DNA from: Haliotis rufescens
Taxonomy: Eukaryota
Length of the DNA stretch: 64,000 nt
Direction: 5' to 3'
Assembly: GCF_023055435.1 (NCBI RefSeq)
Contig: NW_025963890.1
Span: 50,778,001 to 50,842,000 of the forward strand
Shown: positions 1 through 64,000 of the stretch, one piece after another
Position numbering within the stretch: position 1 is the first letter of the stretch
Layout of the letters: each line of letters opens with the position of its first letter
The notes under the pieces: generated by a model
What the model was told of the DNA's origin: nothing
Seen by the model: the letters and a program-made list of their open reading frames with translations, nothing else
Database searches by the model: none
Translations under genes and position numbers: made by a program

Positions 1-110
1 TTTGTGTTCACTGATACAGTAAGATTTATTGGGTAACTTGTATTGGTGGAGATGGCTACTCGTCAGCCCTTGTTGCTTGATAATACACAGAACGAGGGCA
101 TCCTTAACCT
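1..110 (+). other. 3' flank of an actin paralog lying upstream of the window
   Basis: Near-identical to 8960-9068 plus 9629-9660, the sequence downstream of actin A (ttgggtaacttgtattggtggagatggctac...gcccttgttgcttgataatacaca). Confidence 0.75.
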
Positions 111-846
111 CCACCACATTTGGAAAATTGGAAAACAAATATTCATTCACGCGAGAGAAAAAACGAACAAACAGACAGACAAACCTCCCCTCACACCCTT
201 CATACATCCGGATTAGTGGGGCATTTGATTCCCCAATACGTTTAATTTTCCATTGAAAATTTGCACATATTCACGTGCGTGTAAAACGGGTTGTTCAAGT
301 CAATACGATATTGACTGAATAATCATATATGTTTGCGTGTTTCACGATGGAATAAGGAAACACAGGAATTATTAATGGTAGATATATTTATAAAAAGGAA
401 ACCTACCTCCCCCCCATAAAAAAATGTTGAAAAGGAAGGCAGTTTTATGTATACACCAGTTAATCGGTCAATGCAAAATCGTTGAACCACTAGAGGCGTT
501 CGTACAATCTGAAGCAGACGCGAGAGGCATTCACGCACCACCGGCCATCAGAGCATGTGACAAGTCGCGGTCCGCGCACAGGCTGAGACAGTGGGCGTCT
601 TCTGTACACCTACAGGGACAGAGGTCAGGTATGTTCCAAGAGGCAGGGCGAATATCGGGGTAGTTAGAACGATGTTATACTTGGGTCATACATATTCAGC
701 TATGCATGGCGGGAGATGTTCGGTATGTATATTTCAGAGTTGTCTCCCTTACATGACCTACTTCTATTCATGACCTATTTTATAACTTCCTACTTTGCCC
801 GCCTGTTGATACCTCGGTGGTTGCTCGGCGACAAGTTCGTTCGGTC

Positions 847-1145
847 GTTGGTTGGTTGGTTGGTTTGTTGTTTAACGCCGCACTCAGCAATATTCCAGCT
901 ATATGACGGCGGTCTGTAAATAATCGAGTCTGGACCAGACAATCCAGTGATTAATATCATGAGCATCGATCCACGCAATTTGGATCGTTGACATCAGAGA
1001 CCATCTACTATATGGTCTCTGATGACATGCATCAACCGAGCCTGACCACCCGATCCCGTTAGTCGCCTTTTACGGCAAGAATAGTCACCTTTTACGGCAG
1101 GCATGGGTTGCTGAAGACCTATTCTACCCCGGATCTTCACGGGTC
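847..1145 (-). mobile_element. SINE-like non-autonomous retroelement without tRNA head (family S1)
   Basis: 13-bp target-site duplication agttcgttcggtc (834-846 and 1146-1158); (AACC)n tail; several copies in the window. Confidence 0.85.
995..1021. mobile_element. 27-bp inverted-repeat mini-insertion nested in S1 copy
   Basis: cagagaccat-ctactat-atggtctctg has 10-bp perfect inverted ends, is flanked by ttgacat/atgacat and is absent from other S1 copies. Confidence 0.65.
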
Positions 1146-1340
1146 AGTTCGTTCGGTCACATTCTTATCCTGTCACAGACACGAGCTCGTATATGCACTG
1201 GACCGGTGTCGCGTACAGCATCGTAACTACATCCACAAACGAGACCATGTTCAAAACACGGGAGTCCATATATTATTAAGATTATATTAAGCAGTGCATC
1301 CCACTCAGTCCGTCAGTGGTGAAGGGATTGACAAGGGATT

Positions 1341-1534
1341 AGTCTGGATCAGACAATCAAGTGATTGCCATTATGAGCATCGATCCACGCAACTGGGATA
1401 CGATGACACGTATCAACCAAGTCAGCGAGCCTGACGACCCGATCCCGTAAGTCGCCTCTTACGACAAGCATAGTCGCCTTTTATGGCAAGCATGGGTTGC
1501 TGAAGACCTGTTCTACCCCGGATCTTCACGAGTC
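1341..1534 (-). mobile_element. S1 element, 3'-truncated, at the satellite boundary
   Basis: Same ...ggatcttcacgagtc|acacgttagagtg junction as the copies at 11131-11415 and 52936-53208. Confidence 0.85.
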
Positions 1535-3606
1535 ACACGTTAGAGTGAGTGCAGCATGTAAGGGGAGTTAGTGCAACACTTTGTGGGAGTTAGTGCAACA
1601 CGCTGTGGGAGTTAGTGCACCTTGTTGGTGGAGTTAGAGCAACACGTTGGTGGAGTTAGTGCAACATGTTAGGGGAGTTAGTACAACATGTTAGTGGAGT
1701 TAGTGCAACATGTTAGGGGAGTTAGTGCAACAGGTTAGGGGAGTTAGTTCAACATGTTAGGGGAGTTAGTGCAACATGTTAGGGGAGTTAGTACAACATG
1801 TTAGAGGAGTTAGTGGAACATGTTAGGGGAGGTAGTGCAACACGTTAGGGGAGTTAGTGCAACACGTTAGGGGAGTTAGTGCAACATGTTAGTGGAGTAA
1901 GTGCAACACGTTAGGGGAGTTAGTGCAACATGTTAGGGGAGTTAGTGCAACACGTCAGGGGAGTTAGTGCAACATGTTAGGTGAGTTAGTGGAACATGTT
2001 AGGTGAGTTAGTGGAACATGTTAGGGGAGTTAGTGCAACATGTTAGTGGAGTTAGTGCAACATGTTAGTGGAGTTAGTGCAACATGTTAGGGGAGTTAGT
2101 GCAACATGTTAGGGGAGTTAGTGCAACACGTTAGGGGAGTTAGTGCAACATGTTAGGGGAGTTAGTGCAACATGTCAGGGGAGTTAGTGCAACATGTTAG
2201 GTGAGTTAGTGGAACATGTTAGGTGAGTTAGTGGAACACGTTAGGGGAGTTAGTGCAACATGTTAGTGGAGTTAGTGCAACATGTTAGTGGAGTTAGTGC
2301 AACACGTTAGGGGAGTTAGTGCAACATGTTAGGGGAGTTAGTGCAACGCGATAGGGGAGTTAGTGGAACATGTTAGGGGAGTTAGTGCAACACGTTAGGG
2401 GAGTTAGTGCAACACGTTAGGGGAGTTAGTGCAACACGTTAGGGGAGTTAGTGCAACATGTTAGGGGACTTAGTACAACATGTTAGTGGAGTTAGTGCAA
2501 CATGTTAGGGGAGTAAGTGCAACAAGTTAGGGGAGTTAGTGCAACATGTTAAGGGAGTTAGTGCAACACGTTATGGGAGTTAGTGCAACATGTTAGGGGA
2601 GTTAGTGCAACATGTTAGGGGAGTTAGTGCAACAAGTAAGTGGAGTTAGTGCACCGTGTTAGGGGAGTAAGTGCAACATGTTAGGGGAGTTAGTGCAACA
2701 CGTTATGGGAGTTAGTGCAACATGTTAGGGGAGTTAGTGCAACATGTTAGGGGAGTTAGTGCAACATGTTAGGGGAGTTAGTGCAACAAGTTAGTGGAGT
2801 TAGTGCACCGTGTTAGGGGAGTAAGTGCAACATGTTAGGGGAGTTAGTGCAACACGTTAGGGGAGTTAGTGCAACATGTTAGAGGAGTTAGTGCAACATG
2901 TTAGGGGAGTTAGTGCAACACGTTATGGGAGTTAGTGCAACATGTTAGGGGAGTTAGTGCAACATGTTAGGGGAGTTAGTGCAACAAGTTAGTGGAGTTA
3001 GTGCACCGTGTTAGGGGAGTAAGTGCAACATGTTAGGGGAGTTAGTGCAACACGTTAGGGGAGTTAGTGCAACATGTTAGGGGAGTTAGTGCAACATGTT
3101 AGGGGAGTTAGTGCAACATGTTAGGGGAGTTAGTGCAACAAGTTAGTGGAGTAAGTGCACCGTGTTAGGGGAGTAAGTGCAACATGTTAGGGGAGTTAGT
3201 GCAACACGTTAGGGGAGTTAGTGCAACATGTTAGAGGAGTTAGTGCAACATGTTAGGGGAGTTAGTGCAACACGTTATGGGAGTTAGTGCAACATGTTAG
3301 GGGAGTTAGTGCAACATGTTAGGGGAGTTAGTGCAACAAGTTAGTGGAGTTAGTGCACCGTGTTAGGGGAGTAAGTGCAACATGTTAGGGGAGTTAGTGC
3401 AACACGTTAGGGGAGTTAGTGCAACATGTTAGGAGAGTTAGTGCTACATGTTAGTGGAGGTAGAACAACACGTTAGAGGAGTTAGTACAACACGTTAGAG
3501 GAGTTAGTGCAACATGTTAGGGGAGTTAGTGCTACATGTTAGGGGAGTTAGTGCAACACGTTATGGGAGTTAGTACAACATGTTAGGGGAGTTAGTGCAA
3601 CACGTT
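1535..3606. repeat. 22-bp tandem satellite array 1 (GTTAGGGGAGTTAGTGCAACAY)
   Basis: Exact 22-nt period (e.g. gagttagt at 1741 and 1763); about 2.07 kb; no unique spacers. Confidence 0.97.
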
Positions 3607-4172
3607 TGGTCATGGTCAGGGCAACAGTTTGTTTATGACTGTTGATTATATTGATTATGCATGAGGAGCTCACACTGACACCGGCTTGGTTTTCAAATAG
3701 GTGGCAGTACAGTATTCTATTCACGTGTATAAATCTTTGCTCTATGAATAACACATTCTTACTTAAGCACAGTGTTGTGACGATTGAACGCGCCCTTTTC
3801 TCCAACATAACACAGTATAAACTGAGATTTTTCTTTTTTTCTTAGGGTTAAGTGATAAACAGTATATGTAAACGATTTGCTTTGAGCGTTTTTTTAATAA
3901 TATTTAACCAGTTACCATCTCCTGTAATCGTCTCTGGAGATTGTGATTATTAACACTGAAATATTTTGACTGTCACGAAGAAAATTAACAAAGGCTCCGC
4001 TCGGATTTCACAAAGACCGTATACATGTAGACGCGACAAAACAGTTTTCCAAGAGAGACGTGAATGTAGTATTGAGAATGGCAGATACTCCCCGAGAGAA
4101 TCCGATTGTGTGGCCCCTCAAAAGCCTGTTAACCAAAACACTATTATGTTGCCGATCACTTGTGTCTGTATT

Positions 4173-4210
4173 CCATATGAGGGATACATTGACGACTTGG
4201 AGGTATAAAA
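4173..4210 (+). promoter_or_regulatory. Actin A core promoter: CArG-like box CCATATGAGG plus TATAAAA
   Basis: CArG-like box 4173-4182 (one mismatch to CC(A/T)6GG), TATA 4204-4210, about 80 nt upstream of the ATG; same arrangement at paralogs. Confidence 0.7.
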
Positions 4211-4285
4211 ATCCACCAGTCCTGACTGGTGCTATCAGCTTTAAAGCCCACAGAAGTGAAACACATTTTATCCATTTCTGCCAAA

Positions 4286-4411
4286 ATGTGTGACGACGAT
4301 GTTGCTGCGATGGTTATCGACAACGGCTCCGGCATGTGCAAGGCCGGGTTCGCCGGTGACGACGCCCCCAGAGCTGTCTTCCCCTCTATCGTTGGCCACC
4401 CAACACATCGG
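4286..4411 (+). CDS. act: Actin A (divergent), coding exon 1
   Basis: [42 protein letters not shown] followed by donor GTAAGT at 4412. Confidence 0.9.
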
Positions 4412-5847
4412 GTAAGTATTCTTTAAATGTGTGTGAAGGTTCTTGGACATTGCCATCACTGTTTACTAGTGAGCTATAGGTGTACAGGACCTCGTTAATA
4501 CGGACGGTGGGGTTCCAAGTGAAATCATCCCGTGTTATAGATGTCCGGATTAACGAGTCATTGTTATAAAGAGATGTTCTTTGTGTAAATGCAGACTGGT
4601 ATTGCCAAACAATCCTGAATTCAGGGTTCGGATTAATGAGATATGATTCTTTCTGGGTGTAATAACCGTCGCAGAGCAAAAGGCACCAACCAGCTCTCAC
4701 CAAGTAGTGACCGCGTCAACCTGGGGCCTGACTCTGTAGAAGTCGATGCAGACAAGTGAAGGTCGCCAGCTCGGAGCAATGTCATTATTTGTAGAAAACA
4801 TATAATGATAATTGTTTGTTAAGAAAGTTTTAACGCTCTCTCTTTGAAGGTGGCAATAATAATTATAACTTTGAAAGTTCCTGTGTTACTTATATTACTT
4901 ATAAAACTCGAAGTTCCTGTGTTACTTTTATTAAGTAATTGAGTTACAATTAACCAAAATCAGTTCTAACTGTACTTCTCAAAGAATGCATAGTAATTGA
5001 AATTGAAAAAGCAATTGTTTATATTGTGTGAAGACATGAACAAATTTCCTTTGCTATGCCCTTGGCATTCGGAAGGAAATGCCCCAGCATTAATTGAATT
5101 GTGAGATCATGTTTATTCTGTTGAATTTTATATACTGGCCTTTTCATATGAATCTAATGTTGATCTTTGATTTGTTAAAAGTCACATTCTTTCGCACATA
5201 AAAATGGACTTGAATCGAACCTGTTTTGTTTTGTAACCCACCATTTTCCCACTGAGCCATCCGGGCAGGTGATGATAGGGTGTTCAATCTTATATGTCAG
5301 AAGTTCAGTTGTGTGCATGCTGCCCGTTGTCTTTGTCTCGCACGCTTTTATCGAATTCCTATTATATCCTTTTCTATTGTTTCAATATAACATATCCTGG
5401 TTTTTTTCATTCTTTCTGGCATTTCTTTTAGACAGTTTATAAGTTGGATAAAAAGTCGCCCCAGTTTTGACTGAGAATGTAAGCTCGGGGCACTGGGATA
5501 TTAGGGCTTTCGTCCCTCCTCCACCGAGGAGGTGGTGTTAGTATTTTACTTCGAGGCCTTTCCCTGTCATCGAATTCGTTTTATACCGCTGTGACATTTC
5601 ACTGTAAGTTAACCCGATGTGTTCATATTCTTGTATTTAAACTGGTATGCATGCAGCCGATTGCTGTTTAACACACATTATGTCATTGTTGTAAGAGGTT
5701 AAATCGTCTGTTCTTACACCCAACTACAAGGTGATGTTAACAGATACATAATTACACGACAACAAAGAAGAAATGACATGAAATATTAAAAAACTGGTAT
5801 TTCTTTGTAGGCCAGCGAGTATTATTAGACAATAACCCGTGATTGTA

Positions 5848-6938
5848 TACTTAACAACAAAAGTTCCCGTGACATTGAATAAGATTTAATGCAAAGTTAT
5901 GTTTTTTACCAAATCTGAAACAATTTCGGTTTGCAACAGATTAAAGACACCTGTAAGTGTTCAAATGGTTTCATTCGCCATACTGATTTCGGAAAATGTG
6001 TGATTTCATAAAAAAAACCCATGCAAAAATGTCAATTTACAAATCAATAGCGATTTCCCTCTACCACTATCAAACGGGTCCTCTGTCTTGCTGTAATCCA
6101 ACCCCATACCATAACGCTGCCGCCCTCGAACCGATCTTCTTCTATGACACAATGATTGACGTAACGTTCACCTCGACGTCGGTACACTCGAATCCGTCCA
6201 TCGCTGTGGCTGAGGTGAAAACGAGACTCGTCAGTGAATAGAACTTGTCCCCACTGCATGGCCGTCCAGCGTAGACGCACATCTGTAGACGTGCTTGACG
6301 GTGGTTTCCTGTCAAAATGGGACGTCTGGCGGGTCTTCTGGCGACAATCCCTGCAAATCTGAGGCGACGACGTGACGATATTCGTCGGAGGCCAGGGATG
6401 CCTCTTGCAGTCACTGTTGCTGGCTGGAATCGATTTCGTAGGTGTGCTGTTCGAATCCAGTTGTCTTGTCGATTACTGGTTACGCGTGGCCTGCGTAATG
6501 GTCTCTGACTGCATTCGTCTGTTGCCAACGTTGCCATAAACGCCAAATGGTGTTTCTGTGGACGTTAAATTGTCTTGCAACATCACGTTGACTCGATCAC
6601 GCTTCAAGCAGACCAATGGCTCGCAGGGGCTTATTTCGGACAGGCGTGGCATTTCGTAATGTTGAATAATTGCGTAATTTTGCTGTTTTTCTGAGTGGTT
6701 GTTGTCAGCAAGATGCTAAACATTACATATGGAATCCCGTTAACGCACATGTTTTTATACCCATTCTTGGGTAGTGAAATGCATGGGGCTTGCATAAAAG
6801 TCAACTTTTGCATGGAATGCATGCTTTTCTGCAGCAGTTGCGTTTTTGTGACTTGATTCCATAGATGTACTACAATATTGTACTTGTTTGAAAAATACAC
6901 TAAAACATTGGTGTCACAGGAAGCTTTGTTGTTGAGTA
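5848..6938 (-). mobile_element. Tc1-family DNA transposon, internally deleted and frameshifted (intron of actin A)
   Basis: TIRs tacttaacaacaaaagttcccgtgac / gtcacaggaagctttgttgttgagta, TA flanks, FTDESRF and SVMVWG motifs; C-terminal catalytic region missing; same family as 21963-23487. Confidence 0.92.
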
Positions 6939-7099
6939 TATATTTTATTGAAAATAATTGTGAAATTCTGGTTCCAAAATGATGGTTGCGTTAATGTGAT
7001 GATGTAACTTATATTCACTTTCACACACAATTTTCTTGAAATTCTTGCAGTTACCAAGACAGAGACAATGAGTAAGTTTCACAAAAAAAAATGGAAAGG

Positions 7100-7342
7100 G
7101 GCTTTAGATCGTGGAGCTGCGTCCCTTGGGCACGCCAGAATCCTATGACCGTGAGTTTGAATTCCGGTTCGATATTTGTAGGTTTATCAGCATCATACCC
7201 TTGCTAGTGGGTTTCACCAAAGTGGTAAACGCCTGAGACTTGCATCACTTTCAGGATTTGCTCCAACATCAAACTGACACGCTGTGATATAACTTTAATA
7301 CTGTTCAAAGCGGTGTTATACCCAACTCACTCACTCACTCAC
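7100..7342 (+). mobile_element. Degenerate tRNA-derived SINE (family S2, long A-B box spacer)
   Basis: gcgtcccttgggcacgccaga core shared with 10044-10300; (ACTC)n tail. Confidence 0.65.
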
Positions 7343-7731
7343 ACGCCCCATTCTGTTCCTGAGTATATAGGCTGTATAGGTGTTGTGACGCGCCGTGGAG
7401 ATCGGACTTCTCAGCGTCAATTGAAAACGTCTGTTATTGACACTCTGATTTCATGTATAGAGTTTTAAATCTGTATATGTATCTCCCCAAACTGTGACTG
7501 GGGTTATTGAAGGGGGATTGAGTTATTTGCAGAAAAGGCTCAAGCCATTTAGTAGTTTCAGCACATTTGAATCATGTCCTGAACACACCACTTTTGCCAG
7601 CTACAATATGACATATTGGTCATTCTATTTTTTTTATTGTCAGTGGAGTACGGCTGTGATATTCACATGCAGGTTTGACAATGATAAGAAGTTATTGTAC
7701 AGAATATATATGTTGTCATCAATTTTTCCAG

Positions 7732-8730
7732 GGTGTGATGGTCGGTATGGGACGGGACAGCTACGTCGGTGACCAGGCTCAGTCAATGAGACATAATCTC
7801 ACCCTCAAGTACCCAATCAAGCATGGTATCGTCACCAACTGGGACGACATGGAGAAGATCTGGCATCACACCTACAACGAGCTCCGTGTGGCCCCAGAGG
7901 AGCACCCCGTCCTTCTGACTGAGGCTCCACTCAACCCCAAGGCCAACCGTGAAAAGATGACCAAGATCATGTTCGAGACCTTCAACTCTCCAGCTATGTA
8001 TGTGGCCATCCAGGCTGTTCTGTCTCTTCACGCATCTGGTCGTGTCACGGGTATTGTTCTTGACTCTGGTGATGGTGTCACCCACACTGTCCCCATTGAC
8101 GTGGGTTACGCCCTTCCGCACGCCATAACGAGTCTGGATCTTGCTGGTTGTGGCCTCACAGACTACCTCATTAGGATCCTGACTGAACGTGGTTACTCCT
8201 TCACCACCATTGCCGAACGAGAAATCGTCAGGGACATCAAGGAGAAGTTAGCTTACATTGCTTTAGACTTTGAACAGGAAATGCAGACTGTTGCCTCTTC
8301 CTCTTCATTGGAGAAGATCTACGAGCTTCCCGACGGTCAGGTCATCACCATTGGCAACGAGAGGTTCCGTTGTCCAGAGGCCCTCTTCCAGCCATCCTTC
8401 TTGGGTATGGAATCTGCTGGTATCCATGAAACAACATACAACTCCATCATGAAGTGTGATGTTGATATTCATAAAGACTTGTATGCCAACATTGTTCTCT
8501 CAGGAGGTACCACCATGTTCCCCGGTATCGCCGACAGAATGCAGAAGGAGATCACAGCCCTTGTTCCAGCATCAATGAAGATCAAGATCATCGCGCCTCC
8601 AGAGAGGAAATACTCCGTCTGGATCGGTGGCTCCATCCTTGCCTCTCTGTCCACCTTCCAGCAGATGTGGATCAGCAAGCAGGAGTACGATGAGTCCGGC
8701 CTATCCATTGTTCACAGGAAGTGTTATTAG
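7732..8730 (+). CDS. act: Actin A (divergent, 374 aa total), coding exon 2
   Basis: Acceptor tttttccag at 7731; open frame GVMVGMG...IVHRKCY*; two single-codon deletions (Q49/K50 region and F90), no stops. Confidence 0.88.
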
Positions 8731-9068
8731 GGTCTGAAGTTGGACACGATAGTGACATTTTAGCGAATACTTTTCATCATTGATAAGGCCACTATTAAAC
8801 ATTGTTCTTCTGATTGTTGTCCAAATCTGAAGATACGGAGTGCAACTGTTTTGTTATTGAAATAACTAAGTAAATTGCATCAGGAGCCTTTGTGTATTTA
8901 CTCACATGTTATCATTCATTTGGTATTGATGGCTTGATATGTATCGCACCTGTCATATACCAACAATACAGCTAAATATTTGTATTCATTGATACAGTAA
9001 CATATATTGGGTAACTTGTATTGGTGGAGATGGCTACACGTCAGCCCTTGTTGCTTGATAATACACAT

Positions 9069-9628
9069 TATTATGCCTCAATGTGAGATTGACCAATCAG
9101 TGAGCAAAACTACTAACCCCACATGAAACTGTATACCCTCAGTATAATCCAAGATGGTTGTTACTGACCTGAGACCGTATACCGTCAGTAACAGATTTTC
9201 CAACACCACCCTCACATATTTCACATGAAACTTCTGGCACCGAAATTCGTTATTTGACACTGTTGTGTGTTTTACTATCATTAACTGTGGCGTGCAAGGA
9301 CATTAATCTGTGTTTTAGATCACGTTCTTGACTTTATTGATAAAGATTATGGTTAAAAATTCAACATGGTTTGGCCTCTAAAGTTTGAAGAGTAGTCTCC
9401 CTTTGACCCTTAACCTTCAACGAGCTGTTGTAAGTGTATATGGATATGGATATCAGAGAGTGTAAACGTTTCGGCATCATAAATTCGTTATGGCGTCTTT
9501 AGTTGCTGTATACGGTGTCATATTAGGTTAGCAGAAAAATATTTGGCTCGACTCACGCCTCGCCCATTATTTTTTTCTGCTCATTTAATATAACACCCTA
9601 TACGGCAACTAAAGACACCATAACTAAA
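9069..9628. mobile_element. Insertion ending in a ~140-bp palindromic MITE-like hairpin (9487-9624)
   Basis: Absent from the paralogous site near position 88; gttatggcgtctttagttgctgtata...tatacggcaactaaagacaccataac inverted repeat. Confidence 0.7.
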
Positions 9629-9629
9629 A

Positions 9630-11130
9630 GAATGACATCCTTAACCTCCACTACATGTGGAAAATTGGAAAAACAAATATTTATTCACGCGAGAGAAAAA
9701 CGAGCAGACAGACAGACAGACATTCCTCCCAAACTTCATACATAGTTGGGCGTTTGGTTTGTACAGTCACCAAAACGTTTAATTTTTCCATTGAAATTTT
9801 GCACATTTTCACGTCGATGTAAAACGGGTTGTTCAAGTCAATATGATATTGACTGATTATTCATATACCAGGGTATGTTTGCGTGTTTCACGATGGAATA
9901 AGGAGAAACTGAATTATGAAGGTAGATATATTCATAAAAAGTAAACCAACACAAAATCACAAAAATGTGAAACTGTTGAAAAGGAAGGCGGTTTTATTCA
10001 TACTCCAGTTAATCGGTCAATTTAAAATAGTGTGAAACCGCAAGAGTGAGTGAGTGAATTGGTTTTAACGCCGCTTTTAACACTATTCGAGCTATATCAG
10101 GGCGTGTCAGCTTAATCTGGGAGGAAAGACCAAAGTGATACGGGTCTCAGACGAGAGACGGTAGGTGCTGACAAACCTAGAAACATAATCGGGGCGAACC
10201 GGGATTCGAACCCACAATCATAGGTTTCTGGTCTGCCCAAGGGACGCAACTCTGCACAGCGAATCGTGGCGCCTTAGACGACTGGGCCACCCGTACCCCC
10301 TCATACATGTATCACACAAAAAGAAAAAAAGAAAAGAAAAAAAAAAGATGTTGTAAAGGAAGGCGGTTTTATGTATACACCAGTTAATCGGTCAATGCAA
10401 AATCGTTGAACCGCTAGAGGCGTTCGTACAATCTGAAGCAGACGCAAGAGGCCTTCACGCATCACCGGCCAGCAGAGCATGTGACAAGTCGCGGTCCGCG
10501 CACAGGCTGAGACAGTGGGCGTCTTCTGTACACCTACAGGGGCTGAGGTCAGGTATGTTCCAAGAGGCAGGGAGAATGATATCGGGCTAGTTAGAACGAT
10601 GTTATACTTGGGTCATACATATTCGGCTGTACATAGTGGGCGATGTTCGGTATGTGTATGTCAGAGTCGCCTCCCTTACATGACCTACTTCTATGACATA
10701 TTTTATAACTTCCTACTTTGACCGCCTGTTTTCATGTCAGTGGTTCCCCAGCGACAAGATCGATGAGCCACATTCTTATTCTGTCACAGACTTCTATGAC
10801 ATATTTTATAACTTCCTACTTTGACCGCCTGTTTTCATGTCAGTGGTTCCCCAGCGACAAGATCGATGAGCCACATTCTTATTCTGTCACAGACACAGTG
10901 TTATATGCTTGGGACCGGTGTCACGACTTTACGTACAGCATCGTAACTACATTCACAAACGAGAACATGTTCAAAACACGGGAGTCCATATTAAGATTAT
11001 ATTTAGCAGGTGCCTCCCACTCAGTGGGGAAAGGATTGACAAGGGATTAGCTGAGAACGTCTCTTTGCAGGCCAGGCTTCTGACGACTGGGACCACCCCC
11101 CGAGGTGTTATAGGAGTTAGTGAAACACGT
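9630..11130 (+). repeat. Pre-satellite duplicated block, copy 2 (candidate promoter/non-coding exon of gene B)
   Basis: Homologous to 100-1340 and 52377-52935; donor-like gaggtcag|GTATGT near 10553; internal ~100-bp tandem duplication near 10690-10890. Confidence 0.85.
10044..10300 (-). mobile_element. tRNA-derived SINE (family S2)
   Basis: Minus strand has A box tggcccagtcgtctaagg, B box gggttcgaatccc and (ACTC)n tail. Confidence 0.8.
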
Positions 11131-11415
11131 TGGTGTGTTTGTTTGTTTATTTGTTTGTTTGGTTGTTGTTTAACGCCGCACTCAGCAATATTCCAGCCAT
11201 ATGACGGCAGTTAAATAATCGAGTCTGGACCAGATAACCAGTGACTGACATCATGTGCATCGATCCACGCAACTGGGATACGATGACATGCATCAACCAA
11301 GTCAGCGAGCCTGACCACCCGATCCCGTAAGTCGCCTCTTACGACAAGCATAGTCGCCTTTTACGACAAGAATGGGTTGCTGAAGACCTATTCTACCCCG
11401 GATCTTCACGAGTCA
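11131..11415 (-). mobile_element. S1 element inserted after the first satellite monomer
   Basis: Full-length copy, same insertion point as in arrays 1 and 3. Confidence 0.85.
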
Positions 11416-12982
11416 CACGTTAGAGTGAATGAGTGCAACATGGAGACGTTATGCAACCCGTTAGGGGAGTTAGTGCAACACGTTAGGGCAGTTAGTGCAA
11501 CACGTTAGGGGAGTTAGTGCAACATGTTAGGAGAGTTAGTGCAACATGTTAGTGGAGGTAGGGCAACATGTTAGGGGAGTTAGTGCAACACGTTAGGGGA
11601 GGTAGTGCAACATGTTAGTGGAGGTAGTGCAACACGTTAGGGGAGTTAGTGCTACATGTTAGGGGAGTTAGTGCAACACGTTAGGAGAGTTAGTGGAACA
11701 TGTTAGGGGAGTTAGTGCAACATGTTAGGGGAGTTAGTGCAGCATGTTAGGGGAGTTAGTGCAACACGTTAGGGGAGTTAGTGCAACACGTTAGGGGAGT
11801 TAGTGCAACACGTTAGGGGAGTTAGTCCAACATGTTAGGGGAGTTAGTGCAACACGTTAGGGGAGTTAGTGCAACACGTTAGGGGAGTAAGTGCAACATG
11901 TTAGGGGAGTTAGTGCAACATGTTAGGGGAGTTAGTGCAACACGTTAGGGGAGTAAGTGCAACATGTTAGGGGAGTTAGTGTAACACGTTAGTTGAGTTA
12001 GTGCAACATGTTAGGGGAGTTAGTGCAACACGTAAGGAGAGTTAGTGCAACATGTTAGGGGAGTAAGTGCAACACGTTAGGAGAGTTAGTGCAACATGTT
12101 AGGGGAGTTAGTGCAACATGTTAGGGGAGTTAGTGCAACATGTAAGGGGAGTTAGTGCAACATGTTAGGGGAGTTAGTGCAACATGTTAGGAGAGTTAGT
12201 GCAACATGTTAGGGGAGTTAGTGCAACATGTTAGGAGAGTTAGTGCAACATGTTAGGGGAGTTAGTGCAACATGTAAGGGGAGTTAGTGCAACATGTTAG
12301 GGGAGTTAGTGCAACATGTAAGGGGAGTTAGTGCAACATGTTAGGGGAGTTAGTGCAACACGTTAGGAGAGTTAGTACAACACGTTAGGGGAGGTAGTGC
12401 AACGCGTTAGGAGAGTAAGTGCAACACGTTAGGGGAGTTAGTGCAACATGTTAGGAGAGTTAGTGCAACGTGTTAGGATAGTAAGTGCAACACGTTGTGG
12501 GAGTTAGTGCAACACGTTAGTGGAGGTAGTGCAACATGTTAGGGGAGTTAGTGCAACATGTTAGGGGAGTTAGTACAACATGTTAAGGGAGTTAGTGCAA
12601 CACGTTAGGAGAGTTAGTGCAACATGTTAGGGGAGTTAGTACAACATGTTAGGGGAGTTAGGGCAACACGTTAGGGGAGTTAGTGCAACGTGTTAGGGGA
12701 GTTAGTGCAACATGTTAGGGGAGTTAGTGCAACACGTTAGGGGAGGTAGTGCAACATGTTAGGGGAGTTAGTGGAACATGTTAGGGGAGGTAGTGCAACA
12801 TGTTAGGGGAGTTAGTGCAACACGTTAGGGGAGTTAGTGCAACACGTTAGGGGAGTTAGTGCAACATGTTATAGGACTTAGTGCAACATTGTAAAGGAGT
12901 TAGTGCAACATGGTAAAGGAGTTAGTGCAACATGGTAAAGGAGTTAGTGCAACATGTTAGAGGAGTAAGTGCAACATGTTAA
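11416..12982. repeat. 22-bp tandem satellite array 2
   Basis: Same monomer as array 1; ends about 60 nt before the ATG of gene B. Confidence 0.97.
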
Positions 12983-13043
12983 GGCATGTTATGTGCCACA
13001 TACTAGTATACGGTTTGTCAATATTTTTTTGTTTTTCAGGACG

Positions 13044-13166
13044 ATGGCTGAATTATCTTCCCCTGTTGTCATGGACAACGGTTCGAGCACGAGCAGGGCG
13101 GGGTTTGCAGGAGCCTCCCAGCCGTCATGTGTCTTCCCGTCCATTGTCGGCAGGCCCAGGGGACAG
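13044..13166 (+). CDS. Actin-like gene B, coding exon 1 (highly divergent)
   Basis: [41 protein letters not shown]; acceptor tttttcag 4 nt before the ATG; GT at 13167 at the conserved 41/42 position (weak donor gtctaa). Confidence 0.8.
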
Positions 13167-14565
13167 GTCTAAAACCAACAAATATATTCTTGTATTTGTA
13201 CATTTGTACGCGCGGTAGGACAGGACACCCGGTGTCGTCATTGATTTTCAGTGATCCATTCGTGTAGTTATCACCGTTATTTTGGCAATGGAATATGTTT
13301 TTTCGGACAATCGAGACCCGTGTGTTGTTTTACGCCACAGTCGGCCATGTTCCAGCTGTATCGAGTGTGGACCAGGAAAATCTTATTTAGAATTTCCACA
13401 AGGCACCAGTAATGACAAAACTATACATGTGAACTGTTAAATAACTATAAGGGTCCTTACTTGAACAGAAGAAAAGTTTTGGTAGTGACTGGGTGAGTTT
13501 GTAACGCTGCACCATACAATGAAATATTGCGGTCCCATGTCATATTAGTCCCTTATCACATTGATCTGCAGCACGGAAACATTATCGTCAAATACAGTCA
13601 TTGTTGTAAAAAAATGATTAACGTAATCACAACGAGGACACCGCGGGTGTCATGGGTCAGGATATCCTGTACTTCCGGTAGTATTTGACACGTTGGAAGG
13701 TCAAGGTCATGTGTTTTGTCCATAGAGAATTCGAAAGTTATAATTATGGCAGTATGTTGTGGAAGTAGAGACAAAATGTTATTTATATTATTCATGTGTT
13801 TTACCCAGAAAGTTGTTTTGTTATTAGCTGAGTTTTTTTATGAATATGAAATCACTTTCTCGCTTTTGTTTACACGGCAGTAGAGTCCAGTCAAAAAAAT
13901 AAGAATCTCATTGGCAACCATGAACTTTCGGCAAGGTCACAATCTGTCAGGGAAATTTTGCTCATCCCCTCCATCAATTGGTCAAATTGTACTTACATAC
14001 AGAGTATTTGATTTTCTGCGAAAACGTAAGCTGTAACTTTGATCAAACAACAGTTCAGCACGTCTCCTATGACCCTCTTTGAACTTTTCAGTGAAAGAAC
14101 ATGCTCGATTGTACCTAAAAAGTTATGAAATGTAGACACCGAAAGTTGATTCAGCCGGAATTTTCGACAAAAAGGGAAAGTTGGATGTCATCCCTCTTGT
14201 CATACAGTCTTGTGGATATTTTTAGTTGTCTATACTCTGATACCTTTTGCATGATACAAATGAGGCAGTGTATTAGTCTGTTATATCCAGCTCAGTAGGG
14301 TAAATCAGTGGAAGGGAGTTGACATTTTGACCATTTTGAACCACAATGAATGCATGTTTTGAAGAGACGAGTAAAGATTGGACTGTGATTTCATGACAAA
14401 GCGAATGATGCTTAGACCTTGCCCTGGTGAATATGTTAAATTCTGATAAATTGTTGCTAACTGTTACATGTCGTCTCATGCCTAGGTCGTATATAACTGT
14501 ATACACATTTTAGTCGTGACATAATTATATTTACTGCCAGTATCATGATATCTTCATCATATGAA

Positions 14566-14725
14566 GACCCGTGAAGATTCCGGGGTAGAATAGGTCTTCA
14601 GCAACCCATGCTTGCCGTAAAAGGTGACTATGCTTGTCGTAAAAGGCGACTTACAGGATCGGGTGGTCAGGCTCGCTGAATATTGCTTAGTGCGGCGTTA
14701 ATCAACAAAGCAACCAACCAACCAA
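14566..14725 (+). mobile_element. S1 element, internally deleted
   Basis: gacccgtgaagattccggggtagaataggtcttcagc head joined directly to the aatattgcttagtgcggcgtt tail. Confidence 0.8.
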
Positions 14726-14759
14726 TCATCATATGAAATACAGACAATCTTCCTTCCAG

Positions 14760-15761
14760 GGCGTGATGGTCGGTATGGGACAGAAGGACAGCTACGTCGG
14801 TGACGAGGCTCAGTACAAGAAAGGTATCCTCACCCTCAAGTACCCCATCGAGCACGGTATCGTCACCAACTGGGACGACATGGAGAAGATCTGGCATCAC
14901 ACCTTCTACAACGAGCTCCGTGTTGATCCAGAGGAGCACCCCGTCCTCCTGACTGAGGCTCCCATGAACCCCAAGGCCAACCGTGAAAAGATGACCCAGA
15001 TCATGTTCGAGACCTTCAACACTCCCGCAATGTCTTTGGCCATCCAGGCTGTTCTGTCCCTGCATTCCTCTGGCCACAAGACGGGTATTGTTCTGGATTC
15101 CGGTGATGGTACAACACATGTTATTCCCATATATGAAGGATACTATTTGCCACACGCTGTTTGTAAGACGATAATATCGGGACGAGATATAACAGATCAC
15201 ATGCTTAAACTGCTCAACGACCGTGGATGCAACTTCACCACCCGTGCAGAGTATGCCATCGTCAGAGATATCAAAGAGACGCTCTGCTACGTGGCCTATG
15301 ACTACAAACACGAGCTGAATACGATGACCAAGTCTACCATAAACAAAACCTATATACAACCAGATGGGACGTTCACCACAGTTGGTGACGAACGCTTCAA
15401 GTGCCCAGAGGTGATTTTTAATCCTCTATTGATGGGCGTGGAAATGTCCGGGATACAGGATATTTTGTCAAGGTCGTTACAGATGTGTGACAGCTCTATC
15501 CATGGTCAGCTGTATGGCAACATAGCTTTGTGTGGAGGGTCGACACTTTTCCCAGGATTCTCTGACCGCCTTCGGAAAGAGATAGAAAATGTAGCACCTG
15601 CTGGAACTACCGTCAACGTGAGAGCCCCACCCCATGGACTCATGTCAGCGTGGGTGGGGGGCTCGATGAAGGCCGCCCTACCCTCCTTCATGGATGCTGT
15701 AATGACGAAGGATATGTACGATGAATCTGGACCATCTCTAGTCCATCGATGTTGTTTTTGA
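14760..15761 (+). CDS. Actin-like gene B (374 aa total), coding exon 2
   Basis: Acceptor ccttccag at 14759; uninterrupted ORF; H73, Q137, DSGDG and H161 retained; first ~90 codons conventional, remainder strongly diverged; ends HRCCF*. Confidence 0.88.
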
Positions 15762-16274
15762 TCATGTTTTGACTTTCTTTACAACTACGTAGAAAGTTGA
15801 ATTGTTTTGTTATTTCATACATATATTGTATACCTAATATGTAAAATATGTGTATATAGTGAGATATCATCATTGTTTTCGGTGGGGCACTGGTGTCCGT
15901 AATACATCCCTCAGACGTGTCAGTACTTTGATTGTGGGTTCAAAGGGAGGAGTGTTTGATCACACACCGGTCCCTTGATGCCCGTTGACTGACTTGATGA
16001 CTTTCCTCGTTGCTTAGATTATTTTTTTGAAATTTCGATCTCTTGAGAAACTTGAGAAAATGATTGGAAGTAACGATAAATTCGAGAAAATAATCGAAAT
16101 TACGAGAACATAATCGAAATAATGAGAGAAAATTCAATTACAAAATTGATATAACGAGGAAGTGACACCATTAGGTTTTCGTACAAAACGTCAAAGCCAG
16201 AGAATAATTGGTCCTGACTACTAGTATTAATGACAAGGCTCAGGCCATTTGACAGTTATAGCAAATTTGAATGC

Positions 16275-17036
16275 CAGATTATGTTCGAGACCTTCAACTC
16301 TCCACCTTTGTATGTGGCCATCCAGGCTAGTCTGTCTCTGTACGCTTCTGGTCCTACGACGGGCATTGCTTTTGATTTTGGTGATGGTTTCACCCGCACT
16401 ATGTCCATCTACGGTTTACACCCTTCCCACGCCATAGCGACACTGGATCTCGCTGGGCATCAACTGACAGAATACTTCATGAAGATCCTCACCCAGCGTG
16501 GTTCATCCTTCACCACCACTGCCAAGAGAGAAATTGCCAGGGACATCAAGGAAACACTTGCCCATGTGGCACTTGACATCGAACGGGGGATGGCTACTGT
16601 TGCGACTTCTTCCTCCGTGGAAAAGAGCTACGAGCTTCTCGACGATCATACCAGCACAATTGGTAACGAGAGGTTCCGTTGTCCAGAGGCTCTCTGCCAG
16701 CCATCCATTTTGGGCATGGAATCTGCTGGTGTCCACGAAACATCATATGGTTCCATCATGAAGTGTTATGTTGATATTCGTAAAGACCTGTACGCCAACA
16801 CTGTTCTCTCAGGAGGTACCACCATGTTCCCCCGTATCGCCGACAGAATGCAGAAGGAGATCACAGCCCTTGCTCGAGCAACAATGAAGATCGAGGTCAT
16901 TGCTCCTCCAGAGAGAAAATACTCCGTCTGGATCGGTGGCTCCAACCTTGCCTTGATGTCCACCTTCCAGCAGATGTGGATCAGCAAGCAGGAGTATGAT
17001 TCCGGCCGGTTCATTGCTCACAGAAAGTGTTTTTAG
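16275..17036 (+). pseudogene. act: Actin C, 5'-truncated (starts at Q121)
   Basis: Intron-like sequence (compare 7537-7575) fused directly to cagattatgttcgagacc; exon 1 and ~80 codons of exon 2 missing; many substitutions, frame still open. Confidence 0.85.
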
Positions 17037-18371
17037 GGACTGACGTTGCATACGATGAGGACATTTTGGCGAATTCTTTTCATCATTGATAAGACCACTA
17101 TTAAACATTGTTCTTCTGATCGTTTGTTCCAATGATGATTTATGTTCCTTTTTTTTGGATACATTTATGCAGCTTTTCTGGTTGTTTTAGTAGGATAAGT
17201 AACTTTGATTGCTATTTTGTTTTACATTTTAGCTGTTTATCTCTTGTCACAAGAGAGCGTATATATTCATCATCCCTTCCTTTGACATCCATATTGTGGC
17301 AAAGTAGGTACTTGATTATTAAAATATCAAAATATCCACCTCAATGTGTGTTTGTTAATATTCGAAAGAAAACCCCGATATACATGTACATAAACAAAAC
17401 TTAATGCATACATATTCAGATGAATCATATGAGAATATAAAGATGTTTTCAGGTGAACAGCTGACTTGCCTTTGCATGTGTTTATGACGGGTGCCACCGG
17501 TGGGGCAGGATACGCTCACCTTTTCGCGAACACCAGGTATCATCACTATTTGATAGTGATTCATAAACACATGCTCATGATATAGTCGGAATCGTACAAT
17601 CGACTCTGCTTTATGCAGAGATTTCTATTGGATGTGGAAAGGGTTTTGTCGCTTTACTTATTATTGTCAACGCATTCACATATACACCACATCCTGTTTG
17701 GGAGTGAAGCTTATGGTTATTGATCTGGTACAGAGATTATATCTCAATTATCGATACAACACTACACATTTACACCTTCGGTATGTTACCAACATGATAC
17801 CTTACACTGATCGCTGCATACCCGTTCAATCAATCCACTTGTATACGTGGTATTTGTGGCGTCAACTCCGGCAACAGACTAGTTGATTACTAGTATTACT
17901 GAAACAGGTATCAAAGTTCCTTTAACCCGGTTGTAGTGATTCATATTACTAGCCAATATCGTCGGAAAACGACGTCAAGCAATCAAAGTAACCTGATGAC
18001 CCGATTCAATTTAGTCGTCTCCAACAACAAGTAATACAATAATTGGGACCCACGAAACCCACAAGCATAAACATGATGCTGTTAGCGAATCTGGGATTCT
18101 GAGCGAATCCTTGCACGGATAAGGGGCGCACTCTGCACAGCGAAACACGCGTCGTCATAGACCGCGGGGATACCAATGTCAAAAGGAATTGTCCACAAAT
18201 GTATGGAAACTATACAGTCTGTACAGTGATAGTCTCCCTGGCACAACGACAGCCGACTGTGTAACCGCGGGTGTATTATCCCTGACTGTCGGTCAGTGTA
18301 AACAGTAAACAATAAGTGTCAGGATAACATTATATCTCCTACGCTCATGCAGCTTCCTTTAAGTACGCCCT

Positions 18372-18720
18372 GGGCCCCGTTCCACAAAGCGATCGTAACT
18401 ACAATCAATCTTAGAGACTTACGTCGATTTTAAAATCGTCTTAGCTAAGGTTTACACCCGTTCCACAAAACGATCTGAGGGTGATTGTAACTTTACAAGT
18501 AGCCGATCTTAACAAAGATTGGAATCTTCAGCCACGAAGATACAAACGTTTCCCTTAGAGTGGCCTCCCTTGGTCATGTTTAGCAGACGACGCATTTCCA
18601 TGCACACCTTAATAAAAGTCGCCATCTTTGTTGTTATGGTACAAAATTGAAGATTGATTTTAGCAATCCTAAGTTGGTCCGAGGTGTCAGGGTTGTCTAA
18701 GTGTGAAGATCGCATAAGAT
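18372..18720. mobile_element. PIF/Harbinger-like element end
   Basis: Begins gggccccgttccacaaagcgatc, same terminus as the MITE at 63723; occupies the place where paralogous DNA carries the satellite block; right boundary approximate. Confidence 0.5.
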
Positions 18721-19070
18721 CTCATGGTCTTTGAGGCCTTAGTTTAGGAAGATGTCACACAACTATAAATTGTTAAAACCCAATTTAAAGATATTTGAAA
18801 CGACCGCAAATCCTGGTCAATACTAAAGGCACAACTCTAAATTTTCTCCACTAATGGGTCATACGTTAACGTTTGTGCTCTGGTTGGATTGTACAAAGAT
18901 GGTACACGTGAAGACACGTCGCCAGGCCGTTTTCCAATAGATACATGCGAGGCATGTTTAATGTTTCACAATACATTGTACTCCTCTTTCCCGAGAATGT
19001 CTGATTGTGTACAACTAAAGCATGTTTAACAAAACACTAACATGTTGCCGATCTGTTGTATGTCTGTGTG

Positions 19071-19108
19071 CCATATAAGGGGATGCACTGACCAGATTGA
19101 GGTATATA
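19071..19108 (+). promoter_or_regulatory. Orphaned actin promoter: perfect CArG CCATATAAGG plus interrupted TATA
   Basis: 18720-19108 matches 54600-54983 upstream of actin H. Confidence 0.75.
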
Positions 19109-20134
19109 GCCTGCAACCTCGGGGTATCACGGGACTTGTGATTACGCTGAACGGAACAAAATGCACTCACTAACATTTATGATTATTCGTGTTCTCTGTA
19201 TCAGATATCATTCATGTTATCTAACAATGCATATTTTACTGATAAAAGTTCATTATTTACATTAGTAGCTCCGAGTAAAAGCCGGGCCTCGCGCTCTGTT
19301 TGACAAGGGAGAGAAATCCATCGTATCGCGGTACAGAGAAAAGTTGTGTATGGAGGTCCGAATTGGACAAAAAGAGGACATAATTCTACCAACCACTTAG
19401 TAGTTAGTATAATCATGCCAGACATCAGTGATTTGTCCAGACATGTGCAAAGACAGCACAAGTAAAATTCTAAATGTGTTATCAGTAATAGGTTTTCAAT
19501 GCATATTTACCGAAAAGTCTGAGAAAAATATTTAAAAAACCAACAAAATATCAGAAATGATTTTCTAAGATTGTTTTAAAAAAAAATTGGATGACAATAA
19601 TTTGTCCCAAAATTGAAAAATGTTAAAAATCAACAATAAATATATAAAAAGCACTCCTAGTATATTATGCCCAAAGTATGTATTTATCTTTTGACTTCTA
19701 GTGAAAAACGTATTTCTAAGTTTGGCATTATGGCTCTTATGATCTCCCAATAGATTCTGGGCAAAGAGCGGGAAAAAATGTGCGGACTACGTAACTTCCG
19801 TTACCTTATTAGTCGCCATGAATATGCAGATGATCTAGTTCAGGTCGATAGAGAAAGTTTACTTGGGGAACTGCGGGTTATATCGTTGGTCATTAATAAA
19901 TGGGGGTAGGGCAATATTAAAAAAAGATGCCAGAAGTAAGTATCAACACATTAATAACTCCTCACTTACAGCAGACGGAACATTCCGAGGAAATTGAAAT
20001 TGTTTACGAAGTGAGCACTTCCTGGTTACTGATTTGCATTAATAGACAGCCGCTAAGAGGCGTGTCCCGCGTGAACTACCGGAAATCACAAATGCCGCGA
20101 TACGATGAATGGACCATGGACCATGGGGTCCGAG
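19109..20134. mobile_element. 1026-bp unclassified insertion inside the TATA box
   Basis: Empty site gaggtatataaatccacc at 54974; here gaggtatata|X|tataaatccacc, i.e. TATA duplicated; no obvious TIR or coding capacity. Confidence 0.8.
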
Positions 20135-20212
20135 TATAAATCCACCCGTTCAGACTACCACTATCAGCGTTACAGCCCTCAGTAGTGAAACGTCTTCTAC
20201 CTTTCTGCCAAA

Positions 20213-20248
20213 ATGTGTGACGAAGATATCGCTGCGTTGGTTGTGGAC
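20213..20248 (+). pseudogene. act: Actin D stub: first 12 codons ([12 protein letters not shown])
   Basis: 5'UTR and codons match actin H (55058), then the sequence switches to the upstream region of actin A (compare 3671). Confidence 0.85.
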
Positions 20249-20601
20249 ACAGTGACACCGGCTGGGTTTTCAAATAGGTGGCAGTACAGTTTTCTATTCA
20301 CGTGTATAAATCTTTGCTATATGAATAACATATTCTTATTGAACAAGAAATACTTAAGCACTGTTTTGTGACGAGATTTTTCTATTTTATTAGGGTTAAA
20401 TGATAAACAACATATGTAAACGATTTGCTTTGAGCGTTTTTTTAATAAAATTTAACCAGTGACCATCTCCTGTAATCGTATCTGGTGATTGTGATTATTA
20501 ACACTGAAATAGTGTTGACTGTCACGAAGAAACTTAACCAAGGCTCCGCTCGGATTTCACAAAGACCGTATACATGTAGACGCGACACTTGTGTCTGTTT
20601 T

Positions 20602-20639
20602 CCATGTAAGGGATACATTGATCACTTAGAGGTATAAAA
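20602..20639 (+). promoter_or_regulatory. Actin E core promoter: CArG-like CCATGTAAGG plus TATAAAA
   Basis: Homologous to 4173-4210, same spacing to the ATG. Confidence 0.7.
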
Positions 20640-20714
20640 ATCCACCAGTCCAGACTGGTACTATCAGCGTTACACCCCACAGAAGTGAAACACATTTTAT
20701 ACATTTCTGCAAAA

Positions 20715-20840
20715 ATGTGCGACGACGATGTTGCTGCGTTGGTTATCGACAACGGCTCCGGCATGTGCAAGGCCGGGTTCGCCGGTGACGACGCTCCCAG
20801 AACTGTCTTCCCCTCCATCGTCGGCCGCCCAAGACATCAG
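20715..20840 (+). CDS. act: Actin E, coding exon 1
   Basis: [42 protein letters not shown], donor GTAATT at 20841. Confidence 0.93.
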
Positions 20841-21756
20841 GTAATTATACTTGATCTTTGTGAAGGTTCACGGACCCGTTGGCGCTCCAAGTAAGAAATC
20901 CTCCAGCTTTTTAGATATCCGGTTTACGAGTCATTTTTATAATGAAATGTCCTTTGTGTAAATGTAGACAGATACTGTCAGAAATTGTCTTTCAGATTAA
21001 CGAGGGTTCACTGTATAAGATTGTTTCTTGGTATAATAAGTTTCACAGAGCAAGCGCCTCCAACTAGCTCTCACCAAGCAGTTTCCGCATCACTCCGGTG
21101 CCTCAGTATGTATCAGGTAATGAAGGTCGCTCTTTCCAGTGGCAGTATTGAAAATAACTCTAAGCTCTTCAGTTACCTATTCAAGTTGCGATTATCCGGC
21201 GATTATCGAACCATTTAGAATTCTACTATCCTTATGTATGTAAGTTCCGTGACTTTATATGAATGCCACTTCTTCAATAGAAGCGGTTTTACTTACTGGA
21301 GGTTACTGATGATGTTATGTGGGAGGAAAAAACCAGGTCGCCATAATGGGCCATGGTGGCTTCTGATTACAGAACCATCGTAAGCATTGACAAACAATGT
21401 TATAGAAAGACAAGTAACGACAAAACACTCAATATATCTCCAACGCATCGGCTCATGTTGTGTGAATATGATGCATCTGGTACAGATACTACGTTTAGTC
21501 ATCTCTGTTAAAGCAAAACAACGGTCGGTTTGGCAGTTCTAGCAAATTTCAGTGAAGTGGTGAAACGTCACTTTTGCATGCCAGCTCAAATATAATATAT
21601 GTACATCAAAACGTCAACACCAGACAATAACCAGTCTCGATTATCTGCTGAAACAGGTTTCCTTCATTTCAAATGAATGGATCACTGCAAAACAGTTATG
21701 ACGCCAGGTGTTCGCGAAAAGGGCAAACACGTTCTGCTGTGACTCACAGTTACCTG

Positions 21757-21962
21757 TACCTATCTATATCAATATCTATCTATATCTGTCTGTCTGTCTG
21801 TCTGTCTACCTATTTCTATTTCTCTATCTGTCTGTCTGTGTGTCTGTCTGTCAATATCTATCTATCTACTTCTATATCTATATCTGTCTGTCTGTCTGTA
21901 TCTATTTGTATATCTGTCTGTCTGTCTGTCTATCTATCTATATATCACTCTCTCTGTATATA
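21757..21962. repeat. Compound (TCTA)/(TCTG) microsatellite
   Basis: Visible tetranucleotide runs; paralogous to 56241-56568. Confidence 0.9.
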
Positions 21963-23487
21963 TAAACTCAACAACAAAAGTTCCCGTGACACCAATATTT
22001 TAGTTTATATTTCAAACAAGTAAAGTTTGTTTTTCAATTTTGTAGTACATGTATTGAATCAAGTCACAAAACGCACCTGCTACAGAAAATCATGCATACC
22101 ATGCAAAAGTTGACTTTTATGCAAGCCCCATGCATTTCACTACCCAAGAATGGGTATAAAAACATGTGCGTTAACGGGATTCCATATGCATTGTTTAGCA
22201 TCGTGCTGACAACCACTCAGAAAAACAACAAAATTACGCAATTATTCAACATTACGAAATGCCACGCCTGTCCGAAAATGAGCGTCTGTCAGCCATTGGT
22301 ATGCTTGAAGCAGGATCGAGTCAACGTGATGTTGCAAGACAATTAAACGTCCACAGAAAAACAATTTGGTGTCCACAGAAACACCATTTGGTGTTTATGG
22401 CAACGTTGGCAACAGGCGAATGCAGTCAGAGACCATCCTCAGAGTGGCAATAACCAATAATCGACAAGACAACTGGATTCAAACAACACACCTACGAAAT
22501 CGATTCCAGCCAGTAACAGTGACTGCGAGAAGCATCCCTGGCCTTCGAAGAATATCTTCACAAACCGTACGTCGCCGCCTCAGATGTGCAGGGACTGTCG
22601 CCAGAAGACCCACCAGACGTCCCATTTTGACAGGCAACCACCGTCAAGCACGTCTACAGTGGTGCAGACAGCTTCTACGCTGGACGGCCATGCAGTGGGG
22701 ACAAGTTCTATTCACTGACGAGTCTCGTTTTCACCTCAGCCACAGCGATGGACGGATTCGAGTGTACCGACGTCGAGGTGAACATTACGTCAATAATTGT
22801 GTCATGGAAGAAGATCGGTTCGGGGGCTCCCTCGTTATGGTATGGGGTGGGATTACAGCAAGACAGAGGACCCGTTTGCTAGTGGTAGAGGGAAATCTCA
22901 ATGGACAGCGCTACTGCGACGAGATCATCAGCCCTGTTGTTCTACCGTTTTTGCGTCGTCGTGGCCCAGGCATTACCTTTCAACATGACAACACCCGGCC
23001 TGATATTGCTCGACTTGTTCAGGATTCTCTTCAACAAAACAACGTGAATGTCATCCCCTGGCCGACTCGCGCCCCTGATCTCTCACCAATCGAGCACACA
23101 TGGGATGAGATGGATCGGCGCCTTCGACGTCAACCACGTGTTCCACAGACACTCCAGGAACTTCGAAACATGCTCCAGCAGATATGGACAGATGTCTCAC
23201 AGGACCTTGTGCGACGCCTGGTCCATTCCATGAGACGAAGATATGTTGCTTGCATCGCAACCAGAGGTGGACACACACGCTATTGTTTTGTAATTTGACA
23301 TTTTGGCATGTTCATGTTTTTTTTATATGAAATCATGCATTTTCTGAAGTCAGTATGGCAAATTAAACCATTTGAACACTTACAGGAGTCTTTTATCTGT
23401 TGCAAACCGACATTGTTTCAGATTGATAAAAAACATAACTTTGCATTAAATCTTATTCAATATCACAGGGACTTTTGTTGTTCAGCA
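21963..23487 (+). mobile_element. Tc1-family transposon, near full length, frameshifted DD34E transposase (22259-23298)
   Basis: TIRs at both ends; MPRLSENERLSAIGMLEAG start, FTDESRF, QHDN-34aa-E(PIEHTW); short tandem duplication near 22350-22392 breaks the frame; empty site in the actin H intron near 56560. Confidence 0.95.
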
Positions 23488-23637
23488 TATATATCTACTC
23501 TTCCTGTTTGATCGTGCACCAATCCCTGCACAACTGGTGTACTCCAACAGCTCACGTGACGAGCATGGATGATCGGGTTTCTCAACGTCAATTGAAAACT
23601 AACTTCTGTTATCCAGGCCATGACGCTCTGATTTCAT

Positions 23638-23813
23638 GGGGGCGGTCGGGTAGCCTAGTGGTTAAAGCGTTCGCTCGTCACGCCGAAGACCCGGGTTCGA
23701 TTCCCGACATGGGTACAATGTGTGAAGCCCATTTCTGGTGTCCCCTGCCGTGATATTGCTGGAATATTGCTAAAAGCGGCGTAAAACCATACTCACTCAC
23801 TCACTCACTCACT
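23638..23813 (+). mobile_element. tRNA-derived SINE (family S3, GTC-anticodon-like head)
   Basis: A box tagcctagtgg, B box ggttcgattcc, no acceptor-stem pairing, (ACTC)n tail; near-identical copies at 51960 and 61757. Confidence 0.9.
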
Positions 23814-24337
23814 AACAATCCCGGTGTTGTTGAGTTCGATGCGTATGTTATGCCCGGCATGAATTACTTGCAATGACTTTTGTGTTCGTATTTAGAGCAT
23901 GACGGCTACAAATACCTTACCCCGGTTTATGTGTTTACCATATTGTGCCCAAATATGGAAATGAAAAGATCTACTCTATTGTATACATGTAGAACACAGT
24001 TGTCACAGGGTTGTGTTTAAAAGGGTTTGACCAACGAACTAAATACAATCTGTGAAATGTTCTGAAAGGCAGTTTGTTCGTGCATTTTCGTGCATGAAAA
24101 CCGGTTTTCTTGTATATTAACCTGAATGAAGGTTGGGTAGGCGCGAGATAGCACTCCCGCTATAATAGGAGATCGCAATGTACAAAATATGTACTCCTAA
24201 TGGTTCAAGCGGTGGCTTGTCAAACGGAGAAACCCGGATCCCAACTGCTTGTTGTTTCTGTCCGCCGCCGTTTGAACACTGCTGAAACCGTCGGACAACC
24301 TTACTAACGCAATATTGTATGCTTTGTATGCCTGTGA

Positions 24338-25414
<1,077 letters not shown>

Positions 25415-25656
25415 GGACTGATGTTGCATACGATAGTATGTTAGCGAACATTTTTCGTCATTAATAAGACCACTATGAAGTATTGTTATTCTGATTGTTG
25501 TCCCAAATTGAAGATATGGAGGACGAACTGTTTTGTTTTTTGAAATGAGAAAGTAAATTGCATCAGGACTCCAGATAATGTTTTGAGACTTTGAATATTT
25601 ACTAAAATGTTGTTCATTCTCATTTGGTATTGACAGTTTTCTTTGGGTGTTCAATA

Positions 25657-27147
25657 TACACTGGCCAAAAAAAGAAACGCATAACAGAATAATCAGTGTT
25701 TCATTACATGTTTAATGAAATAGGATTACACAATAAATAATGAAGATACAACAACCAAATTTTACACAGGATGAGGCACATGTTTCTTACACTACAAACA
25801 GTCTTTTAATGTTTTGTGATGGCACTGTGCCAAAGTCAGTACCGGGTGTTACCACCACGAGCATCGATCACAGCTCTGCACCGCCTTGGCATGGACTGTA
25901 TGAGTGGAATCCTTCTTCACTCATCCATCAATGCATGGTTCAGCTGTTGAAGCGTCAGTGGTTGAGGCTGTCGGGTGTCGTACACGTCTGTCTAGCAGAT
26001 CCAACAAATGTTCAATGGTTTTTAGATCAGGCGATTTGGAGGGCCATGGCAGTACAGTAACATTGTTGTGGGCAAGATAATCCATGGTAACACGTGCAGT
26101 ATGCGGTCTTGCGTTGTCTTGCTGTATCTCTTCTGACGTCAATGGTGGGAATAAGGTGACGTTGAAGGATTTTATCACGGTAGCGTACAGCAGTTAAATT
26201 ACCCTGTACGTGCACCAGATCTGTCTACCATTCACGGATATGCTTGTCCACATCATGACACTTCCACCGCCGTATCGGCCGACTTCATGAATACAGTGTC
26301 GAGTGTAGCGTTCATATCTCCGTCTTTAGACACGCATCCTACCATCATGGCGATACAGCATGAACCGCGACTCATCACTGAACCATATCCTTCTCCAGTG
26401 CACTAGGGTCCATGGTCGAACATTTCTGCTCCATTGCAGACGTGCACGACGATGATGTTGCCGCAGAACGGGCTCTGTATATGGTCTCATAGGCCGTATC
26501 CCATGCTGTCTTAGACGATTTCTGATGGTTTGCGCTGAGACTACGAAGACCAGGAACATTGTTAGCTGTGTTTGCTGCACTGATTGTCCGGTTGCGAAGA
26601 TGCAACACCCGGATGAAGCGGTCCTGCGCCGCAGTTGTGACCCTGGGTCTTCCACTTCTCGGTCGATCTCTTGTAGAGTTGTTGAGTCTGTAGCGCTGCC
26701 ACAGACGAGAAATGGTACTCTGCCTCACGTTAAAGTGCCTGGCTACTGATGTCTGACTTCCTCCAGCTTCCAGACGTCCAATGGCTCTGTTTCTACAGTC
26801 TTCATTTAGTCTTGGCATCATGAGAGTCACGCATACAGAACATCGGAGAGTGATTCTCAGCAGGACTGCCAAATTTTTATACCCATCGGTATAAAGGTTA
26901 AGTAGCCATATTTGCACGTGCAGCATGCTTACAGCTTTTTCTCCATGCAATTCCTCCCAGTTAGGTTTCAAGATGCTGTATTTTGGCGACAAGTCACTAA
27001 ATGTTGTGTTCGGGTGCAATAAACTAGTGTAAGGTCAATATTCACAGTTAGCAATGGCATTTATATTGAGTTCACGCCTTCAACTTTAATAACAGTCAAG
27101 TTTGATAAACAGATTTCAGTTATGCGTTTCTTTTTTTGTCCAGTATA
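25657..27147 (-). mobile_element. Tc1-family transposon, degenerate
   Basis: TIRs cactggccaaaaaaagaaacgcataac / gttatgcgtttctttttttgtccagta, TA flanks; fragments MPRLNEDCRNRAIG, FSDESRF, QQDNARPH...PDLKTIEH in different frames. Confidence 0.93.
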
Positions 27148-27689
27148 TACTACTCCCTTGGGTCAATCCCACTGGTTATTTTTCAAAGGTACAAAAAGTT
27201 TTGTAACGGATGGTTGTTGTACATTATGCACTACAATATAGTTCGTGTGTGCCTTTATTCGATAAGTAAATATATTTGTGTTAGGAAATACAGTTAATTA
27301 AACTGAAACGGCTACATTGGACAATTATGGTCAATTGTGTTTTTGATTTTCATGCGTATTGGTACGCAAGCAACTCAATTTTTTTTGGTTAATGCTAATT
27401 TATGTATGCAAATAAAACTACTGAAGTTACATGTACATGAATAAAAAGCTTATTTAAGAGAATATATACTTATCAGGACTGAGTTCTAAAAATTGGTGCC
27501 ATCAGTTATTTATTCCAGACAAAGGGCCTTTTGTGTGTATTACTTTCAAATTTGATAAGACTTTATCATGAAATAAAGCCACCCTAGTGCCTATATCTCT
27601 TTACAGGACTCTTTTTTATAGTTAACAGTTACTTTCTTATTATTCACTACCTTATGAACAAAGAGAATTCTAATGTACACCATGCTAGG

Positions 27690-27935
27690 GTAGGTGGCAC
27701 GGGAGGTCCAGTCGTCTATGTGCAGAGTTGCGTCCCTTGGACACGCCAGATTCCTATAACCGTGGGTTCGAATCCCTGTTCGATCGATTACGTTTCTAGG
27801 TTTGTCAGAACCATACCCGAGTTGTAAACCTCTAAGCCTTGTATCATTTTGAGCTTTACTCCCACAATAAGCTGACACGCCGTGATATGACTGGAATATT
27901 GTTTCAAGCTGTGTTAAACCCACTCACTCACTCAT
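27690..27935 (+). mobile_element. S2 SINE, degenerate
   Basis: gtgcagagttgcgtcccttgg core, B box gggttcgaatccc, actcactcactc tail. Confidence 0.7.
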
Positions 27936-28918
27936 GGCTGGGTGATAACGCTGTTTTCTTGTTGACATCCGCATTGTGGCAAAGTAGGTACTTGGTTAGC
28001 TTAAGAAAACCAAACTTATCGTCATAAAATTTTTGGTCAGTTTAACAGTGATAGTCCCCCTGGCACAACGATAGCAATGATATGTGAGATGTAACGTGTC
28101 TAATATCATGAATACAGCATATCTCAGTCTCATCAGTCCGGAATTGATACTTTACGGTATTCACACCAGAAGATGATGAAAAATGTATCCTTATTTCACA
28201 AAGCATCATTTAAGAAGTACTGATGAAGTTTCTCAGATGTGAGTGATCTATGAAAGAAACCCAAAATATGTTGTACTTTACAACCAGATCTACGTTGTAT
28301 TTTTATTTTTTTTTTTTTATTTCATTTTATTTCACCTTTTCCCCGTTACATGAGGAGGATGGCCATCCAGGGCAATGGTCACCCTCACATTCTGAAGACA
28401 ATGTATGTATACATTTGGGGAAAATTAAATACAAGTATTGGAAATGGTGCCAAGGTGATTTTTAAGAAATATAACAAAACATACACACAGTCAAGCATTC
28501 AGATCTACGTTTTAGGAGATTCGGGGTTTTGCATTACCATCTGACCATCTGAGTCTTTCGCTGCTGGGTGAACACGAGTGGTTCAGTGTTGGGCATGACC
28601 GAAGCCTGAGCATCATTCTGGAGTCAAACCAGTATCAGAAACATAATAATGAAATTGATTGCGTTTTAAGTGAAAAGCGAAAATCCACAACAATCTCAAC
28701 GTTAATCTATCAAATGAGGAATCAATTATCACCCATATTACATGAGTCTATTCAGTCAGCACGAAGTGAGCTCCCCTGTTGATGTTGCATGGTATTACGT
28801 ACACACTCATCCCCGTCGATCAATGACATTTTACCCAGCATTCTCCAAGCCAGGAAATGCAGAGAGTTTGTAAGGGATTTTTCAGAATGATTACTCAAAA
28901 ATATTTCGTAATTGTTGG

Positions 28919-30497
28919 AAATTTATTCGAAAAAATAATTTGGTGTGATTGTTAAAAATGATTCAATATCGTACCCTTAAAATGTTTCTTGATGACACAC
29001 ACTTGATAATAACAAAATATATGCCGAACAAGCAGCTTTGAGGCACCGATATGCAACAACGGATAACTTGTTCCCACTAACTGCTTGCATTCATACATAC
29101 TTAAGTACACGGTAAGGTAGACGATTCCTATTGCCTTTGTGCCTCACGTGACTTCGTGACACCACATTCACGTATCATGTACCTGGCTGCGGCAGGCAAA
29201 CTCTTACCGTATTTAACCCATAATCAATTAATCTAAACTGCGGCATGGTATCTCAGTGAGCTAGCACTATAAATCGGCATCAGTCCGGACTAGTACAAGA
29301 AGCCACACAAACACACACACGTACATACACGTCGCTATATAAATGCAATAATCTTGGACGCGACGTTAAACCCCATTTCACCTCACCTCACCTCTATTTG
29401 TAAGCGTTTGTGGGAAATGGTGATCAAGATTTTAAGTGTGAAATAACGAGCAACACGGATTCTCATTCTCATTGCGAACAAGTTTCTGAATGATTAACTA
29501 AGGCTTTTCATGAAAATGGTACTTTAAATTCCGTCAAGCCTATTTTCCTCGTATCCGAATATAAAGATCATGTGAACTTATTGTTCAGTGTAACTGTGTA
29601 TGTGTTGACAAAATCTTTAACCAACATGTAAGATCCCCTAGGTATAGGCAGTACGGGTTTGGAATAACATCCGCTAACTGTCCCTCACTTGGGTCACGTC
29701 CGTTTGCATTAAATTTATTCGAAAAATAATTTGGTGTGATTGTTAAAAATGATTCAATATCGTACCCTTAAAATGTTTTTTGATGACACACACTTGATAA
29801 TAACAATATATGCCGAACAAGCAGCTTTGAGGCACCGATATGCAACATCGGATAACTTGTTCCCACTAACTGCTTGTATTGAAACATATTTAAGTTCACG
29901 GTAAGGTAGACGATTCCTATTGCCTTTGTGCCTCACGTGACTTCGTGACACCATATTCACGTATCATGTACTGGCTGCGGCAGGCAAACTCTTACCGTAT
30001 TTAACCCATAATAAATTAATTTAAACTGCGGCATGGTATCTCAGTGAGCTAACACTATAAATCGGCATCAGTCCGGACTAGCACAAGAAGCCACACAAAC
30101 ACACACACTTACATGCACGTCGCTATATAAATGCAATAATCTTGGACGCGACGTTAAACCCCATTTCACCTCACCTCACCTCTATTTGTAAGCGTTTGTG
30201 GGAAATGGTGATCAAGATTTTAAGTGTGAAATAACGAGCAACACGGATTCTCATTCTCATTGCGAACAAGTTTCTAAATGATTAACTAAGGTTTTTCATG
30301 AAAATGGTACTTTAAATTCCGTCAAGCCTATTTTCCTAGTATCCAAATATAAAGATCATGTGAACTTATTGTTCAGTGTAACTGTGTATGTGTTGACAAA
30401 ATCTTTAACCAACATGTAAGATCCGCCAGGTATAGGCAGTACCGGTTTGGAATAACATCCGCTCACTGTCCCCCACTTGGGTCACGTCCGTTTGCAT
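28919..30497 (+). repeat. Direct tandem duplication of ~790 bp (28919-29710 / 29711-30497), each with the 3' half of an S4 SINE
   Basis: Units start aaatttattcgaaaaa and end gggtcacgtccgtttgcat; scattered point differences. Confidence 0.92.
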
Positions 30498-30512
30498 GGC
30501 TAAGCATTCACT

Positions 30513-31090
30513 TGAGCAGAATGTAATCCATCTTCCCGAGGCAAGGGAGTTAACTGACAATAAAGTCCAGTTTCCACCCTTGACGAACTAGGCTGGTATT
30601 ACGGAGTTACATTTTGGCTGGACTAACGAGTCTATGCATAGTCCAATCAAAATCCGCGCACCGAAATCGAAATCTGGTTCGTAAACTATCGTGCAGATTT
30701 CGGTCGATTGCAGGATTTGCAAAGCATGTGCACCGCCAACTCGTTGTCAACAGATATTTTCTAATTTTCTGTTCATGTCTTTATACAAGGTGCTCACGTG
30801 ATTTTATGCACTTCGCGATGTAAGACTCGTTTTATCACAATATAGAGCTTGATTATCGATCAGATCGTCTTGACTGGGCGCCGCCATTTTGTTTGAAGCA
30901 AATGTAAGTGATACGAGAGGTGGAATCTGATTGGTCCTTAGGAGAGGCATAGAAGGGACATAACTCGTAATAGCCACAGGTGACGCGACGATTGAGCCGA
31001 GGAATACCTGCATAGTTCGGCAAGGGTTGAAACTGACTTTTAAAGTCATTTAACTCTCTTGCATCGGGAAGATGAATGTAATCTCGTTAC
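30513..31090. mobile_element. MITE-like non-autonomous DNA element
   Basis: Inverted repeats catcttcccgaggcaagggagttaactgac (near 30530) and gtcatttaactctcttgcatcgggaagatg (near 31045). Confidence 0.7.
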
Positions 31091-31611
31091 AGTTTCCTGT
31101 TTATCTGGAGTACTAAATCGTCATAAGAACCAGTCGATTGATACTCACCTTGGTTAATAAAGTATATTTTTACCTGACCCCATAGGGTAAGAGGCACACA
31201 ACCTCTCGTTATATTCGAGATAGACTATAACAGCACAAATAGTATGGCTGATTTATAGAGAGTGTTTCACGTAAAGAAATATTATACCATAGGCCTGATA
31301 CTACAGGAGTAACCTTGACCAAACTGCTGGTCTAGATTGCTGACGAGATTATTCTTTAAGATCTTTTTAAACAAATATTTAACACCTTCAAAATATTTCT
31401 TTCTGAAATGTACATGTCTTGTATAGTTTAGAACCGAATATAAAAGCCAGTTAACAGCATGGAGTAACGAAGATATTTTACAATTATAAAAGGATATATA
31501 CCTCGTTAATATTTTAAAGGTAACTATGTATTCTTACTTGATGTTTAGAACAAAGTATTTTAAAACTGACAGGTCCAAATGTTATCCTAAAGTATCATTG
31601 CCTTCTAAGGT

Positions 31612-31950
31612 GGTGAGGTGAAATAGGGTTTAACGTCGCGACCAAGATTATTGCACTTACACAGCGCCGTGCATGGACGTGTGTATGTGTAGCTGCGTGT
31701 ACTAGTCCGGATTGATGCCGATTTACAGTGCTAGCCCACTGAGATACCATGCCGCAGTTTAACATGAATACCCCACTCAGACACAGTATTCTGACTCCGA
31801 GCCGACCAGTCCTTGTTTTAGTCCCGCAATACCGAGCGCCATACAGGGTAACATCAAGTACCATCTATAAATGTCTTTTGGTATGACGCGGTCGGGCATC
31901 GAACCCCTGACCCAGGCAGACGATCTACCACTAGACACCACGGAGGCGGT
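31612..31950 (-). mobile_element. tRNA-derived SINE (family S4, (CACCT)n tail)
   Basis: Reverse complement of the copy at 62884; accgcctccgtgg head, ggttcgatgcccgaccgcgtcatacc. Confidence 0.85.
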
Positions 31951-31989
31951 AATTTCCTTGTAATATGTATTCAATTTGTTTATTATGTA

Positions 31990-32540
31990 TTTTTCTTCTT
32001 CTTCTTCTTCAAATGTAGCAAAGAGGGTTCTGGTGATCCTGGCACAGTCAGGCTGGTTAGGCTCATCATCAGCTCGGGGTCCTTGCCCCCTTTTTACGCA
32101 GCCCAGACAGCGAATGGGACTTCTCCCAGGAAGCGCTGCCTGGTCGAACCCATCGAGAATTTCTCGGAGAACGTGAAGACTCCCCAACACTGCAGCCTTC
32201 TGCATTACCAAGACTGTAAGAAGGGCAGGGAGCAAACCCGGATACTCTCCCAATGTCAGTCAACAGATTTGGAGGTACTAAACCTCCGGTCAACTTGGTC
32301 CTTTGGATGCAATCTTGACATTTCGAAAGCGAGGTCTGCATAATTGCCATTCACATTTGTGTCAAAAGAGACAGAAAATTCAATGATATAAATGATTTCA
32401 TTGGATTTATCAAAAAGGACAAGATCAGGTGTGTTTGCCTGGATAGGTCTGAGGTTGTATACGGGCCTATTCCAAAGAATTTTATATTTATCATTTTCCA
32501 TGACGCAATCTACATATACTGGGTGGTACCATGGATGGAC
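31990..32540 (-). mobile_element. 3' fragment of a restriction-like-endonuclease non-LTR retrotransposon (R4/Dong-like)
   Basis: WYHP..ENDKYKILWN...PDLVLFDK...IIEFSV endonuclease-type motif, C-terminal MQKAAVLGSLHVLREIL, (GAA)n tail; second shorter copy at 32857-33060. Confidence 0.75.
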
Positions 32541-33739
32541 CTGTGTCAAAACAACAAGCACGGCGAAGACGGTAATAAAAGGCTCGAACGCACTGCTTAC
32601 TCCAACATGACACCGACATGGTACCACCAAATACCCGGTCACCCACAAACAACTTCCACAATTTACATCACAAGGCATCCGGTATTAACAAATACCGTTC
32701 CAATATGCGGCTGCTTCACAATGGAACTCTCTTCCACTCAAATCCAGAAATCCTACTCTCTCATCTTTAAAAGTCAAGACTAAAGACACGCCTCTTGGAA
32801 CGTTACGAAAGTCAAATAGCATTATTGTTATTATTATATACAGGTTAAAATAAAGAAATGCAGCAAAGAGGGTTTGGTGATCCTAGCACAGTCAGGTTGA
32901 GTAGGCTCATCATCAGCTCAGGGTCCTTGCCCCCTCTACACGCTGCCCAGACAGTAAATTGGACTTCTAGTCAAACCCGCCCAGAACTTTTCGGAGAATA
33001 TGAAGACGCCCCCAACACTGCAGCCTTCTGTATTACCCATATTGTCAGAAGGGCTTATTCACGGCAGCGGTGTTAACAGATTGTATGGTTATTGGGAGGG
33101 TGAAGTTGACTGAAACACAGAGAAACATTTTTGATGTTGGTATAAATGTACGTCCTGTCATCACATGCTCTTATAGAGGTTGTATCTTGGAAATGTTCCA
33201 TCACAACTACGACAGGTAAAACACACAAGTAGTTATTTGTATATTACATGTGTGGCGAACTTGATACAAGAAATCCTTTTCAAGTTTTTTCATGAAGCTG
33301 TTTCCCGAGATCTTCTAAAATCCTTAGGAAACACTAAACATGTAATGTGTGACCCCATTTCTTGTGCTATAGCCTTCGATCGATTAAGAAAGGCGAGCGC
33401 CAACACGCCGATCAAACGGCAGTTGTTACCTTGCCAGCGGACAGGTTTGTTTGCTCAGGTAACCTAGTCAGCGCATGGTTTGAGGAGGCAAACTCCAGGA
33501 GGCATTACTGATTTTGGATCAATTCACTCCCACGGTGTCATGTTATTGTTGTAAGTAAGCGATAGCTAGTTGCGATTTTTTAGCTAGTTAATCACTCCTG
33601 TGACCAGGTTTGATTGTACGAAGTTCGAACAAGTACAGACGCATCGCCAGAGAGTAAAGTAAAAATATCTGACTGTGCACCACGAAACCCCGTTACTCAA
33701 CACCACTAATATGTTGACGATCTGTTGTATGTATATATG

Positions 33740-33780
33740 CCATATGAGGGAATATTTTGACCATACTGAGGTATATTAAT
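33740..33780 (+). promoter_or_regulatory. Decayed actin promoter (CCATATGAGG plus gtatattaa) of pseudogene F
   Basis: 33705-33787 resembles 54910-54995; separated from the exon-1 remnant by ~660 bp of inserted DNA. Confidence 0.55.
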
Positions 33781-33964
33781 CGACCAGTGAAGTCAAATTC
33801 AAAGATATTTATTGCGTTTTAAGTCGTCATGGGAGCTGCATGTACATGTAAGTACAAATCTTTACTTATTCGGATAAATCATAATTTTTAAGGTTTTGGA
33901 TAACTAGACAGATAGCGTTCAGGTAAAAGGCCCTTTTTCTTAAATCACAATGATAAGGAGTTGG

Positions 33965-34180
33965 TGAGTGGGTGAGGGGGTGAGAGTGAATTATGTTTAA
34001 CGCCGCGTTTAACAGTATTCCAGATATATCACTGCGTGTCAGTTTAATGAGGGAGGAAAACCCGAAGTGGTGAATGCCTCAGACGTTTATCACTTTGTTG
34101 AAACATAATCGGGGCGAACCGGGATTCGAACCCACAATCATAGGTTTCTGGAGTGTCCAAGGGACACAACTCTGCACAGA
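33965..34180 (-). mobile_element. S2 SINE, 5'-truncated
   Basis: aaacataatcggggcgaaccgggattcgaacccacaatcataggtttctgg identical to the 10044-10300 copy. Confidence 0.8.
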
Positions 34181-34508
34181 GAATAAGGACGTGCAAAAGT
34201 GAAGTGGATTTCACAGCTAAATGACAATATGGGATTACCACTTCGATGTTTCAGTGGATCCAATTTAACAGACCAAGCTTAAATTGTATAAGGAGACGTC
34301 TGAAGTATTTTTTATGTCAATATATATGAGTATTTTCTGTTTGAATAAGGCTCTAAGATAACATGGACGACATCATCAAGAGCCCCTCTGTGTTAAAATC
34401 CAGCTTACTCAGAAGCATTCGATTACAAGATAACATCCTTTCCTTCAGCAAGTTCAAGACCGGTACAATCAACTTTACAGCCCAAAGTAGTGAAACAAGT
34501 CACAGTCA

Positions 34509-34615
34509 TATGGTATGATGAAGATGTTGGCTGCCGCCTGTGTGAGGCCGGGATCGCCGGTGATGACGCCCCTAAAGTTGACGTTTCCTCCATCGCCGGC
34601 CACTCAACACAAAAG
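34509..34615 (+). pseudogene. act: Actin F pseudogene, exon 1 remnant
   Basis: DEDVG..LCEAGIAGDDAPKVDVSSIAGHSTQK|GTAAT; the VIDNGSG P-loop is deleted. Confidence 0.85.
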
Positions 34616-34953
34616 GTAATACTTATGCTTTCATGTGTGGGAAGTTTCTTGGACACCGTCATCACTGTTTAATGGTGTAATGTGGAAACAGGAAAATCCC
34701 ATTGATACGGATGGTGGGGTTCCAAGTGAAATCCTCCGGTATCATGAAAACACCACTTTTGCATGTCAGTTCAAGTGTAATGATATATACGATTGAAAAC
34801 GTTAACGCCAGACAATAATCAGTCTTGATTATCTGCTCGATTAACACATTTAAATCTGCGCAAAAGGCAAAATAGTGACGGAAATGATATAAATTGATCA
34901 CTGAAAATCAGTGATGAAAAAGTGTCCTGATCTGCTGGTTGCACCCACCACTC

Positions 34954-35415
34954 ACAATTTCATAAAAGTCCTGCTGTGTCATGTACAGAGACAATGACCA
35001 AGTTTCACACAAATGACAACGTCAAGACCTACAATTTCATAAACGTCCTGTTGTGTCATGTACAGAGACAGTGACCAAGTTTCACACAAATGACAACGTC
35101 AAGACCTACAATTTCATAAAAGTCCTGCTGTGTCATGTACAGAGACAATGACCAAGTTCCACACAAATGACAACGTCAAGACCTACAATTTCATAAACGT
35201 CCTGTTGTGTCATGTACAGAGACAGTGACCAAGTTTCACACAAATGACAACGTCAAGACCTACAATTTCATAAACGTCCTGTTGTGTCATGTACAGAGAC
35301 AATGACCAAGTTTCACACAAATGACAACGTCAAGACCTACAATTTCATAAACGTCCTGCTGTGTCATGTACAGAGACAATGACCAAGTTTCACACAAATG
35401 ACAACGTCAAGACCT
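34954..35415. repeat. 77-bp minisatellite, 6 copies
   Basis: acaatttcat recurs at 34954, 35031, 35108, 35185, 35262, 35339; single copy in the paralogous intron near 46290-46370. Confidence 0.95.
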
Positions 35416-36001
35416 AGAATGGAAAAGGGCTGCAGACCTTGGAGTATCTCTTTAAGACACACATGAACTTAATCCCGTACATGCATATATATATAAAGTA
35501 GAGATCTAAGCTTCGTGTTTGATCGTGCACCAATCCATGTACAACTAGTGTACTCCAACAGCTCGTCTGACGAGTCGGGGAGGTCGGGTTTCTCAGCGTC
35601 AATTGTAAGTTTCTATTTTTCGGGGCATGACGCTCTGTTTTTATGGATAGTTTTTGAATCCATACGAATCAACCTGCACAATATACACATATTTTCTACT
35701 AACAATCCTGACAAAGAGGGTATGCGTCATGCTACGTACTCATTGAAGTACTTTCAGCAACATTTGTGTTTGTATTGTGAACATATTGCCTACGAAATGC
35801 CTTATCACGTTCAAATATGGATATGAAATGTTCAACTCTTTTGTGTAAATACTAGATACACAAGTCGGTTAATCCTCTCCATTCTTCCATTCCTCTTCCA
35901 TCTCTTCCATTCAAGAAATGATAGTACAGGTGACATCTGATTTGAAGGTGTTTATTCTGTAGATTGAGGTTCACATGAAGGGTACAGGGCTGAAAGACAT
36001 A

Positions 36002-37137
36002 TACTCACACGCTAAAGAAACGCAAGTGGTTTTAAGCAAATAGGTAACAAACACGGAACCATAAATTGATACGAGTTTTAGCATGTAGTGAAGCCTGATG
36101 GTGTTATCAATATTTTTGCATGCATTTTGGAAGCCCCGAGTAAAAACGCAACATAAAAAACGAATCGTCAAAACGCACCATTTCAATGAATATGTGGGTA
36201 TTCATGCACCAATTTCTCGCGAAACCGAAAATGCACGAACTGTCACGAACTGTAGTGGGTATAAAACTGTGGCCGATTCTTGGACCTACCACCCCTTGGT
36301 CAACAATGCCACGCCTAACTCAAATTCAGAGAAACCAGGCTATCGGACGTTTGGAAGCTGGAGAGTCTGTCCAAGATGTTGCCCGTCATTTCAACGTTAA
36401 CATAACCACAATTTACCGTATCCTGCATCGGTACAATGCTACACAGACGACAGATGACCTTCCTCGGAGCGTGGGTCATGATATGGGCAGGGATTGGACT
36501 TGGACCCATGTGCTTTCTGAATATTGGTCAAGGTCGGGGACACGTCGTCACTGCTCATCGGTATATCGACTAAGTGATCAGACCCCACGTTGTTCCATTT
36601 TTTGCACAACATCAACAACACATTTTCCAGCAGGACAACGCTCGTCCCCATGTTGCCAGAGCTACCATAGCCTTTCTGCAACAACACAACATCCGTGTTC
36701 TACCGTGGTCAGCCCTCAGCCCTGATCTGAACCCCATCGAACACTTGTGGGATGAGGTTCAAAGGCGTCTGCACAATGTGCGCCCAATCCCTACAACTGC
36801 CGATGAACTACGCACAGCTGCTCTGGACGTGTGCAGGAGGATCACTAGGGCCTTCACAAATCGCCTGATCCACTCAATGTACAGGAGATGTGTGGCAGCG
36901 ATCAATGCTAATGGTGGTCACACCTGGTATTGACTGACATTTTGGGCATTGACCCGAAACTGTGTAAGCTCTTAACATTTGAAAAAACCCAATTATGTCA
37001 TCTGCCTTTTAATCCATTAAACTGTGTTCAGTCAAATGTTTGTCAATCTTGCCCTATTAGTATTTCTTGTTTTTACTGTTGAAAATAAATAACATGTATA
37101 CTGCATACTCGACTTGCGTTTCTTTTGCGTGTGACTA
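36002..37137 (+). mobile_element. Tc1-family transposon, internally deleted
   Basis: TIRs tactcacacgctaaagaaacgcaagt / acttgcgtttcttttgcgtgtgacta, TA flanks; MPRLTQIQRNQAIG N-terminus and QQDNARPH...PDLNPIEHLW C-terminus, first catalytic D region missing. Confidence 0.92.
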
Positions 37138-37254
37138 TATTAACATAAATGGTTACTTAACCTGATCGCTACCGAACAATAGGTGTCATCATTTTTCGGG
37201 ATAATTGCGGTAGTTTTCTTTACAACGAAAATAACAACTTTTAGCCCGTTATGT

Positions 37255-39179
37255 AGCATATTTTAAAGACACACTACAACGATAATTACGTAAGAAGTAT
37301 CCTTTTACATGAAACCTTTATCTAAAAATGGATTATAAGTGAAATTTACCATGTAGATTGAATGCGACTGCATATTCAAAAGAGCGGGAGCACTTCATGA
37401 TATATAATGCTACAGCAGGCCAAAGAAACGATACACAAACACTTCTAACCAGACTATAGTGTAAATACTGCCAATACTCACACTGTGGTGTGTCACAAGT
37501 GGTCAAAGCTAAATTTTCCCAAATGCGAGAGTGAACGGCATGGTTCGTCTAGCTTACCATTACAAAGGAGAGTTCCGACAGTCAGGGAGTGTACATTGTG
37601 GAACATTGTTACTGTAACTCACCGATATATCACCAAAGTTTCAGCAACTTAGTATAATAAAATCAAATGTACATCTTAAAAAAACTCATATAACACATGT
37701 GAAGCCCATTTCTGGTGTCCCCCGCCGTGATATTCCTGGAATATTGCTAAAGGCGGCGTTAAACCATACTCACTTGCTCACACATGAAAACATTTTTTTT
37801 CCATTTGAGACGTCATCTTGAACTGGACAGTATATGAAGTTTCAAAATCTGTAGACAACAGTGTGTCCTACTCTGTAATTGAACGGGTGTACCTTTCAAC
37901 AACTGGCCACTCGTTTCTAGCACTGCTCTGTTCATTCAGTAAGACATGATCACATCGTTGCACGTAACGCTGATCCTGAAACCACTTTCGTCTTGCCTGT
38001 AGAGTGTGGAGATATTCCTGTCTCCAACGATTCCATAACGTGTTTTCGAGGGATTAAACTCTCTACTATTGTGATCAAAACAAGTCCTTGGGGTTACAAA
38101 CTTCCATTGGTTTAACCTCATGTTTAGTCTTCTGCATCAAGAGAGTAGCAGGGGTAAGAATTTCAGGCGACTGAGGATCCTAGGAGACTGAGATGGTAGG
38201 TTGCACATTCACAATCGCTGATACTACTGCCATGAATGCCACTTCATGGATCAAATCCCTTTGGCGGGTTTCCGCCAACATTGAGTCCAGAATTCTGTGT
38301 GTGACTCCTATAATTCAATCCCAGACACCACCCATGTGTGAGAATTGTGGCGAGAGGGAGGCGAGGTAAGGCTGTTGGTGGTTGGTGTAGGCAATGTCGC
38401 CGTTTGTGAAAAGAAGTGTGCTGAATGACCTTGAGATTAGTTTTTGCGCTGGCTAAAACTTTTTCAGTTGTATGGATATGGATGATTAGCCCGCGATCGT
38501 CGTAGAAGACAGTCCGCACTTGAGATCCTGAATGTAAAATAATTTCTTCATTATGTAGGTGTTGTTTGAGTCATTTGTCATTAAGTTTTGTTTAATAGTA
38601 AGCCAATGACATTTTTGGTATTTATCTGCAATCCCCATTTGGTAGACCATTTTTGGATGATATTTCGAGCAGATTGTATTTTAGTTTGGGCTTACTTTTA
38701 TTGAAAAAGAAGAAGTCCAGAGGGAAATGTTATCTGCAAATTTTGCTGTTGATATTCTTTTATATATTACTGTCTACTGTTTATATTTACTGTCTATACT
38801 TCCCCTCTCGGCAACATTGTCAGATCTCGTCAACTTTCAGTTCACTTATACACTGATGATACTCAACTGTATCTATCATTGAAGCCGTTCAATACATCAT
38901 GAGTGAATTCCGCTTTCACTCAGATGATTGGCTGCATGGAAGACATAAAAGACTGGATGACAACAAACTGTTTAATGTTAAACAGTGATAAAACGGAATT
39001 CCTTGTATTCAGCAACAAACTGTCGAGGAACCAATTCTCACTTCCAGCCCTTGAAATCAGTGGACATGTCATCGAACCCAGTGAGGAGGCATGGAATCTT
39101 GGAGGAGTGTTTGACTCTACTCTGAGTGCTGAGACCCACGTACACAAAGTGTGCCGGAAGGCCTGGGGGTGGAGGCGGG

Positions 39180-39221
<42 letters not shown>

Positions 39222-39995
39222 AATGGGTAGATGTCAGGTAGTGTGTTATGTGATTTAACTGTTATGTTTCTGTCAGGTAAGAAAGGAGTGAATAAAATTT
39301 AGAATGCGCTAATTAATGGCTATATTTTTCAGTTTTTGCACGCGGCCGTTTCGCCAAACCATGTTTAATGCCTTACTAAAATCTATAAATATGGCCAGAG
39401 TGTATTGATTTTTCTTCTAAATGTAAAATGTGGTCTAAAGTTTGTCAATTGGGTGTGAAACCGCCCTGGTCAAGGCCAATTCTTTTAACAAATATACTAT
39501 ATACTGTTAAACAAAAGGTGCAATCATTTTAGGATAATCAGAACTTTCAGAACTTTCAGAACTTTCAGCTCGTAATGCATTTAAACAGATTTTAAAAACA
39601 TACTACAACGATAGTTACGAAAGAAGTATCCTTTTACATGTAACCTTTATCTGAGAATGTTTATAAGGGAATATCTACACTGATTGTGACAGTATATTCA
39701 AAAGAGCGCCTATTCAAAAGAGCGCGAAAACTTATTGTCACTGTACACAACTTGTCTAAGTGCATTCATGATACATTATCCTACAACAGGCCTAGAAAGC
39801 TATACACAATTCTAACCAGACTATAGTGTAAATACTGTAGAGTGTCACAAGTGGTCAAAGTCTAATCTTCCTTATGGCGAGTGCGAATGGCATGGTTCGT
39901 CTTGCTTACCATTACATAACGACAATTTTAACTCATGCACAGGAGATTTCCGGCAGCTAGGGAGCAAACATTCAGGAAAACTGTTATGTTGTTAC
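37255..39995 (+). repeat. Dispersed direct duplication (37255-37620 resembles 39585-39995)
   Basis: Shared actacaacgata...gaagtatccttttacatg...ttctaaccagactatagtgtaaatactg...catggttcgtct. Confidence 0.7.
38800..39170 (+). mobile_element. CR1/L2-group LINE reverse-transcriptase fragment followed by (GT)n (39183-39220)
   Basis: HLYTDDTQLYLS (YADD motif), IKDWMTTNCLMLNSDKTEFL, NLGGVFDSTLS. Confidence 0.85.
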
Positions 39996-40475
39996 AGCAC
40001 AACCGCACTCCCAGTATCATCGAGGATCACAATAAACAAAACATGAATCCAACTTATAACGTTCGTTGGTGTTGGCTCGTCAAGAGGGTGAATTTGTGAA
40101 ATGTTCTGAAATCTGTTCATGCGTATTTACAGCATGAAAACCAGTTTGTCAATCTATCATCACACTTAGGATTAATAAAGGATGTGTTGGCACTCCCACT
40201 ATCGTAGGAGATCACACTGTACAAACAATGTATCCAACTTCTTCAGTCCGAGGAATGGTGGGGACGCCTAATGGTTCAAGTAGTTGCACCTGAAACCGAG
40301 GACCCTGCTTCCCCAACTACTAGTTGTTACTGTCCCCACCGTGATGTGGTTTGATCATTGCAAAAACAAGCGTAAAACCATACGCAATTCCGTGTGCCTG
40401 TAGTATTCACATACAGACTTGTCAATGATAACAAGTAATGGTAGATAATATAGATGATATCACAATTCTTTCCAG

Positions 40476-40524
40476 GCTGTGACTGTCGGTATGGTACAGA
40501 AGGAAAGCTACGTTGACAACAAGG
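40476..40524 (+). pseudogene. act: Actin F pseudogene, exon 2 remnant (16 codons)
   Basis: ctttccag|AVTVGMVQKESYVDNK corresponds to [16 protein letters not shown]; preceded by sequence homologous to other actin intron ends; truncated by TE-derived DNA. Confidence 0.8.
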
Positions 40525-41023
40525 TGACAGGTATCCCCGCCATTATGATGAACAGGGAAGACCGTGAGGGGACTTCGAAGGGTAAGATTCAAATCTTATA
40601 CACCCACAACCTACTGTCTAAAGATACGGCCACGTCAAAGCAGAAGGGAGGGAGGGGGAGGGAAAAGTAAAAACCCTTGCAACCTCGATACAGTTGCTTT
40701 GCATCATTGCGATATTGCTTAGAAATGACCTCCATTTTGTTCTTGCCTTTCCGAGTTCAGATCTAAAAATAATATTTGTTGTTAGTGTTCCTGGTTTGTT
40801 GTGACTATAATGGCGTGGTGGCAACTTAACAAATAGGCAAACAAAGGCTTCTGGACATTGTTTCGTGTTGATTCCCAAATTGAAATTATATGTTATCCCA
40901 GAAATCGGTACATAATAGAACTTTAATAGAACACTAACATCTAAATATAGTAAGTTCCTGACGACTGATCACTATCAAAACACAATGTAATGAGCGTCTA
41001 CCGAATCTCAACAGAAACAATGA

Positions 41024-41294
41024 ACGAGGGCTGGTCCATCAAACAAAACCAACAATTGTGAAAATGTTTAAAATTATATTTTTCAACATAATCTCCCTTT
41101 CAATACACTTCTCATATCGATAGTGAAGCTTTTCACTTCCAGTCAGGAAAAGTTTTTCTGAAGCCACCCTGAAAACCCCATTCATTTGAGCTTTGAGGTC
41201 ATCTTCATCGTCATAGTGTTTTCCACGAAGGTGTTCTTTCAGTTTAGGAAACAGGTGGAAATCACTTGATGCGAGGTCAGGCGATTATGGAGGG
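41024..41294 (-). mobile_element. mariner-family transposase 3' fragment with one terminus
   Basis: Minus translation PP*SPDLASSDFHLFPKLKEHLRGKHY...EKCIE/GDYVEK; acgagggctggtc terminus. Confidence 0.85.
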
Positions 41295-41499
41295 TTAGTT
41301 TTGTGTAAATAATAACAAACAGGATGATTAAAGCCTTATGCCAGCACCAATATCACTAGCATCTTCAGGTAATTTGAAAGATTTTTAAAAGTTTGATGCT
41401 TGGAGAAAAGGAGAATTCATGAGAAAGACTTTAATTTTCTCAAATCAGCCAAACAATTGCTGTCCCCAACAAATTTCACCTTTTTGCCCAGCAAATTAG

Positions 41500-43545
41500 T
41501 GAGAGCCCTACCACATGTGATACATTTTGAACAGTAAACTAATTACCAGCCATACCAGGAAATCTACGTTTTGTTTGGTGGAGCTTGGAATTTTGAAATA
41601 GCTTCTACCTTTTGAAACACCCTCAAGATTGGCTGTAATGTCATTGATGATTCTTGGTATTGGATAAGAGTCAGTTTTAGAAACAGCGCACAACATCTGT
41701 AACTGCCATCAGGCTTTGGCACAAGAATGCAAGGTGAATTTCAGTCACAATGACTTGGTTACATCATGTCATTATCCAGCATATATGGAATCTCCTTGCT
41801 TTAAGCTTGATTGGATTCATCCGGTAGAGATGTTGTGTCACAGGCACAGCGTCAACTACATCTACATCATGACACACCAGATCTGTATGGCAAGGAACAT
41901 CCGTGAATATGTGAGCAAACTCTTGAATGAACTCTTAACACTTGAGCCTTTGGCTAAGATGACAAATGACCTAACTTAGCATCTAAGTGAGCTAAAACTT
42001 CAGAGTTGTTTAGCTCAGGGCCAGCATAGTCAGCAATGCCATGAGTCACATTCTCATCAGTATCACAACCTGATGCAATGTGCACAGGAGAAACAATGGC
42101 AACACACTGAGTAGGTCCATTGTCATTTCTTTCATGATACTTTCTAACCATATTGACATGACAAAGCTGTGTCTTTTTACGATGGTCTGGTGTTTGTACA
42201 ACAAAGTCAGTATCAGTGATTTTTCTGTCAATAACATATGGACCGTGGTACTCAACATAATGGTTGACCAGGGATTGGCAAATCACTAAGACTTTATCGC
42301 CAGGACTGAAATTTCTCTTGAAACGTTTTGTCATAATGTACTTTCATTTTGTCCTGGGACTCCTACACAAGCTTTTGAAAAACTAACCCGAAATGATGAG
42401 ATATACTACAACAAACTCATTTCAGACCTATCATTAAGTCAATGCTGATATTAAGTGTCTAAAGATCTACGAACTGTATGGCCAAAGACAAGTTCAAAAG
42501 GATTAAAATCTAGGGACTCCTGAACTGACTCCCTCACAGCAAACAACAACGAATGAATGCCTTCATCCCCCGCCTTCTCAGTCTCGAAACAGTGAGTCCT
42601 GATCTGACTGTAAAATCCTAGGCAAACCGACCATGGTGAATTGATAATGACCTGAGCTGTAATTTTCCGTAAAGCAAATAGCCTCTGGAAACCTTGTGGG
42701 AGCAAACATGATCGTTGGCTTGTACTGTTTTCCTGACCTAGTTTTAGACAAAGGAACAACACAGACAATGATGACCCTGCTGAAAGGTTCTTCAAAAGCA
42801 CAAATGGGTTTCAAAGGTGCACGCTGGGATTTTCTGATTAGGTTTGCCAACCATTTGGCACCCTTGGCAACTTTTGCAAAATTCAGCAACCTCATGCCGC
42901 AAATTAGGACAAATTTTGTTCACACTCAGATGGCCTGCCAAAGAAGTTTCATGTGCCAGACTCAAAACATGATTTCAAAATGAATTAGGAAGAACAATTC
43001 ATTATCAGCAGCTACATTGGGCGGTCTCCATTTCCTCATCAATACGCTATCCGTGAAATAATAGCAATCTGGAACCTTGTCAGCTTCTTCTAAAGAGAGT
43101 GCCCTGTTGGCAAAGACTTTTACTTCCAGGTCACCCCTCTGTAACTTAACTAACTGCTCCCTGCCCAGAACTGGTTCTTAACAGCCAAACTGTCAGAATG
43201 TACTCTCCCTCGAAAATTAAGACAGGTCAAGGGAATGATCCATAAGAGTGCAAGACAAACAACAGGATCTGCCAGACGCATCCCCGTGCCAAATCATTCC
43301 CAATGGGCAAGATTACACCTTTACCAGGTAGAGGTTCCACAAGCCCCCTTTTGACCAACACAGACACCAAATATGTCTTCAAATTCACAAAATGGAGAGG
43401 CGCTCTAGTACAACCACATAAACCCTCTGACAAAACCTCAGCGTTAGTTGATGACTCCTCAGAAAGTGGCAAAATACCATCCAAAATCAGAGTTTGAAGA
43501 GCACAAGTATCCCCTAAAACGTTAATAGGCTTGACATTGGATCTG
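41500..43545 (-). mobile_element. Degenerate Ty3/gypsy LTR retrotransposon pol with PR-INT-RT order (Gmr1-like)
   Basis: Minus strand: protease LGDTCALQTLIL (~43510), integrase PLKPI..EPFSRVII (~42800), GPY/F YHGPYVI..HVNM (~42240), then RT KTDSYPIPRI (~41670). Confidence 0.8.
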
Positions 43546-45670
43546 TCACCTTAAGCTGTATCGTTTTCATGTTTCAAGAAAATCAGTAAATGCACTGGAT
43601 TTACTGGTTTATTGATCACTTGATTGTCTGGTTTGTTTACTGGTTTCTGTCGCATGGTAAGAGTATTGCTTTGCGACATACTTTTTTATGCAAATCGTGT
43701 GAATGGCAGGTGCTACGATAGGGTAGGTCATGTTTACCCTTCTCGCGAACACCTGGTGTCTTCACTGGTCCATTCATATGTTTCGAAAAGCTATTGTGCC
43801 TTTGCGCTAAATGGAACCTGTTTCAGTGGATAAGTTCGACTGGTTATTCTCTTGTATTGACAATTTATATTTAAATGTTGCCACTATTGCCAAAGACAGT
43901 CTGATTGTTGTTCGCCACTGTCAACAATTAGCTTCCACCAGGGACTGCAATAAGAGAAGTTCTGGAAGATCCATTAACTGCCATCCACATTCAATTTGAC
44001 CACCCTCAATGCTGTAAGTTGAAAATTGTAACACATTGTTACTTGTATGCACTAGACGTGGACAAAGCTATTGAACACATAACTAACAGCTTCCATAATT
44101 GGTCCACAGTCCAAAATGGCTCAGTCTACCAATAAGTTTGCTCTTCGCAGCAGATGTTCTTGAAGTTCATGAACGCGTAACCTCCTTCACTTTTGTTGAG
44201 GATGAATCATACAACCCCTTGCATGGTGCACGACTTCAGTTGTGCATTTAACTCAAACGACTTTCACAGAGGGCCAGTTTATCTCTTCACGTTACTAAAT
44301 TAAATACCAAATACAAATGGTTGGTTGGTCCGGTTTCACGTGGACGATATACTATATTTTATAACACTAAGACTAAAGTTACCCCTTACACTGATATCAA
44401 CTCCTCAACATCTCACTTAAAAAAGCATGTTGCGAGTTGTCAGAACACGGTTTAGAACATAATTGACAGCATATGCTTCTTGCATACCTCTGGCAAGCTA
44501 TTTTTAGCATGTCGTCACCCCAGCGGGACTTTTCTTAACCAATCAGAATGCGCGCCTTAGCTCCTGGTCCAGAACTCTTGTTTCCCTATGATCAATTACC
44601 AACAGCTTTTCCACATTTTAGGTGCATCTAGAGGGAGAATGTGTACTATCATTAAGTTTCTCAGCTTAAAATTACACAAATCAGATCAAATATTTCCTAC
44701 AGGAGAGTGTGTATATTTAAGAATTGACCTTCACTTTGTGTGAGTTCATTGGAGTATGAACCGTCATAGAGTGAGGGCCAAACTGTATGAACGTCGGAGT
44801 TTCCGAAGTTCTTAATGAACATGTGGCGGTTACATGTTTTAGTCATCATTGATCAACTGGCCGATCATTGAAAGGTGAATAAAGATGCGTCAAACAGACA
44901 CTAAGGTAAATTCTTAGATTGCTGGAGACGGTCAATGTCAGCCTTGGCACGAATTGAGTCGTTACTACGATAGTTGAGATGTGCATTTCTTCGATTGTTC
45001 ATTAGGATACGCCGCAGCGAGGATATACGTGAACAATCATGCAGTCACGCTCTCTGACATTTCTCAATGTATACTGAAACGTTGAGACCAAGAATGAAGG
45101 TTCTAAATGATCAGAAAGAACGCTTATGTATGTTTTCGTGCTTGGGAATTCCCAGGGGTTTCCCCAGGAATGTGGAAGTAGTCCGTCAGTGTTTACGTCA
45201 TTTCAAGAACCATGCTGACTGGCTGCCGGCCGCAAGGAACTCTGGATAGGAGAGTGTTCAAGAACAAGATCTCGTGAAAAACGTATGAACGTCAAATTGT
45301 GTCATTCATACACTTATGAACGTCAATTTCGCGGTCACGTGACCGACCTCTCGTCCAATGGAAAAGCCGTGTAAACTTCAAATTAGAAAAAAATATTTCT
45401 ATAAGAATCAGTAGGTCGACATACAAATGCCCTCAATGCTTTTCGAACGTATCATCTAGTAATATTGTATCCATCACTTAATGGTGCCTTACTATGTTGA
45501 TTATGCATACTCTTAGTTCTTTTTTTCATACAATTTGCATTAACTGAGAACATGGACGACATCAAGAATAGACCAATCTATTTTAAAATCCATTTTACTC
45601 AGAAATAGTTGGTCACAAGACAACACTCTTTCCTTCAGGCTGTTCACGACTGTCCACAGAAGTGAAACCC

Positions 45671-45796
45671 CAGTTGGACCGCAACGTTTCTGCGCTGGTT
45701 ATCGACAACGGCTCTGGCATGTGTAAGGCTGGGTTCGCCGGTGACGACGCCCCCAGAGCTGTCTTCCCCTCTATCGTCGGACGCCCCAAACATGAT
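45671..45796 (+). pseudogene. act: Actin G exon 1, start codon lost
   Basis: [42 protein letters not shown]|GTAATT; no ATG at the homologous position; first in-frame Met is M16 at 45719. Confidence 0.8.
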
Positions 45797-46996
45797 GTAA
45801 TTATACTATGATCTGTGAGAAGGTTCGTGGACATTGCCACCACTGTCAAGTGGTGTGGATGTACAGGAAACCACCTTCAATACGGACGGTGGGGTTCGAA
45901 GTGAAATCCGCCGTTGTTATAGATATTCGTATAAACGAAACATTGTTATAGAGATCTATCTTTTCTGTAAATGATATTGTCAAGATTCCTGGACTAAGGG
46001 GATCGGATTAACAAAGGTTCACTTAATAAGATTGTTTCTAGGTATCATAAGCTTCACAGTGCAAATGACACCATCTAAATCTCACCCAGCAGTGTCCGCG
46101 TCAACCTGGGGCCTGAATCAGTCGATGCAGACGAGCACTCACTTGCTAACTTGGAGCAAGGTCAATGAGTGAGTGAGTGGGTTTACTGACCATGTGTTTA
46201 AGGAAATATTGTTAATAATAAAGGCGATAACTACATGTGATACCAAACGAAAAGTAAGCGTGTCCTGCTCTACTGGTTGCACCCGCCACTCACAAAAGTT
46301 TCATTAAAGTCTTGCTGTGTCATGTACAGAGAGTACCAAGTTAAACACAAATGACAACGTAAAGACCTCAAATGGAAAAGGGCTATAGATCTTGGAGTCA
46401 CATTTAAAGAAACCCATGAACCATGGATATATGTGCTGTAGAGATCTATACTTCGCGTTTGATCGTGCGCCAACCCCTTTACAACGAGTGTACTCCAACA
46501 GCAGTATGACAACCGGGGAGGTTGGGCTTCTCAGCGTAATTGTAAACTGATGCTATTCAGGTCATGACGCTCTGATTTCATGAATAGTTTTTTTTAATCC
46601 ATACAAATTAACCTGCACAGCATACAAATGTTTTCTACTAACAATTCCCCTGGTGAAGAGTGGCATATTTGCAGTGACTTTTGTCTTTGTATTGTGAACA
46701 TCACGCCTACAAAAGGCCTTATCACGTCCAAATATGGATATGAAAAGTTCCCCCTATTTTGTGAAAATATTAAAAATTATAGATTCACCCTTGTCATAGG
46801 GCTGTGTTTAAACGAGTTTTCCCAAGGAACTAAAGACGATCTTTATACAGGCTGGGTGGCACTCCCACTATCATCGGGGATCACTATAACCAAAATATGA
46901 ATCCAACTTTTTACGGCGTTGGCGTTGGCGTGTTGTTGTTGTTTTGAACGCAATCACGCAATAGTACAGATATCACGCAATAGTACAGAGTATTAA

Positions 46997-48016
<1,020 letters not shown>

Positions 48017-48195
48017 ATTTAGGGGCTGACATTCCATACGATAGTAACATGTACCAAACACTTTTCATCACTGATAACGCCACTATTAATTATTGTCCTT
48101 ATCCAAAATTAAAGCTACGGAGGACAAACTGTTTTGTTATTGTAATGACAAAGTAAATTGCATCAGGACTCCAGGTAATGTTTTGAGACTTTGAG

Positions 48196-48488
48196 GTGAG
48201 GTGAAATGGGGTTTAACGTCGCGTCCAAGACTATTGCACTTATATAGCGACGTCCATGCACGTGTGTGTGTGAGTGTGTGTGCGTGCGTGCGTGCGTGCT
48301 AACCAACTGAGATACCATGCTGCAGTTTAACATGAATACCCCACTCAGACACAGTATACTGACTACGAGTCGACCAGTCCTTGTTTCAGCCCCTTAATGC
48401 CGAGCGCCAGACAGGGTAACAACAAGTACCATCTTTTGGTATGACGCGGCCGGGGATCAAACCCCGGACCTTCCTCTCTCCGGGTGGA
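48196..48488 (-). mobile_element. S4 SINE
   Basis: 12-bp TSD tgagactttgag; (CACCT)n tail. Confidence 0.85.
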
Positions 48489-48715
48489 TGAGACTTTGAG
48501 TATTTACTCACATGTTGACATTCCCATTTGGTATTGATAGTTTTTGTTGGGTATTTAATATTTTTTTTCTCCCTTTGGTACTACTGTCTGTTATATTTCA
48601 TTCTCTGCGAGACGTTCGGCTTTTGTGTTTTATGCACTGCTGTATAGTTCGTGTAATCTCGATGCCTTAAACGATAAGTAAATAAAAATATGCTACGAAA
48701 TACAGTTACACAAGT

Positions 48716-49347
48716 GAAGAGCTTAGAGCTAAAAGGGGCCAAAATGCACTTTGGTCATAACTTCTATGAATTCATGTCTCTCTGTAGAAAGAATATTGTA
48801 TGTTTTCATTTGTGCGTTTTAGAAATATAGCTACTTAAAATTCTATAAGAGGACCAAAGTCAAGTTCCAAAAGGGCCAAAGTCACTTTGCTGGATTTTGG
48901 TCGTTTAGCTCTCATTTACGAGTGTGGTTGAGACTGGTTGTTTGAGAGAGATTTTGAAAGTTTGCACACCTTATTGTTATGTTTCAACTATTTCAACAAA
49001 TTGGGAATAGTTTATATCATTTAAAAGTACTTCAATAGAAAGTGTTTGTACTTTCAGTAGTAGTTTATCAATCCCACATGTTAAATCCCATGCAAATGCC
49101 TGAGGGTCAAAAAGGGCCGAAATACAGACATTGGCCCTTTCCACCCTTACACAAATTAAAATCGTAAGTTTATTTCCTTTTTTGACTGCTTCTTATAACA
49201 ACATTTATATCTCCGCTGTCAGAATGCGTTAATGTCTTGGAATTTATCAGTAAAAAAATGTCATTAACGTGCATATGGTTATGGGTTCCATCACTTTTCT
49301 CAAAACAGACTCCACATGACATTGGCCCTTATGGCTCTAAGCTCTTC
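48716..49347. mobile_element. Non-autonomous DNA transposon, 4-bp TSD (possibly Sola-like)
   Basis: TIRs gaagagcttagagc...gctctaagctcttc, AAGT duplicated on both sides; internal aaagggccaa repeats. Confidence 0.8.
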
Positions 49348-49583
49348 AAGTTGGAAAAGTTATTATGGCTAAATATGGGTAATTTGTTGAACGGTTTTAT
49401 GCGTATTTGCATGTAAGCAATGCGTAGCTTTATCTGGAGCTCTGATTGCTTTCAATATTGTAAATATGATTACTTTTTCTTTTTACAATTTAGCTGTTTA
49501 TCTTTTCTGAGGTGAGGGCGTTATATATTCTTATCCCTTTTTGACAGCCACGTTGGGGCAAAGTAGGTACTTGCTTATCTAAA

Positions 49584-51071
49584 TAAACTGACGTCCAAAA
49601 GAAACTTTACCAGAGTTTGAAATCATTCTTGCTCAAAAACAACAAAACATACATGCATGAAGTAAAGTGTATTGAGAAGATCAATATATCAACATAATCA
49701 ACACTGAAAATGACAATCATACCGCGACCGAGAATGACGTCAGAGCCCCCCAAAGTTGGGTGTGGTACAAAACTCGAGCTTTCAGAATCATGGACAATAG
49801 GCAGAGTACATAAACAATCGCTCACGTTCAATAACAAGTCATTAGTAGCGTGAGGGACCACCAAATGCCTCAATACACGCAAAAACTCTTCGACGCACAG
49901 AAACAGTCAGTCGTCTGATGAGGTCACCTGGGATTTGACGCCATTTTTCTTTGAGGGCCAAGATCAGTTGTTGCCGGTTGGCTGGAGAGTGTGGTCGTTG
50001 TCGAACACGACGATCCATCAAGTCCCAGAGGTGTTCTATGGGGGACATGTCGGGTGAGCGTGCAGGCCACGACAGGACGTTGACGTTGTTGGCTGCGAGG
50101 AAGTTAGAGACAATTCTGGCTGTATAGGCTCTAGCGTTGTCATGCTGATAAATGACACCATGTGGCTGCTGTTGGAGAGATGGTAGGACAACTGGACGAA
50201 GAATGTTATCCATGTACCGCTGAGCTGTCAAGTTTCCGTCAACGATGACCAGCGGTGTCCTCTCCTGCCCACAGATCCCTCCCCACACCATGACACTCCC
50301 TCCACCATATGGTACGACCTCCTGCACGCAACACGCCGCCGTTCGTTCATCCCTTTGGCGGTAAACACGTTGTCTTCCATCAGCCCTAAACATACAGAAT
50401 CGACTTTCGTCAGTGAAGACAACCCTCTGCCAGTCACGTCGTTGCCAACGTCGTACAGTCCGGGCCCATCTCAATCGCAGACGACGATGTTGCGCTGTCA
50501 ATAGCTGTCCTCTGTATGGTCTAAAAGCCCTGATTCCATGAGCCCTGAGTCTCCTGGCCACTGTCTGTCGACTAACCCTGTGACCTAAGGCATTTGTCGC
50601 CGATGACGTCACTGTCAGGAAGCGATTTCGGAGGTGCAAGGTACGCAAGTACTGGTCATCATGGGGCGTGGTCAGCCTGGGTCTACCTGTTCTTAGCCTG
50701 TCAGCGGTCCGCCCTGACTGTCTGTAACGTTGCATCAAGTTGGTAACGGCAACGCGGGAGCGTTCACGTTGTTCGACTGTGAGTCGTGGCATTTCTTTTG
50801 TGTTTTTTTATCTCTGTGGATGTCTGACTTGCCGTTGCAATCGTTTTAAACCCTTACCCGCAGGTGCATTTGCAGTTGTCCGTGGTGCACGTGTTTTTCA
50901 CTTTTTCGCGTGTTATCTCGCAAACATGTAACAGACGATTAAAATTTTCTGCATGCACTATTGTTGTATTTAGGTTATGTGTTTCAGATAGACTTCATCG
51001 AAAAAAATACTTAATACTTTGTCTGAAATTTATATTTTCAGTTGGTAAAGTTTCTTTTGGAAGTCAGTTTA
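49584..51071 (-). mobile_element. Tc1-family transposon
   Basis: TIRs taaactgacgtccaaaagaaactttacca / tggtaaagtttcttttggaagtcagttta; absent at the paralogous site near 17325. Confidence 0.95.
49842..50792 (-). CDS. Tc1 DD34E transposase, 316 aa, in-frame deletion in N-terminal HTH
   Basis: FTDESRF, HDNARA-34aa-E(PIEHLW); lacks the AIGMLEAG...VARHF segment seen in the other Tc1 copies. Confidence 0.85.
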   Translation of the reverse strand: MPRLTVEQRERSRVAVTNLMQRYRQSGRTADRLRTGRPRLTTPHDDQYLRTLHLRNRFLTVTSSATNALGHRVSRQTVARRLRAHGIRAFRPYRGQLLTAQHRRLRLRWARTVRRWQRRDWQRVVFTDESRFCMFRADGRQRVYRQRDERTAACCVQEVVPYGGGSVMVWGGICGQERTPLVIVDGNLTAQRYMDNILRPVVLPSLQQQPHGVIYQHDNARAYTARIVSNFLAANNVNVLSWPARSPDMSPIEHLWDLMDRRVRQRPHSPANRQQLILALKEKWRQIPGDLIRRLTVSVRRRVFACIEAFGGPSRY

Positions 51072-51273
51072 TAACAACGTTTTCGTTATCTGAAAATATA
51101 AAGTGTTTTGGTTTAATATTCAAAAGGAAACCCCGATGAAATATAGATAATTGATCAACATAGTTGTTTACAACAAAAACATATACAATCAGTTGATTCA
51201 CATGTGAATATAAGGATGTTTTGTCAATGCATTCACATATACAGGAAAGCAAATGGTGATTCATCTGGTACGG

Positions 51274-51579
51274 TGAGGTGAGGTGAGGTGAAATTGGGTT
51301 TAACGTCGCGTCCAAGATTATTGCACTTATATAGCGACGTGCATGTACGTGTGTGTGTTTGTGTGGCTGCTTGTACTAGTCCGGACTGATGCCGATTTAT
51401 AGTGCTAGCCAACTGAGATACCATGCTGCAGTTTAACATGAATACCCCACTCAGACACAGTATACTGACTCCGAGCCGACCAGTCCTTGTTTTAGACCCT
51501 TAATGCCGCCAACAAGTACCATCTTTTAACGTCTTTTGGTATGACGCGGACGCTCTACCACTAGACCACGGAGGCGGTC
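51274..51579 (-). mobile_element. S4 SINE
   Basis: 13-bp TSD tcatctggtacgg; (CACCT)n tail. Confidence 0.88.
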
Positions 51580-51959
51580 TCATCTGGTACGGAGATTATA
51601 TCTCGATTATCGATGCGTTACATCGTTACACTTTTATACACATCGAAAGTAAACATTGTTCGTTACATACCAGTTCAATCAATCCATCTTTTGACGCGAC
51701 ATTTGTTGGCGTCAACTGCAGTAGTCGATTATTGCCGCAACTCCTGTATAAGTTCCCTTTTCCCAGTCGTGGTGATTCATAGTACTGACCCATGTCTTCG
51801 GAATACGGTTTCAAGCAATCAAAGTAACACCGAGTCTGACCACCCGATCCAATGTTGTCGCCTCCTGAGACAAGCAATAAAATGATATGGACCTATTCTC
51901 ATCCGAGCTTCACAGGATTTTAGTCAAATCAAAAGTCTAAGGATATACTCACGAGCATA

Positions 51960-52135
51960 GGGGCGGTCGGGTAGCCTAGTTGTTAAAGCGTTCGCTCGTC
52001 ACGCCGAAGACCCGGGTTCGATTCCCGACATGGGTACAATGTGTGAAGCCCATTTCTGGTGTCCCCCGCCGTGATATTGCTGGAATATTGCTAAAAGCGG
52101 CGTAAAATCAAACTCACTCACTCACTCACTCACTC
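51960..52135 (+). mobile_element. S3 SINE
   Basis: TSD actcacgagcata; A/B boxes; (ACTC)n tail. Confidence 0.9.
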
Positions 52136-52376
52136 ACTCACGAGCATAAATATGGTGCTGACAGCGAATCTGAGATTCCTTGCGGATCCTTGCACGGACA
52201 AGGGACGCCATTCTGCACGTCGAAATACGCGTCTTCATAGACTACCTATGGGCTACCTATCTCAAACGAATTGTCCACATATGATGGAAACTGTCTGTGC
52301 TGTCCGTGAATGTCGGTCACTGTAACGATGATAGTCACAGCGATAGCAGATGACTGTGACTGTGGGTGTGCTGTCA

Positions 52377-52935
52377 CTGACAAGTCGCGGTCCGCGCACA
52401 TGCTGAGACAGTGGGCATCTTCTGTACAGTTACATGGACAGAGGTCAGGTATGTTCCAAGAGGCAGGGAGAATGATATTGAGGTAGGTAGAACGATGTTA
52501 TACCATTTACTTGGGTCATAGATATTCAGCTGAACATGGTAGGCGATGTTCGGTATGTGTATGTCAGAGTCGCCTCCCTTACATGACCTACTTTTATGAC
52601 ATATTTTATAATGTCCTCCTTTGACCGCCTGTTTTCATGTCATTGGTTCCCCAGCGACAAGATCGATGGGCCACATTCTTATCCTGTCACAGACACAGTG
52701 TTATATGCAGGGGACCGGTGTCACGACTTTACGTACAGCATCGTAACTACATTCACAAACGAGAACATGTTCAAAACACGGGAGTCCATATTAAGATTAT
52801 ATTTAGCAGGTGCCTCCCACTCAGTGGTGAAAGGTTGACAAGGGATTAGCTGAGAACGTCTCTTTGCAGGCCAGGCTTCTGACGACTGGGACCACCCCCG
52901 AGGTGTTATAGGAGTTAGTGAAACACGTTAGAGTG
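52377..52935 (+). repeat. Pre-satellite duplicated block, copy 3
   Basis: Homologous to 10482-11130. Confidence 0.9.
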
Positions 52936-53208
52936 TTTGTTTGTTTGTTTGGTTGTTGTTTAACGCCACACTCAGCAATATTCCACCTATATGACGACAG
53001 TCTGTAAATAATCGAGTCTGTACCAGGCAATCCAGTGACTGACATAATGAGCATCGATCTACGCAATTGGGGTACGATGACATGCATCAACCAAATCAGC
53101 GAGTCTGACCACCCGATCCCGTTAGTTATCTCTTACGACAAGCATAGTAGCCTTTCACGGCCAGCATGGGTTGCTGAAGACCAATTCTACCCCGGATCTT
53201 CACGAGTC
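52936..53208 (-). mobile_element. S1 element in satellite
   Basis: 13-bp TSD acacgttagagtg (52923-52935 and 53209-53221). Confidence 0.88.
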
Positions 53209-54600
53209 ACACGTTAGAGTGAGTGAGTGCAACGCGTTAGAGGAGGTAGTGCAACATCTTAGAGAGTAAGTGCAACATGGTAGAGGAGTAAGTGACAAAT
53301 GTTAGGGGAGTTAGTGCAACACGTTAGAGGAGGTAGTGCAACACGTTAGGGGAGTAAGTGAAACATGTTAGTGGAGGTAGTGCAACATGTAAGGGGAGTT
53401 AGTGCTACATGTTAGGGGAGTTAGTGCAACACGTTAGGGGAGTTAGTGCAACACGTTAGTGGAGGTAGTGCAACATGTTAGGGCAGTTAGTGTAACATGT
53501 TAGGGGAGTTGGTGCAACACGTTAGGGGAGTTAGTACAACACGTAAGGGGAGTTAGTGCAACACGTTAGGGGAGTAAGTGCAACATGTTAGGGGAGTTAG
53601 TGCAACACGTTAGGGGAGTTAGTACAACATGTTAGGGGAGTAAGTGCAACACGTTAGAGGAGTAAGAAACACATGTTAGGGGAGTTGGTGCAACACGTTA
53701 GGGGAGTTAGTGCAACATGTTAGGGGAGTTAGTGCAGCATGTTATGAGAGTTAGTGCAACACGTTAGGGGAGTTAGTACAACATGTTAGGGGAGTTAGTG
53801 CAACATGTTAGGGGAGTTAGTAGAACACGTTAGGGCAGTTAGTGCAACATGTAAGGGGAGTTAGTGGACCATGTAAGGGGAGTTAGTGCACGTGTTAGGG
53901 GAATTAGTACAACATGTAAGGGGGGTTAGTGCAACATGTTAGGGGAGTTAGTGCAACACGTTAGGGGAGTTAGTGTAACATGTTAGGGGAGTTAGTGCAA
54001 CATGTTATAGGAGTTAGTGCAACGCGTAAGGGGAGTTAGTGCAACATGTTAGGGGAGTTAGTGCAACATGTTAGGGGAGTTAGTGCAACATGTTAGTTGA
54101 GTAAGTGCAACACGTTAGGGGAGTTAGTGCAGCATTTTAGGGAAGGTTGTGCAACATGTTAGAGGTGTAAGTGCAACACGTTACTGGAGTTAGTGCAACG
54201 CGTTAGGAGAGTTAGTGCAACATGTTAGGGGAGTTAGTGCAACATGTTAGTGGAGGTAGTGCAACGCGTTAGGAGAGTTAGTGCAACATGTTAGAGGAGT
54301 TAGTGCAACATGTTAGTGGAGGTTGTGCAACGCGTTAGGAGAGTTAGTGCAACATGTTAAGGGAGTTAGTGCAACACGTTAGTGGAGGTAGTGCAACATG
54401 TTAGGGGAGTTAGTGCAACATGTTAGAGGAGTTAGTGCAACATGTAAGGGGAGTTAGTGCAACACGTTAGGGGAGTTAGTGCAACATGTTAAGGGAGTTA
54501 GTGCAACACGTTAGTGGAGGTAGTGCAACATGTTAGAGGAGTTAGTGCAACACGTTAGGGGAGTGACTGCAACATGTTAGAGGAGTTAGTGCAAGACGTT
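53209..54600. repeat. 22-bp tandem satellite array 3
   Basis: Same monomer, appears more degenerate than arrays 1 and 2. Confidence 0.97.
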
Positions 54601-54945
54601 TTGGCCTTAATTTAGGAAGACGTGTCATTTCACACAACTATAGATTGTTAAAACCCAATTTAAAGATATTTGAAACGACCGCAAATCCTGGTCAATACTA
54701 AAGGCACAACCCTAAATTTTCTTCACTAAGGGGTCATACGCTACCTGTTGTGCTGTGGTTGGATTGCACAAAGACCGTACACGTAAAGACACGTCGCCAG
54801 GCCGTTTTCCAATATAGACACGCGAGGCATGTTTAATGTTTCACAATACATTGTTCTCGTCTTTCCCGAGAATGTCTGATTGTGTACAACTAAAACCTGT
54901 TTAACAAAACACTAACCTGTAGCCGATCTGTTGTATGTCTGTATG

Positions 54946-54985
54946 CCATATAAGGGGACGCATTGACCATATCGAGGTATATAAA
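54946..54985 (+). promoter_or_regulatory. Actin H core promoter: perfect CArG CCATATAAGG plus TATATAAA
   Basis: CArG 54946-54955, TATA 54978-54985, ATG at 55058; CArG-then-TATA is the known SRF-dependent actin promoter layout. Confidence 0.8.
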
Positions 54986-55057
54986 TCCACCTGTCCAGAC
55001 TACCGCTATCAGCGTTACAGCTCTCAGTAGTGAAACGTCTTCTACCTTTCTGCCAAA

Positions 55058-55183
55058 ATGTGTGACGAAGATATCGCTGCGTTGGTTATCGACAACGGCT
55101 CCGGCATGTGTAAGGCCGGGTTCGCCGGTGACGACGCCCCCAGAGCCGTCTTCCCCTCCATCGTCGGTCGTCCCCGTCATCAG
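55058..55183 (+). CDS. act: Actin H, coding exon 1
   Basis: [42 protein letters not shown], donor GTAATT at 55184. Confidence 0.96.
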
Positions 55184-56068
55184 GTAATTATACTTATCTG
55201 TGTGAAGGTTCGTGAACCCGGTGGGGTTCCAAGTATAAAATCCTCCAGTTTTTTAGATATCCGGGTAACGAGTCATTTTTATAGAGAGATGTCCTTTGTG
55301 TAAATGTAGACTGATAATTGTCTTTCAGATTAACAAGGGTTCACTGTATAAGATTGTTTCTTGGTATAATAAGTTTCACAGAGCAAGCGCCTTCAACTAG
55401 CTCTCACCAAGCAGTTTCCGCATCACTCCGGTGCCTCAGTATGTATCAGGTAATGCAGGTCGCTCTTTCCAGTGGCAGTATTGAAAATAACTCTAAGCTC
55501 TTCAGTTACCTATTCAAGTTGCGATTATCCTGCGATTATCGAACCATTTAGAATTCGACTATCCTTATGTATGTAAGTTCCGTGACTTTATATGAATGCC
55601 ACTTCTTCAATAGAAGCGGTTTTACTTACTGGAGGTTACTGATGATGTTATGTGGGAGGAAAAAAACAGGACGCCATAATGGGCCATGGTGGTTTCTGAT
55701 TACAGAACCATCGTAAGCATTGACAAACAATGTTATAGAAAGACAAGTAACGACAAAACACTCAATATATCTCCAAAGCATCGGCTCATGTTGTGTGAAT
55801 ATGATGCATCTGATGCAGATACTACGTTTATTCATCTCTGTTAAAGCAAAGTAACGGTCGGTTTGGCAGTTCTAGCAAATTTCAATGAAGTGGTGGAACA
55901 TCACTTTTGCATGCCAGCTCAAATATAATATATGTACATCAAAACGTCAACGCCAGACAATAACCAGTCTCGATTATCTGCTGAAACAGGTTTCCTTCAT
56001 TTCAAATGAATGGATCACTACAAAACAGTTATGACGCCAGGTGTTCGCGACAAGGGCAAGCACGTTCT

Positions 56069-56240
56069 NNNNNNNNNNNNNNNNNNNNNNNNNNNNNNNN
56101 NNNNNNNNNNNNNNNNNNNNNNNNNNNNNNNNNNNNNNNNNNNNNNNNNNNNNNNNNNNNNNNNNNNNNNNNNNNNNNNNNNNNNNNNNNNNNNNNNNNN
56201 NNNNNNNNNNNNNNNNNNNNNNNNNNNNNNNNNNNNNNNN
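56069..56240. other. Assembly gap (172 N) next to a (TCTA)/(TCTG) microsatellite (56241-56568)
   Basis: N run seen directly. Confidence 0.98.
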
Positions 56241-57259
56241 ATCTATTCCCATCTATTTCTATATGTCTGTCTGTCTGGGTGTGTCTGTCTGTCTGTATCT
56301 ATCTATCTATTTCTATATCTATATCTGCCTGTCTGTCTATCTTTATCTATTTCTTTATGTCTGTCTGTATCTATTTCTATATCTGTCTGTCTATCTATAT
56401 CTATTTCTATATGTCTGTCTGTCTGTGTGTCTGTCTGTGTGTGTCTGTCTGTATCTATCTATCTATTTCTATATCTGTCTGTCTGTCTATCTATATCTAT
56501 TTCTATATGTCTGTCTGTCTGTCTATATCTATTTCTATATCTGTCTGTCTGTCTATCTATATATATCTACTCTTCCTGTTTGATCGTGCACCAATCCCTG
56601 CACAAGTGTACACCAACAGCTCACGTGACGAGCATGGGTGATCAGGTTTCTCAACGTCAATTGAAAACTAACTTCTGTTATTCAGGGCATGACGCTCTGA
56701 TTTCATGAAGGCTTTTGAATCAAAATGAATTAAGAGTTCGATGCGTTTGTTATGTCCCGCATGAATTACTTGCAATGACTTTTGTGTTTGTATTTAGAAC
56801 ATGACGGCTACAAATACCTTCGCCCGGTTTATGTGTTTACAATATTGTGCCCAAATATGGAAATGAAAAGATCTACTCTATTGTATACATGTAAAAACAC
56901 AGTTGTCACAAGGTTGTGGTTAAACGGGTTTTACAAGCGAACTAAATACAATCTGTGAAATGTTCTGAAATGAGGTTTTTCGTGCATTGTTAAAGCATGA
57001 AAACCGGTTTTCTTGTATATTAAACTTAATAAAGGTGGGGTAGGCGTGAGATAGCACTCCCACTATGATAGGAGATCGCAATGTACAAAATATGTACTCC
57101 TAATGGTTCAAGCGGTGGCTTGTCAAGCGGAGGAACCCGGATCCAAACTGCTTGTTGTTTCTGTCCGCCGCCGTTTGAACACTGCTGAAACCGTCGGACA
57201 ACCTTACTTACGCAATATTGTATGCTTTGTATGCCGATCGTAACAAGTAACATACATGA

Positions 57260-58291
<1,032 letters not shown>

Positions 58292-58510
58292 GGACTGACG
58301 TTGGACACGATAGGGACATTTTAGCGAACATTTTTCGTCATTAACAAGACCACTATGAAGTATTTTTATTCTGATTGTTGTCCCAAATTGAAGATACCGA
58401 GGACGAACTGTTTTGTTTTTTGAAATGAAAATTGCACCAGGACTCCAGAGATTTTGAATATTTACTTAATGTTGTTCATTCTCATTGGGTATTGACAGTT
58501 TTCTTTGGGT

Positions 58511-58742
58511 ATGTGCAGCATGCTTACAGCTTTTTCTCCATGCAATTCCTCCCAGTTTGGTTTCAAGATGCTCTATTTTCGCGACAAGTCACCAAATTTT
58601 GTGTTTGGGTGCAATAAACTAGTGTAAGGTCAATATTCACAGTTAGCAATGACATTTATATTGAGTTCAAGCCTTCAACTTTAATAACAGTCAAGTTTGA
58701 AAAACAGTTTTCAGCTATGCGTTTCTTTTTTTGACCAGTATA
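58511..58742 (-). mobile_element. One-ended remnant of the Tc1 copy at 25657-27147
   Basis: Matches 26918-27147 with the same downstream flank (tatactactcccttgggtc). Confidence 0.88.
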
Positions 58743-60789
58743 TACTACTCCCTTGGGTCCAGCCCATTGGTTAGTTTTCAAAGTTACAAAAAGTTTTGTA
58801 ACGGATGGTTGTTGTACATTATGCACTACAATATAGTTCGTGTGTGCCTTTATTAGATTAGTTAATACATTTGTGTTAGGGAATACAGTTAGCCAAACTG
58901 AAACGGCTACATTGGATAATTATGGTTAATTGTGTTTTTGATTTTCATGCGCATTGGTACGTAAGCAACTCAAAATTTAGTGGTTAATGCTGATTTATGT
59001 ATGCAAATATGCATCGTATCTGGAGCTCTGATTGCTCTTAATATTCAAAATATGATTACTATTTTACATTTGATCTGTTTATCTCTTCTTAGATGAGAGC
59101 GTTATATATCCTGATCCCTCTTTATCCCCCGCAGCGAAGTGGAGCGGGGGAGGATATGGGAGCGTAGTTCGTCCGTCCTTCCATTTCTCACCGACTATTT
59201 AAGTTCGAGAAATTAACTTTATAACACTGATGTTACTGGTCGTGATCCTAAATGAATTCGAAAATTTGTATCTTAAATTCATTTTGTACAGATTTATGAC
59301 CCTTGCTCCATGCTTTTCAACTGGTTAAATGGGGACATGTTTTATCAGAAACTACTGAAGTTTCATGTACATGAATAAAAAGCTTATCCAAGAGAATGTA
59401 TACTTATCAGGACTGAGTTCTAAAATTGGTGCCATGAATTATTTATTCCAGACAAGGGACCCTGTTCGATCGATTACGTGTGTAGGTTTGTCAGCATCAT
59501 ATCCGGGTGGTAAACCTCTAAGCCTTGTATCATTTTCAGCTTTACTCCAAAAAATAAGCTGACACGCCGTGATATGGCTGGAATATTGTTCAAAGCAGTG
59601 TTAAACCTACTTACCCACTTTTGAGCGTTCCTCTCACAATAAGCTGACACGCCGTGATATGACTAGAATATTGTTCAGAGCGGTGTTAAACCCACTCACT
59701 CACTCATGGCCGGGCAAAGTGATAACGCTGTTTTCTTGTTGACATCCACATTGTGGCGAAGTAGGTACTTGGTTATCTTATAAAAACAAACTTTTCGTCG
59801 TCATATTGTTGGTCACTTTAACAGTGACAGTACCGCTGGCACAACGATAGCAATGATATGTGAGATGCAGCGTGTCATATCATGAATACGGCATATCGCA
59901 TCATTCCGGAATTGATTGATATATTCATTATAAACATACTTTACGGGATAAGATGATGAAGAATGTATCCTTATTTCACAAAGCATCATCTAAGAAGTAC
60001 TGATGAAGTTACAACGACCCGTATCAATTTCAAGGCAGTTTCTCAGATTTGAGTGATTTATGAAAGAAACCCATAATATGTGTACATTACAACCAGATAT
60101 GCGTTTAGGAGATTCGGGGTTTTGCATTACCATCTGACCATCTGGGTCATTTGCTGCTGGGTGAAATAAGGCACATTTGGAACACGAGTGGTTCAGTGAT
60201 GGGCAGAACCGAGGCCCGAGAAGCTCCCTGGAGTCAACCCTACCGAGCTATGAACATTGTTTTGTGTTTTGCAAACTGAATAGCCAGTTTCAGAAACATA
60301 ATGATGAAATTGACTGTGTACAAGAGAAAAGCGAAAATCCACAACAATCTCAACGTTAATCTATCAAATGAGGAATCAATTATCACCCATATTACGTGAG
60401 TCTATGCAGTCAACTCGAAGTGAGATCCCCTGTTAATGTTGCATGGTGTTACGTACACACTCATCCCCGTCGATCAATGACATTTTACCCAGCATTCTCC
60501 AAGCCAGGAAATGCAGAGAGTTTGTAATGGATTTTTCAGAATGAATACTCCAAAATATTTCGTAATTGTAAGAAATTTTTCGAAATATAATTTGATGTGA
60601 TTGTTAAAAATGATTCAATGTCGTACCTTTAAAATGTTTCTGGATGACACACACTTGATAATAACAAAATATATGACGAACAAGCAGCTTTGAGGCACCG
60701 ATATGCAACAGCGGATAACTTGTTCCCACTAACTGCTTGTATTGAAACATATTTAAGTTCACGGAAAGGTAGATGATTCCTATTGCCTT

Positions 60790-61330
60790 TAAGGATTTAA
60801 AAAGACAGTATTTGATTCTGTAAATAGAAAGAAACTTATGTATGTTCTTCGAAAATGTTGTCTTCCTGTTTAAATGTTGAATATGATGAAGTCGATGTAT
60901 TCATCTGTTACAGAATGGGGACGGTGTGACGCTGGTTTTACTGAGTGTTTTGACTGACTTATTGGACTGAAACAAGGCTGTGTATTGAGGCCAATTGTAT
61001 TTACATCTTTTATTGATGAATTGGCTGCTGAAACTATTGACACATATCGAGGAGTACAAGTATTCCCTTATCAAGATGAATAGTTTGTGTTTATGTTTGC
61101 TGATGGGTATGTCTATTTATGATAGAATAAGTGAGCTGTAAGAGAACTGAATATTCTAGATGATTATTGTTTCTGCATGGAAGTTAAATGTCAACCTACC
61201 GAAAACTAAATAATTATTTTTCGTGAAGGTGGAACTGTTAAACTGTTAGAAATGTTATAATCCTAATAAAGTTGTCGAAGATGTATCAGAATGTAAGTAC
61301 TTTGGATTATAGATGACTCCATCTTTAAAA
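60790..61330 (+). mobile_element. Degenerate LINE reverse-transcriptase fragment
   Basis: FDSVNR, GLKQGCVLRPIVFTSFIDEL, MFAD, LNVNLPKTK, KYFG motifs with frameshifts and stops. Confidence 0.8.
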
Positions 61331-61756
61331 ATAACAACAGTGTCACGTTGGGAGAGGATCACTAGAAAATGTTTTAACTTGGTTTCGACATATGGAAAAA
61401 TCCCACTTGGAACATTAAAACCCCCCAACCTATCCTTCTTTATGGGTGCGAAATACGGGGACATCAAAGAGGTATTCAAAAGGGTCCAATAACTAGCATG
61501 TAAATGCTACCTTGGTACAGGTATTAACAATCTCAATGTAATGGACGGTATCAATCGCGTTGAAACGGTTCGGTTACATGCATCAACACCAGCTGTAACT
61601 AATTCGTATGCCAACCAACAGACATCTCCGTAAGATATCCGAAATGTTATTTAATCTTGATGCAGTAGATTGACAGAGCTGGGCAAGTAATGCCAGACGT
61701 ATTTTATTTGGTTCGTTCAGGTCTTGGCTCAGGTTTGAGTTTACCGAGATGTTGGA

Positions 61757-61957
61757 GTGAGTGAGTGAGTGAGTGAGTGAGTGAGTGAGTGAGTGAGTGA
61801 GTGAGTTTGATTTTACGCCGCTTTTAGCATATTCCAGCAATATCACGGCGGGGGGACACCAGAAATGGCTTCACACATTGAACCCATGTCGGGAATCGAA
61901 CCCGGGTCTTCTGCGTGACGAGCGAACGCTTTAACCAATAGGCTACCCGACCGCCCC
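61757..61957 (-). mobile_element. S3 SINE
   Basis: 13-bp TSD ccgagatgttgga; long (ACTC)n tail. Confidence 0.9.
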
Positions 61958-62280
61958 CCGAGATGTTGGATGTATAGATCGTTTTCTTACTTAACTAATA
62001 TAACATCATCTGGTACTAGATATGAACGTTGTACACTTTTTAAGATACGAATAGAAATATCAAACGGATTCGGCCTTGTGTACATTTGTTCATACTCGAG
62101 TTGGATGTACGAAGCTTCAGATTCAAACCGGGAGACGCCATAAAGTTCCATAGTCTGTCAGATTATGTAGATATTGTAACCTTAACAATATCGACGATCT
62201 GTATCATTTCAAGTTTATGTCCACGCTTGAAAGACACTCGTAAGACATACCAAATACATATGATATTCGACCTTCAATAT

Positions 62281-62510
62281 AGACCTGTGGAGATTCGGGT
62301 AGAGAATAGGTCTTCGGCAACCCTTGCCTGTCGTAAGAGGCGATCAACGCGATCTAGTGGTCAGACTTGGTTGATGCATGTCATCGTATCCCAAATGCGT
62401 AGATCGAGGCTCATGATGTCAATCATTGGATTGTCTGGTTCAGACTCGATTATTTACAGACAGTCGTCATATAACTGGAATAATGCTGAATGCGGCATCA
62501 AACAAACATA
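62281..62510 (+). mobile_element. S1 element, degenerate
   Basis: agaataggtcttcggcaaccc...gtcgtaagaggcga...cagactcgattatttacagac. Confidence 0.8.
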
Positions 62511-62883
62511 CAATATATTCTCCTTACTGAATCAAACGTTTTCAAGATATGAATTATGTCATGTTTAATTACAAATAAGCCCTCAAGAGCAGAACATGTA
62601 CGTTAATGAAACATGTGAATCTACTTGTAACATGATCATTCTCTGGATAGTATGTATTTGGGTCATTTAAATATTTGTTTAGCACGAAATAAGTGCCCTC
62701 TGTAGATCTTGCATACGTATAAAACTATACGTTAAACGAGAAGTTAAAGTGTTCGCTCGTCACGCCGAAGGGTGTAATGTGTGAACCCAATTTGTTGTAT
62801 CCCCTGCTGTGATATTGTTGGAATTTTGTTAAACCATGAGTAAAACTATACTCACTTACTAACACCAATCTCCCACCCTTCAC

Positions 62884-63183
62884 GACCGCCTCCGTGGCCT
62901 AGAGGTAGAGCGTCCGCCCGGAGAGCGGAAGGTCCGGGGTTCGATCCCCGGCCGCGTCATACCAAAAGACGTTAAAAGATGGCACTTGTTGTTACCCTGT
63001 CTGGCGCTCGGCATTAAGTGGCTAAAACAAGGACTGGTCGGCTCGGAGTCAGTACACTGTGTCTGAGTGGGGTATTCATGTTAAACTGCAGCATGGTATC
63101 TCGGTGGGCTAGCACTATAAATCGGCATCAGTCCGGACTAGTACAAGCAGCCACAAACACACACGTACATGCACGTCGCTATA
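62884..63183 (+). mobile_element. S4 SINE, 3'-truncated
   Basis: A box tggcctagagg, B box ggttcgatccc, family body. Confidence 0.85.
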
Positions 63184-63189
63184 CCACGG

Positions 63190-64000
63190 AGGCAGTTCAT
63201 TGGCACTGTCCATTAATACGGACGGTGGGGTTCCAAGTGCAAACATCCCGTGGAGATAGGGCCCCGTTCCACAAAGTGATCTTAGCGCTAAGTCGATCGT
63301 AACTCCCATTCTTTAACACTGACTTACGACAATCATAGCGCTAAGATCGCTTACCCCATCCTTCACGAACAGAACCATAGATCAGCAGAGGGCGCGAAGT
63401 AACAACGCCATACTAGTGTTGGTCAGGTGTCGCGGTATCACACGTTTATGGTGTTAATCGTATAGTTGGACTTGTATTTAATCATTTCCTGAATTAAATT
63501 AACAACCTCTAACCCGTCGACACTGTATTTAAGGTGTGGCCATGCAGGGTGACAAGAAGTACCATCTCTTAACGTATTTTGATCTGACGCGGCTGGGTAT
63601 CGAACCACCGACCTCCTGCTGTCCTGGCTTGCGTTCTAACCACTCGACCACGGAGGCAGTTCATTGGCACTGTCCATTAATACGGACGGTGGGGTTCCAA
63701 GTGCAAACATCCCGTGTAGATAGGGCCCCGTTCCACAAAGTGATCTTAGCGCTAAGTCGATCGTAACTCCCATTCTTTAACACTGACTTACGACAATCAT
63801 AGCGCTAAGATCGTTTTGTGGAACAGGGCCCTGGATCAACGAGTTATTGTTATGAAGATATGCCCTTTGTGTAAATTCAGTCTGATATTGTCAAGAAATC
63901 AGGTTCCAGGACTAAGGGTTCGGATTAGGTAGGGTTCACTGTATTAACTTGTTTATGGTAGAATAACCTTCGCAGAGCAATAGGCACCAACCAGCTGTCA
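63190..64000 (+). pseudogene. Exon-less remnant of an actin intron start, partly duplicated
   Basis: ttaatacggacggtggggttccaagtg and 63840-64000 match 4496-4700; 63183-63352 repeated at 63648-63815. Confidence 0.65.
63723..63831. mobile_element. Short PIF/Harbinger-like MITE
   Basis: gggccccgttccacaaagtgatcttagcgct...agcgctaagatcgttttgtggaacagggccc inverted ends; truncated copy at 63259-63352. Confidence 0.75.

Follow-up and report, generated by a model that had tools for sequence, protein, structure and literature searches.

Actin A, a two-exon actin gene in the 64,000-nucleotide stretch of the Haliotis rufescens genome analysed here (the window), carries replacements on both sides of the longitudinal contact between filament subunits. 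We confirmed this observation: the private replacements of Actin A are about four-fold enriched on residues named as filament contacts. Actin is among the most constrained of proteins, and few natural variants alter a subunit contact on both of its sides. We see about an even chance that Actin A is a copy in a birth-and-death array in which the normal longitudinal contacts were the first to be lost, and that it now drifts with a frame that is still open.

Replacements on the filament contacts

Residue numbers were anchored on a solved beta-actin chain, which places exon 2 at residues 42-375. Every substitution listed in the initial annotation was found in the gene (R37H, R39T, Q41R, E57Q, K61M, G63H, I64N, Y143H, T148V, Y166D, E167V and F375Y) and the codon deletion at 49/50 was present, its simplest reading being Q49R together with loss of K50. 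We also found E72K, R177S, R183C, D184G, T203I, A230V, S239I, R290H, A321V and P367L, which had gone unlisted. Actin A is non-conventional at 28 positions in exon 2 and four in exon 1, and has two codon deletions in addition. The compared part of exon 1 holds four private replacements and one private synonymous change. E57Q and G63H lie within the pointed-face stretch given in Table 1, and neither partner of the K61-E167 salt bridge is retained (K61M, E167V). Y143H and T148V are not private to Actin A, being found also in copy D (L020, called E in the initial annotation) and in the black-abalone gene model P0003. Residue 203 is N both in the part of P0003 that corresponds to Actin A (the A-part) and in the neighbouring copy L029.

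Table 1. Positions in the window of the parts of Actin A and of its replaced codons
Feature	Position	Strand	Details
CArG-like box	4173..4182	+	CCATATGAGG; one mismatch to CC(A/T)6GG
TATA box	4204..4211	+	some 75 nt upstream of the ATG; shared by copies A, D and G
Exon 1, coding part	4286..4411	+	42 codons; L8M near the start
Exon-1 changes	R37H 4397-4399, R39T 4403-4405, Q41R 4409-4411	+	last codons of exon 1
Intron	4412..7731	+	donor GTAAGT at 4412; acceptor ...TTTTTCCAG ending at 7731 (GTAAGT...CAG)
Tc1/mariner-type transposase remnant	6044..6546	-	inside the Actin A intron; overlapping broken frames
Exon 2	7732..8730	+	332 codons and TAG; residues 42-375
Subdomain-2 (pointed) face	7753..7821	+	private to Actin A among 24 conventional-type copies
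Pointed-face codons	R 7753-7755, K61M 7786-7788, I64N 7795-7797, E72K 7819-7821	+	R stands at the 49/50 deletion
Second codon deletion	7870..7875	+	F90 lost between T89 and Y91
Y143H, T148V	8029..8046	+	Y143H 8029-8031, T148V 8044-8046; walls of the pocket taking M44 of the next subunit
W-loop and gate stretch	8098..8154	+	Y166D and E167V 8098-8103, M176T, R177S 8131-8133, R183C and D184G 8149-8154
T203I	8209..8211	+	adjoins polymerisation-cation residue T202; T203 backbone contacts E270 of the other strand
R290H	8470..8472	+	R290 is the partner of D244 of the next subunit
P367L, F375Y	8701..8727	+	P367L 8701-8703, C-terminal F375Y 8725-8727

The contact set consisted of the 36 residues named in the available text of Chou & Pollard (10.1101/309534), and was not measured from coordinates. 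Among 24 conventional-type copies, 20 exon-2 positions are private to Actin A and nine of these are named contacts (hypergeometric P=5.2e-5); the interface clustering for which the initial annotation had proposed a check is present. When the positions of Actin A were shifted circularly, none of 333 shifts reached nine and the maximum was six. Neighbouring copies that are equally relaxed had 1/20, 0/11 and 2/11 of their private positions on contacts, which is no enrichment, and pooled controls had 3/49 against 9/20 for Actin A (Fisher P=0.0004). With a post hoc contact set to which the whole H-plug (262-274) was added, Actin A was still enriched (P=0.0005) and L024 had 4/20 (P=0.31). A partition test of interface against remaining columns gave 2dlnL 17.8 for the Actin A branch and was not significant for the control branches. 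Beyond the nine private exon-2 positions, contacts are also changed by Y143H and T148V, and by R39T and Q41R in exon 1. The conservation of longitudinal and lateral contact residues that marks a conventional actin is not seen in Actin A.

These results bear on whether Actin A decayed at random from the start, with its interface clustering due to chance or to mutational clustering along the sequence. Such decay would fit a branch omega equal to that of the neighbours, changes that are bunched in residues 37-72 and 166-184, and two private synonymous changes that also fall in the W-loop. However, the hypergeometric P (5e-5), the circular shifts, which preserve bunching, and the pooled controls all count against it, as does the finding that old shared changes are enriched on contacts (6/11) and later ones are not (1/19). 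Plain random decay is disfavoured and we regard it as very improbable; the statement in the initial annotation that this is not random decay is borne out, with contact enrichment in Actin A and none in neighbours of like omega. Gene conversion was considered as the source of the clusters and rejected, since no copy in genome G000 matches exon 2 at more than 92%; a donor with these residues was not found among the copies examined, which also counts against random decay. M61, H63, N64, K72, D166 and V167 are absent from the divergent copies L025-L028 and L031-L036, and Q57 occurs in the distant copy L034.

The nucleotide-binding motifs had been described as intact. In the translation this holds for DSGDG and the catalytic Q137 and H161 in exon 2 and for the phosphate-loop motif of exon 1, but the surroundings are altered, with R177S, R183C, D184G and E72K affecting the phosphate back door and cleft closure. 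R177 forms one of the two jaws of that back door (PMC10643162, partial text), R183C is a severe allele affecting hydrogen bonds of cleft closure (PMC2657152, partial text) and I64N, a nemaline-myopathy allele, is reported to impair co-polymerisation (PMC1779783, partial text). The damaging identities I64N and R183C and the lost R177 are on the side of drift.

Gene model, promoter and tandem array

On our reading of the sequence Actin A starts with an ATG at 4286 and has 374 codons with zero stops or frameshifts. The intact 374-aa frame and canonical splice sites claimed in the initial annotation are present (a GT-AG intron, with the frame open over 374 codons) and its claim that deletions are in-frame only also holds, there being two single-codon losses and no frameshift. 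The intron site, between residues 41 and 42, is common to all actin copies of the array. The RefSeq protein "actin-2-like [Haliotis rufescens]" of 374 aa is 100% identical to the Actin A exon-2 query. Exon 2 belongs to Pfam Actin (PF00022), scoring 408.9 bits against a cut-off of 27, aligns with the solved beta-actin chain over residues 42-375 (E=1.5e-198), and is 89-92% identical to conventional actins with zero insertions. An assignment to the actin-related proteins (Arps) was rejected on this identity and on the absence of family-specific insertions. None of the lesions that define a pseudogene (stop, frameshift, start loss or splice-site loss) is present in Actin A. The transposase remnant in its intron scores 18.6 bits for DDE_3 and 25 bits for HTH_Tnp_Tc3_2, both below the Pfam cut-offs. 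Two observations weigh against drift: the open 374-codon frame with both indels in-frame is unexpected after long neutral drift, and the gene, which RefSeq models as coding, has kept its TATA box, its splice sites and its start codon.

The CArG/TATA promoter that had been claimed stands for the TATA box and in part for the CArG box, which has one mismatch. This box aligns with a perfect CCATATAAGG in the conventional copy G and with CCATGTAAGG in copy D. L002 and L004 alone have the polyadenylation signal AATAAA at the aligned position; it is degenerate in Actin A, L024, copy D and the conventional copy G. With copy G degenerate too, this comparison would say little about Actin A and is not decisive. 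Codon usage, GC3 and CpG of Actin A were uninformative, its Fop of 0.586 lying within the conventional-copy range of 0.58-0.68.

Genome G000 holds 24 uninterrupted exon-2-length matches at 87-100% identity and four more that are more divergent. Broken relatives occur in the window, where copy C is a fragment and copy F is without an ATG and has an early stop. L029, an A-type relative upstream, is frameshifted, and the single indel of L024 is in-frame. Linked intact, divergent and dead paralogues of this kind are what characterises a tandem birth-and-death array. No paper on abalone actin arrays was found among the 12 of 5,846 literature matches listed. Older papers on Haliotis actin genes exist.

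We sampled words of the Actin A stretch (7600-9000) and found that no RNA run of the species among the indexed runs matched them; the six RNA runs that did match had shares of 0.09-0.13 and carried other organism labels. The absence of same-species RNA matches is weak evidence against expression. It stands with the CArG-box mismatch among the observations in favour of drift. The same words were contained at 0.43-0.64 in ten same-species DNA runs from four studies, a result that speaks against the possibility that the two codon deletions or some of the substitutions are assembly errors. Both deletions are also clean codon losses in non-repetitive sequence, and the same barbed-face changes occur in the independent genome of another species. 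We consider an assembly artefact scarcely credible.

Age of the changes and selection

The black-abalone model P0003 carries the barbed-face changes of Actin A, which therefore predate the split of red and black abalone. This shows that the changes on the barbed face and at the gate arose before that split. P0003 is a chimera, and we compared Actin A over residues 132-375 with its A-part, the second half, taken as the true orthologue. Reading the chimera as proof that the black-abalone orthologue is broken was rejected, since the same architecture is annotated in red abalone, both for conventional copies and for L029+L024. Eleven derived states are common to Actin A and the A-part and 6/11 lie on contacts, against 1/19 of the changes after the species split (Fisher P=0.004). 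The two differ at 20/244 residues, where the neutral expectation, for which a single preprint supplied both the mutation rate and the split date, is 6.8-11.1. The L024 gene pair behaves similarly (19/247 residues). Positions 184, 203 and 323 changed in both the red and the black abalone lineages. The changes of Actin A since the split have come at a rate at or above neutral and at positions that are random relative to the interface. That both gene pairs have diverged by more than neutrality predicts could reflect adaptive evolution, and is an observation against drift.

Omega was estimated by our own codon likelihood for 10 copies, summing over ancestral states, and for tests against omega=1 re-optimised values were used, as versions with fixed branch lengths overstate significance. 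Branch omega was 0.48 for Actin A, 0.51 for L024, 0.46 for L020 and 0.19 for L023 with a background of 0.030, and was 0.009-0.11 for the conventional L002, L004 and L009. The Actin A branch differed from the one-ratio model by 2dlnL 22.9, and the strong purifying selection of conventional actin (an omega of a few percent) is not found on it. Its omega is marginally below 1 over all columns (P=0.042) and at non-interface columns the corresponding P is 0.077. The whole-branch value is a further observation against drift. At interface columns the branch has an omega of 2.8, and elsewhere 0.44; the comparison of 2.8 with 1 gives 2dlnL 8.2 with branch lengths fixed from the remaining columns, a test which is not clean because Actin A was chosen for these very changes. 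The value of 2.8 is again against drift, as it points to positive selection over mere relaxation. Actin A now seems to evolve without detectable constraint.

The initial annotation had proposed a monomeric actin, or one that polymerises only with itself. That such an actin is at work today is not supported by the later changes (1/19 on the interface; 20/244 residues against 6.8-11.1), by an omega of 0.48 that is only marginally below 1, or by the neighbour L024, which behaves alike.

Possible fates of Actin A

The reading we prefer, loss of contacts followed by drift, starts from the replacement of longitudinal subdomain-2/subdomain-3 contact residues on both sides in the Actin A lineage. This comprises K61M facing E167V, with I64N, G63H, R39T and the shortening of the D-loop by one residue, and further Y143H, T148V, Y166D, R290H and F375Y, along with R177S, R183C, D184G and E72K in the gate and cleft. 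The protein would fold and bind nucleotide but would form the normal end-to-end bond poorly, and it would therefore be largely outside conventional filaments. A redundant defective copy that still co-polymerised would poison filaments dominantly, in the manner of the human alleles I64N and R183C, and changes by which it left the filament may therefore have been tolerated or favoured. Today constraint would be released and the crippled copy would be on its way out with the disabling hit yet to come, because the post-split replacements are off-interface and at or above the neutral rate, as in L024.

Alternatively, Actin A may be a living, fast-evolving specialised actin, monomer-only or mainly self-polymerising and maybe confined to one tissue, e.g. 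gonad or sperm; in the self-polymerising form the K61-E167 bridge would have become a Met-Val pair and the stiffness-cation site would have been rebuilt with D166. The open frame with its two in-frame deletions, the intact TATA box, splice sites and start codon, the alteration of both partners of one salt bridge, and the derived barbed-face states kept in two species are consistent with this, as are the omega of 2.8 at contact columns against 0.44 elsewhere and a between-species divergence above neutral, with positions 184, 203 and 323 changed in both lineages. We nevertheless find it rather unlikely. No same-species RNA match was seen among the indexed runs, outside the interface omega does not fall significantly below 1 (P=0.077), and L024 and L020 have the same omega without the interface pattern, L024 with the same between-species divergence as well. 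Furthermore, no stand-alone orthologue of the protein at >=90% identity is present in the protein collection, where its cluster has one member; Actin A bears exact dominant human disease alleles and has lost R177; and its A-type relative L029 is already frameshifted. An improbable broader reading is that Actin A, perhaps with L024 and L020, represents living, fast-evolving actins that are rebuilding different filament contacts and would be orthogonal to the housekeeping filament system. Selection would have kept them open over 4 million years or more, and between sister abalone species they would be diverging at a rate above neutral. The contact being rebuilt may be the longitudinal D-loop/W-loop contact in Actin A and the inter-strand plug in L024, and the resulting actins could polymerise only with themselves, be obligate monomers or be insensitive to toxins.

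Toxins could also have acted directly, if bacterial actin-modifying toxins selected for removal of K50, T148 and R177, and of E270 and T351 in the neighbours, giving toxin-insensitive or decoy actins. Actin A is without 3/6 of the direct toxin-target residues named in the available portion of PMC7828245 (P=0.009), L024 has E270K and T351D, and L023 has E270K. However, this would explain only 3/28 non-conventional exon-2 positions, K50 and T148 belong to the set of filament contacts as well, so that the two readings are confounded, and a non-polymerising actin confers no resistance. We assign it a very slight probability.

Compared with the conventional Haliotis two-exon actins, such as L002, L004 and L009 of the same array, Actin A is alike in its intron site (41/42), in a related promoter that has both a TATA box and a box of CArG type, in its Pfam Actin domain and intact nucleotide motifs, and in 89-92% exon-2 identity, but differs in nine named contacts, two codon deletions and an omega of 0.48 against 0.009-0.11. 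It resembles unprocessed tandem-family pseudogenes in its raised omega, dead neighbours (C, F and L029) and post-split drift; unlike them it is free of disabling lesions, and the changes it acquired early concentrate on a single functional surface. The divergent actin-like proteins of animal testis are lineage-specific, young and fast-evolving offshoots of actin which are far more diverged and for which expression has been shown. Actin A is also young and fast-evolving, but is less diverged and is here linked to no tissue. The human ACTA1 nemaline-myopathy alleles I64N and R183C are at the same residues, but are single dominant alleles of an essential gene, whereas Actin A is a redundant copy with more than 25 other changes. 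Yeast actin (A167) is a natural actin without the E167-K61 bridge (PMC11289367, partial text) and apicomplexan actins have compromised D-loop contacts (PMC11786770, partial text). Unlike Actin A these are the main, conserved filament-forming actins of their cells, and they have retained Y166, K61 (in Toxoplasma), R177 and R183, all of which are changed in Actin A.

If Actin A is expressed, it would be a natural experiment in an actin set apart from the main filaments and a reagent for finding which contacts matter. If instead it is dying, decay in the array follows an order in which contacts go first and the rest later, which would fit the idea that half-working actins are poisons, and molluscs, with their many tandem actin arrays, would allow that idea to be tested. 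In both cases, neither an open frame nor a protein name in RefSeq is proof of a working actin.

Gene model and array context of actin A

Actin A is a two-exon actin gene on the plus strand (4286-8730) of the window, which spans G000:C112:50778001-50842000. Exon 2 matched the Pfam Actin model at 408.9 bits and aligned over its full length to a solved beta-actin (residues 42-375), which fixed the residue numbering used here. When exon 2 was searched against a large protein collection, it matched a 374-aa protein, named actin-2-like [Haliotis rufescens], with 100% identity across the query. This protein is the sole member of its 90% cluster, and the best matches after it were conventional actins at ~89-90%.

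The initial annotation had listed substitutions on both faces of the longitudinal filament interface, and every one was confirmed in exons 1 and 2. Y143H and T148V were both found but are not confined to A, being common to the neighbouring copy D (L020). The simplest reading of the codon loss at 49/50 is Q49R with K50 lost, and in a second codon loss F90 is absent. Beyond that list we found E72K, R177S, R183C, D184G, T203I, A230V, S239I, R290H, A321V and P367L. Of the CArG/TATA promoter described previously, the TATA box is intact but the CArG-like box carries one mismatch.

Counting A itself, the H. rufescens genome contains 24 matches that run the length of exon 2 without interruption and are 87-100% identical, and four others that are more divergent. 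Actin exon-2 matches are concentrated mainly in two arrays on C112. The copies in or beside the window are L029, L024, A, B, C, D, an exon-1-like scrap, F, G (L009), L002 and L004; G is conventional, as are L002 and L004, downstream. The local copies group together in a single fully supported clade (100%), within which branching order is poorly resolved.

Features of actin A and of neighbouring actin copies (unprefixed positions are window positions)
Feature	Position or length	Strand	Description
A exon 1	4286-4411	+	42 codons, donor GTAAGT
A intron	3,320 bases	+	ends in CAG
Transposase remnant in A intron	6044-6546	-	broken, Tc1/mariner-type; DDE_3 and HTH_Tnp_Tc3_2 Pfam matches weak, below cut-offs
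A exon 2	7732-8730	+	332 codons and TAG
L029	G000:C112:50751255-50754986		~25 kb upstream of window; frameshifted actin copy
L024	G000:C112:50775248-50779246		just upstream of window; exon 2 open
Copy B (L028)	13065-15758		exon 2 open, 59% identity to A
Copy C	16224-17033		fragment, numerous replacements
Copy D (L020)	20715-25414		open
Copy F (L023)	45671-48019		CAG TTG... where ATG aligns; stop two codons early; E270K

L029 is a dead relative of A; it has the A-type states T176, S177, N203, the 323/324 pair and Y375, together with W-loop changes of its own (G168D, Y169N). L024 is altered in the inter-strand plug (P264L, M269 lost, E270K, A272S; all four also in the black-abalone orthologue) and in the cleft (L349M, T351D, M355S), and its 3' flank is identical to that of A at 274/297 positions. 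L020 has a tract in common with A (Q121K, Y143H, T148V, M176T), with 2 differences over exon 2 alignment nt 271-360; its D-loop and W-loop are still conventional, and its CArG box has a mismatch. The first 100 residues of copy B are conventional and the remainder is very divergent.

The 3' flanks were also compared (window 8731-9030 and paralogue flanks). AATAAA at the aligned site occurs only in L002 and L004, the two most constrained copies, and a degenerate version is present in A, L024, D and G. An ATTAAA ~65 nt past the stop was found in A alone among the compared flanks.

Placement of the changes at filament contacts and tests of selection

The contact set comprised 40 residues, 36 of them within exon 2, as described in excerpts of Chou & Pollard (10.1101/309534). 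The longitudinal pairs given there are R39-D286, K61-E167, R62-D288 and D244-R290, with a cation site at T202, E205 and D286. The D-loop (40-50) wraps the W-loop (165-172), whose Y169 faces P38 and I64, M44 sits in a pocket of L142, Y143, T148 and I165, and F375 lies with V43. Lateral contacts are K113-E195, E270-R39, E270-T203 and G268-H173 (10.1101/309534).

Among 24 conventional-type copies, 20 exon 2 columns are private to A, and 9 of these belong to the contact set (P=5.2e-5). In the relaxed neighbours the corresponding shares were 1/20 (L024), 0/11 (L020), 2/11 (L023) and 0/7 (L022), and the pooled 3/49 differs from the 9/20 of A (Fisher P=0.0004). Circular shifts of the A positions, which preserve their bunching along the sequence, reached 9 in 0/333 cases (maximum 6, mean 2.1). 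In the compared part of exon 1, R39T and Q41R are in the contact set while L8M and R37H are outside. A was picked for this very pattern, and the enrichment stays significant after correcting for some 30 actin copies. This confirms that the clustering of substitutions at the filament interface, as proposed previously, is real and statistically non-random.

Residues could also have been lost as targets of toxins. A is without three of six named target residues (K50, T148 and R177; P=0.009), and targets are repeatedly lost in exon 2 of the neighbours (E270K and T351D in L024, E270K in L023). Toxin-target loss, chance and artefact together share a small part of the probability, that left by the two readings weighed below.

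Selection was tested with a purpose-built codon likelihood on 10 copies. The lowest pairwise dS values from A were 0.16 (L004), 0.17 (L024) and 0.17 (L020). Against a background omega (dN/dS on a branch) of 0.030, the terminal branches gave 0.48 for A, 0.51 for L024, 0.46 for L020 and 0.19 for L023, and the conventional copies 0.009 (L002), 0.02 (L004) and 0.11 (L009). Copy F (L023) is probably dead, although its omega is just 0.19. For the A branch versus background 2dlnL was 22.9, and in re-optimised fits the evidence that its omega lies under 1 was only marginal (all columns, P=0.042; non-interface columns, P=0.077). We found that omega on the A branch was 2.0-2.8 at contact columns versus 0.32-0.44 elsewhere (partition test, 2dlnL 17.8, P=2.5e-5), and three control branches showed nothing comparable. 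When branch lengths were taken from the remaining columns and kept constant, omega >1 at the A contacts gave 2dlnL 8.2. This signal of positive selection is only suggestive, because the gene was chosen for its pattern and gene conversion blurs the tree.

Age of the remodelling and recent evolution

Among named Haliotis proteins we found a black-abalone model, P0003 (actin, cytoplasmic-like [Haliotis cracherodii], 543 aa), that is a chimera. Its residues 1 to ~297 are the L024 orthologue, with K118R, A181G, P264L, M269 lost, E270K and A272S in common, and residues 299-543 are the A orthologue, starting from A residue 131. Within residues 132-375, 11 derived states occur in both A and P0003 (H143, V148, D166, V167, T176, S177, C183, R191, H290, L367, Y375), and 6 of the 11 are contacts. 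Judged from these protein sequences, the shared states indicate that the barbed-face remodelling of A is older than the red/black abalone split; the A part of P0003 starts past the pointed face. Over the same residues 5 changes are restricted to red abalone and 11 to black abalone, and positions 184, 203 and 323 are derived in both species, each to a different residue. Contacts account for 1/19 of the later changes versus 6/11 of the older common ones (Fisher P=0.004).

RefSeq models of 534-543 aa (P0003, P0022) break off from one actin gene near residue 290-297 and continue at residue 131 of the next gene in the array. The pairs joined are L029 and L024 in red abalone (G000:C112:50751255-50779246) and L024 and A in black abalone, and the same length class is also present among conventional actins of Haliotis, Mya, Mytilus, Crassostrea and Dreissena. 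Such models could stem from genuine splicing between genes or from a systematic error of annotation.

According to excerpts of a preprint, abalone mutate at a rate of 8.6e-9 per generation with a generation time of 6 years, and the common ancestor dates to 4.3 My ago. The neutral divergence expected between red and black abalone is ~0.012 changes per site, perhaps 0.02 with ancestral polymorphism, and the fully neutral expectation is 6.8-11.1 replacements per 244 codons, with rate and date from that one preprint. A shows 20 replacements in its 244 codons, and L024 shows 19 in 247. Recent A evolution thus looks neutral or faster, with no sign of purifying selection, and alike in the neighbour L024. 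We read these changes as drift, since it would take a coincidence for two neighbours to be under equal positive selection. This reading has a difficulty: with a neutral divergence high enough for the replacements, it becomes surprising that three frames are open and three indels in-frame. The earlier suggestion of a monomeric or self-only actin, rather than random decay, holds in part: something non-random shaped the contacts long ago, but that A is a working actin of that kind today is only a possibility, and its recent record looks like drift.

A search of sequencing runs with A exon 2 and its flanks matched 10 H. rufescens DNA runs from 4 studies (shares 0.43-0.64) and two further organisms (0.37-0.38). 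Six RNA runs matched (shares 0.09-0.13), all from other organisms and none from H. rufescens.

Expected effects and standing of actin A

The K61-E167 salt bridge has been linked to the stiffness cation, which Y166 and S60 hold in place (excerpts of PMC11786770), and A has M61, D166 and V167 at these residues. Yeast is viable with alanine at actin residue 167 (PMC11289367), so losing E167 is by itself non-fatal. I64 packs against Y169 of the neighbouring subunit, and R39, R290, Y143, T148 and F375 all belong to the longitudinal interface (10.1101/309534). Human ACTA1 I64N impairs co-polymerisation (PMC1779783). The phosphate back door is closed by R177 with N111, H73 and G74, and the binding partners of R183 are D157 and the S14 and I71 carbonyls (PMC10643162); R183C is a severe myopathy allele (PMC2657152). 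Both of these human ACTA1 disease alleles, I64N and R183C, are present in A. Taken together, the substitutions at the interface, the back door and R183 lead us to predict from these papers that the A protein would fold and bind nucleotide, yet that its end-to-end bonding would be poor and its phosphate handling abnormal.

That A is a living specialised actin is possible, and we consider it distinctly the less probable of the two main readings. The reading we favour, to which we give about an even chance, is that A belongs to a birth-and-death array, has been crippled at its contacts and is now unconstrained.

What the first reader, a model, noticed from the sequence alone, without database searches (positions are those of the whole stretch)
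13044..15761. Chimeric actin-like gene: old divergent scaffold with a recently converted conventional segment
Seen: exon 1 and codons after ~15110 are strongly diverged (no acidic N-terminus, [27 protein letters not shown] end, AT-richer codons). In contrast, 14760 to ~15025 is nearly identical to neighbouring actins even at synonymous sites (only S60Y, R62K, A97D, L110M). The ORF has no stop despite the divergence. Inference: a long-maintained lineage-specific actin-related protein whose D-loop/subdomain-2 region is overwritten by gene conversion. That could keep it able to dock on conventional filaments by one face only (capper or nucleator-like).
Basis: partly seen in the sequence, partly recalled or inferred. 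Interest (0 to 1): 0.8.

Follow-up and report, generated by a model that had tools for sequence, protein, structure and literature searches.

The report
Mosaic divergent actin gene in abalone
An old, fast-evolving actin-like gene of abalone carries a roughly 260-350 base stretch that still matches the animal's ordinary actin genes, most likely through repeated copying from them; this is a clear example of a known process, not a new kind of system.

Summary
The gene has exon 1 at 13044-13166 and exon 2 at 14760-15761. It is intact and encodes exactly the RefSeq Haliotis rufescens protein "actin-85C-like".

- **Conventional-like stretch:** codons 42-128 differ from conventional actin copies at 10-14 of 261 bases (dS 0.11-0.41).
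- **Divergent parts:** exon 1 (dS 1.0-1.5) and codons 161-375 (285 of 642 bases differ, dS saturated) are old. GC3 falls from 0.80 to 0.51.
- **Control:** a true conventional actin with an identical protein segment has dS 1.34 there. Synonymous constraint therefore cannot explain the match.

DNA exchange with conventional actins is well supported. It is not one recent event. Orthologs in H. cracherodii, H. rubra and H. asinina (five copies) share the mosaic. Across the eight sequences, codons 42-132 have no fixed family-specific residue but 22 variable sites; codons 133-375 have 68 and 66.

Scallop proteins may belong to the same family. The gene also sits inside a conventional actin repeat unit, followed by a truncated conventional exon 2. 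A structural-chimera origin is therefore not excluded.

The capper idea is untested.

The parts
8979..11447 (+). Spacer upstream of the gene, collinear with the spacers upstream of conventional actin units at 1-1542 and 52378-53208
   Evidence: BLAST within the window: 80-94% identity to unit A and 90-92% to unit F.
11448..13001 (.). 22-bp G-rich minisatellite of about 70 copies that ends 42 bases before the ATG. The same array lies upstream of conventional units at 1543-3606 and 53209-54594.
   Evidence: Tandem Repeats Finder; BLAST.
13002..13043 (+). Short unique stretch ending in an acceptor-like tttttttgtttttcag (ends at 13039) just before GACG-ATG. The conventional CArG/TATA promoter found at this place in units A and F is absent.
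   Evidence: Sequence read directly. The 5'UTR intron is an inference.
13044..13166 (+). Exon 1, 41 codons, divergent ([20 protein letters not shown]...)
   Evidence: Translation; Pfam actin match; dS 1.05-1.5 and 62-68% base identity to conventional exon 1; identical in H. cracherodii.
13167..14759 (+). Intron at codon 41/42. It is single copy except for dispersed repeats at about 14032-14362 and 14566-14725.
   Evidence: No homology to introns of other actin copies; own-genome DNA search. An inverted repeat pairs 11302-11402 with 14579-14679.
14760..15018 (+). Exon 2, codons 42-128: core tract of conventional-actin DNA (D-loop, subdomain 2, core of subdomain 1)
   Evidence: 10-14 differences in 261 bases to conventional copies; dS median 0.22; GC3 0.80; 0 of 76 informative codons absent from the conventional pool. 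The gene sits inside the conventional polytomy in the segment tree.
15019..15110 (+). Transition, codons 129-158: conventional-like codons interrupted by family-specific residues (S133, L134; H143, S144, H147, K148)
   Evidence: Alignment. In codons 135-154, 0 of 17 informative codons are absent from the conventional pool. S133, S144 and K148 are shared by all Haliotis orthologs.
15111..15761 (+). Exon 2, codons 159-375 plus TGA: old divergent part
   Evidence: About 45% base differences; dS saturated; dN 0.47; GC3 0.51; terminal branch 1.4 changes per site. Single copy in the genome.
15762..16273 (+). Unique 3' flank or 3'UTR, containing a short dispersed repeat at about 16004-16188
   Evidence: Own-genome DNA search; no match in other actin loci.
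16274..17132 (+). 5'-truncated conventional actin pseudogene: exon 2 from base 237 (codon 120/121) to the stop, plus about 95 bases of 3'UTR. It has frameshifting indels.
   Evidence: BLAST: 82-85% identity to conventional copies. Homology starts sharply at 16274 for all copies. The 3'UTR homology is only to copies of the local cluster.

Best explanation
This is a functional, old and fast-evolving non-canonical actin paralog of abalone. The first third of its exon 2 is repeatedly overwritten by interlocus (ectopic) gene conversion from the conventional actin genes on the same chromosome.

The tract is bounded on both sides. On the 5' side homology stops at the intron. On the 3' side the sequence has diverged too far to pair. 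Within the transition zone, selection keeps family-specific residues (133-134, 143-148) as islands.

The process sustains itself. The converted part stays similar enough to be converted again. Exon 1 and codons 159-375 have escaped conversion.

- Shown: the segmental difference in age, the conventional origin of the DNA, and the sharing of the mosaic across the genus.
- Inferred: the mechanism (conversion rather than crossover), its recurrence, and the function.

The protein is predicted to fold as an actin with phosphate loop 2 intact. Its barbed-end groove, subdomain 3/4 contacts, hydrophobic plug and adenine-side residues are altered. It is unlikely to behave as an ordinary filament subunit.
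For: Segment ages in this genome:
- dS against the clustered conventional copies is 0.22 (0.11-0.41) for codons 42-128, 1.05-1.5 for exon 1, and above 2.4 or not computable for codons 161-375.
- Control: conventional actin L004 has an identical protein in codons 42-128 (dN 0.000) but dS 1.34 there; L002 has 0.60. Synonymous sites of this segment are therefore free to drift.
- GC3 is 0.80 versus 0.51 within one exon. This rules out gene-wide codon bias.

Trees:
- In the codon 42-132 tree the target has a branch of 0.035 inside the conventional polytomy. In the codon 161-375 tree its branch is 1.4 and it lies outside.
- The AU test rejects a clade of the target with its best segment-1 matches in segment 2 (p = 0.0097).

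Genus level, protein only:
- In codons 42-132, 0 sites are fixed-different from conventional actin in all eight Haliotis sequences, against 22 variable sites. In codons 133-375 the counts are 68 and 66 (p = 9.6e-7).
- The five H. asinina copies vary at 11/91 versus 9/243 sites (p = 0.008). Their segment-1 grouping conflicts with their segment-2 groupings.
- Conventional-like codons surround residues conserved in the family at 133-148.

Function retained:
- The frame is intact in 12 sequences of 4+ species. The neighbouring conventional fragment has frameshifts at only 16% divergence.
- AlphaFold model of the H. cracherodii ortholog: pLDDT 87.6. TM-score is about 0.9 to solved actins.
Against: - No ortholog DNA could be fetched. 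The decisive test was not run: whether segment 1 groups by species or by orthology.
- The four private residues (Y60, K62, D97, M110) are shared with H. cracherodii. Position 60 is never Ser in any ortholog. Complete overwriting has therefore not happened since that split, and any later exchange must be patchy or countered by selection.
- The locus context fits a structural origin as well. The upstream spacer and minisatellite are conventional-type. A conventional exon 2 remnant starts at base 237, close to where the core tract ends at base 259.
- Introns of most conventional copies do not align with one another either. A tract that starts exactly at the exon edge is therefore not specific evidence.
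- Expression was not verified.
Confidence: 0.68

Rival explanations
1. Structural chimera. A conventional actin repeat unit was rebuilt in one complex event (template switching or illegitimate recombination) with pieces of a divergent actin gene. On this reading the conventional-like start of exon 2 is the resident unit's own sequence, not a later conversion tract. The truncated exon 2 at 16274 is the displaced remainder.
For: - The locus reads as alternating blocks. There is a conventional-type spacer and minisatellite up to 13001 (90-92% identical to unit F). A divergent block follows at 13002-14759, then conventional-like 14760-15018/15110, then divergent 15111-16273. It ends with conventional exon 2 from base 237 plus its 3'UTR at 16274-17132.
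- The core tract (bases 1-259 of exon 2) and the remnant (bases 237-1002) together make almost exactly one conventional exon 2.
- The conventional promoter that lies between minisatellite and ATG in units A and F is missing here.
- The three conventional-like blocks have divergences of the same order, about 0.08-0.2.
Against: - The same protein junction (Y133S) occurs in H. cracherodii, H. rubra and H. asinina. An abrupt switch also follows residue 133 in scallop proteins. The flanking conventional blocks are only 8-17% diverged, so they look far younger than a genus-old event unless they too are homogenised.
- Conventional-like codons run on to about codon 154. They overlap the remnant by about 115 bases and enclose conserved family residues. 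That looks like patchy conversion, not one clean breakpoint.
- No second copy of the divergent parts exists in the genome to serve as a source.
- A breakpoint coincidence within about 40 bases of a 1-kb exon has a chance of roughly 0.08.
Confidence: 0.17
2. No DNA exchange. The segment is simply the most constrained part of an old paralog, at the protein level and at synonymous sites (codon bias or an RNA element).
For: - Residues 70-130 are the most conserved part of scallop and other divergent actin-like proteins as well.
- Conventional copies have somewhat lower dS in this segment than further on (0.35 versus 0.56).
Against: - Conventional actins L004 and L002 have the same protein segment but dS of 1.34 and 0.60 there. 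The target has 0.22.
- GC3 changes from 0.80 to 0.51 inside one exon.
- The segment is not strongly constrained in this family. 22 of 91 sites vary within the genus, and H. cracherodii has five extra changes in 49 codons.
Confidence: 0.03
3. Assembly mis-join or collapsed paralogs. The conventional stretch was put into the divergent gene by the assembler.
For: The region lies in a tandem array of similar genes.
Against: - Proteins predicted from assemblies of three other Haliotis species have the same junctions and the same four private residues or their own variants.
- The tract carries private substitutions found in no conventional copy.
- Contig sets of 8 studies hold the divergent 3' part.
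Confidence: 0.01
4. A decaying pseudogene whose open frame survives by chance or through occasional conversion.
For: - Several neighbours look degenerate: in-frame deletions in unit A; no start codon and an early stop in unit E.
- The conventional promoter is missing.
- Expression is unverified.
Against: - There is no stop or frameshift in 374 codons, although the divergent part (codons 161-375) differs at about 45% of bases. The adjacent true pseudogene has frameshifts at 16% divergence.
- 68 family-specific residues are fixed across four species.
- dN of 0.47 against saturated dS.
- Phosphate loop 2, Q137 and H161 are kept.
- The actin fold is predicted with confidence.
Confidence: 0.04

Closest known systems
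Interlocus (ectopic) gene conversion among tandem paralogs, with tracts limited by divergence and selection
   Same: A sharp segmental drop in dS, discordant segment trees, donors on the same chromosome, and islands of paralog-specific residues kept inside converted DNA. The general effects are described for Caenorhabditis paralogs (PMC3966223, seen by title and abstract only).
   Different: The recipient is not a near-identical duplicate. It is a paralog about 50% diverged in protein over two thirds of its length. The same segment appears to be kept conventional across a whole genus. Non-reciprocity was not shown.
Lineage-restricted non-canonical actin paralogs or Arps (Drosophila Arp53D, PMC8291977; mammalian ACTL7A, PMC9976968)
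   Same: An actin-fold protein derived from or close to actin. It evolves fast, is restricted in taxonomic range, and lacks the acidic N-terminus and many filament contacts.
   Different: No orthology to them: the sampled ARP-T-like proteins (the testis-Arp group among the hits) form a separate clade. Tissue of expression is unknown here. Those proteins are not reported, as far as I found, to carry a segment homogenised with conventional actin.
Conventional molluscan actin (the neighbouring genes)
   Same: Same intron position (41/42). Pfam actin domain (E = 2.5e-101). 94.5% protein identity in residues 42-132. All 60 best solved-structure matches are actins.
   Different: 52% identity in residues 133-375. 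G15S, M16T, K336L, Y143H, L346K, M355A, D288S, R290H and changes in the hydrophobic plug. No CArG/TATA promoter at the usual place.
Scallop divergent actins (Pecten maximus 'actin-3-like' P0402, Argopecten irradians 'actin-5-like' P0423)
   Same: Shared states: GSST-RAG (G15S, M16T), Q263N, K336L, V339A, I369L and APPH..SAW.GGSM. There is a conventional-like block at about residues 62/70-133, followed by an abrupt switch. They are sister to the Haliotis clade in the tree of residues 133-375.
   Different: Clade support is only 94/77 and both branches are long. In scallops residues 42-61 are divergent and residues 181-215 are conventional-like. No DNA was available.

Membership tests
Actin family (Pfam PF00022) | Significant match to the family profile over the whole domain | tested here: met
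   Exon 2: E = 2.5e-101, 339.7 bits (cut-off 27). Exon 1: E = 1.1e-9, 37.8 bits.
Actin family (Pfam PF00022) | Actin fold with four subdomains | tested here: met
   AlphaFold model of the H. cracherodii ortholog: pLDDT 87.6, pTM 0.83, low confidence only in the D-loop. Foldseek TM-score 0.86-0.94 to solved actins.
Actin family (Pfam PF00022) | Nucleotide-binding residues (phosphate loops 1 and 2, adenine side) | tested here: inconclusive
   D11, S14, Q137, D154-G158, H161, K213, E214 and G301-G302 are kept. G15S, M16T, K18R, V159T, M305L, R335G, K336L and Y337M are changed. The residue roles come from general knowledge of actin, not from a test here.
Conventional actin | Very high identity to other actins along the whole length, and an acidic N-terminus | tested here: not met
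   63% identity over exon 2 and 52% in residues 133-375. The N-terminus is MAELSSP.
Known Arp subfamilies sampled (Arp1/centractin, Arp2, ARP-T1/T2, ACTL9) | Placement inside the subfamily clade | tested here: not met
   In trees of residues 133-375 the Haliotis clade (100/100) stands apart from the Arp1-like, ARP-T-like, Arp2 and ACTL9 rows. The 60 best solved-structure matches are all actins. Arp3-Arp10 were not sampled in the trees.
Interlocus gene conversion | Significant segmental heterogeneity of synonymous divergence, with a change point | tested here: met
Interlocus gene conversion | Discordant phylogenies of the segments | tested here: met
   (AU p = 0.0097).
Interlocus gene conversion | Not explained by constraint on synonymous sites | tested here: met
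   The L004 and L002 controls; the GC3 shift.
Interlocus gene conversion | Non-reciprocal transfer rather than crossover or insertion; recurrence in separate lineages | not testable with these tools
The genome search tool reports no relatives of this genome in its collection, and the other contig collections hold only viral, metagenome, bacterial and archaeal DNA.
Molluscan divergent-actin family with the scallop proteins | Monophyly with P0402, P0423 and the second half of P0041, plus shared derived residues | tested here: inconclusive
   Clade support is 94/77. Shared residues are listed. Some of them (M305L, I309F, M313L) also occur in Arp1-like and ARP-T-like proteins.

The most novel reading that the evidence does not exclude
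An old molluscan family of non-canonical actins (abalone and scallops) keeps one defined module in step with the species' own conventional actins. The module is the D-loop, subdomain 2 and the core of subdomain 1. Recurrent gene conversion maintains it, while selection fences off the rest of the protein. The contact face towards ordinary actin would then co-evolve with it automatically. The protein would act at filament ends, for example by adding to a barbed end through a conventional pointed face and presenting a non-conventional barbed face.
Probability: 0.12. Interest if true: 0.65.

Novelty: new member of a known kind. Interest (0 to 1): 0.4.

Why it matters
This is a clean natural case of how far gene conversion reaches once paralogs have diverged. 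One exon holds DNA of very different ages side by side, and conserved paralog-specific residues survive inside converted DNA.

For actin biology it flags a family of non-canonical actins that is annotated but not described. The family occurs in four abalone species, with five copies in H. asinina, and possibly in scallops. Its filament-contact surfaces are remodelled on one side only, which gives a testable protein.

It is also a warning for phylogenies of mollusc actins. Trees built from different parts of exon 2 give opposite answers.

Tried and rejected
- **Ortholog DNA.** Segment-wise dS between species could therefore not be computed.
- **Reads.** They were used only in my own local alignment statistics on data already held.
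- **Run search.** It listed holders of the divergent 3' part in 8 studies. Several are small contig sets guessed to be RNA. This is only a hint of expression, because the list is selected for holders.
- **Large representative search**. It found nothing above 55% identity to the divergent part. It cannot resolve this family, because members cluster with conventional actin at the 50% level.
- **Earlier findings by words**. Nothing.
- **Literature**. No paper on this gene or on conversion among abalone actins.
- **Intron ends.** A 23-base similarity (20 matches) between the intron ends of the target and of copy L002 was too weak to name a donor.
- **Scallop fusion protein P0041.** Its second half starts at residue 131, which first looked like a shared breakpoint. 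It appears instead to come from cryptic splice sites between tandem genes (C|GTAAAG at codon 289/290, CTCCAG|CT at codon 131), so I dropped it as evidence.
- **M47K as an ancestral state reverted by conversion in H. rufescens.** Parsimony does not favour it.
- **Joined gene model.** The exon 1 + exon 2 join was not sent to any search or fold tool. The exons were searched apart. The identical RefSeq protein was compared only in local scripts. The H. cracherodii ortholog was folded instead.
Full report
**What is there.** The window is a tandem array of actin genes on contig C112 (50.78-50.84 Mb) of a 1.33-Gb genome. All copies lie on the + strand, with one intron at codon 41/42.

The gene of the finding has exon 1 at 13044-13166 (41 codons, GT at 13167). 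Its intron ends with AG at 14758-14759. Exon 2 runs 14760-15761 (333 codons plus TGA). Both exons match Pfam actin.

The conceptual product is identical to a RefSeq protein of Haliotis rufescens, 'actin-85C-like' XP_046330778.2. The genome is therefore red abalone or something indistinguishable from it. The gene is annotated, but I found no paper on it.

I searched the exons apart. I did not send the joined model to any search or fold tool.

I compared exon 2 with 27 other actin copies taken from the same genome.
- In codons 42-128 it differs at 10-14 of 261 bases from the best copies. In codons 161-375 it differs at 285-289 of about 640 (Fisher p = 1e-35 to 3e-39).
- Among codons that encode the same residue, none of 76 in codons 42-128 uses a codon absent from the conventional copies. 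After that point 36 of 126 do.
- The best change point lies between codons 128 and 130 (permutation p <= 5e-5). A second plateau runs to about codon 154, with 0 of 17 such codons in 135-154.
- GC3 falls from 0.80 to 0.51.
- The only residues in 42-128 that differ from conventional copies are Y60, K62, D97 and M110.

**Conventional DNA, not constraint.** Nei-Gojobori dS against 20 clustered conventional copies:

| Segment | dS |
|---|---|
| Codons 42-128 | median 0.22 (0.11-0.41) |
| Exon 1 | 1.05-1.5 |
| Codons 161-375 | above 2.4 or not computable |

The decisive control is L004. It is a true conventional actin at 25.27 Mb whose protein is identical in codons 42-128 (dN 0.000). Its dS there is 1.34; copy L002 has 0.60. 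Synonymous sites of this segment are therefore free to change. The target's segment belongs to the pool of copies that are kept alike.

In a tree of codons 42-132 the target sits in the conventional polytomy with a branch of 0.035. In a tree of codons 161-375 it has a branch of 1.4 and lies outside. The AU test rejects joining it there with its best segment-1 matches (p = 0.0097).

The match is to nearly all conventional copies, not just the neighbours. The best are at 49.48 and 50.87 Mb, then copies of the 2.4-Mb cluster.

**Not an assembly error and not a pseudogene.**
- Proteins predicted from H. cracherodii (P0001), H. rubra (P0002) and five H. asinina genes show the same mosaic. The switch is at Y133S. 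The H. asinina genes lie on one contig with consecutive accession numbers, so they are probably tandem.
- All have open frames. 68 positions in residues 133-375 are fixed in all eight Haliotis sequences and differ from conventional actin.
- The true pseudogene next door has frameshifts at only 16% divergence.
- A model of the H. cracherodii ortholog folds confidently as actin: pLDDT 87.6, pTM 0.83, low only in the D-loop. It superposes on solved actins at TM-score about 0.9.

**Timing: not one recent event.** H. cracherodii shares Y60, K62, D97 and M110, so that state is older than the split of the two species.

Across the eight Haliotis sequences, residues 42-132 contain no position that is fixed and different from conventional actin. 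Yet 22 of 91 positions vary. Residues 133-375 have 68 fixed and 66 variable positions (p = 9.6e-7). The segment is not strongly constrained in this family, but it has no old family-specific changes. This is what repeated resetting to the conventional sequence would produce.

The five H. asinina copies vary at 11/91 sites in this segment against 9/243 elsewhere (p = 0.008). Their grouping there conflicts with the groupings further on.

In H. rufescens, conventional-like codons also surround residues that the whole family keeps (S133, S144, K148). This looks like patchy conversion opposed by selection.

**Relatives.** The divergent part is single copy in the genome; the next best match is 50% identical. 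Word-based searches found only the Haliotis proteins above 50% identity. The scan of all representatives found nothing above 55%, but it cannot separate this family from actin.

All 60 best solved-structure matches are actins. In trees of residues 133-375 the Haliotis clade (100/100) is separate from the Arp1-like, ARP-T-like, Arp2 and ACTL9 rows. It is sister to three scallop proteins at 94/77.

The scallop proteins share GSST-RAG, Q263N, K336L, V339A, I369L and APPH..SAW.GGSM. They also have a conventional-like block at about residues 62/70-133, followed by an abrupt switch. The family may therefore predate the split of gastropods and bivalves. Both branches are long, however, and no scallop DNA was available.

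- Upstream: the 4 kb upstream (8979-13001) is collinear with the spacers upstream of conventional units A and F. Identity is 90-92% to F and 80-94% to A. This stretch includes a 22-bp minisatellite of about 70 copies (11448-13001; also at 1543-3606 and 53209-54594).
- Promoter: in units A and F a CArG box and a TATA box lie between the minisatellite and the ATG, with no 5'UTR intron. In the target only 42 bases lie there, and they end in an acceptor-like tttttttgtttttcag. The conventional promoter is missing. The start of transcription is unknown.
- Downstream: after 512 unique bases comes a conventional exon 2 that starts sharply at its base 237 (window 16274). It runs through the stop into about 95 bases of local-cluster 3'UTR, at 82-85% identity and with frameshifts.

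The locus thus alternates conventional and divergent blocks. The core conventional tract (bases 1-259 of exon 2) is nearly complementary to the remnant (bases 237-1002). This keeps open a structural origin by template switching or illegitimate recombination.

I rate that origin lower for four reasons:
- The junction is shared across the genus, while the flanking conventional blocks are young-looking.
- Conventional-like codons extend about 115 bases past base 237.
- There is no second source copy of the divergent parts in the genome.
- The coincidence of breakpoints has a chance of roughly 0.08.

**Function (inference only).** I mapped the changes on residues known to form filament contacts; the residue roles are general knowledge of actin.

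| Region | State in the target |
|---|---|
| D-loop | Identical to conventional actin |
| Residues 61-65 | Only R62K |
| Barbed-end groove | Y143H, A144S, R147H, T148K, L346K, M355A, W356V |
| Subdomain 3 | D288S, R290H, T324G |
| Subdomain 4 | T203R, E241I, Q246T |
| Hydrophobic plug | Q263N, S265L, F266L, M269V |
| Adenine side | R335G, K336L |

However, the orthologs change the D-loop itself: M47K in H. cracherodii and H. asinina; M44I, M47V and Q49K in H. rubra. The conventional D-loop of H. rufescens may therefore be a by-product of conversion rather than something selected.

**Limits.**
I used them only in local statistics.
- Expression rests on a hint. Small contig sets, guessed to be RNA, hold 65-95% of the sampled words of the divergent 3' part.

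**Verdict.** The event is better described as long-standing, probably recurrent, segment-limited conversion in a genus-wide gene family. It is a new member of known kinds (ectopic gene conversion; non-canonical actin paralogs) and of moderate interest.

Noticed in passing
window 1543-3606, 11448-13001, 53209-54594: Three arrays of the same 22-bp G-rich minisatellite (63-94 copies, 83-90% matches). Each lies upstream of an actin unit (A, the target, F) and causes the strong GC skew of those stretches. Units D and E have none.
   Followed up: partly
window 11302-11402 and 14579-14679 (also 11150-11193 / 14678-14721): A 101-base inverted repeat, 95% complementary. It brackets the minisatellite, exon 1 and most of the intron of the target. 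The same element lies just upstream of the minisatellites of units A and F and in introns of other actin copies, so it is probably a dispersed MITE/SINE-like repeat.
   Followed up: partly
window 16274-17132: A 5'-truncated conventional actin pseudogene. It starts at base 237 of exon 2, has frameshifting indels and keeps the local-cluster 3'UTR. An ORF of 268 aa spans it (16230-17036).
   Followed up: yes
window 54946-54990 and 4174-4215: Conventional units F and A have a CArG-like box (CCATATAAGG / CCATATGAGG) and a TATA box about 70-110 bases upstream of the ATG, with no 5'UTR intron. The target lacks this promoter.
   Followed up: partly
window 20213-20340: A second exon-1-like copy ([12 protein letters not shown]..., then out of frame) lies about 500 bases upstream of the exon 1 of unit D at 20715.
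   Followed up: no
window 45689-48019 (unit E) and 4286-8730 (unit A): Unit E has no ATG at the exon 1 position, Asn instead of Gly at codon 42, and a stop before the last two codons. Unit A has in-frame deletions and ends HRKCY. The odd features of A (PIDVGY, HRKCY) recur in an H. cracherodii protein (P0383), so the A type is kept across species.
   Followed up: partly
proteins P0041, P0356-P0368, P0381, P0383, P0389: Many mollusc 'actin' models of about 534 aa join residue 289 of one actin to residue 131 of the next. The join fits cryptic splice sites in conventional actin (C|GTAAAG at codon 289/290, CTCCAG|CT at codon 131), so these are probably read-through models across tandem genes. The target has lost that acceptor (ACT CCC GCA).
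   Followed up: partly
G000:C112:50884854-50885477 and 50902719-50903342 (L028, L027): Two more divergent actin genes 43-60 kb downstream of the window. They are about 69% identical to conventional actin over exon 2. Divergence is spread more evenly along the exon than in the target (dS above 1 in both segments).
   Followed up: partly
window 22366-23298 (+), 49842-50792 (-), 26375-27019 (-), 36186-36725 (+): ORFs that look like Tc1/mariner-type transposases and fragments of them, lying between the actin units. This is judged from the translations only; no family scan was run.
   Followed up: no
window 56069-56240: An assembly gap (172 N) between exon 1 and exon 2 of unit F. It was left as it is.
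   Followed up: no
L025 (G000:C112:50777111-50777746) and window 24410-25414: The conventional neighbour just upstream of the window has K62 with the same AAA codon as the target. That neighbour and unit D have N97 (AAT), one step from the target's D97 (GAT). This may be leakage from the divergent gene into its neighbours.
   Followed up: no

What the first reader, a model, noticed from the sequence alone, without database searches (positions are those of the whole stretch)
18720..20840. Promoter swap: insertion in the TATA box, then capture of a paralog promoter and exon 1
Seen: 18720-19108 and 20135-20248 are the actin H-type upstream region and first 12 codons, split by a 1026-bp insertion in the TATA box that moves the perfect CArG box 1 kb away. 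At codon 12 the sequence switches to the actin A-type upstream region (matches 3671-4285 apart from a ~120-bp deletion), with a new CArG/TATA and a DDDV-type exon 1. At the donor site it returns to the H-type intron. Inference: gene E is an H duplicate re-wired with an A-type promoter, possibly rescuing a damaged promoter. The order of events cannot be proven from one haplotype.
Basis: partly seen in the sequence, partly recalled or inferred. Interest (0 to 1): 0.7.

Follow-up and report, generated by a model that had tools for sequence, protein, structure and literature searches.

The report
Actin gene with borrowed paralog promoter
One actin gene in a tandem cluster carries the promoter and first exon of a neighbouring actin gene, pasted in behind the stump of its own, likely by an ordinary DNA-break repair; a related species appears to have the swap without the transposon in the old promoter, so the proposed 'rescue' is likely wrong.

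Summary
The anatomy is real. Gene E (intact, 376 aa) lies in a duplicate of gene H's block. A dispersed 1-kb non-coding element sits in the old TATA box, adding 1030 bp. After codon 12, about 600 bp of A-type upstream DNA, promoter and exon 1 follow; the intron is H-type again. Contigs from another individual span the swap junction and both element ends, and a second species spans the swap junction, so this is not an assembly artefact. The left joint has 6-of-7 microhomology and the right joint is homologous. That fits a break repaired by copying from an A-lineage paralog (inferred). The rescue story is weakened. A third species shows the E-type stump without the element, and its contig overlaps a swap-spanning contig. 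The captured CArG is also imperfect. Against my order: the element copy looks as old as the swap, and the link is a 30-nt overlap, not one read. E has a second A-type tract in exon 2, so exchange between paralogs is recurrent here. Expression was not shown. It is a new case of a known kind (globin-like chimeric paralogs). Interest 0.27.

The parts
18735..19108 (+). H-type upstream region of the original promoter; perfect CArG CCATATAAGG at 19071-19080
   Evidence: besides itself the own-genome search finds only H (91%) and one 77% fragment, 3 matches in all
19109..20134 (.). Non-coding dispersed mobile element inserted in the TATATA of the old TATA box (1026 bp + TATA duplication, or 1028 bp + TA duplication); superfamily not assigned
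   Evidence: 40 other matches at 88-94% among 40 scored of 499 candidates; TA on the left in 10 of 10 copies and TATA on the right in 9 of 10 as cut; 39 private substitutions of 1001 sites; both ends spanned in run X1
20135..20249 (+). Stump of the H-type gene: regenerated TATAAAT, 5' UTR, ATG at 20213, codons 1-12; reads on into the captured DNA as a 52-codon frame that stops at 20369-20371
   Evidence: the 52-aa product has no Pfam hit
20243..20249 (+). Left, non-homologous junction: 7-nt overlap, 6 of 7 identical to the P/Q upstream sequence; in run X19 an H-type contig matches the stump to 20249 (1 difference in 62) and continues as intact actin
   Evidence: spanned by contigs in X1 (20178-20441, 0 differences), X12, X19 and, by inference from tables 3-4, X13
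20250..20585 (+). Captured distal upstream DNA of the A lineage (A 3673-4036), with a 42-bp deletion; a 120-bp deletion joins it to the core promoter
   Evidence: 19/321 = 5.9% from A; 10.6-12.2% from P and Q over 20250-20372; 23 of 23 informative sites group E with A
20586..20714 (+). Captured A/P/Q-type core promoter and 5' UTR: imperfect CArG 20602-20611, TATAAAA at 20633
   Evidence: 6.2% from Q, 8.7% from P, 10.1% from A, 22.8% from H; motifs
20715..20840 (+). A/P/Q-type coding exon 1 (MCDDDV..., 42 codons); holds the right, homologous junction
   Evidence: 6-9 differences from P, Q, A and 13 from H, of 126; Pfam Actin
20841..24409 (+). H-type intron (GT...AG) with inserted repeats
   Evidence: 3.4-5.8% from H in three aligned parts
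24410..25414 (+). Exon 2, open to the stop; mosaic: A-type alleles 24575-24858, H-type alleles 24919-25253
   Evidence: runs test p = 0.0002 after collapsing adjacent sites; Pfam Actin E = 3.5e-127
3666..4411 (+). Gene A upstream region and exon 1: closest surviving relative of the donor; still in place
54603..60790 (+). Gene H block: sister of the block that holds E
   Evidence: colinear matches to 18735-29927

Best explanation
Gene E is an intact actin in a duplicate of gene H's block whose promoter and exon 1 come from an A-lineage paralog, likely because a break in exon 1 was repaired by copying from that paralog. Shown: H-type flanks on both sides, about 600 bp of A-type DNA in between, a homologous right joint, a microhomology left joint, and the donor family still in place. 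Inferred: the downstream broken end invaded the paralog's exon 1, copied leftwards through its promoter and was joined to the stump at codon 12 (one-sided invasion or template switch). Inferred order: the swap came first, which made the old promoter useless for actin (it can give only a 52-codon frame); the mobile element later landed in its TATA box in one lineage, as decay rather than as the cause of a rescue. The event is one of at least two exchanges between E and A-type genes. E would be transcribed from the TATA at 20633 (untested).
For: Colinear H-type flanks 18735-29927 at 3.4-8.2% where measured. Captured distal DNA 5.9% from A, 23 of 23 informative sites. Microhomology 6 of 7. In X19 an H-type contig shares the stump up to 20249 and continues as intact actin, so codons 11-12 belong to the progenitor exon (tables 7, 8). 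Swap junction spanned in X1 (organism A), X12 and X19 (organism B) and X13 (organism C); the element ends are spanned only in X1 among the 4 runs laid. In X13 one 234-nt contig joins 19104 to 20135 without the element and has 0 differences over 20135-20249, so it carries the E allele at 6 of 6 sites that separate the stump from H. It is the only contig laid at 20207 in that run (depth 24.9), and a swap-spanning contig of like depth (29.2) begins at 20220. A second A-type tract lies in exon 2. ORF intact.
Against: The link in X13 between the element-free contig and the swap contig is a 30-nt overlap inferred from tables 3, 4 and 8; no single record spans both, and 1556 pieces were not shown. 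Organism B holds an intact H-type gene much like the stump, so the X13 contig could belong to such a gene. The element copy has 3.9% private substitutions against 0-1.2% for nine other copies, about as much as the swap itself (E and A each 6 of 237 private sites) and more than the roughly 3% pairwise distance to organism C would suggest; an early insertion with later loss is therefore possible. The X13 contig differs at 7 of 119 sites left of the insertion point and 0 of 115 right of it (p = 0.014), which a conversion that removed the element would also produce. The sequence cannot tell one-step repair from crossover plus deletion. E's 20 private exon-2 changes (12 non-synonymous, 8 synonymous) do not differ clearly from neutral (p = 0.08), so E may be drifting.
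Confidence: 0.6

Rival explanations
1. One reading: the element broke the H-type promoter, the A-type promoter was captured afterwards and kept because it restored expression; organism C later lost the element by conversion from an element-free H-type gene.
For: The element copy looks old (39/1001 private sites). The left/right asymmetry of the X13 contig fits a conversion tract. E keeps an open frame with dN/dS 0.13-0.26 against other actins. Promoter gain by conversion did raise HBD expression in mammals (PMC4041002, passages).
Against: It needs an extra exact removal in organism C that keeps E alleles from 20147 on. The insertion regenerates TATAAAT. The captured CArG is imperfect, and a 120-bp deletion removes conserved promoter DNA. 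Selection for rescue is not shown.
Confidence: 0.17
2. Two-step array rearrangement: an unequal crossover in exon 1 made an A-promoter/H-body gene behind a full H-type gene, and a later microhomology deletion removed everything from codon 12 of the upstream gene to about -470 of the chimera.
For: It gives the same final sequence. Unequal crossover is the documented route for globin chimeras. The captured segment has two further deletions, the 120-bp one with a 2-nt overlap, and the cluster shows many exchanges.
Against: It needs two events and an A-type copy downstream of an H-type copy, which the present order (P, Q, A, B, E, F, G, H) does not show. Left and right H-type flanks are of similar distance to H and colinear as one block.
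Confidence: 0.2
3. Assembly artefact joining reads of different actin paralogs.
For: Tandem paralogs at 90-95% identity are prone to mis-joins (general knowledge).
Against: Contigs of 4 of 4 runs laid cover the swap junction, X1 with 0 differences over 264 nt; X1 also spans both element ends. E has private alleles throughout, so it is not a patchwork of the present A and H.
Confidence: 0.02

Closest known systems
Chimeric HBB/HBD (anti-Lepore-type) globin genes of laurasiatherian mammals (PMC4041002; abstract and passages seen)
   Same: A tandem paralog gains the promoter and 5' coding part of a neighbour while keeping its own intron and 3' part; repeated inter-paralog exchange in one cluster.
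   Different: The routes described there are unequal crossover or conversion between homologous positions. Here the left joint is non-homologous, so the old promoter and 12 codons stay in front of the new promoter. An expression gain is shown for globins and is not shown here.
One-sided invasion / SDSA finished by end joining; FoSTeS/MMBIR template switching (term and mechanism in passages of PMC9299229 and PMC4888836; the 'one homologous end, one end-joined end' signature is recalled from Belmaaza and Chartrand 1994 and Puchta 1998, seen only as reference entries)
   Same: One homologous joint, one short-microhomology joint, donor unchanged, recipient flanks kept.
   Different: Those are laboratory or disease events; this is an old germline product shared by three species, and its mechanism can only be inferred.
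Chimeric and partial gene duplicates (review PMC3449122; passages seen)
   Same: A duplicate built from two donor genes; the review calls such duplicates common in animal genomes.
   Different: Both donors are near-identical actins, so the protein barely changes; the novelty would be regulatory.
Lineage-specific molluscan actin families (PMC5440852; passages seen)
   Same: Multiple, partly tandem actin genes most similar to paralogs in the same genome.
   Different: The passages seen describe no promoter exchange. That the host is a mollusc (abalone-like) is my recall from its repeats and actin N-termini; no call names it.

Membership tests
Actin (Pfam PF00022) | Profile match above the curated cut-off | tested here: met
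   exon 2: 424.8 bits; exon 1: 52.1 bits; cut-off 27
Actin (Pfam PF00022) | Full-length open frame with GT-AG intron | tested here: met
   376 aa, 24 differences from paralog J
Actin (Pfam PF00022) | Expressed, polymerising protein | not testable with these tools
Anti-Lepore-type chimeric paralog | 5' part from one paralog, 3' part from another | tested here: met
Anti-Lepore-type chimeric paralog | Exchange only at homologous positions, with no stump of the recipient's 5' end left | tested here: not met
   the old promoter and codons 1-12 remain; the left joint is non-homologous
Anti-Lepore-type chimeric paralog | Acquired promoter sets the expression of the chimera | not testable with these tools
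   no transcript data for E
One-sided invasion / template-switch repair product | One homologous junction | tested here: met
One-sided invasion / template-switch repair product | One non-homologous junction with microhomology | tested here: met
   6 of 7 nt at 20243-20249
One-sided invasion / template-switch repair product | Donor unchanged and both recipient flanks kept | tested here: met
   A, P and Q keep their promoters; H-type flanks on both sides
One-sided invasion / template-switch repair product | Arose in a single event | tested here: inconclusive
   crossover plus deletion gives the same sequence; ages overlap
Non-autonomous DNA transposon (MITE-like) | Many dispersed copies with fixed ends | tested here: met
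Non-autonomous DNA transposon (MITE-like) | Target-site duplication | tested here: met
   removing the element and one TA restores H's sequence exactly; an empty site is seen in X13
Non-autonomous DNA transposon (MITE-like) | Terminal inverted repeats | tested here: not met
   only a subterminal 20-nt pair at 85% (19124-19143 / 20084-20103); superfamily left unassigned
Non-autonomous DNA transposon (MITE-like) | No coding capacity | tested here: met
   longest stop-free stretch 98 codons in copy L007

The most novel reading that the evidence does not exclude
E is a natural tandem-promoter experiment. After the swap the old promoter stayed active, either firing a short transcript towards the captured promoter or lending its perfect CArG to a captured promoter whose own CArG had decayed. 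The later element insertion in one species then switched that off or pushed it 1 kb away, so sister species differ in actin E regulation by one insertion. Weak hints: the stump is identical over 115 nt between organisms A and C; an AATAAA at 20444, absent from A, lies between the two promoters; a low-depth contig across the junction is present in a run guessed to be RNA.
Probability: 0.1. Interest if true: 0.5.

Novelty: new member of a known kind. Interest (0 to 1): 0.27.

Why it matters
It is a clean, datable germline example of how a duplicated gene can take a sibling's promoter while keeping its own as a stump, with the repair signature still readable and with species that differ in the later insertion. 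It would let one test whether promoter capture changes a duplicate's expression. It does not reveal a new kind of system: promoter gain by exchange between tandem paralogs is documented in globins, and this cluster shows several such exchanges.

Tried and rejected
Rescue order: weakened by X13. Gene A as the exact donor: only the distal part is A-specific; the core promoter has 1 informative site. A closer copy of the element that would make the insertion look younger: best other match 96% over the first 222 bp among 40 scored of 429 candidates, so none was found. Naming the element: passages of the Crypton paper PMC3212892 gave nothing that assigns it. Expression: no RNA holder listed. X19 is only guessed to be RNA and has no cover at 18575-19099 or 20450-20740; this is no evidence, since contigs can be filtered out. 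The element's state in organism B is not shown (no joint or spanning piece listed for X12). Reads were laid only on 18500-20740, so the exon 1/intron joint and exon 2 were not checked with reads; the 120-bp deletion is not spanned by a listed piece. The promoter scan is for bacterial promoters and was uninformative. Searches used off-by-one exon limits and one search left minus-strand copies unflipped; correct them. Literature: six searches (listings only unless named elsewhere) showed no title or abstract on this locus, but the library lacks most subscription journals and the older abalone actin papers. Three look-ups of earlier findings returned nothing. No supplements were read.

Full report
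Setting. The window holds a tandem actin cluster that continues on both sides. With 100 kb of flanking DNA each way, E's exon 1 finds 10 other matches: P (-27164) and Q (-4017) before the window, A, F, G and H inside it, and J, K and two divergent copies after it (window coordinates). E encodes an intact 376-aa actin, 24 residues from J (Pfam). That the host is a mollusc, abalone-like, is my recall; no call names it.

Observation. 18735-19108 and 20135-20249 are H-type. 20250-20840 is A-type. The intron, 3' UTR and 3' flank to 29927 are H-type and colinear with 54603-60790. Distances to H are 8.2% upstream, 3.8% in the stump, 3.4-5.8% in the intron and 6.6-6.8% on the 3' side. The captured distal DNA is 5.9% from A, against 10.6-12.2% from P and Q over 20250-20372, and 23 of 23 informative sites group E with A. 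That split is unrooted and partly reflects P and Q being sisters, but the distances agree. The core promoter is 6.2% from Q, 10.1% from A and 22.8% from H, with no power to pick the donor. The captured piece has a 42-bp and a 120-bp deletion and keeps 14 bp that A later lost, so the donor was an earlier state of the A lineage.

The insertion. It is a dispersed repeat: 40 other matches at 88-94% among the 40 candidates scored of 499. Ends are fixed and sit at TA. There are no true terminal inverted repeats and no long frame. Taking out the element and one TA restores H's TATA box exactly. The insertion moves the perfect CArG (19071) 1030 bp away but leaves TATAAAT at 20135. The captured promoter's CArG is CCATGTAAGG, one mismatch from the consensus; Q and H have the perfect box.

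The junctions. The right joint is in register within or at the end of exon 1. The left joint is non-homologous: the stump's last 7 nt match the P/Q upstream sequence at 6 of 7 positions. In run X19 an H-type contig matches the stump to 20249 (1 difference in 62) and then continues as normal actin, so these bases also belong to the progenitor exon. One homologous end, one microhomology end, an intact donor and both recipient flanks kept is what repair by one-sided invasion or a template switch leaves (mechanism from passages; the signature is recalled). A crossover followed by a deletion gives the same sequence with more steps and cannot be excluded. A transcript from the old TATA would carry a 52-codon frame ending at 20371, so after the swap the old promoter cannot make actin.

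Independent data. One search listed 24 runs; 4 were laid on 18500-20740. X1 (organism A) has contigs across the swap junction (264 nt, 0 differences) and across both element ends. X1's study holds four different samples, which makes it unlikely to be the assembly's source, though that is not excluded. X12 and X19 (organism B) span the swap junction. X13 (organism C) has a 234-nt contig that skips the element and carries the E allele at 6 of 6 sites that separate the stump from H. It ends at 20249. Tables 3 and 4 imply a contig of 20220-20313 across the junction at similar depth (29.2 against 24.9), and no other contig is laid at 20207. Caveats: the link is a 30-nt overlap; B has an intact gene much like the stump; the C contig differs at 7 of 119 sites left of the insertion point and at 0 of 115 right of it (p = 0.014). 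The element copy has 39 of 1001 private substitutions against 0-12 for nine other copies, so it looks about as old as the swap (E and A each 6 of 237 private sites). I put swap-before-insertion at about 0.7.

Context. E's exon 2 has a second A-type tract: 13 A-type alleles at 24575-24858, then 10 H-type alleles at 24919-25253, then 2 A-type; runs test p = 0.0002 after collapsing neighbours. H and P also share alleles. Exchange between paralogs is therefore routine here, and the promoter swap needs no special cause. E evolves fast for an actin (exon 2 dN/dS 0.13-0.26 against 0.02 for J-K). Its private changes, 12 non-synonymous and 8 synonymous, are only marginally below neutral (p = 0.08). P is frameshifted and A and Q carry in-frame deletions, so the donor family may be decaying. 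Expression of E was not shown either way.

Comparison and verdict. It works like the chimeric HBB/HBD globins, in which a paralog gains its neighbour's promoter (PMC4041002, abstract and passages), but it fails one feature of that class: the recipient's old 5' end is still there. Chimeric duplicates are described as common (PMC3449122, passages), and tandem, genome-specific actin families are known in molluscs (PMC5440852, passages). Six paper searches showed nothing on this locus, within a library that lacks most subscription journals. Observation confirmed; interpretation partly supported; new member of a known kind; interest 0.27. The boldest reading left open, a working tandem promoter altered in one species by the insertion, has probability about 0.1.

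Noticed in passing
window 24575-24858: Second A-type tract inside exon 2 of gene E (A98N, Q122K, Y144H, T149V, L177T, M191I, K192R shared with A, P or Q).
   Followed up: yes
window 20444-20449: AATAAA between the stump and the captured promoter; A has AATAAT here. It could end transcripts from the old promoter, or be chance in AT-rich DNA.
   Followed up: partly
run X13, window 20442 to 18902: A contig of organism C joins A-type distal upstream DNA back to H-type proximal upstream DNA (depth 11.2): possibly another chimeric actin promoter.
   Followed up: no
window 1535-3626, 11415-13001, 53209-54600: The same 22-bp minisatellite array lies directly upstream of A, of the divergent gene B and of H. 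E's H-type and A-type upstream matches both begin within about 45 bp of where these arrays end.
   Followed up: no
window 13043-17132: Divergent actin-like gene B (start [13 protein letters not shown]..., read by eye), exon 2 split in two pieces at about 82% identity to the others.
   Followed up: no
L023-L025 (P at -27164, Q at -4017) and window 4286-8736 (A), 45686-48025 (G): Decay in the donor family: P frameshifts near codon 287; A and Q have in-frame 3-bp deletions; G shows no ATG at the usual place and stops two codons early.
   Followed up: partly
window 21960-23489, 5846-6943 and 25650-26990: Transposon-like inserts in the introns of E and A (87% alike, opposite strands) and 3' of E. 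They look Tc1/mariner-like by eye (recalled, not tested).
   Followed up: no
G000:C112:2377848-2537475: A second actin cluster on the same contig: 16 of the 31 matches lie there.
   Followed up: no
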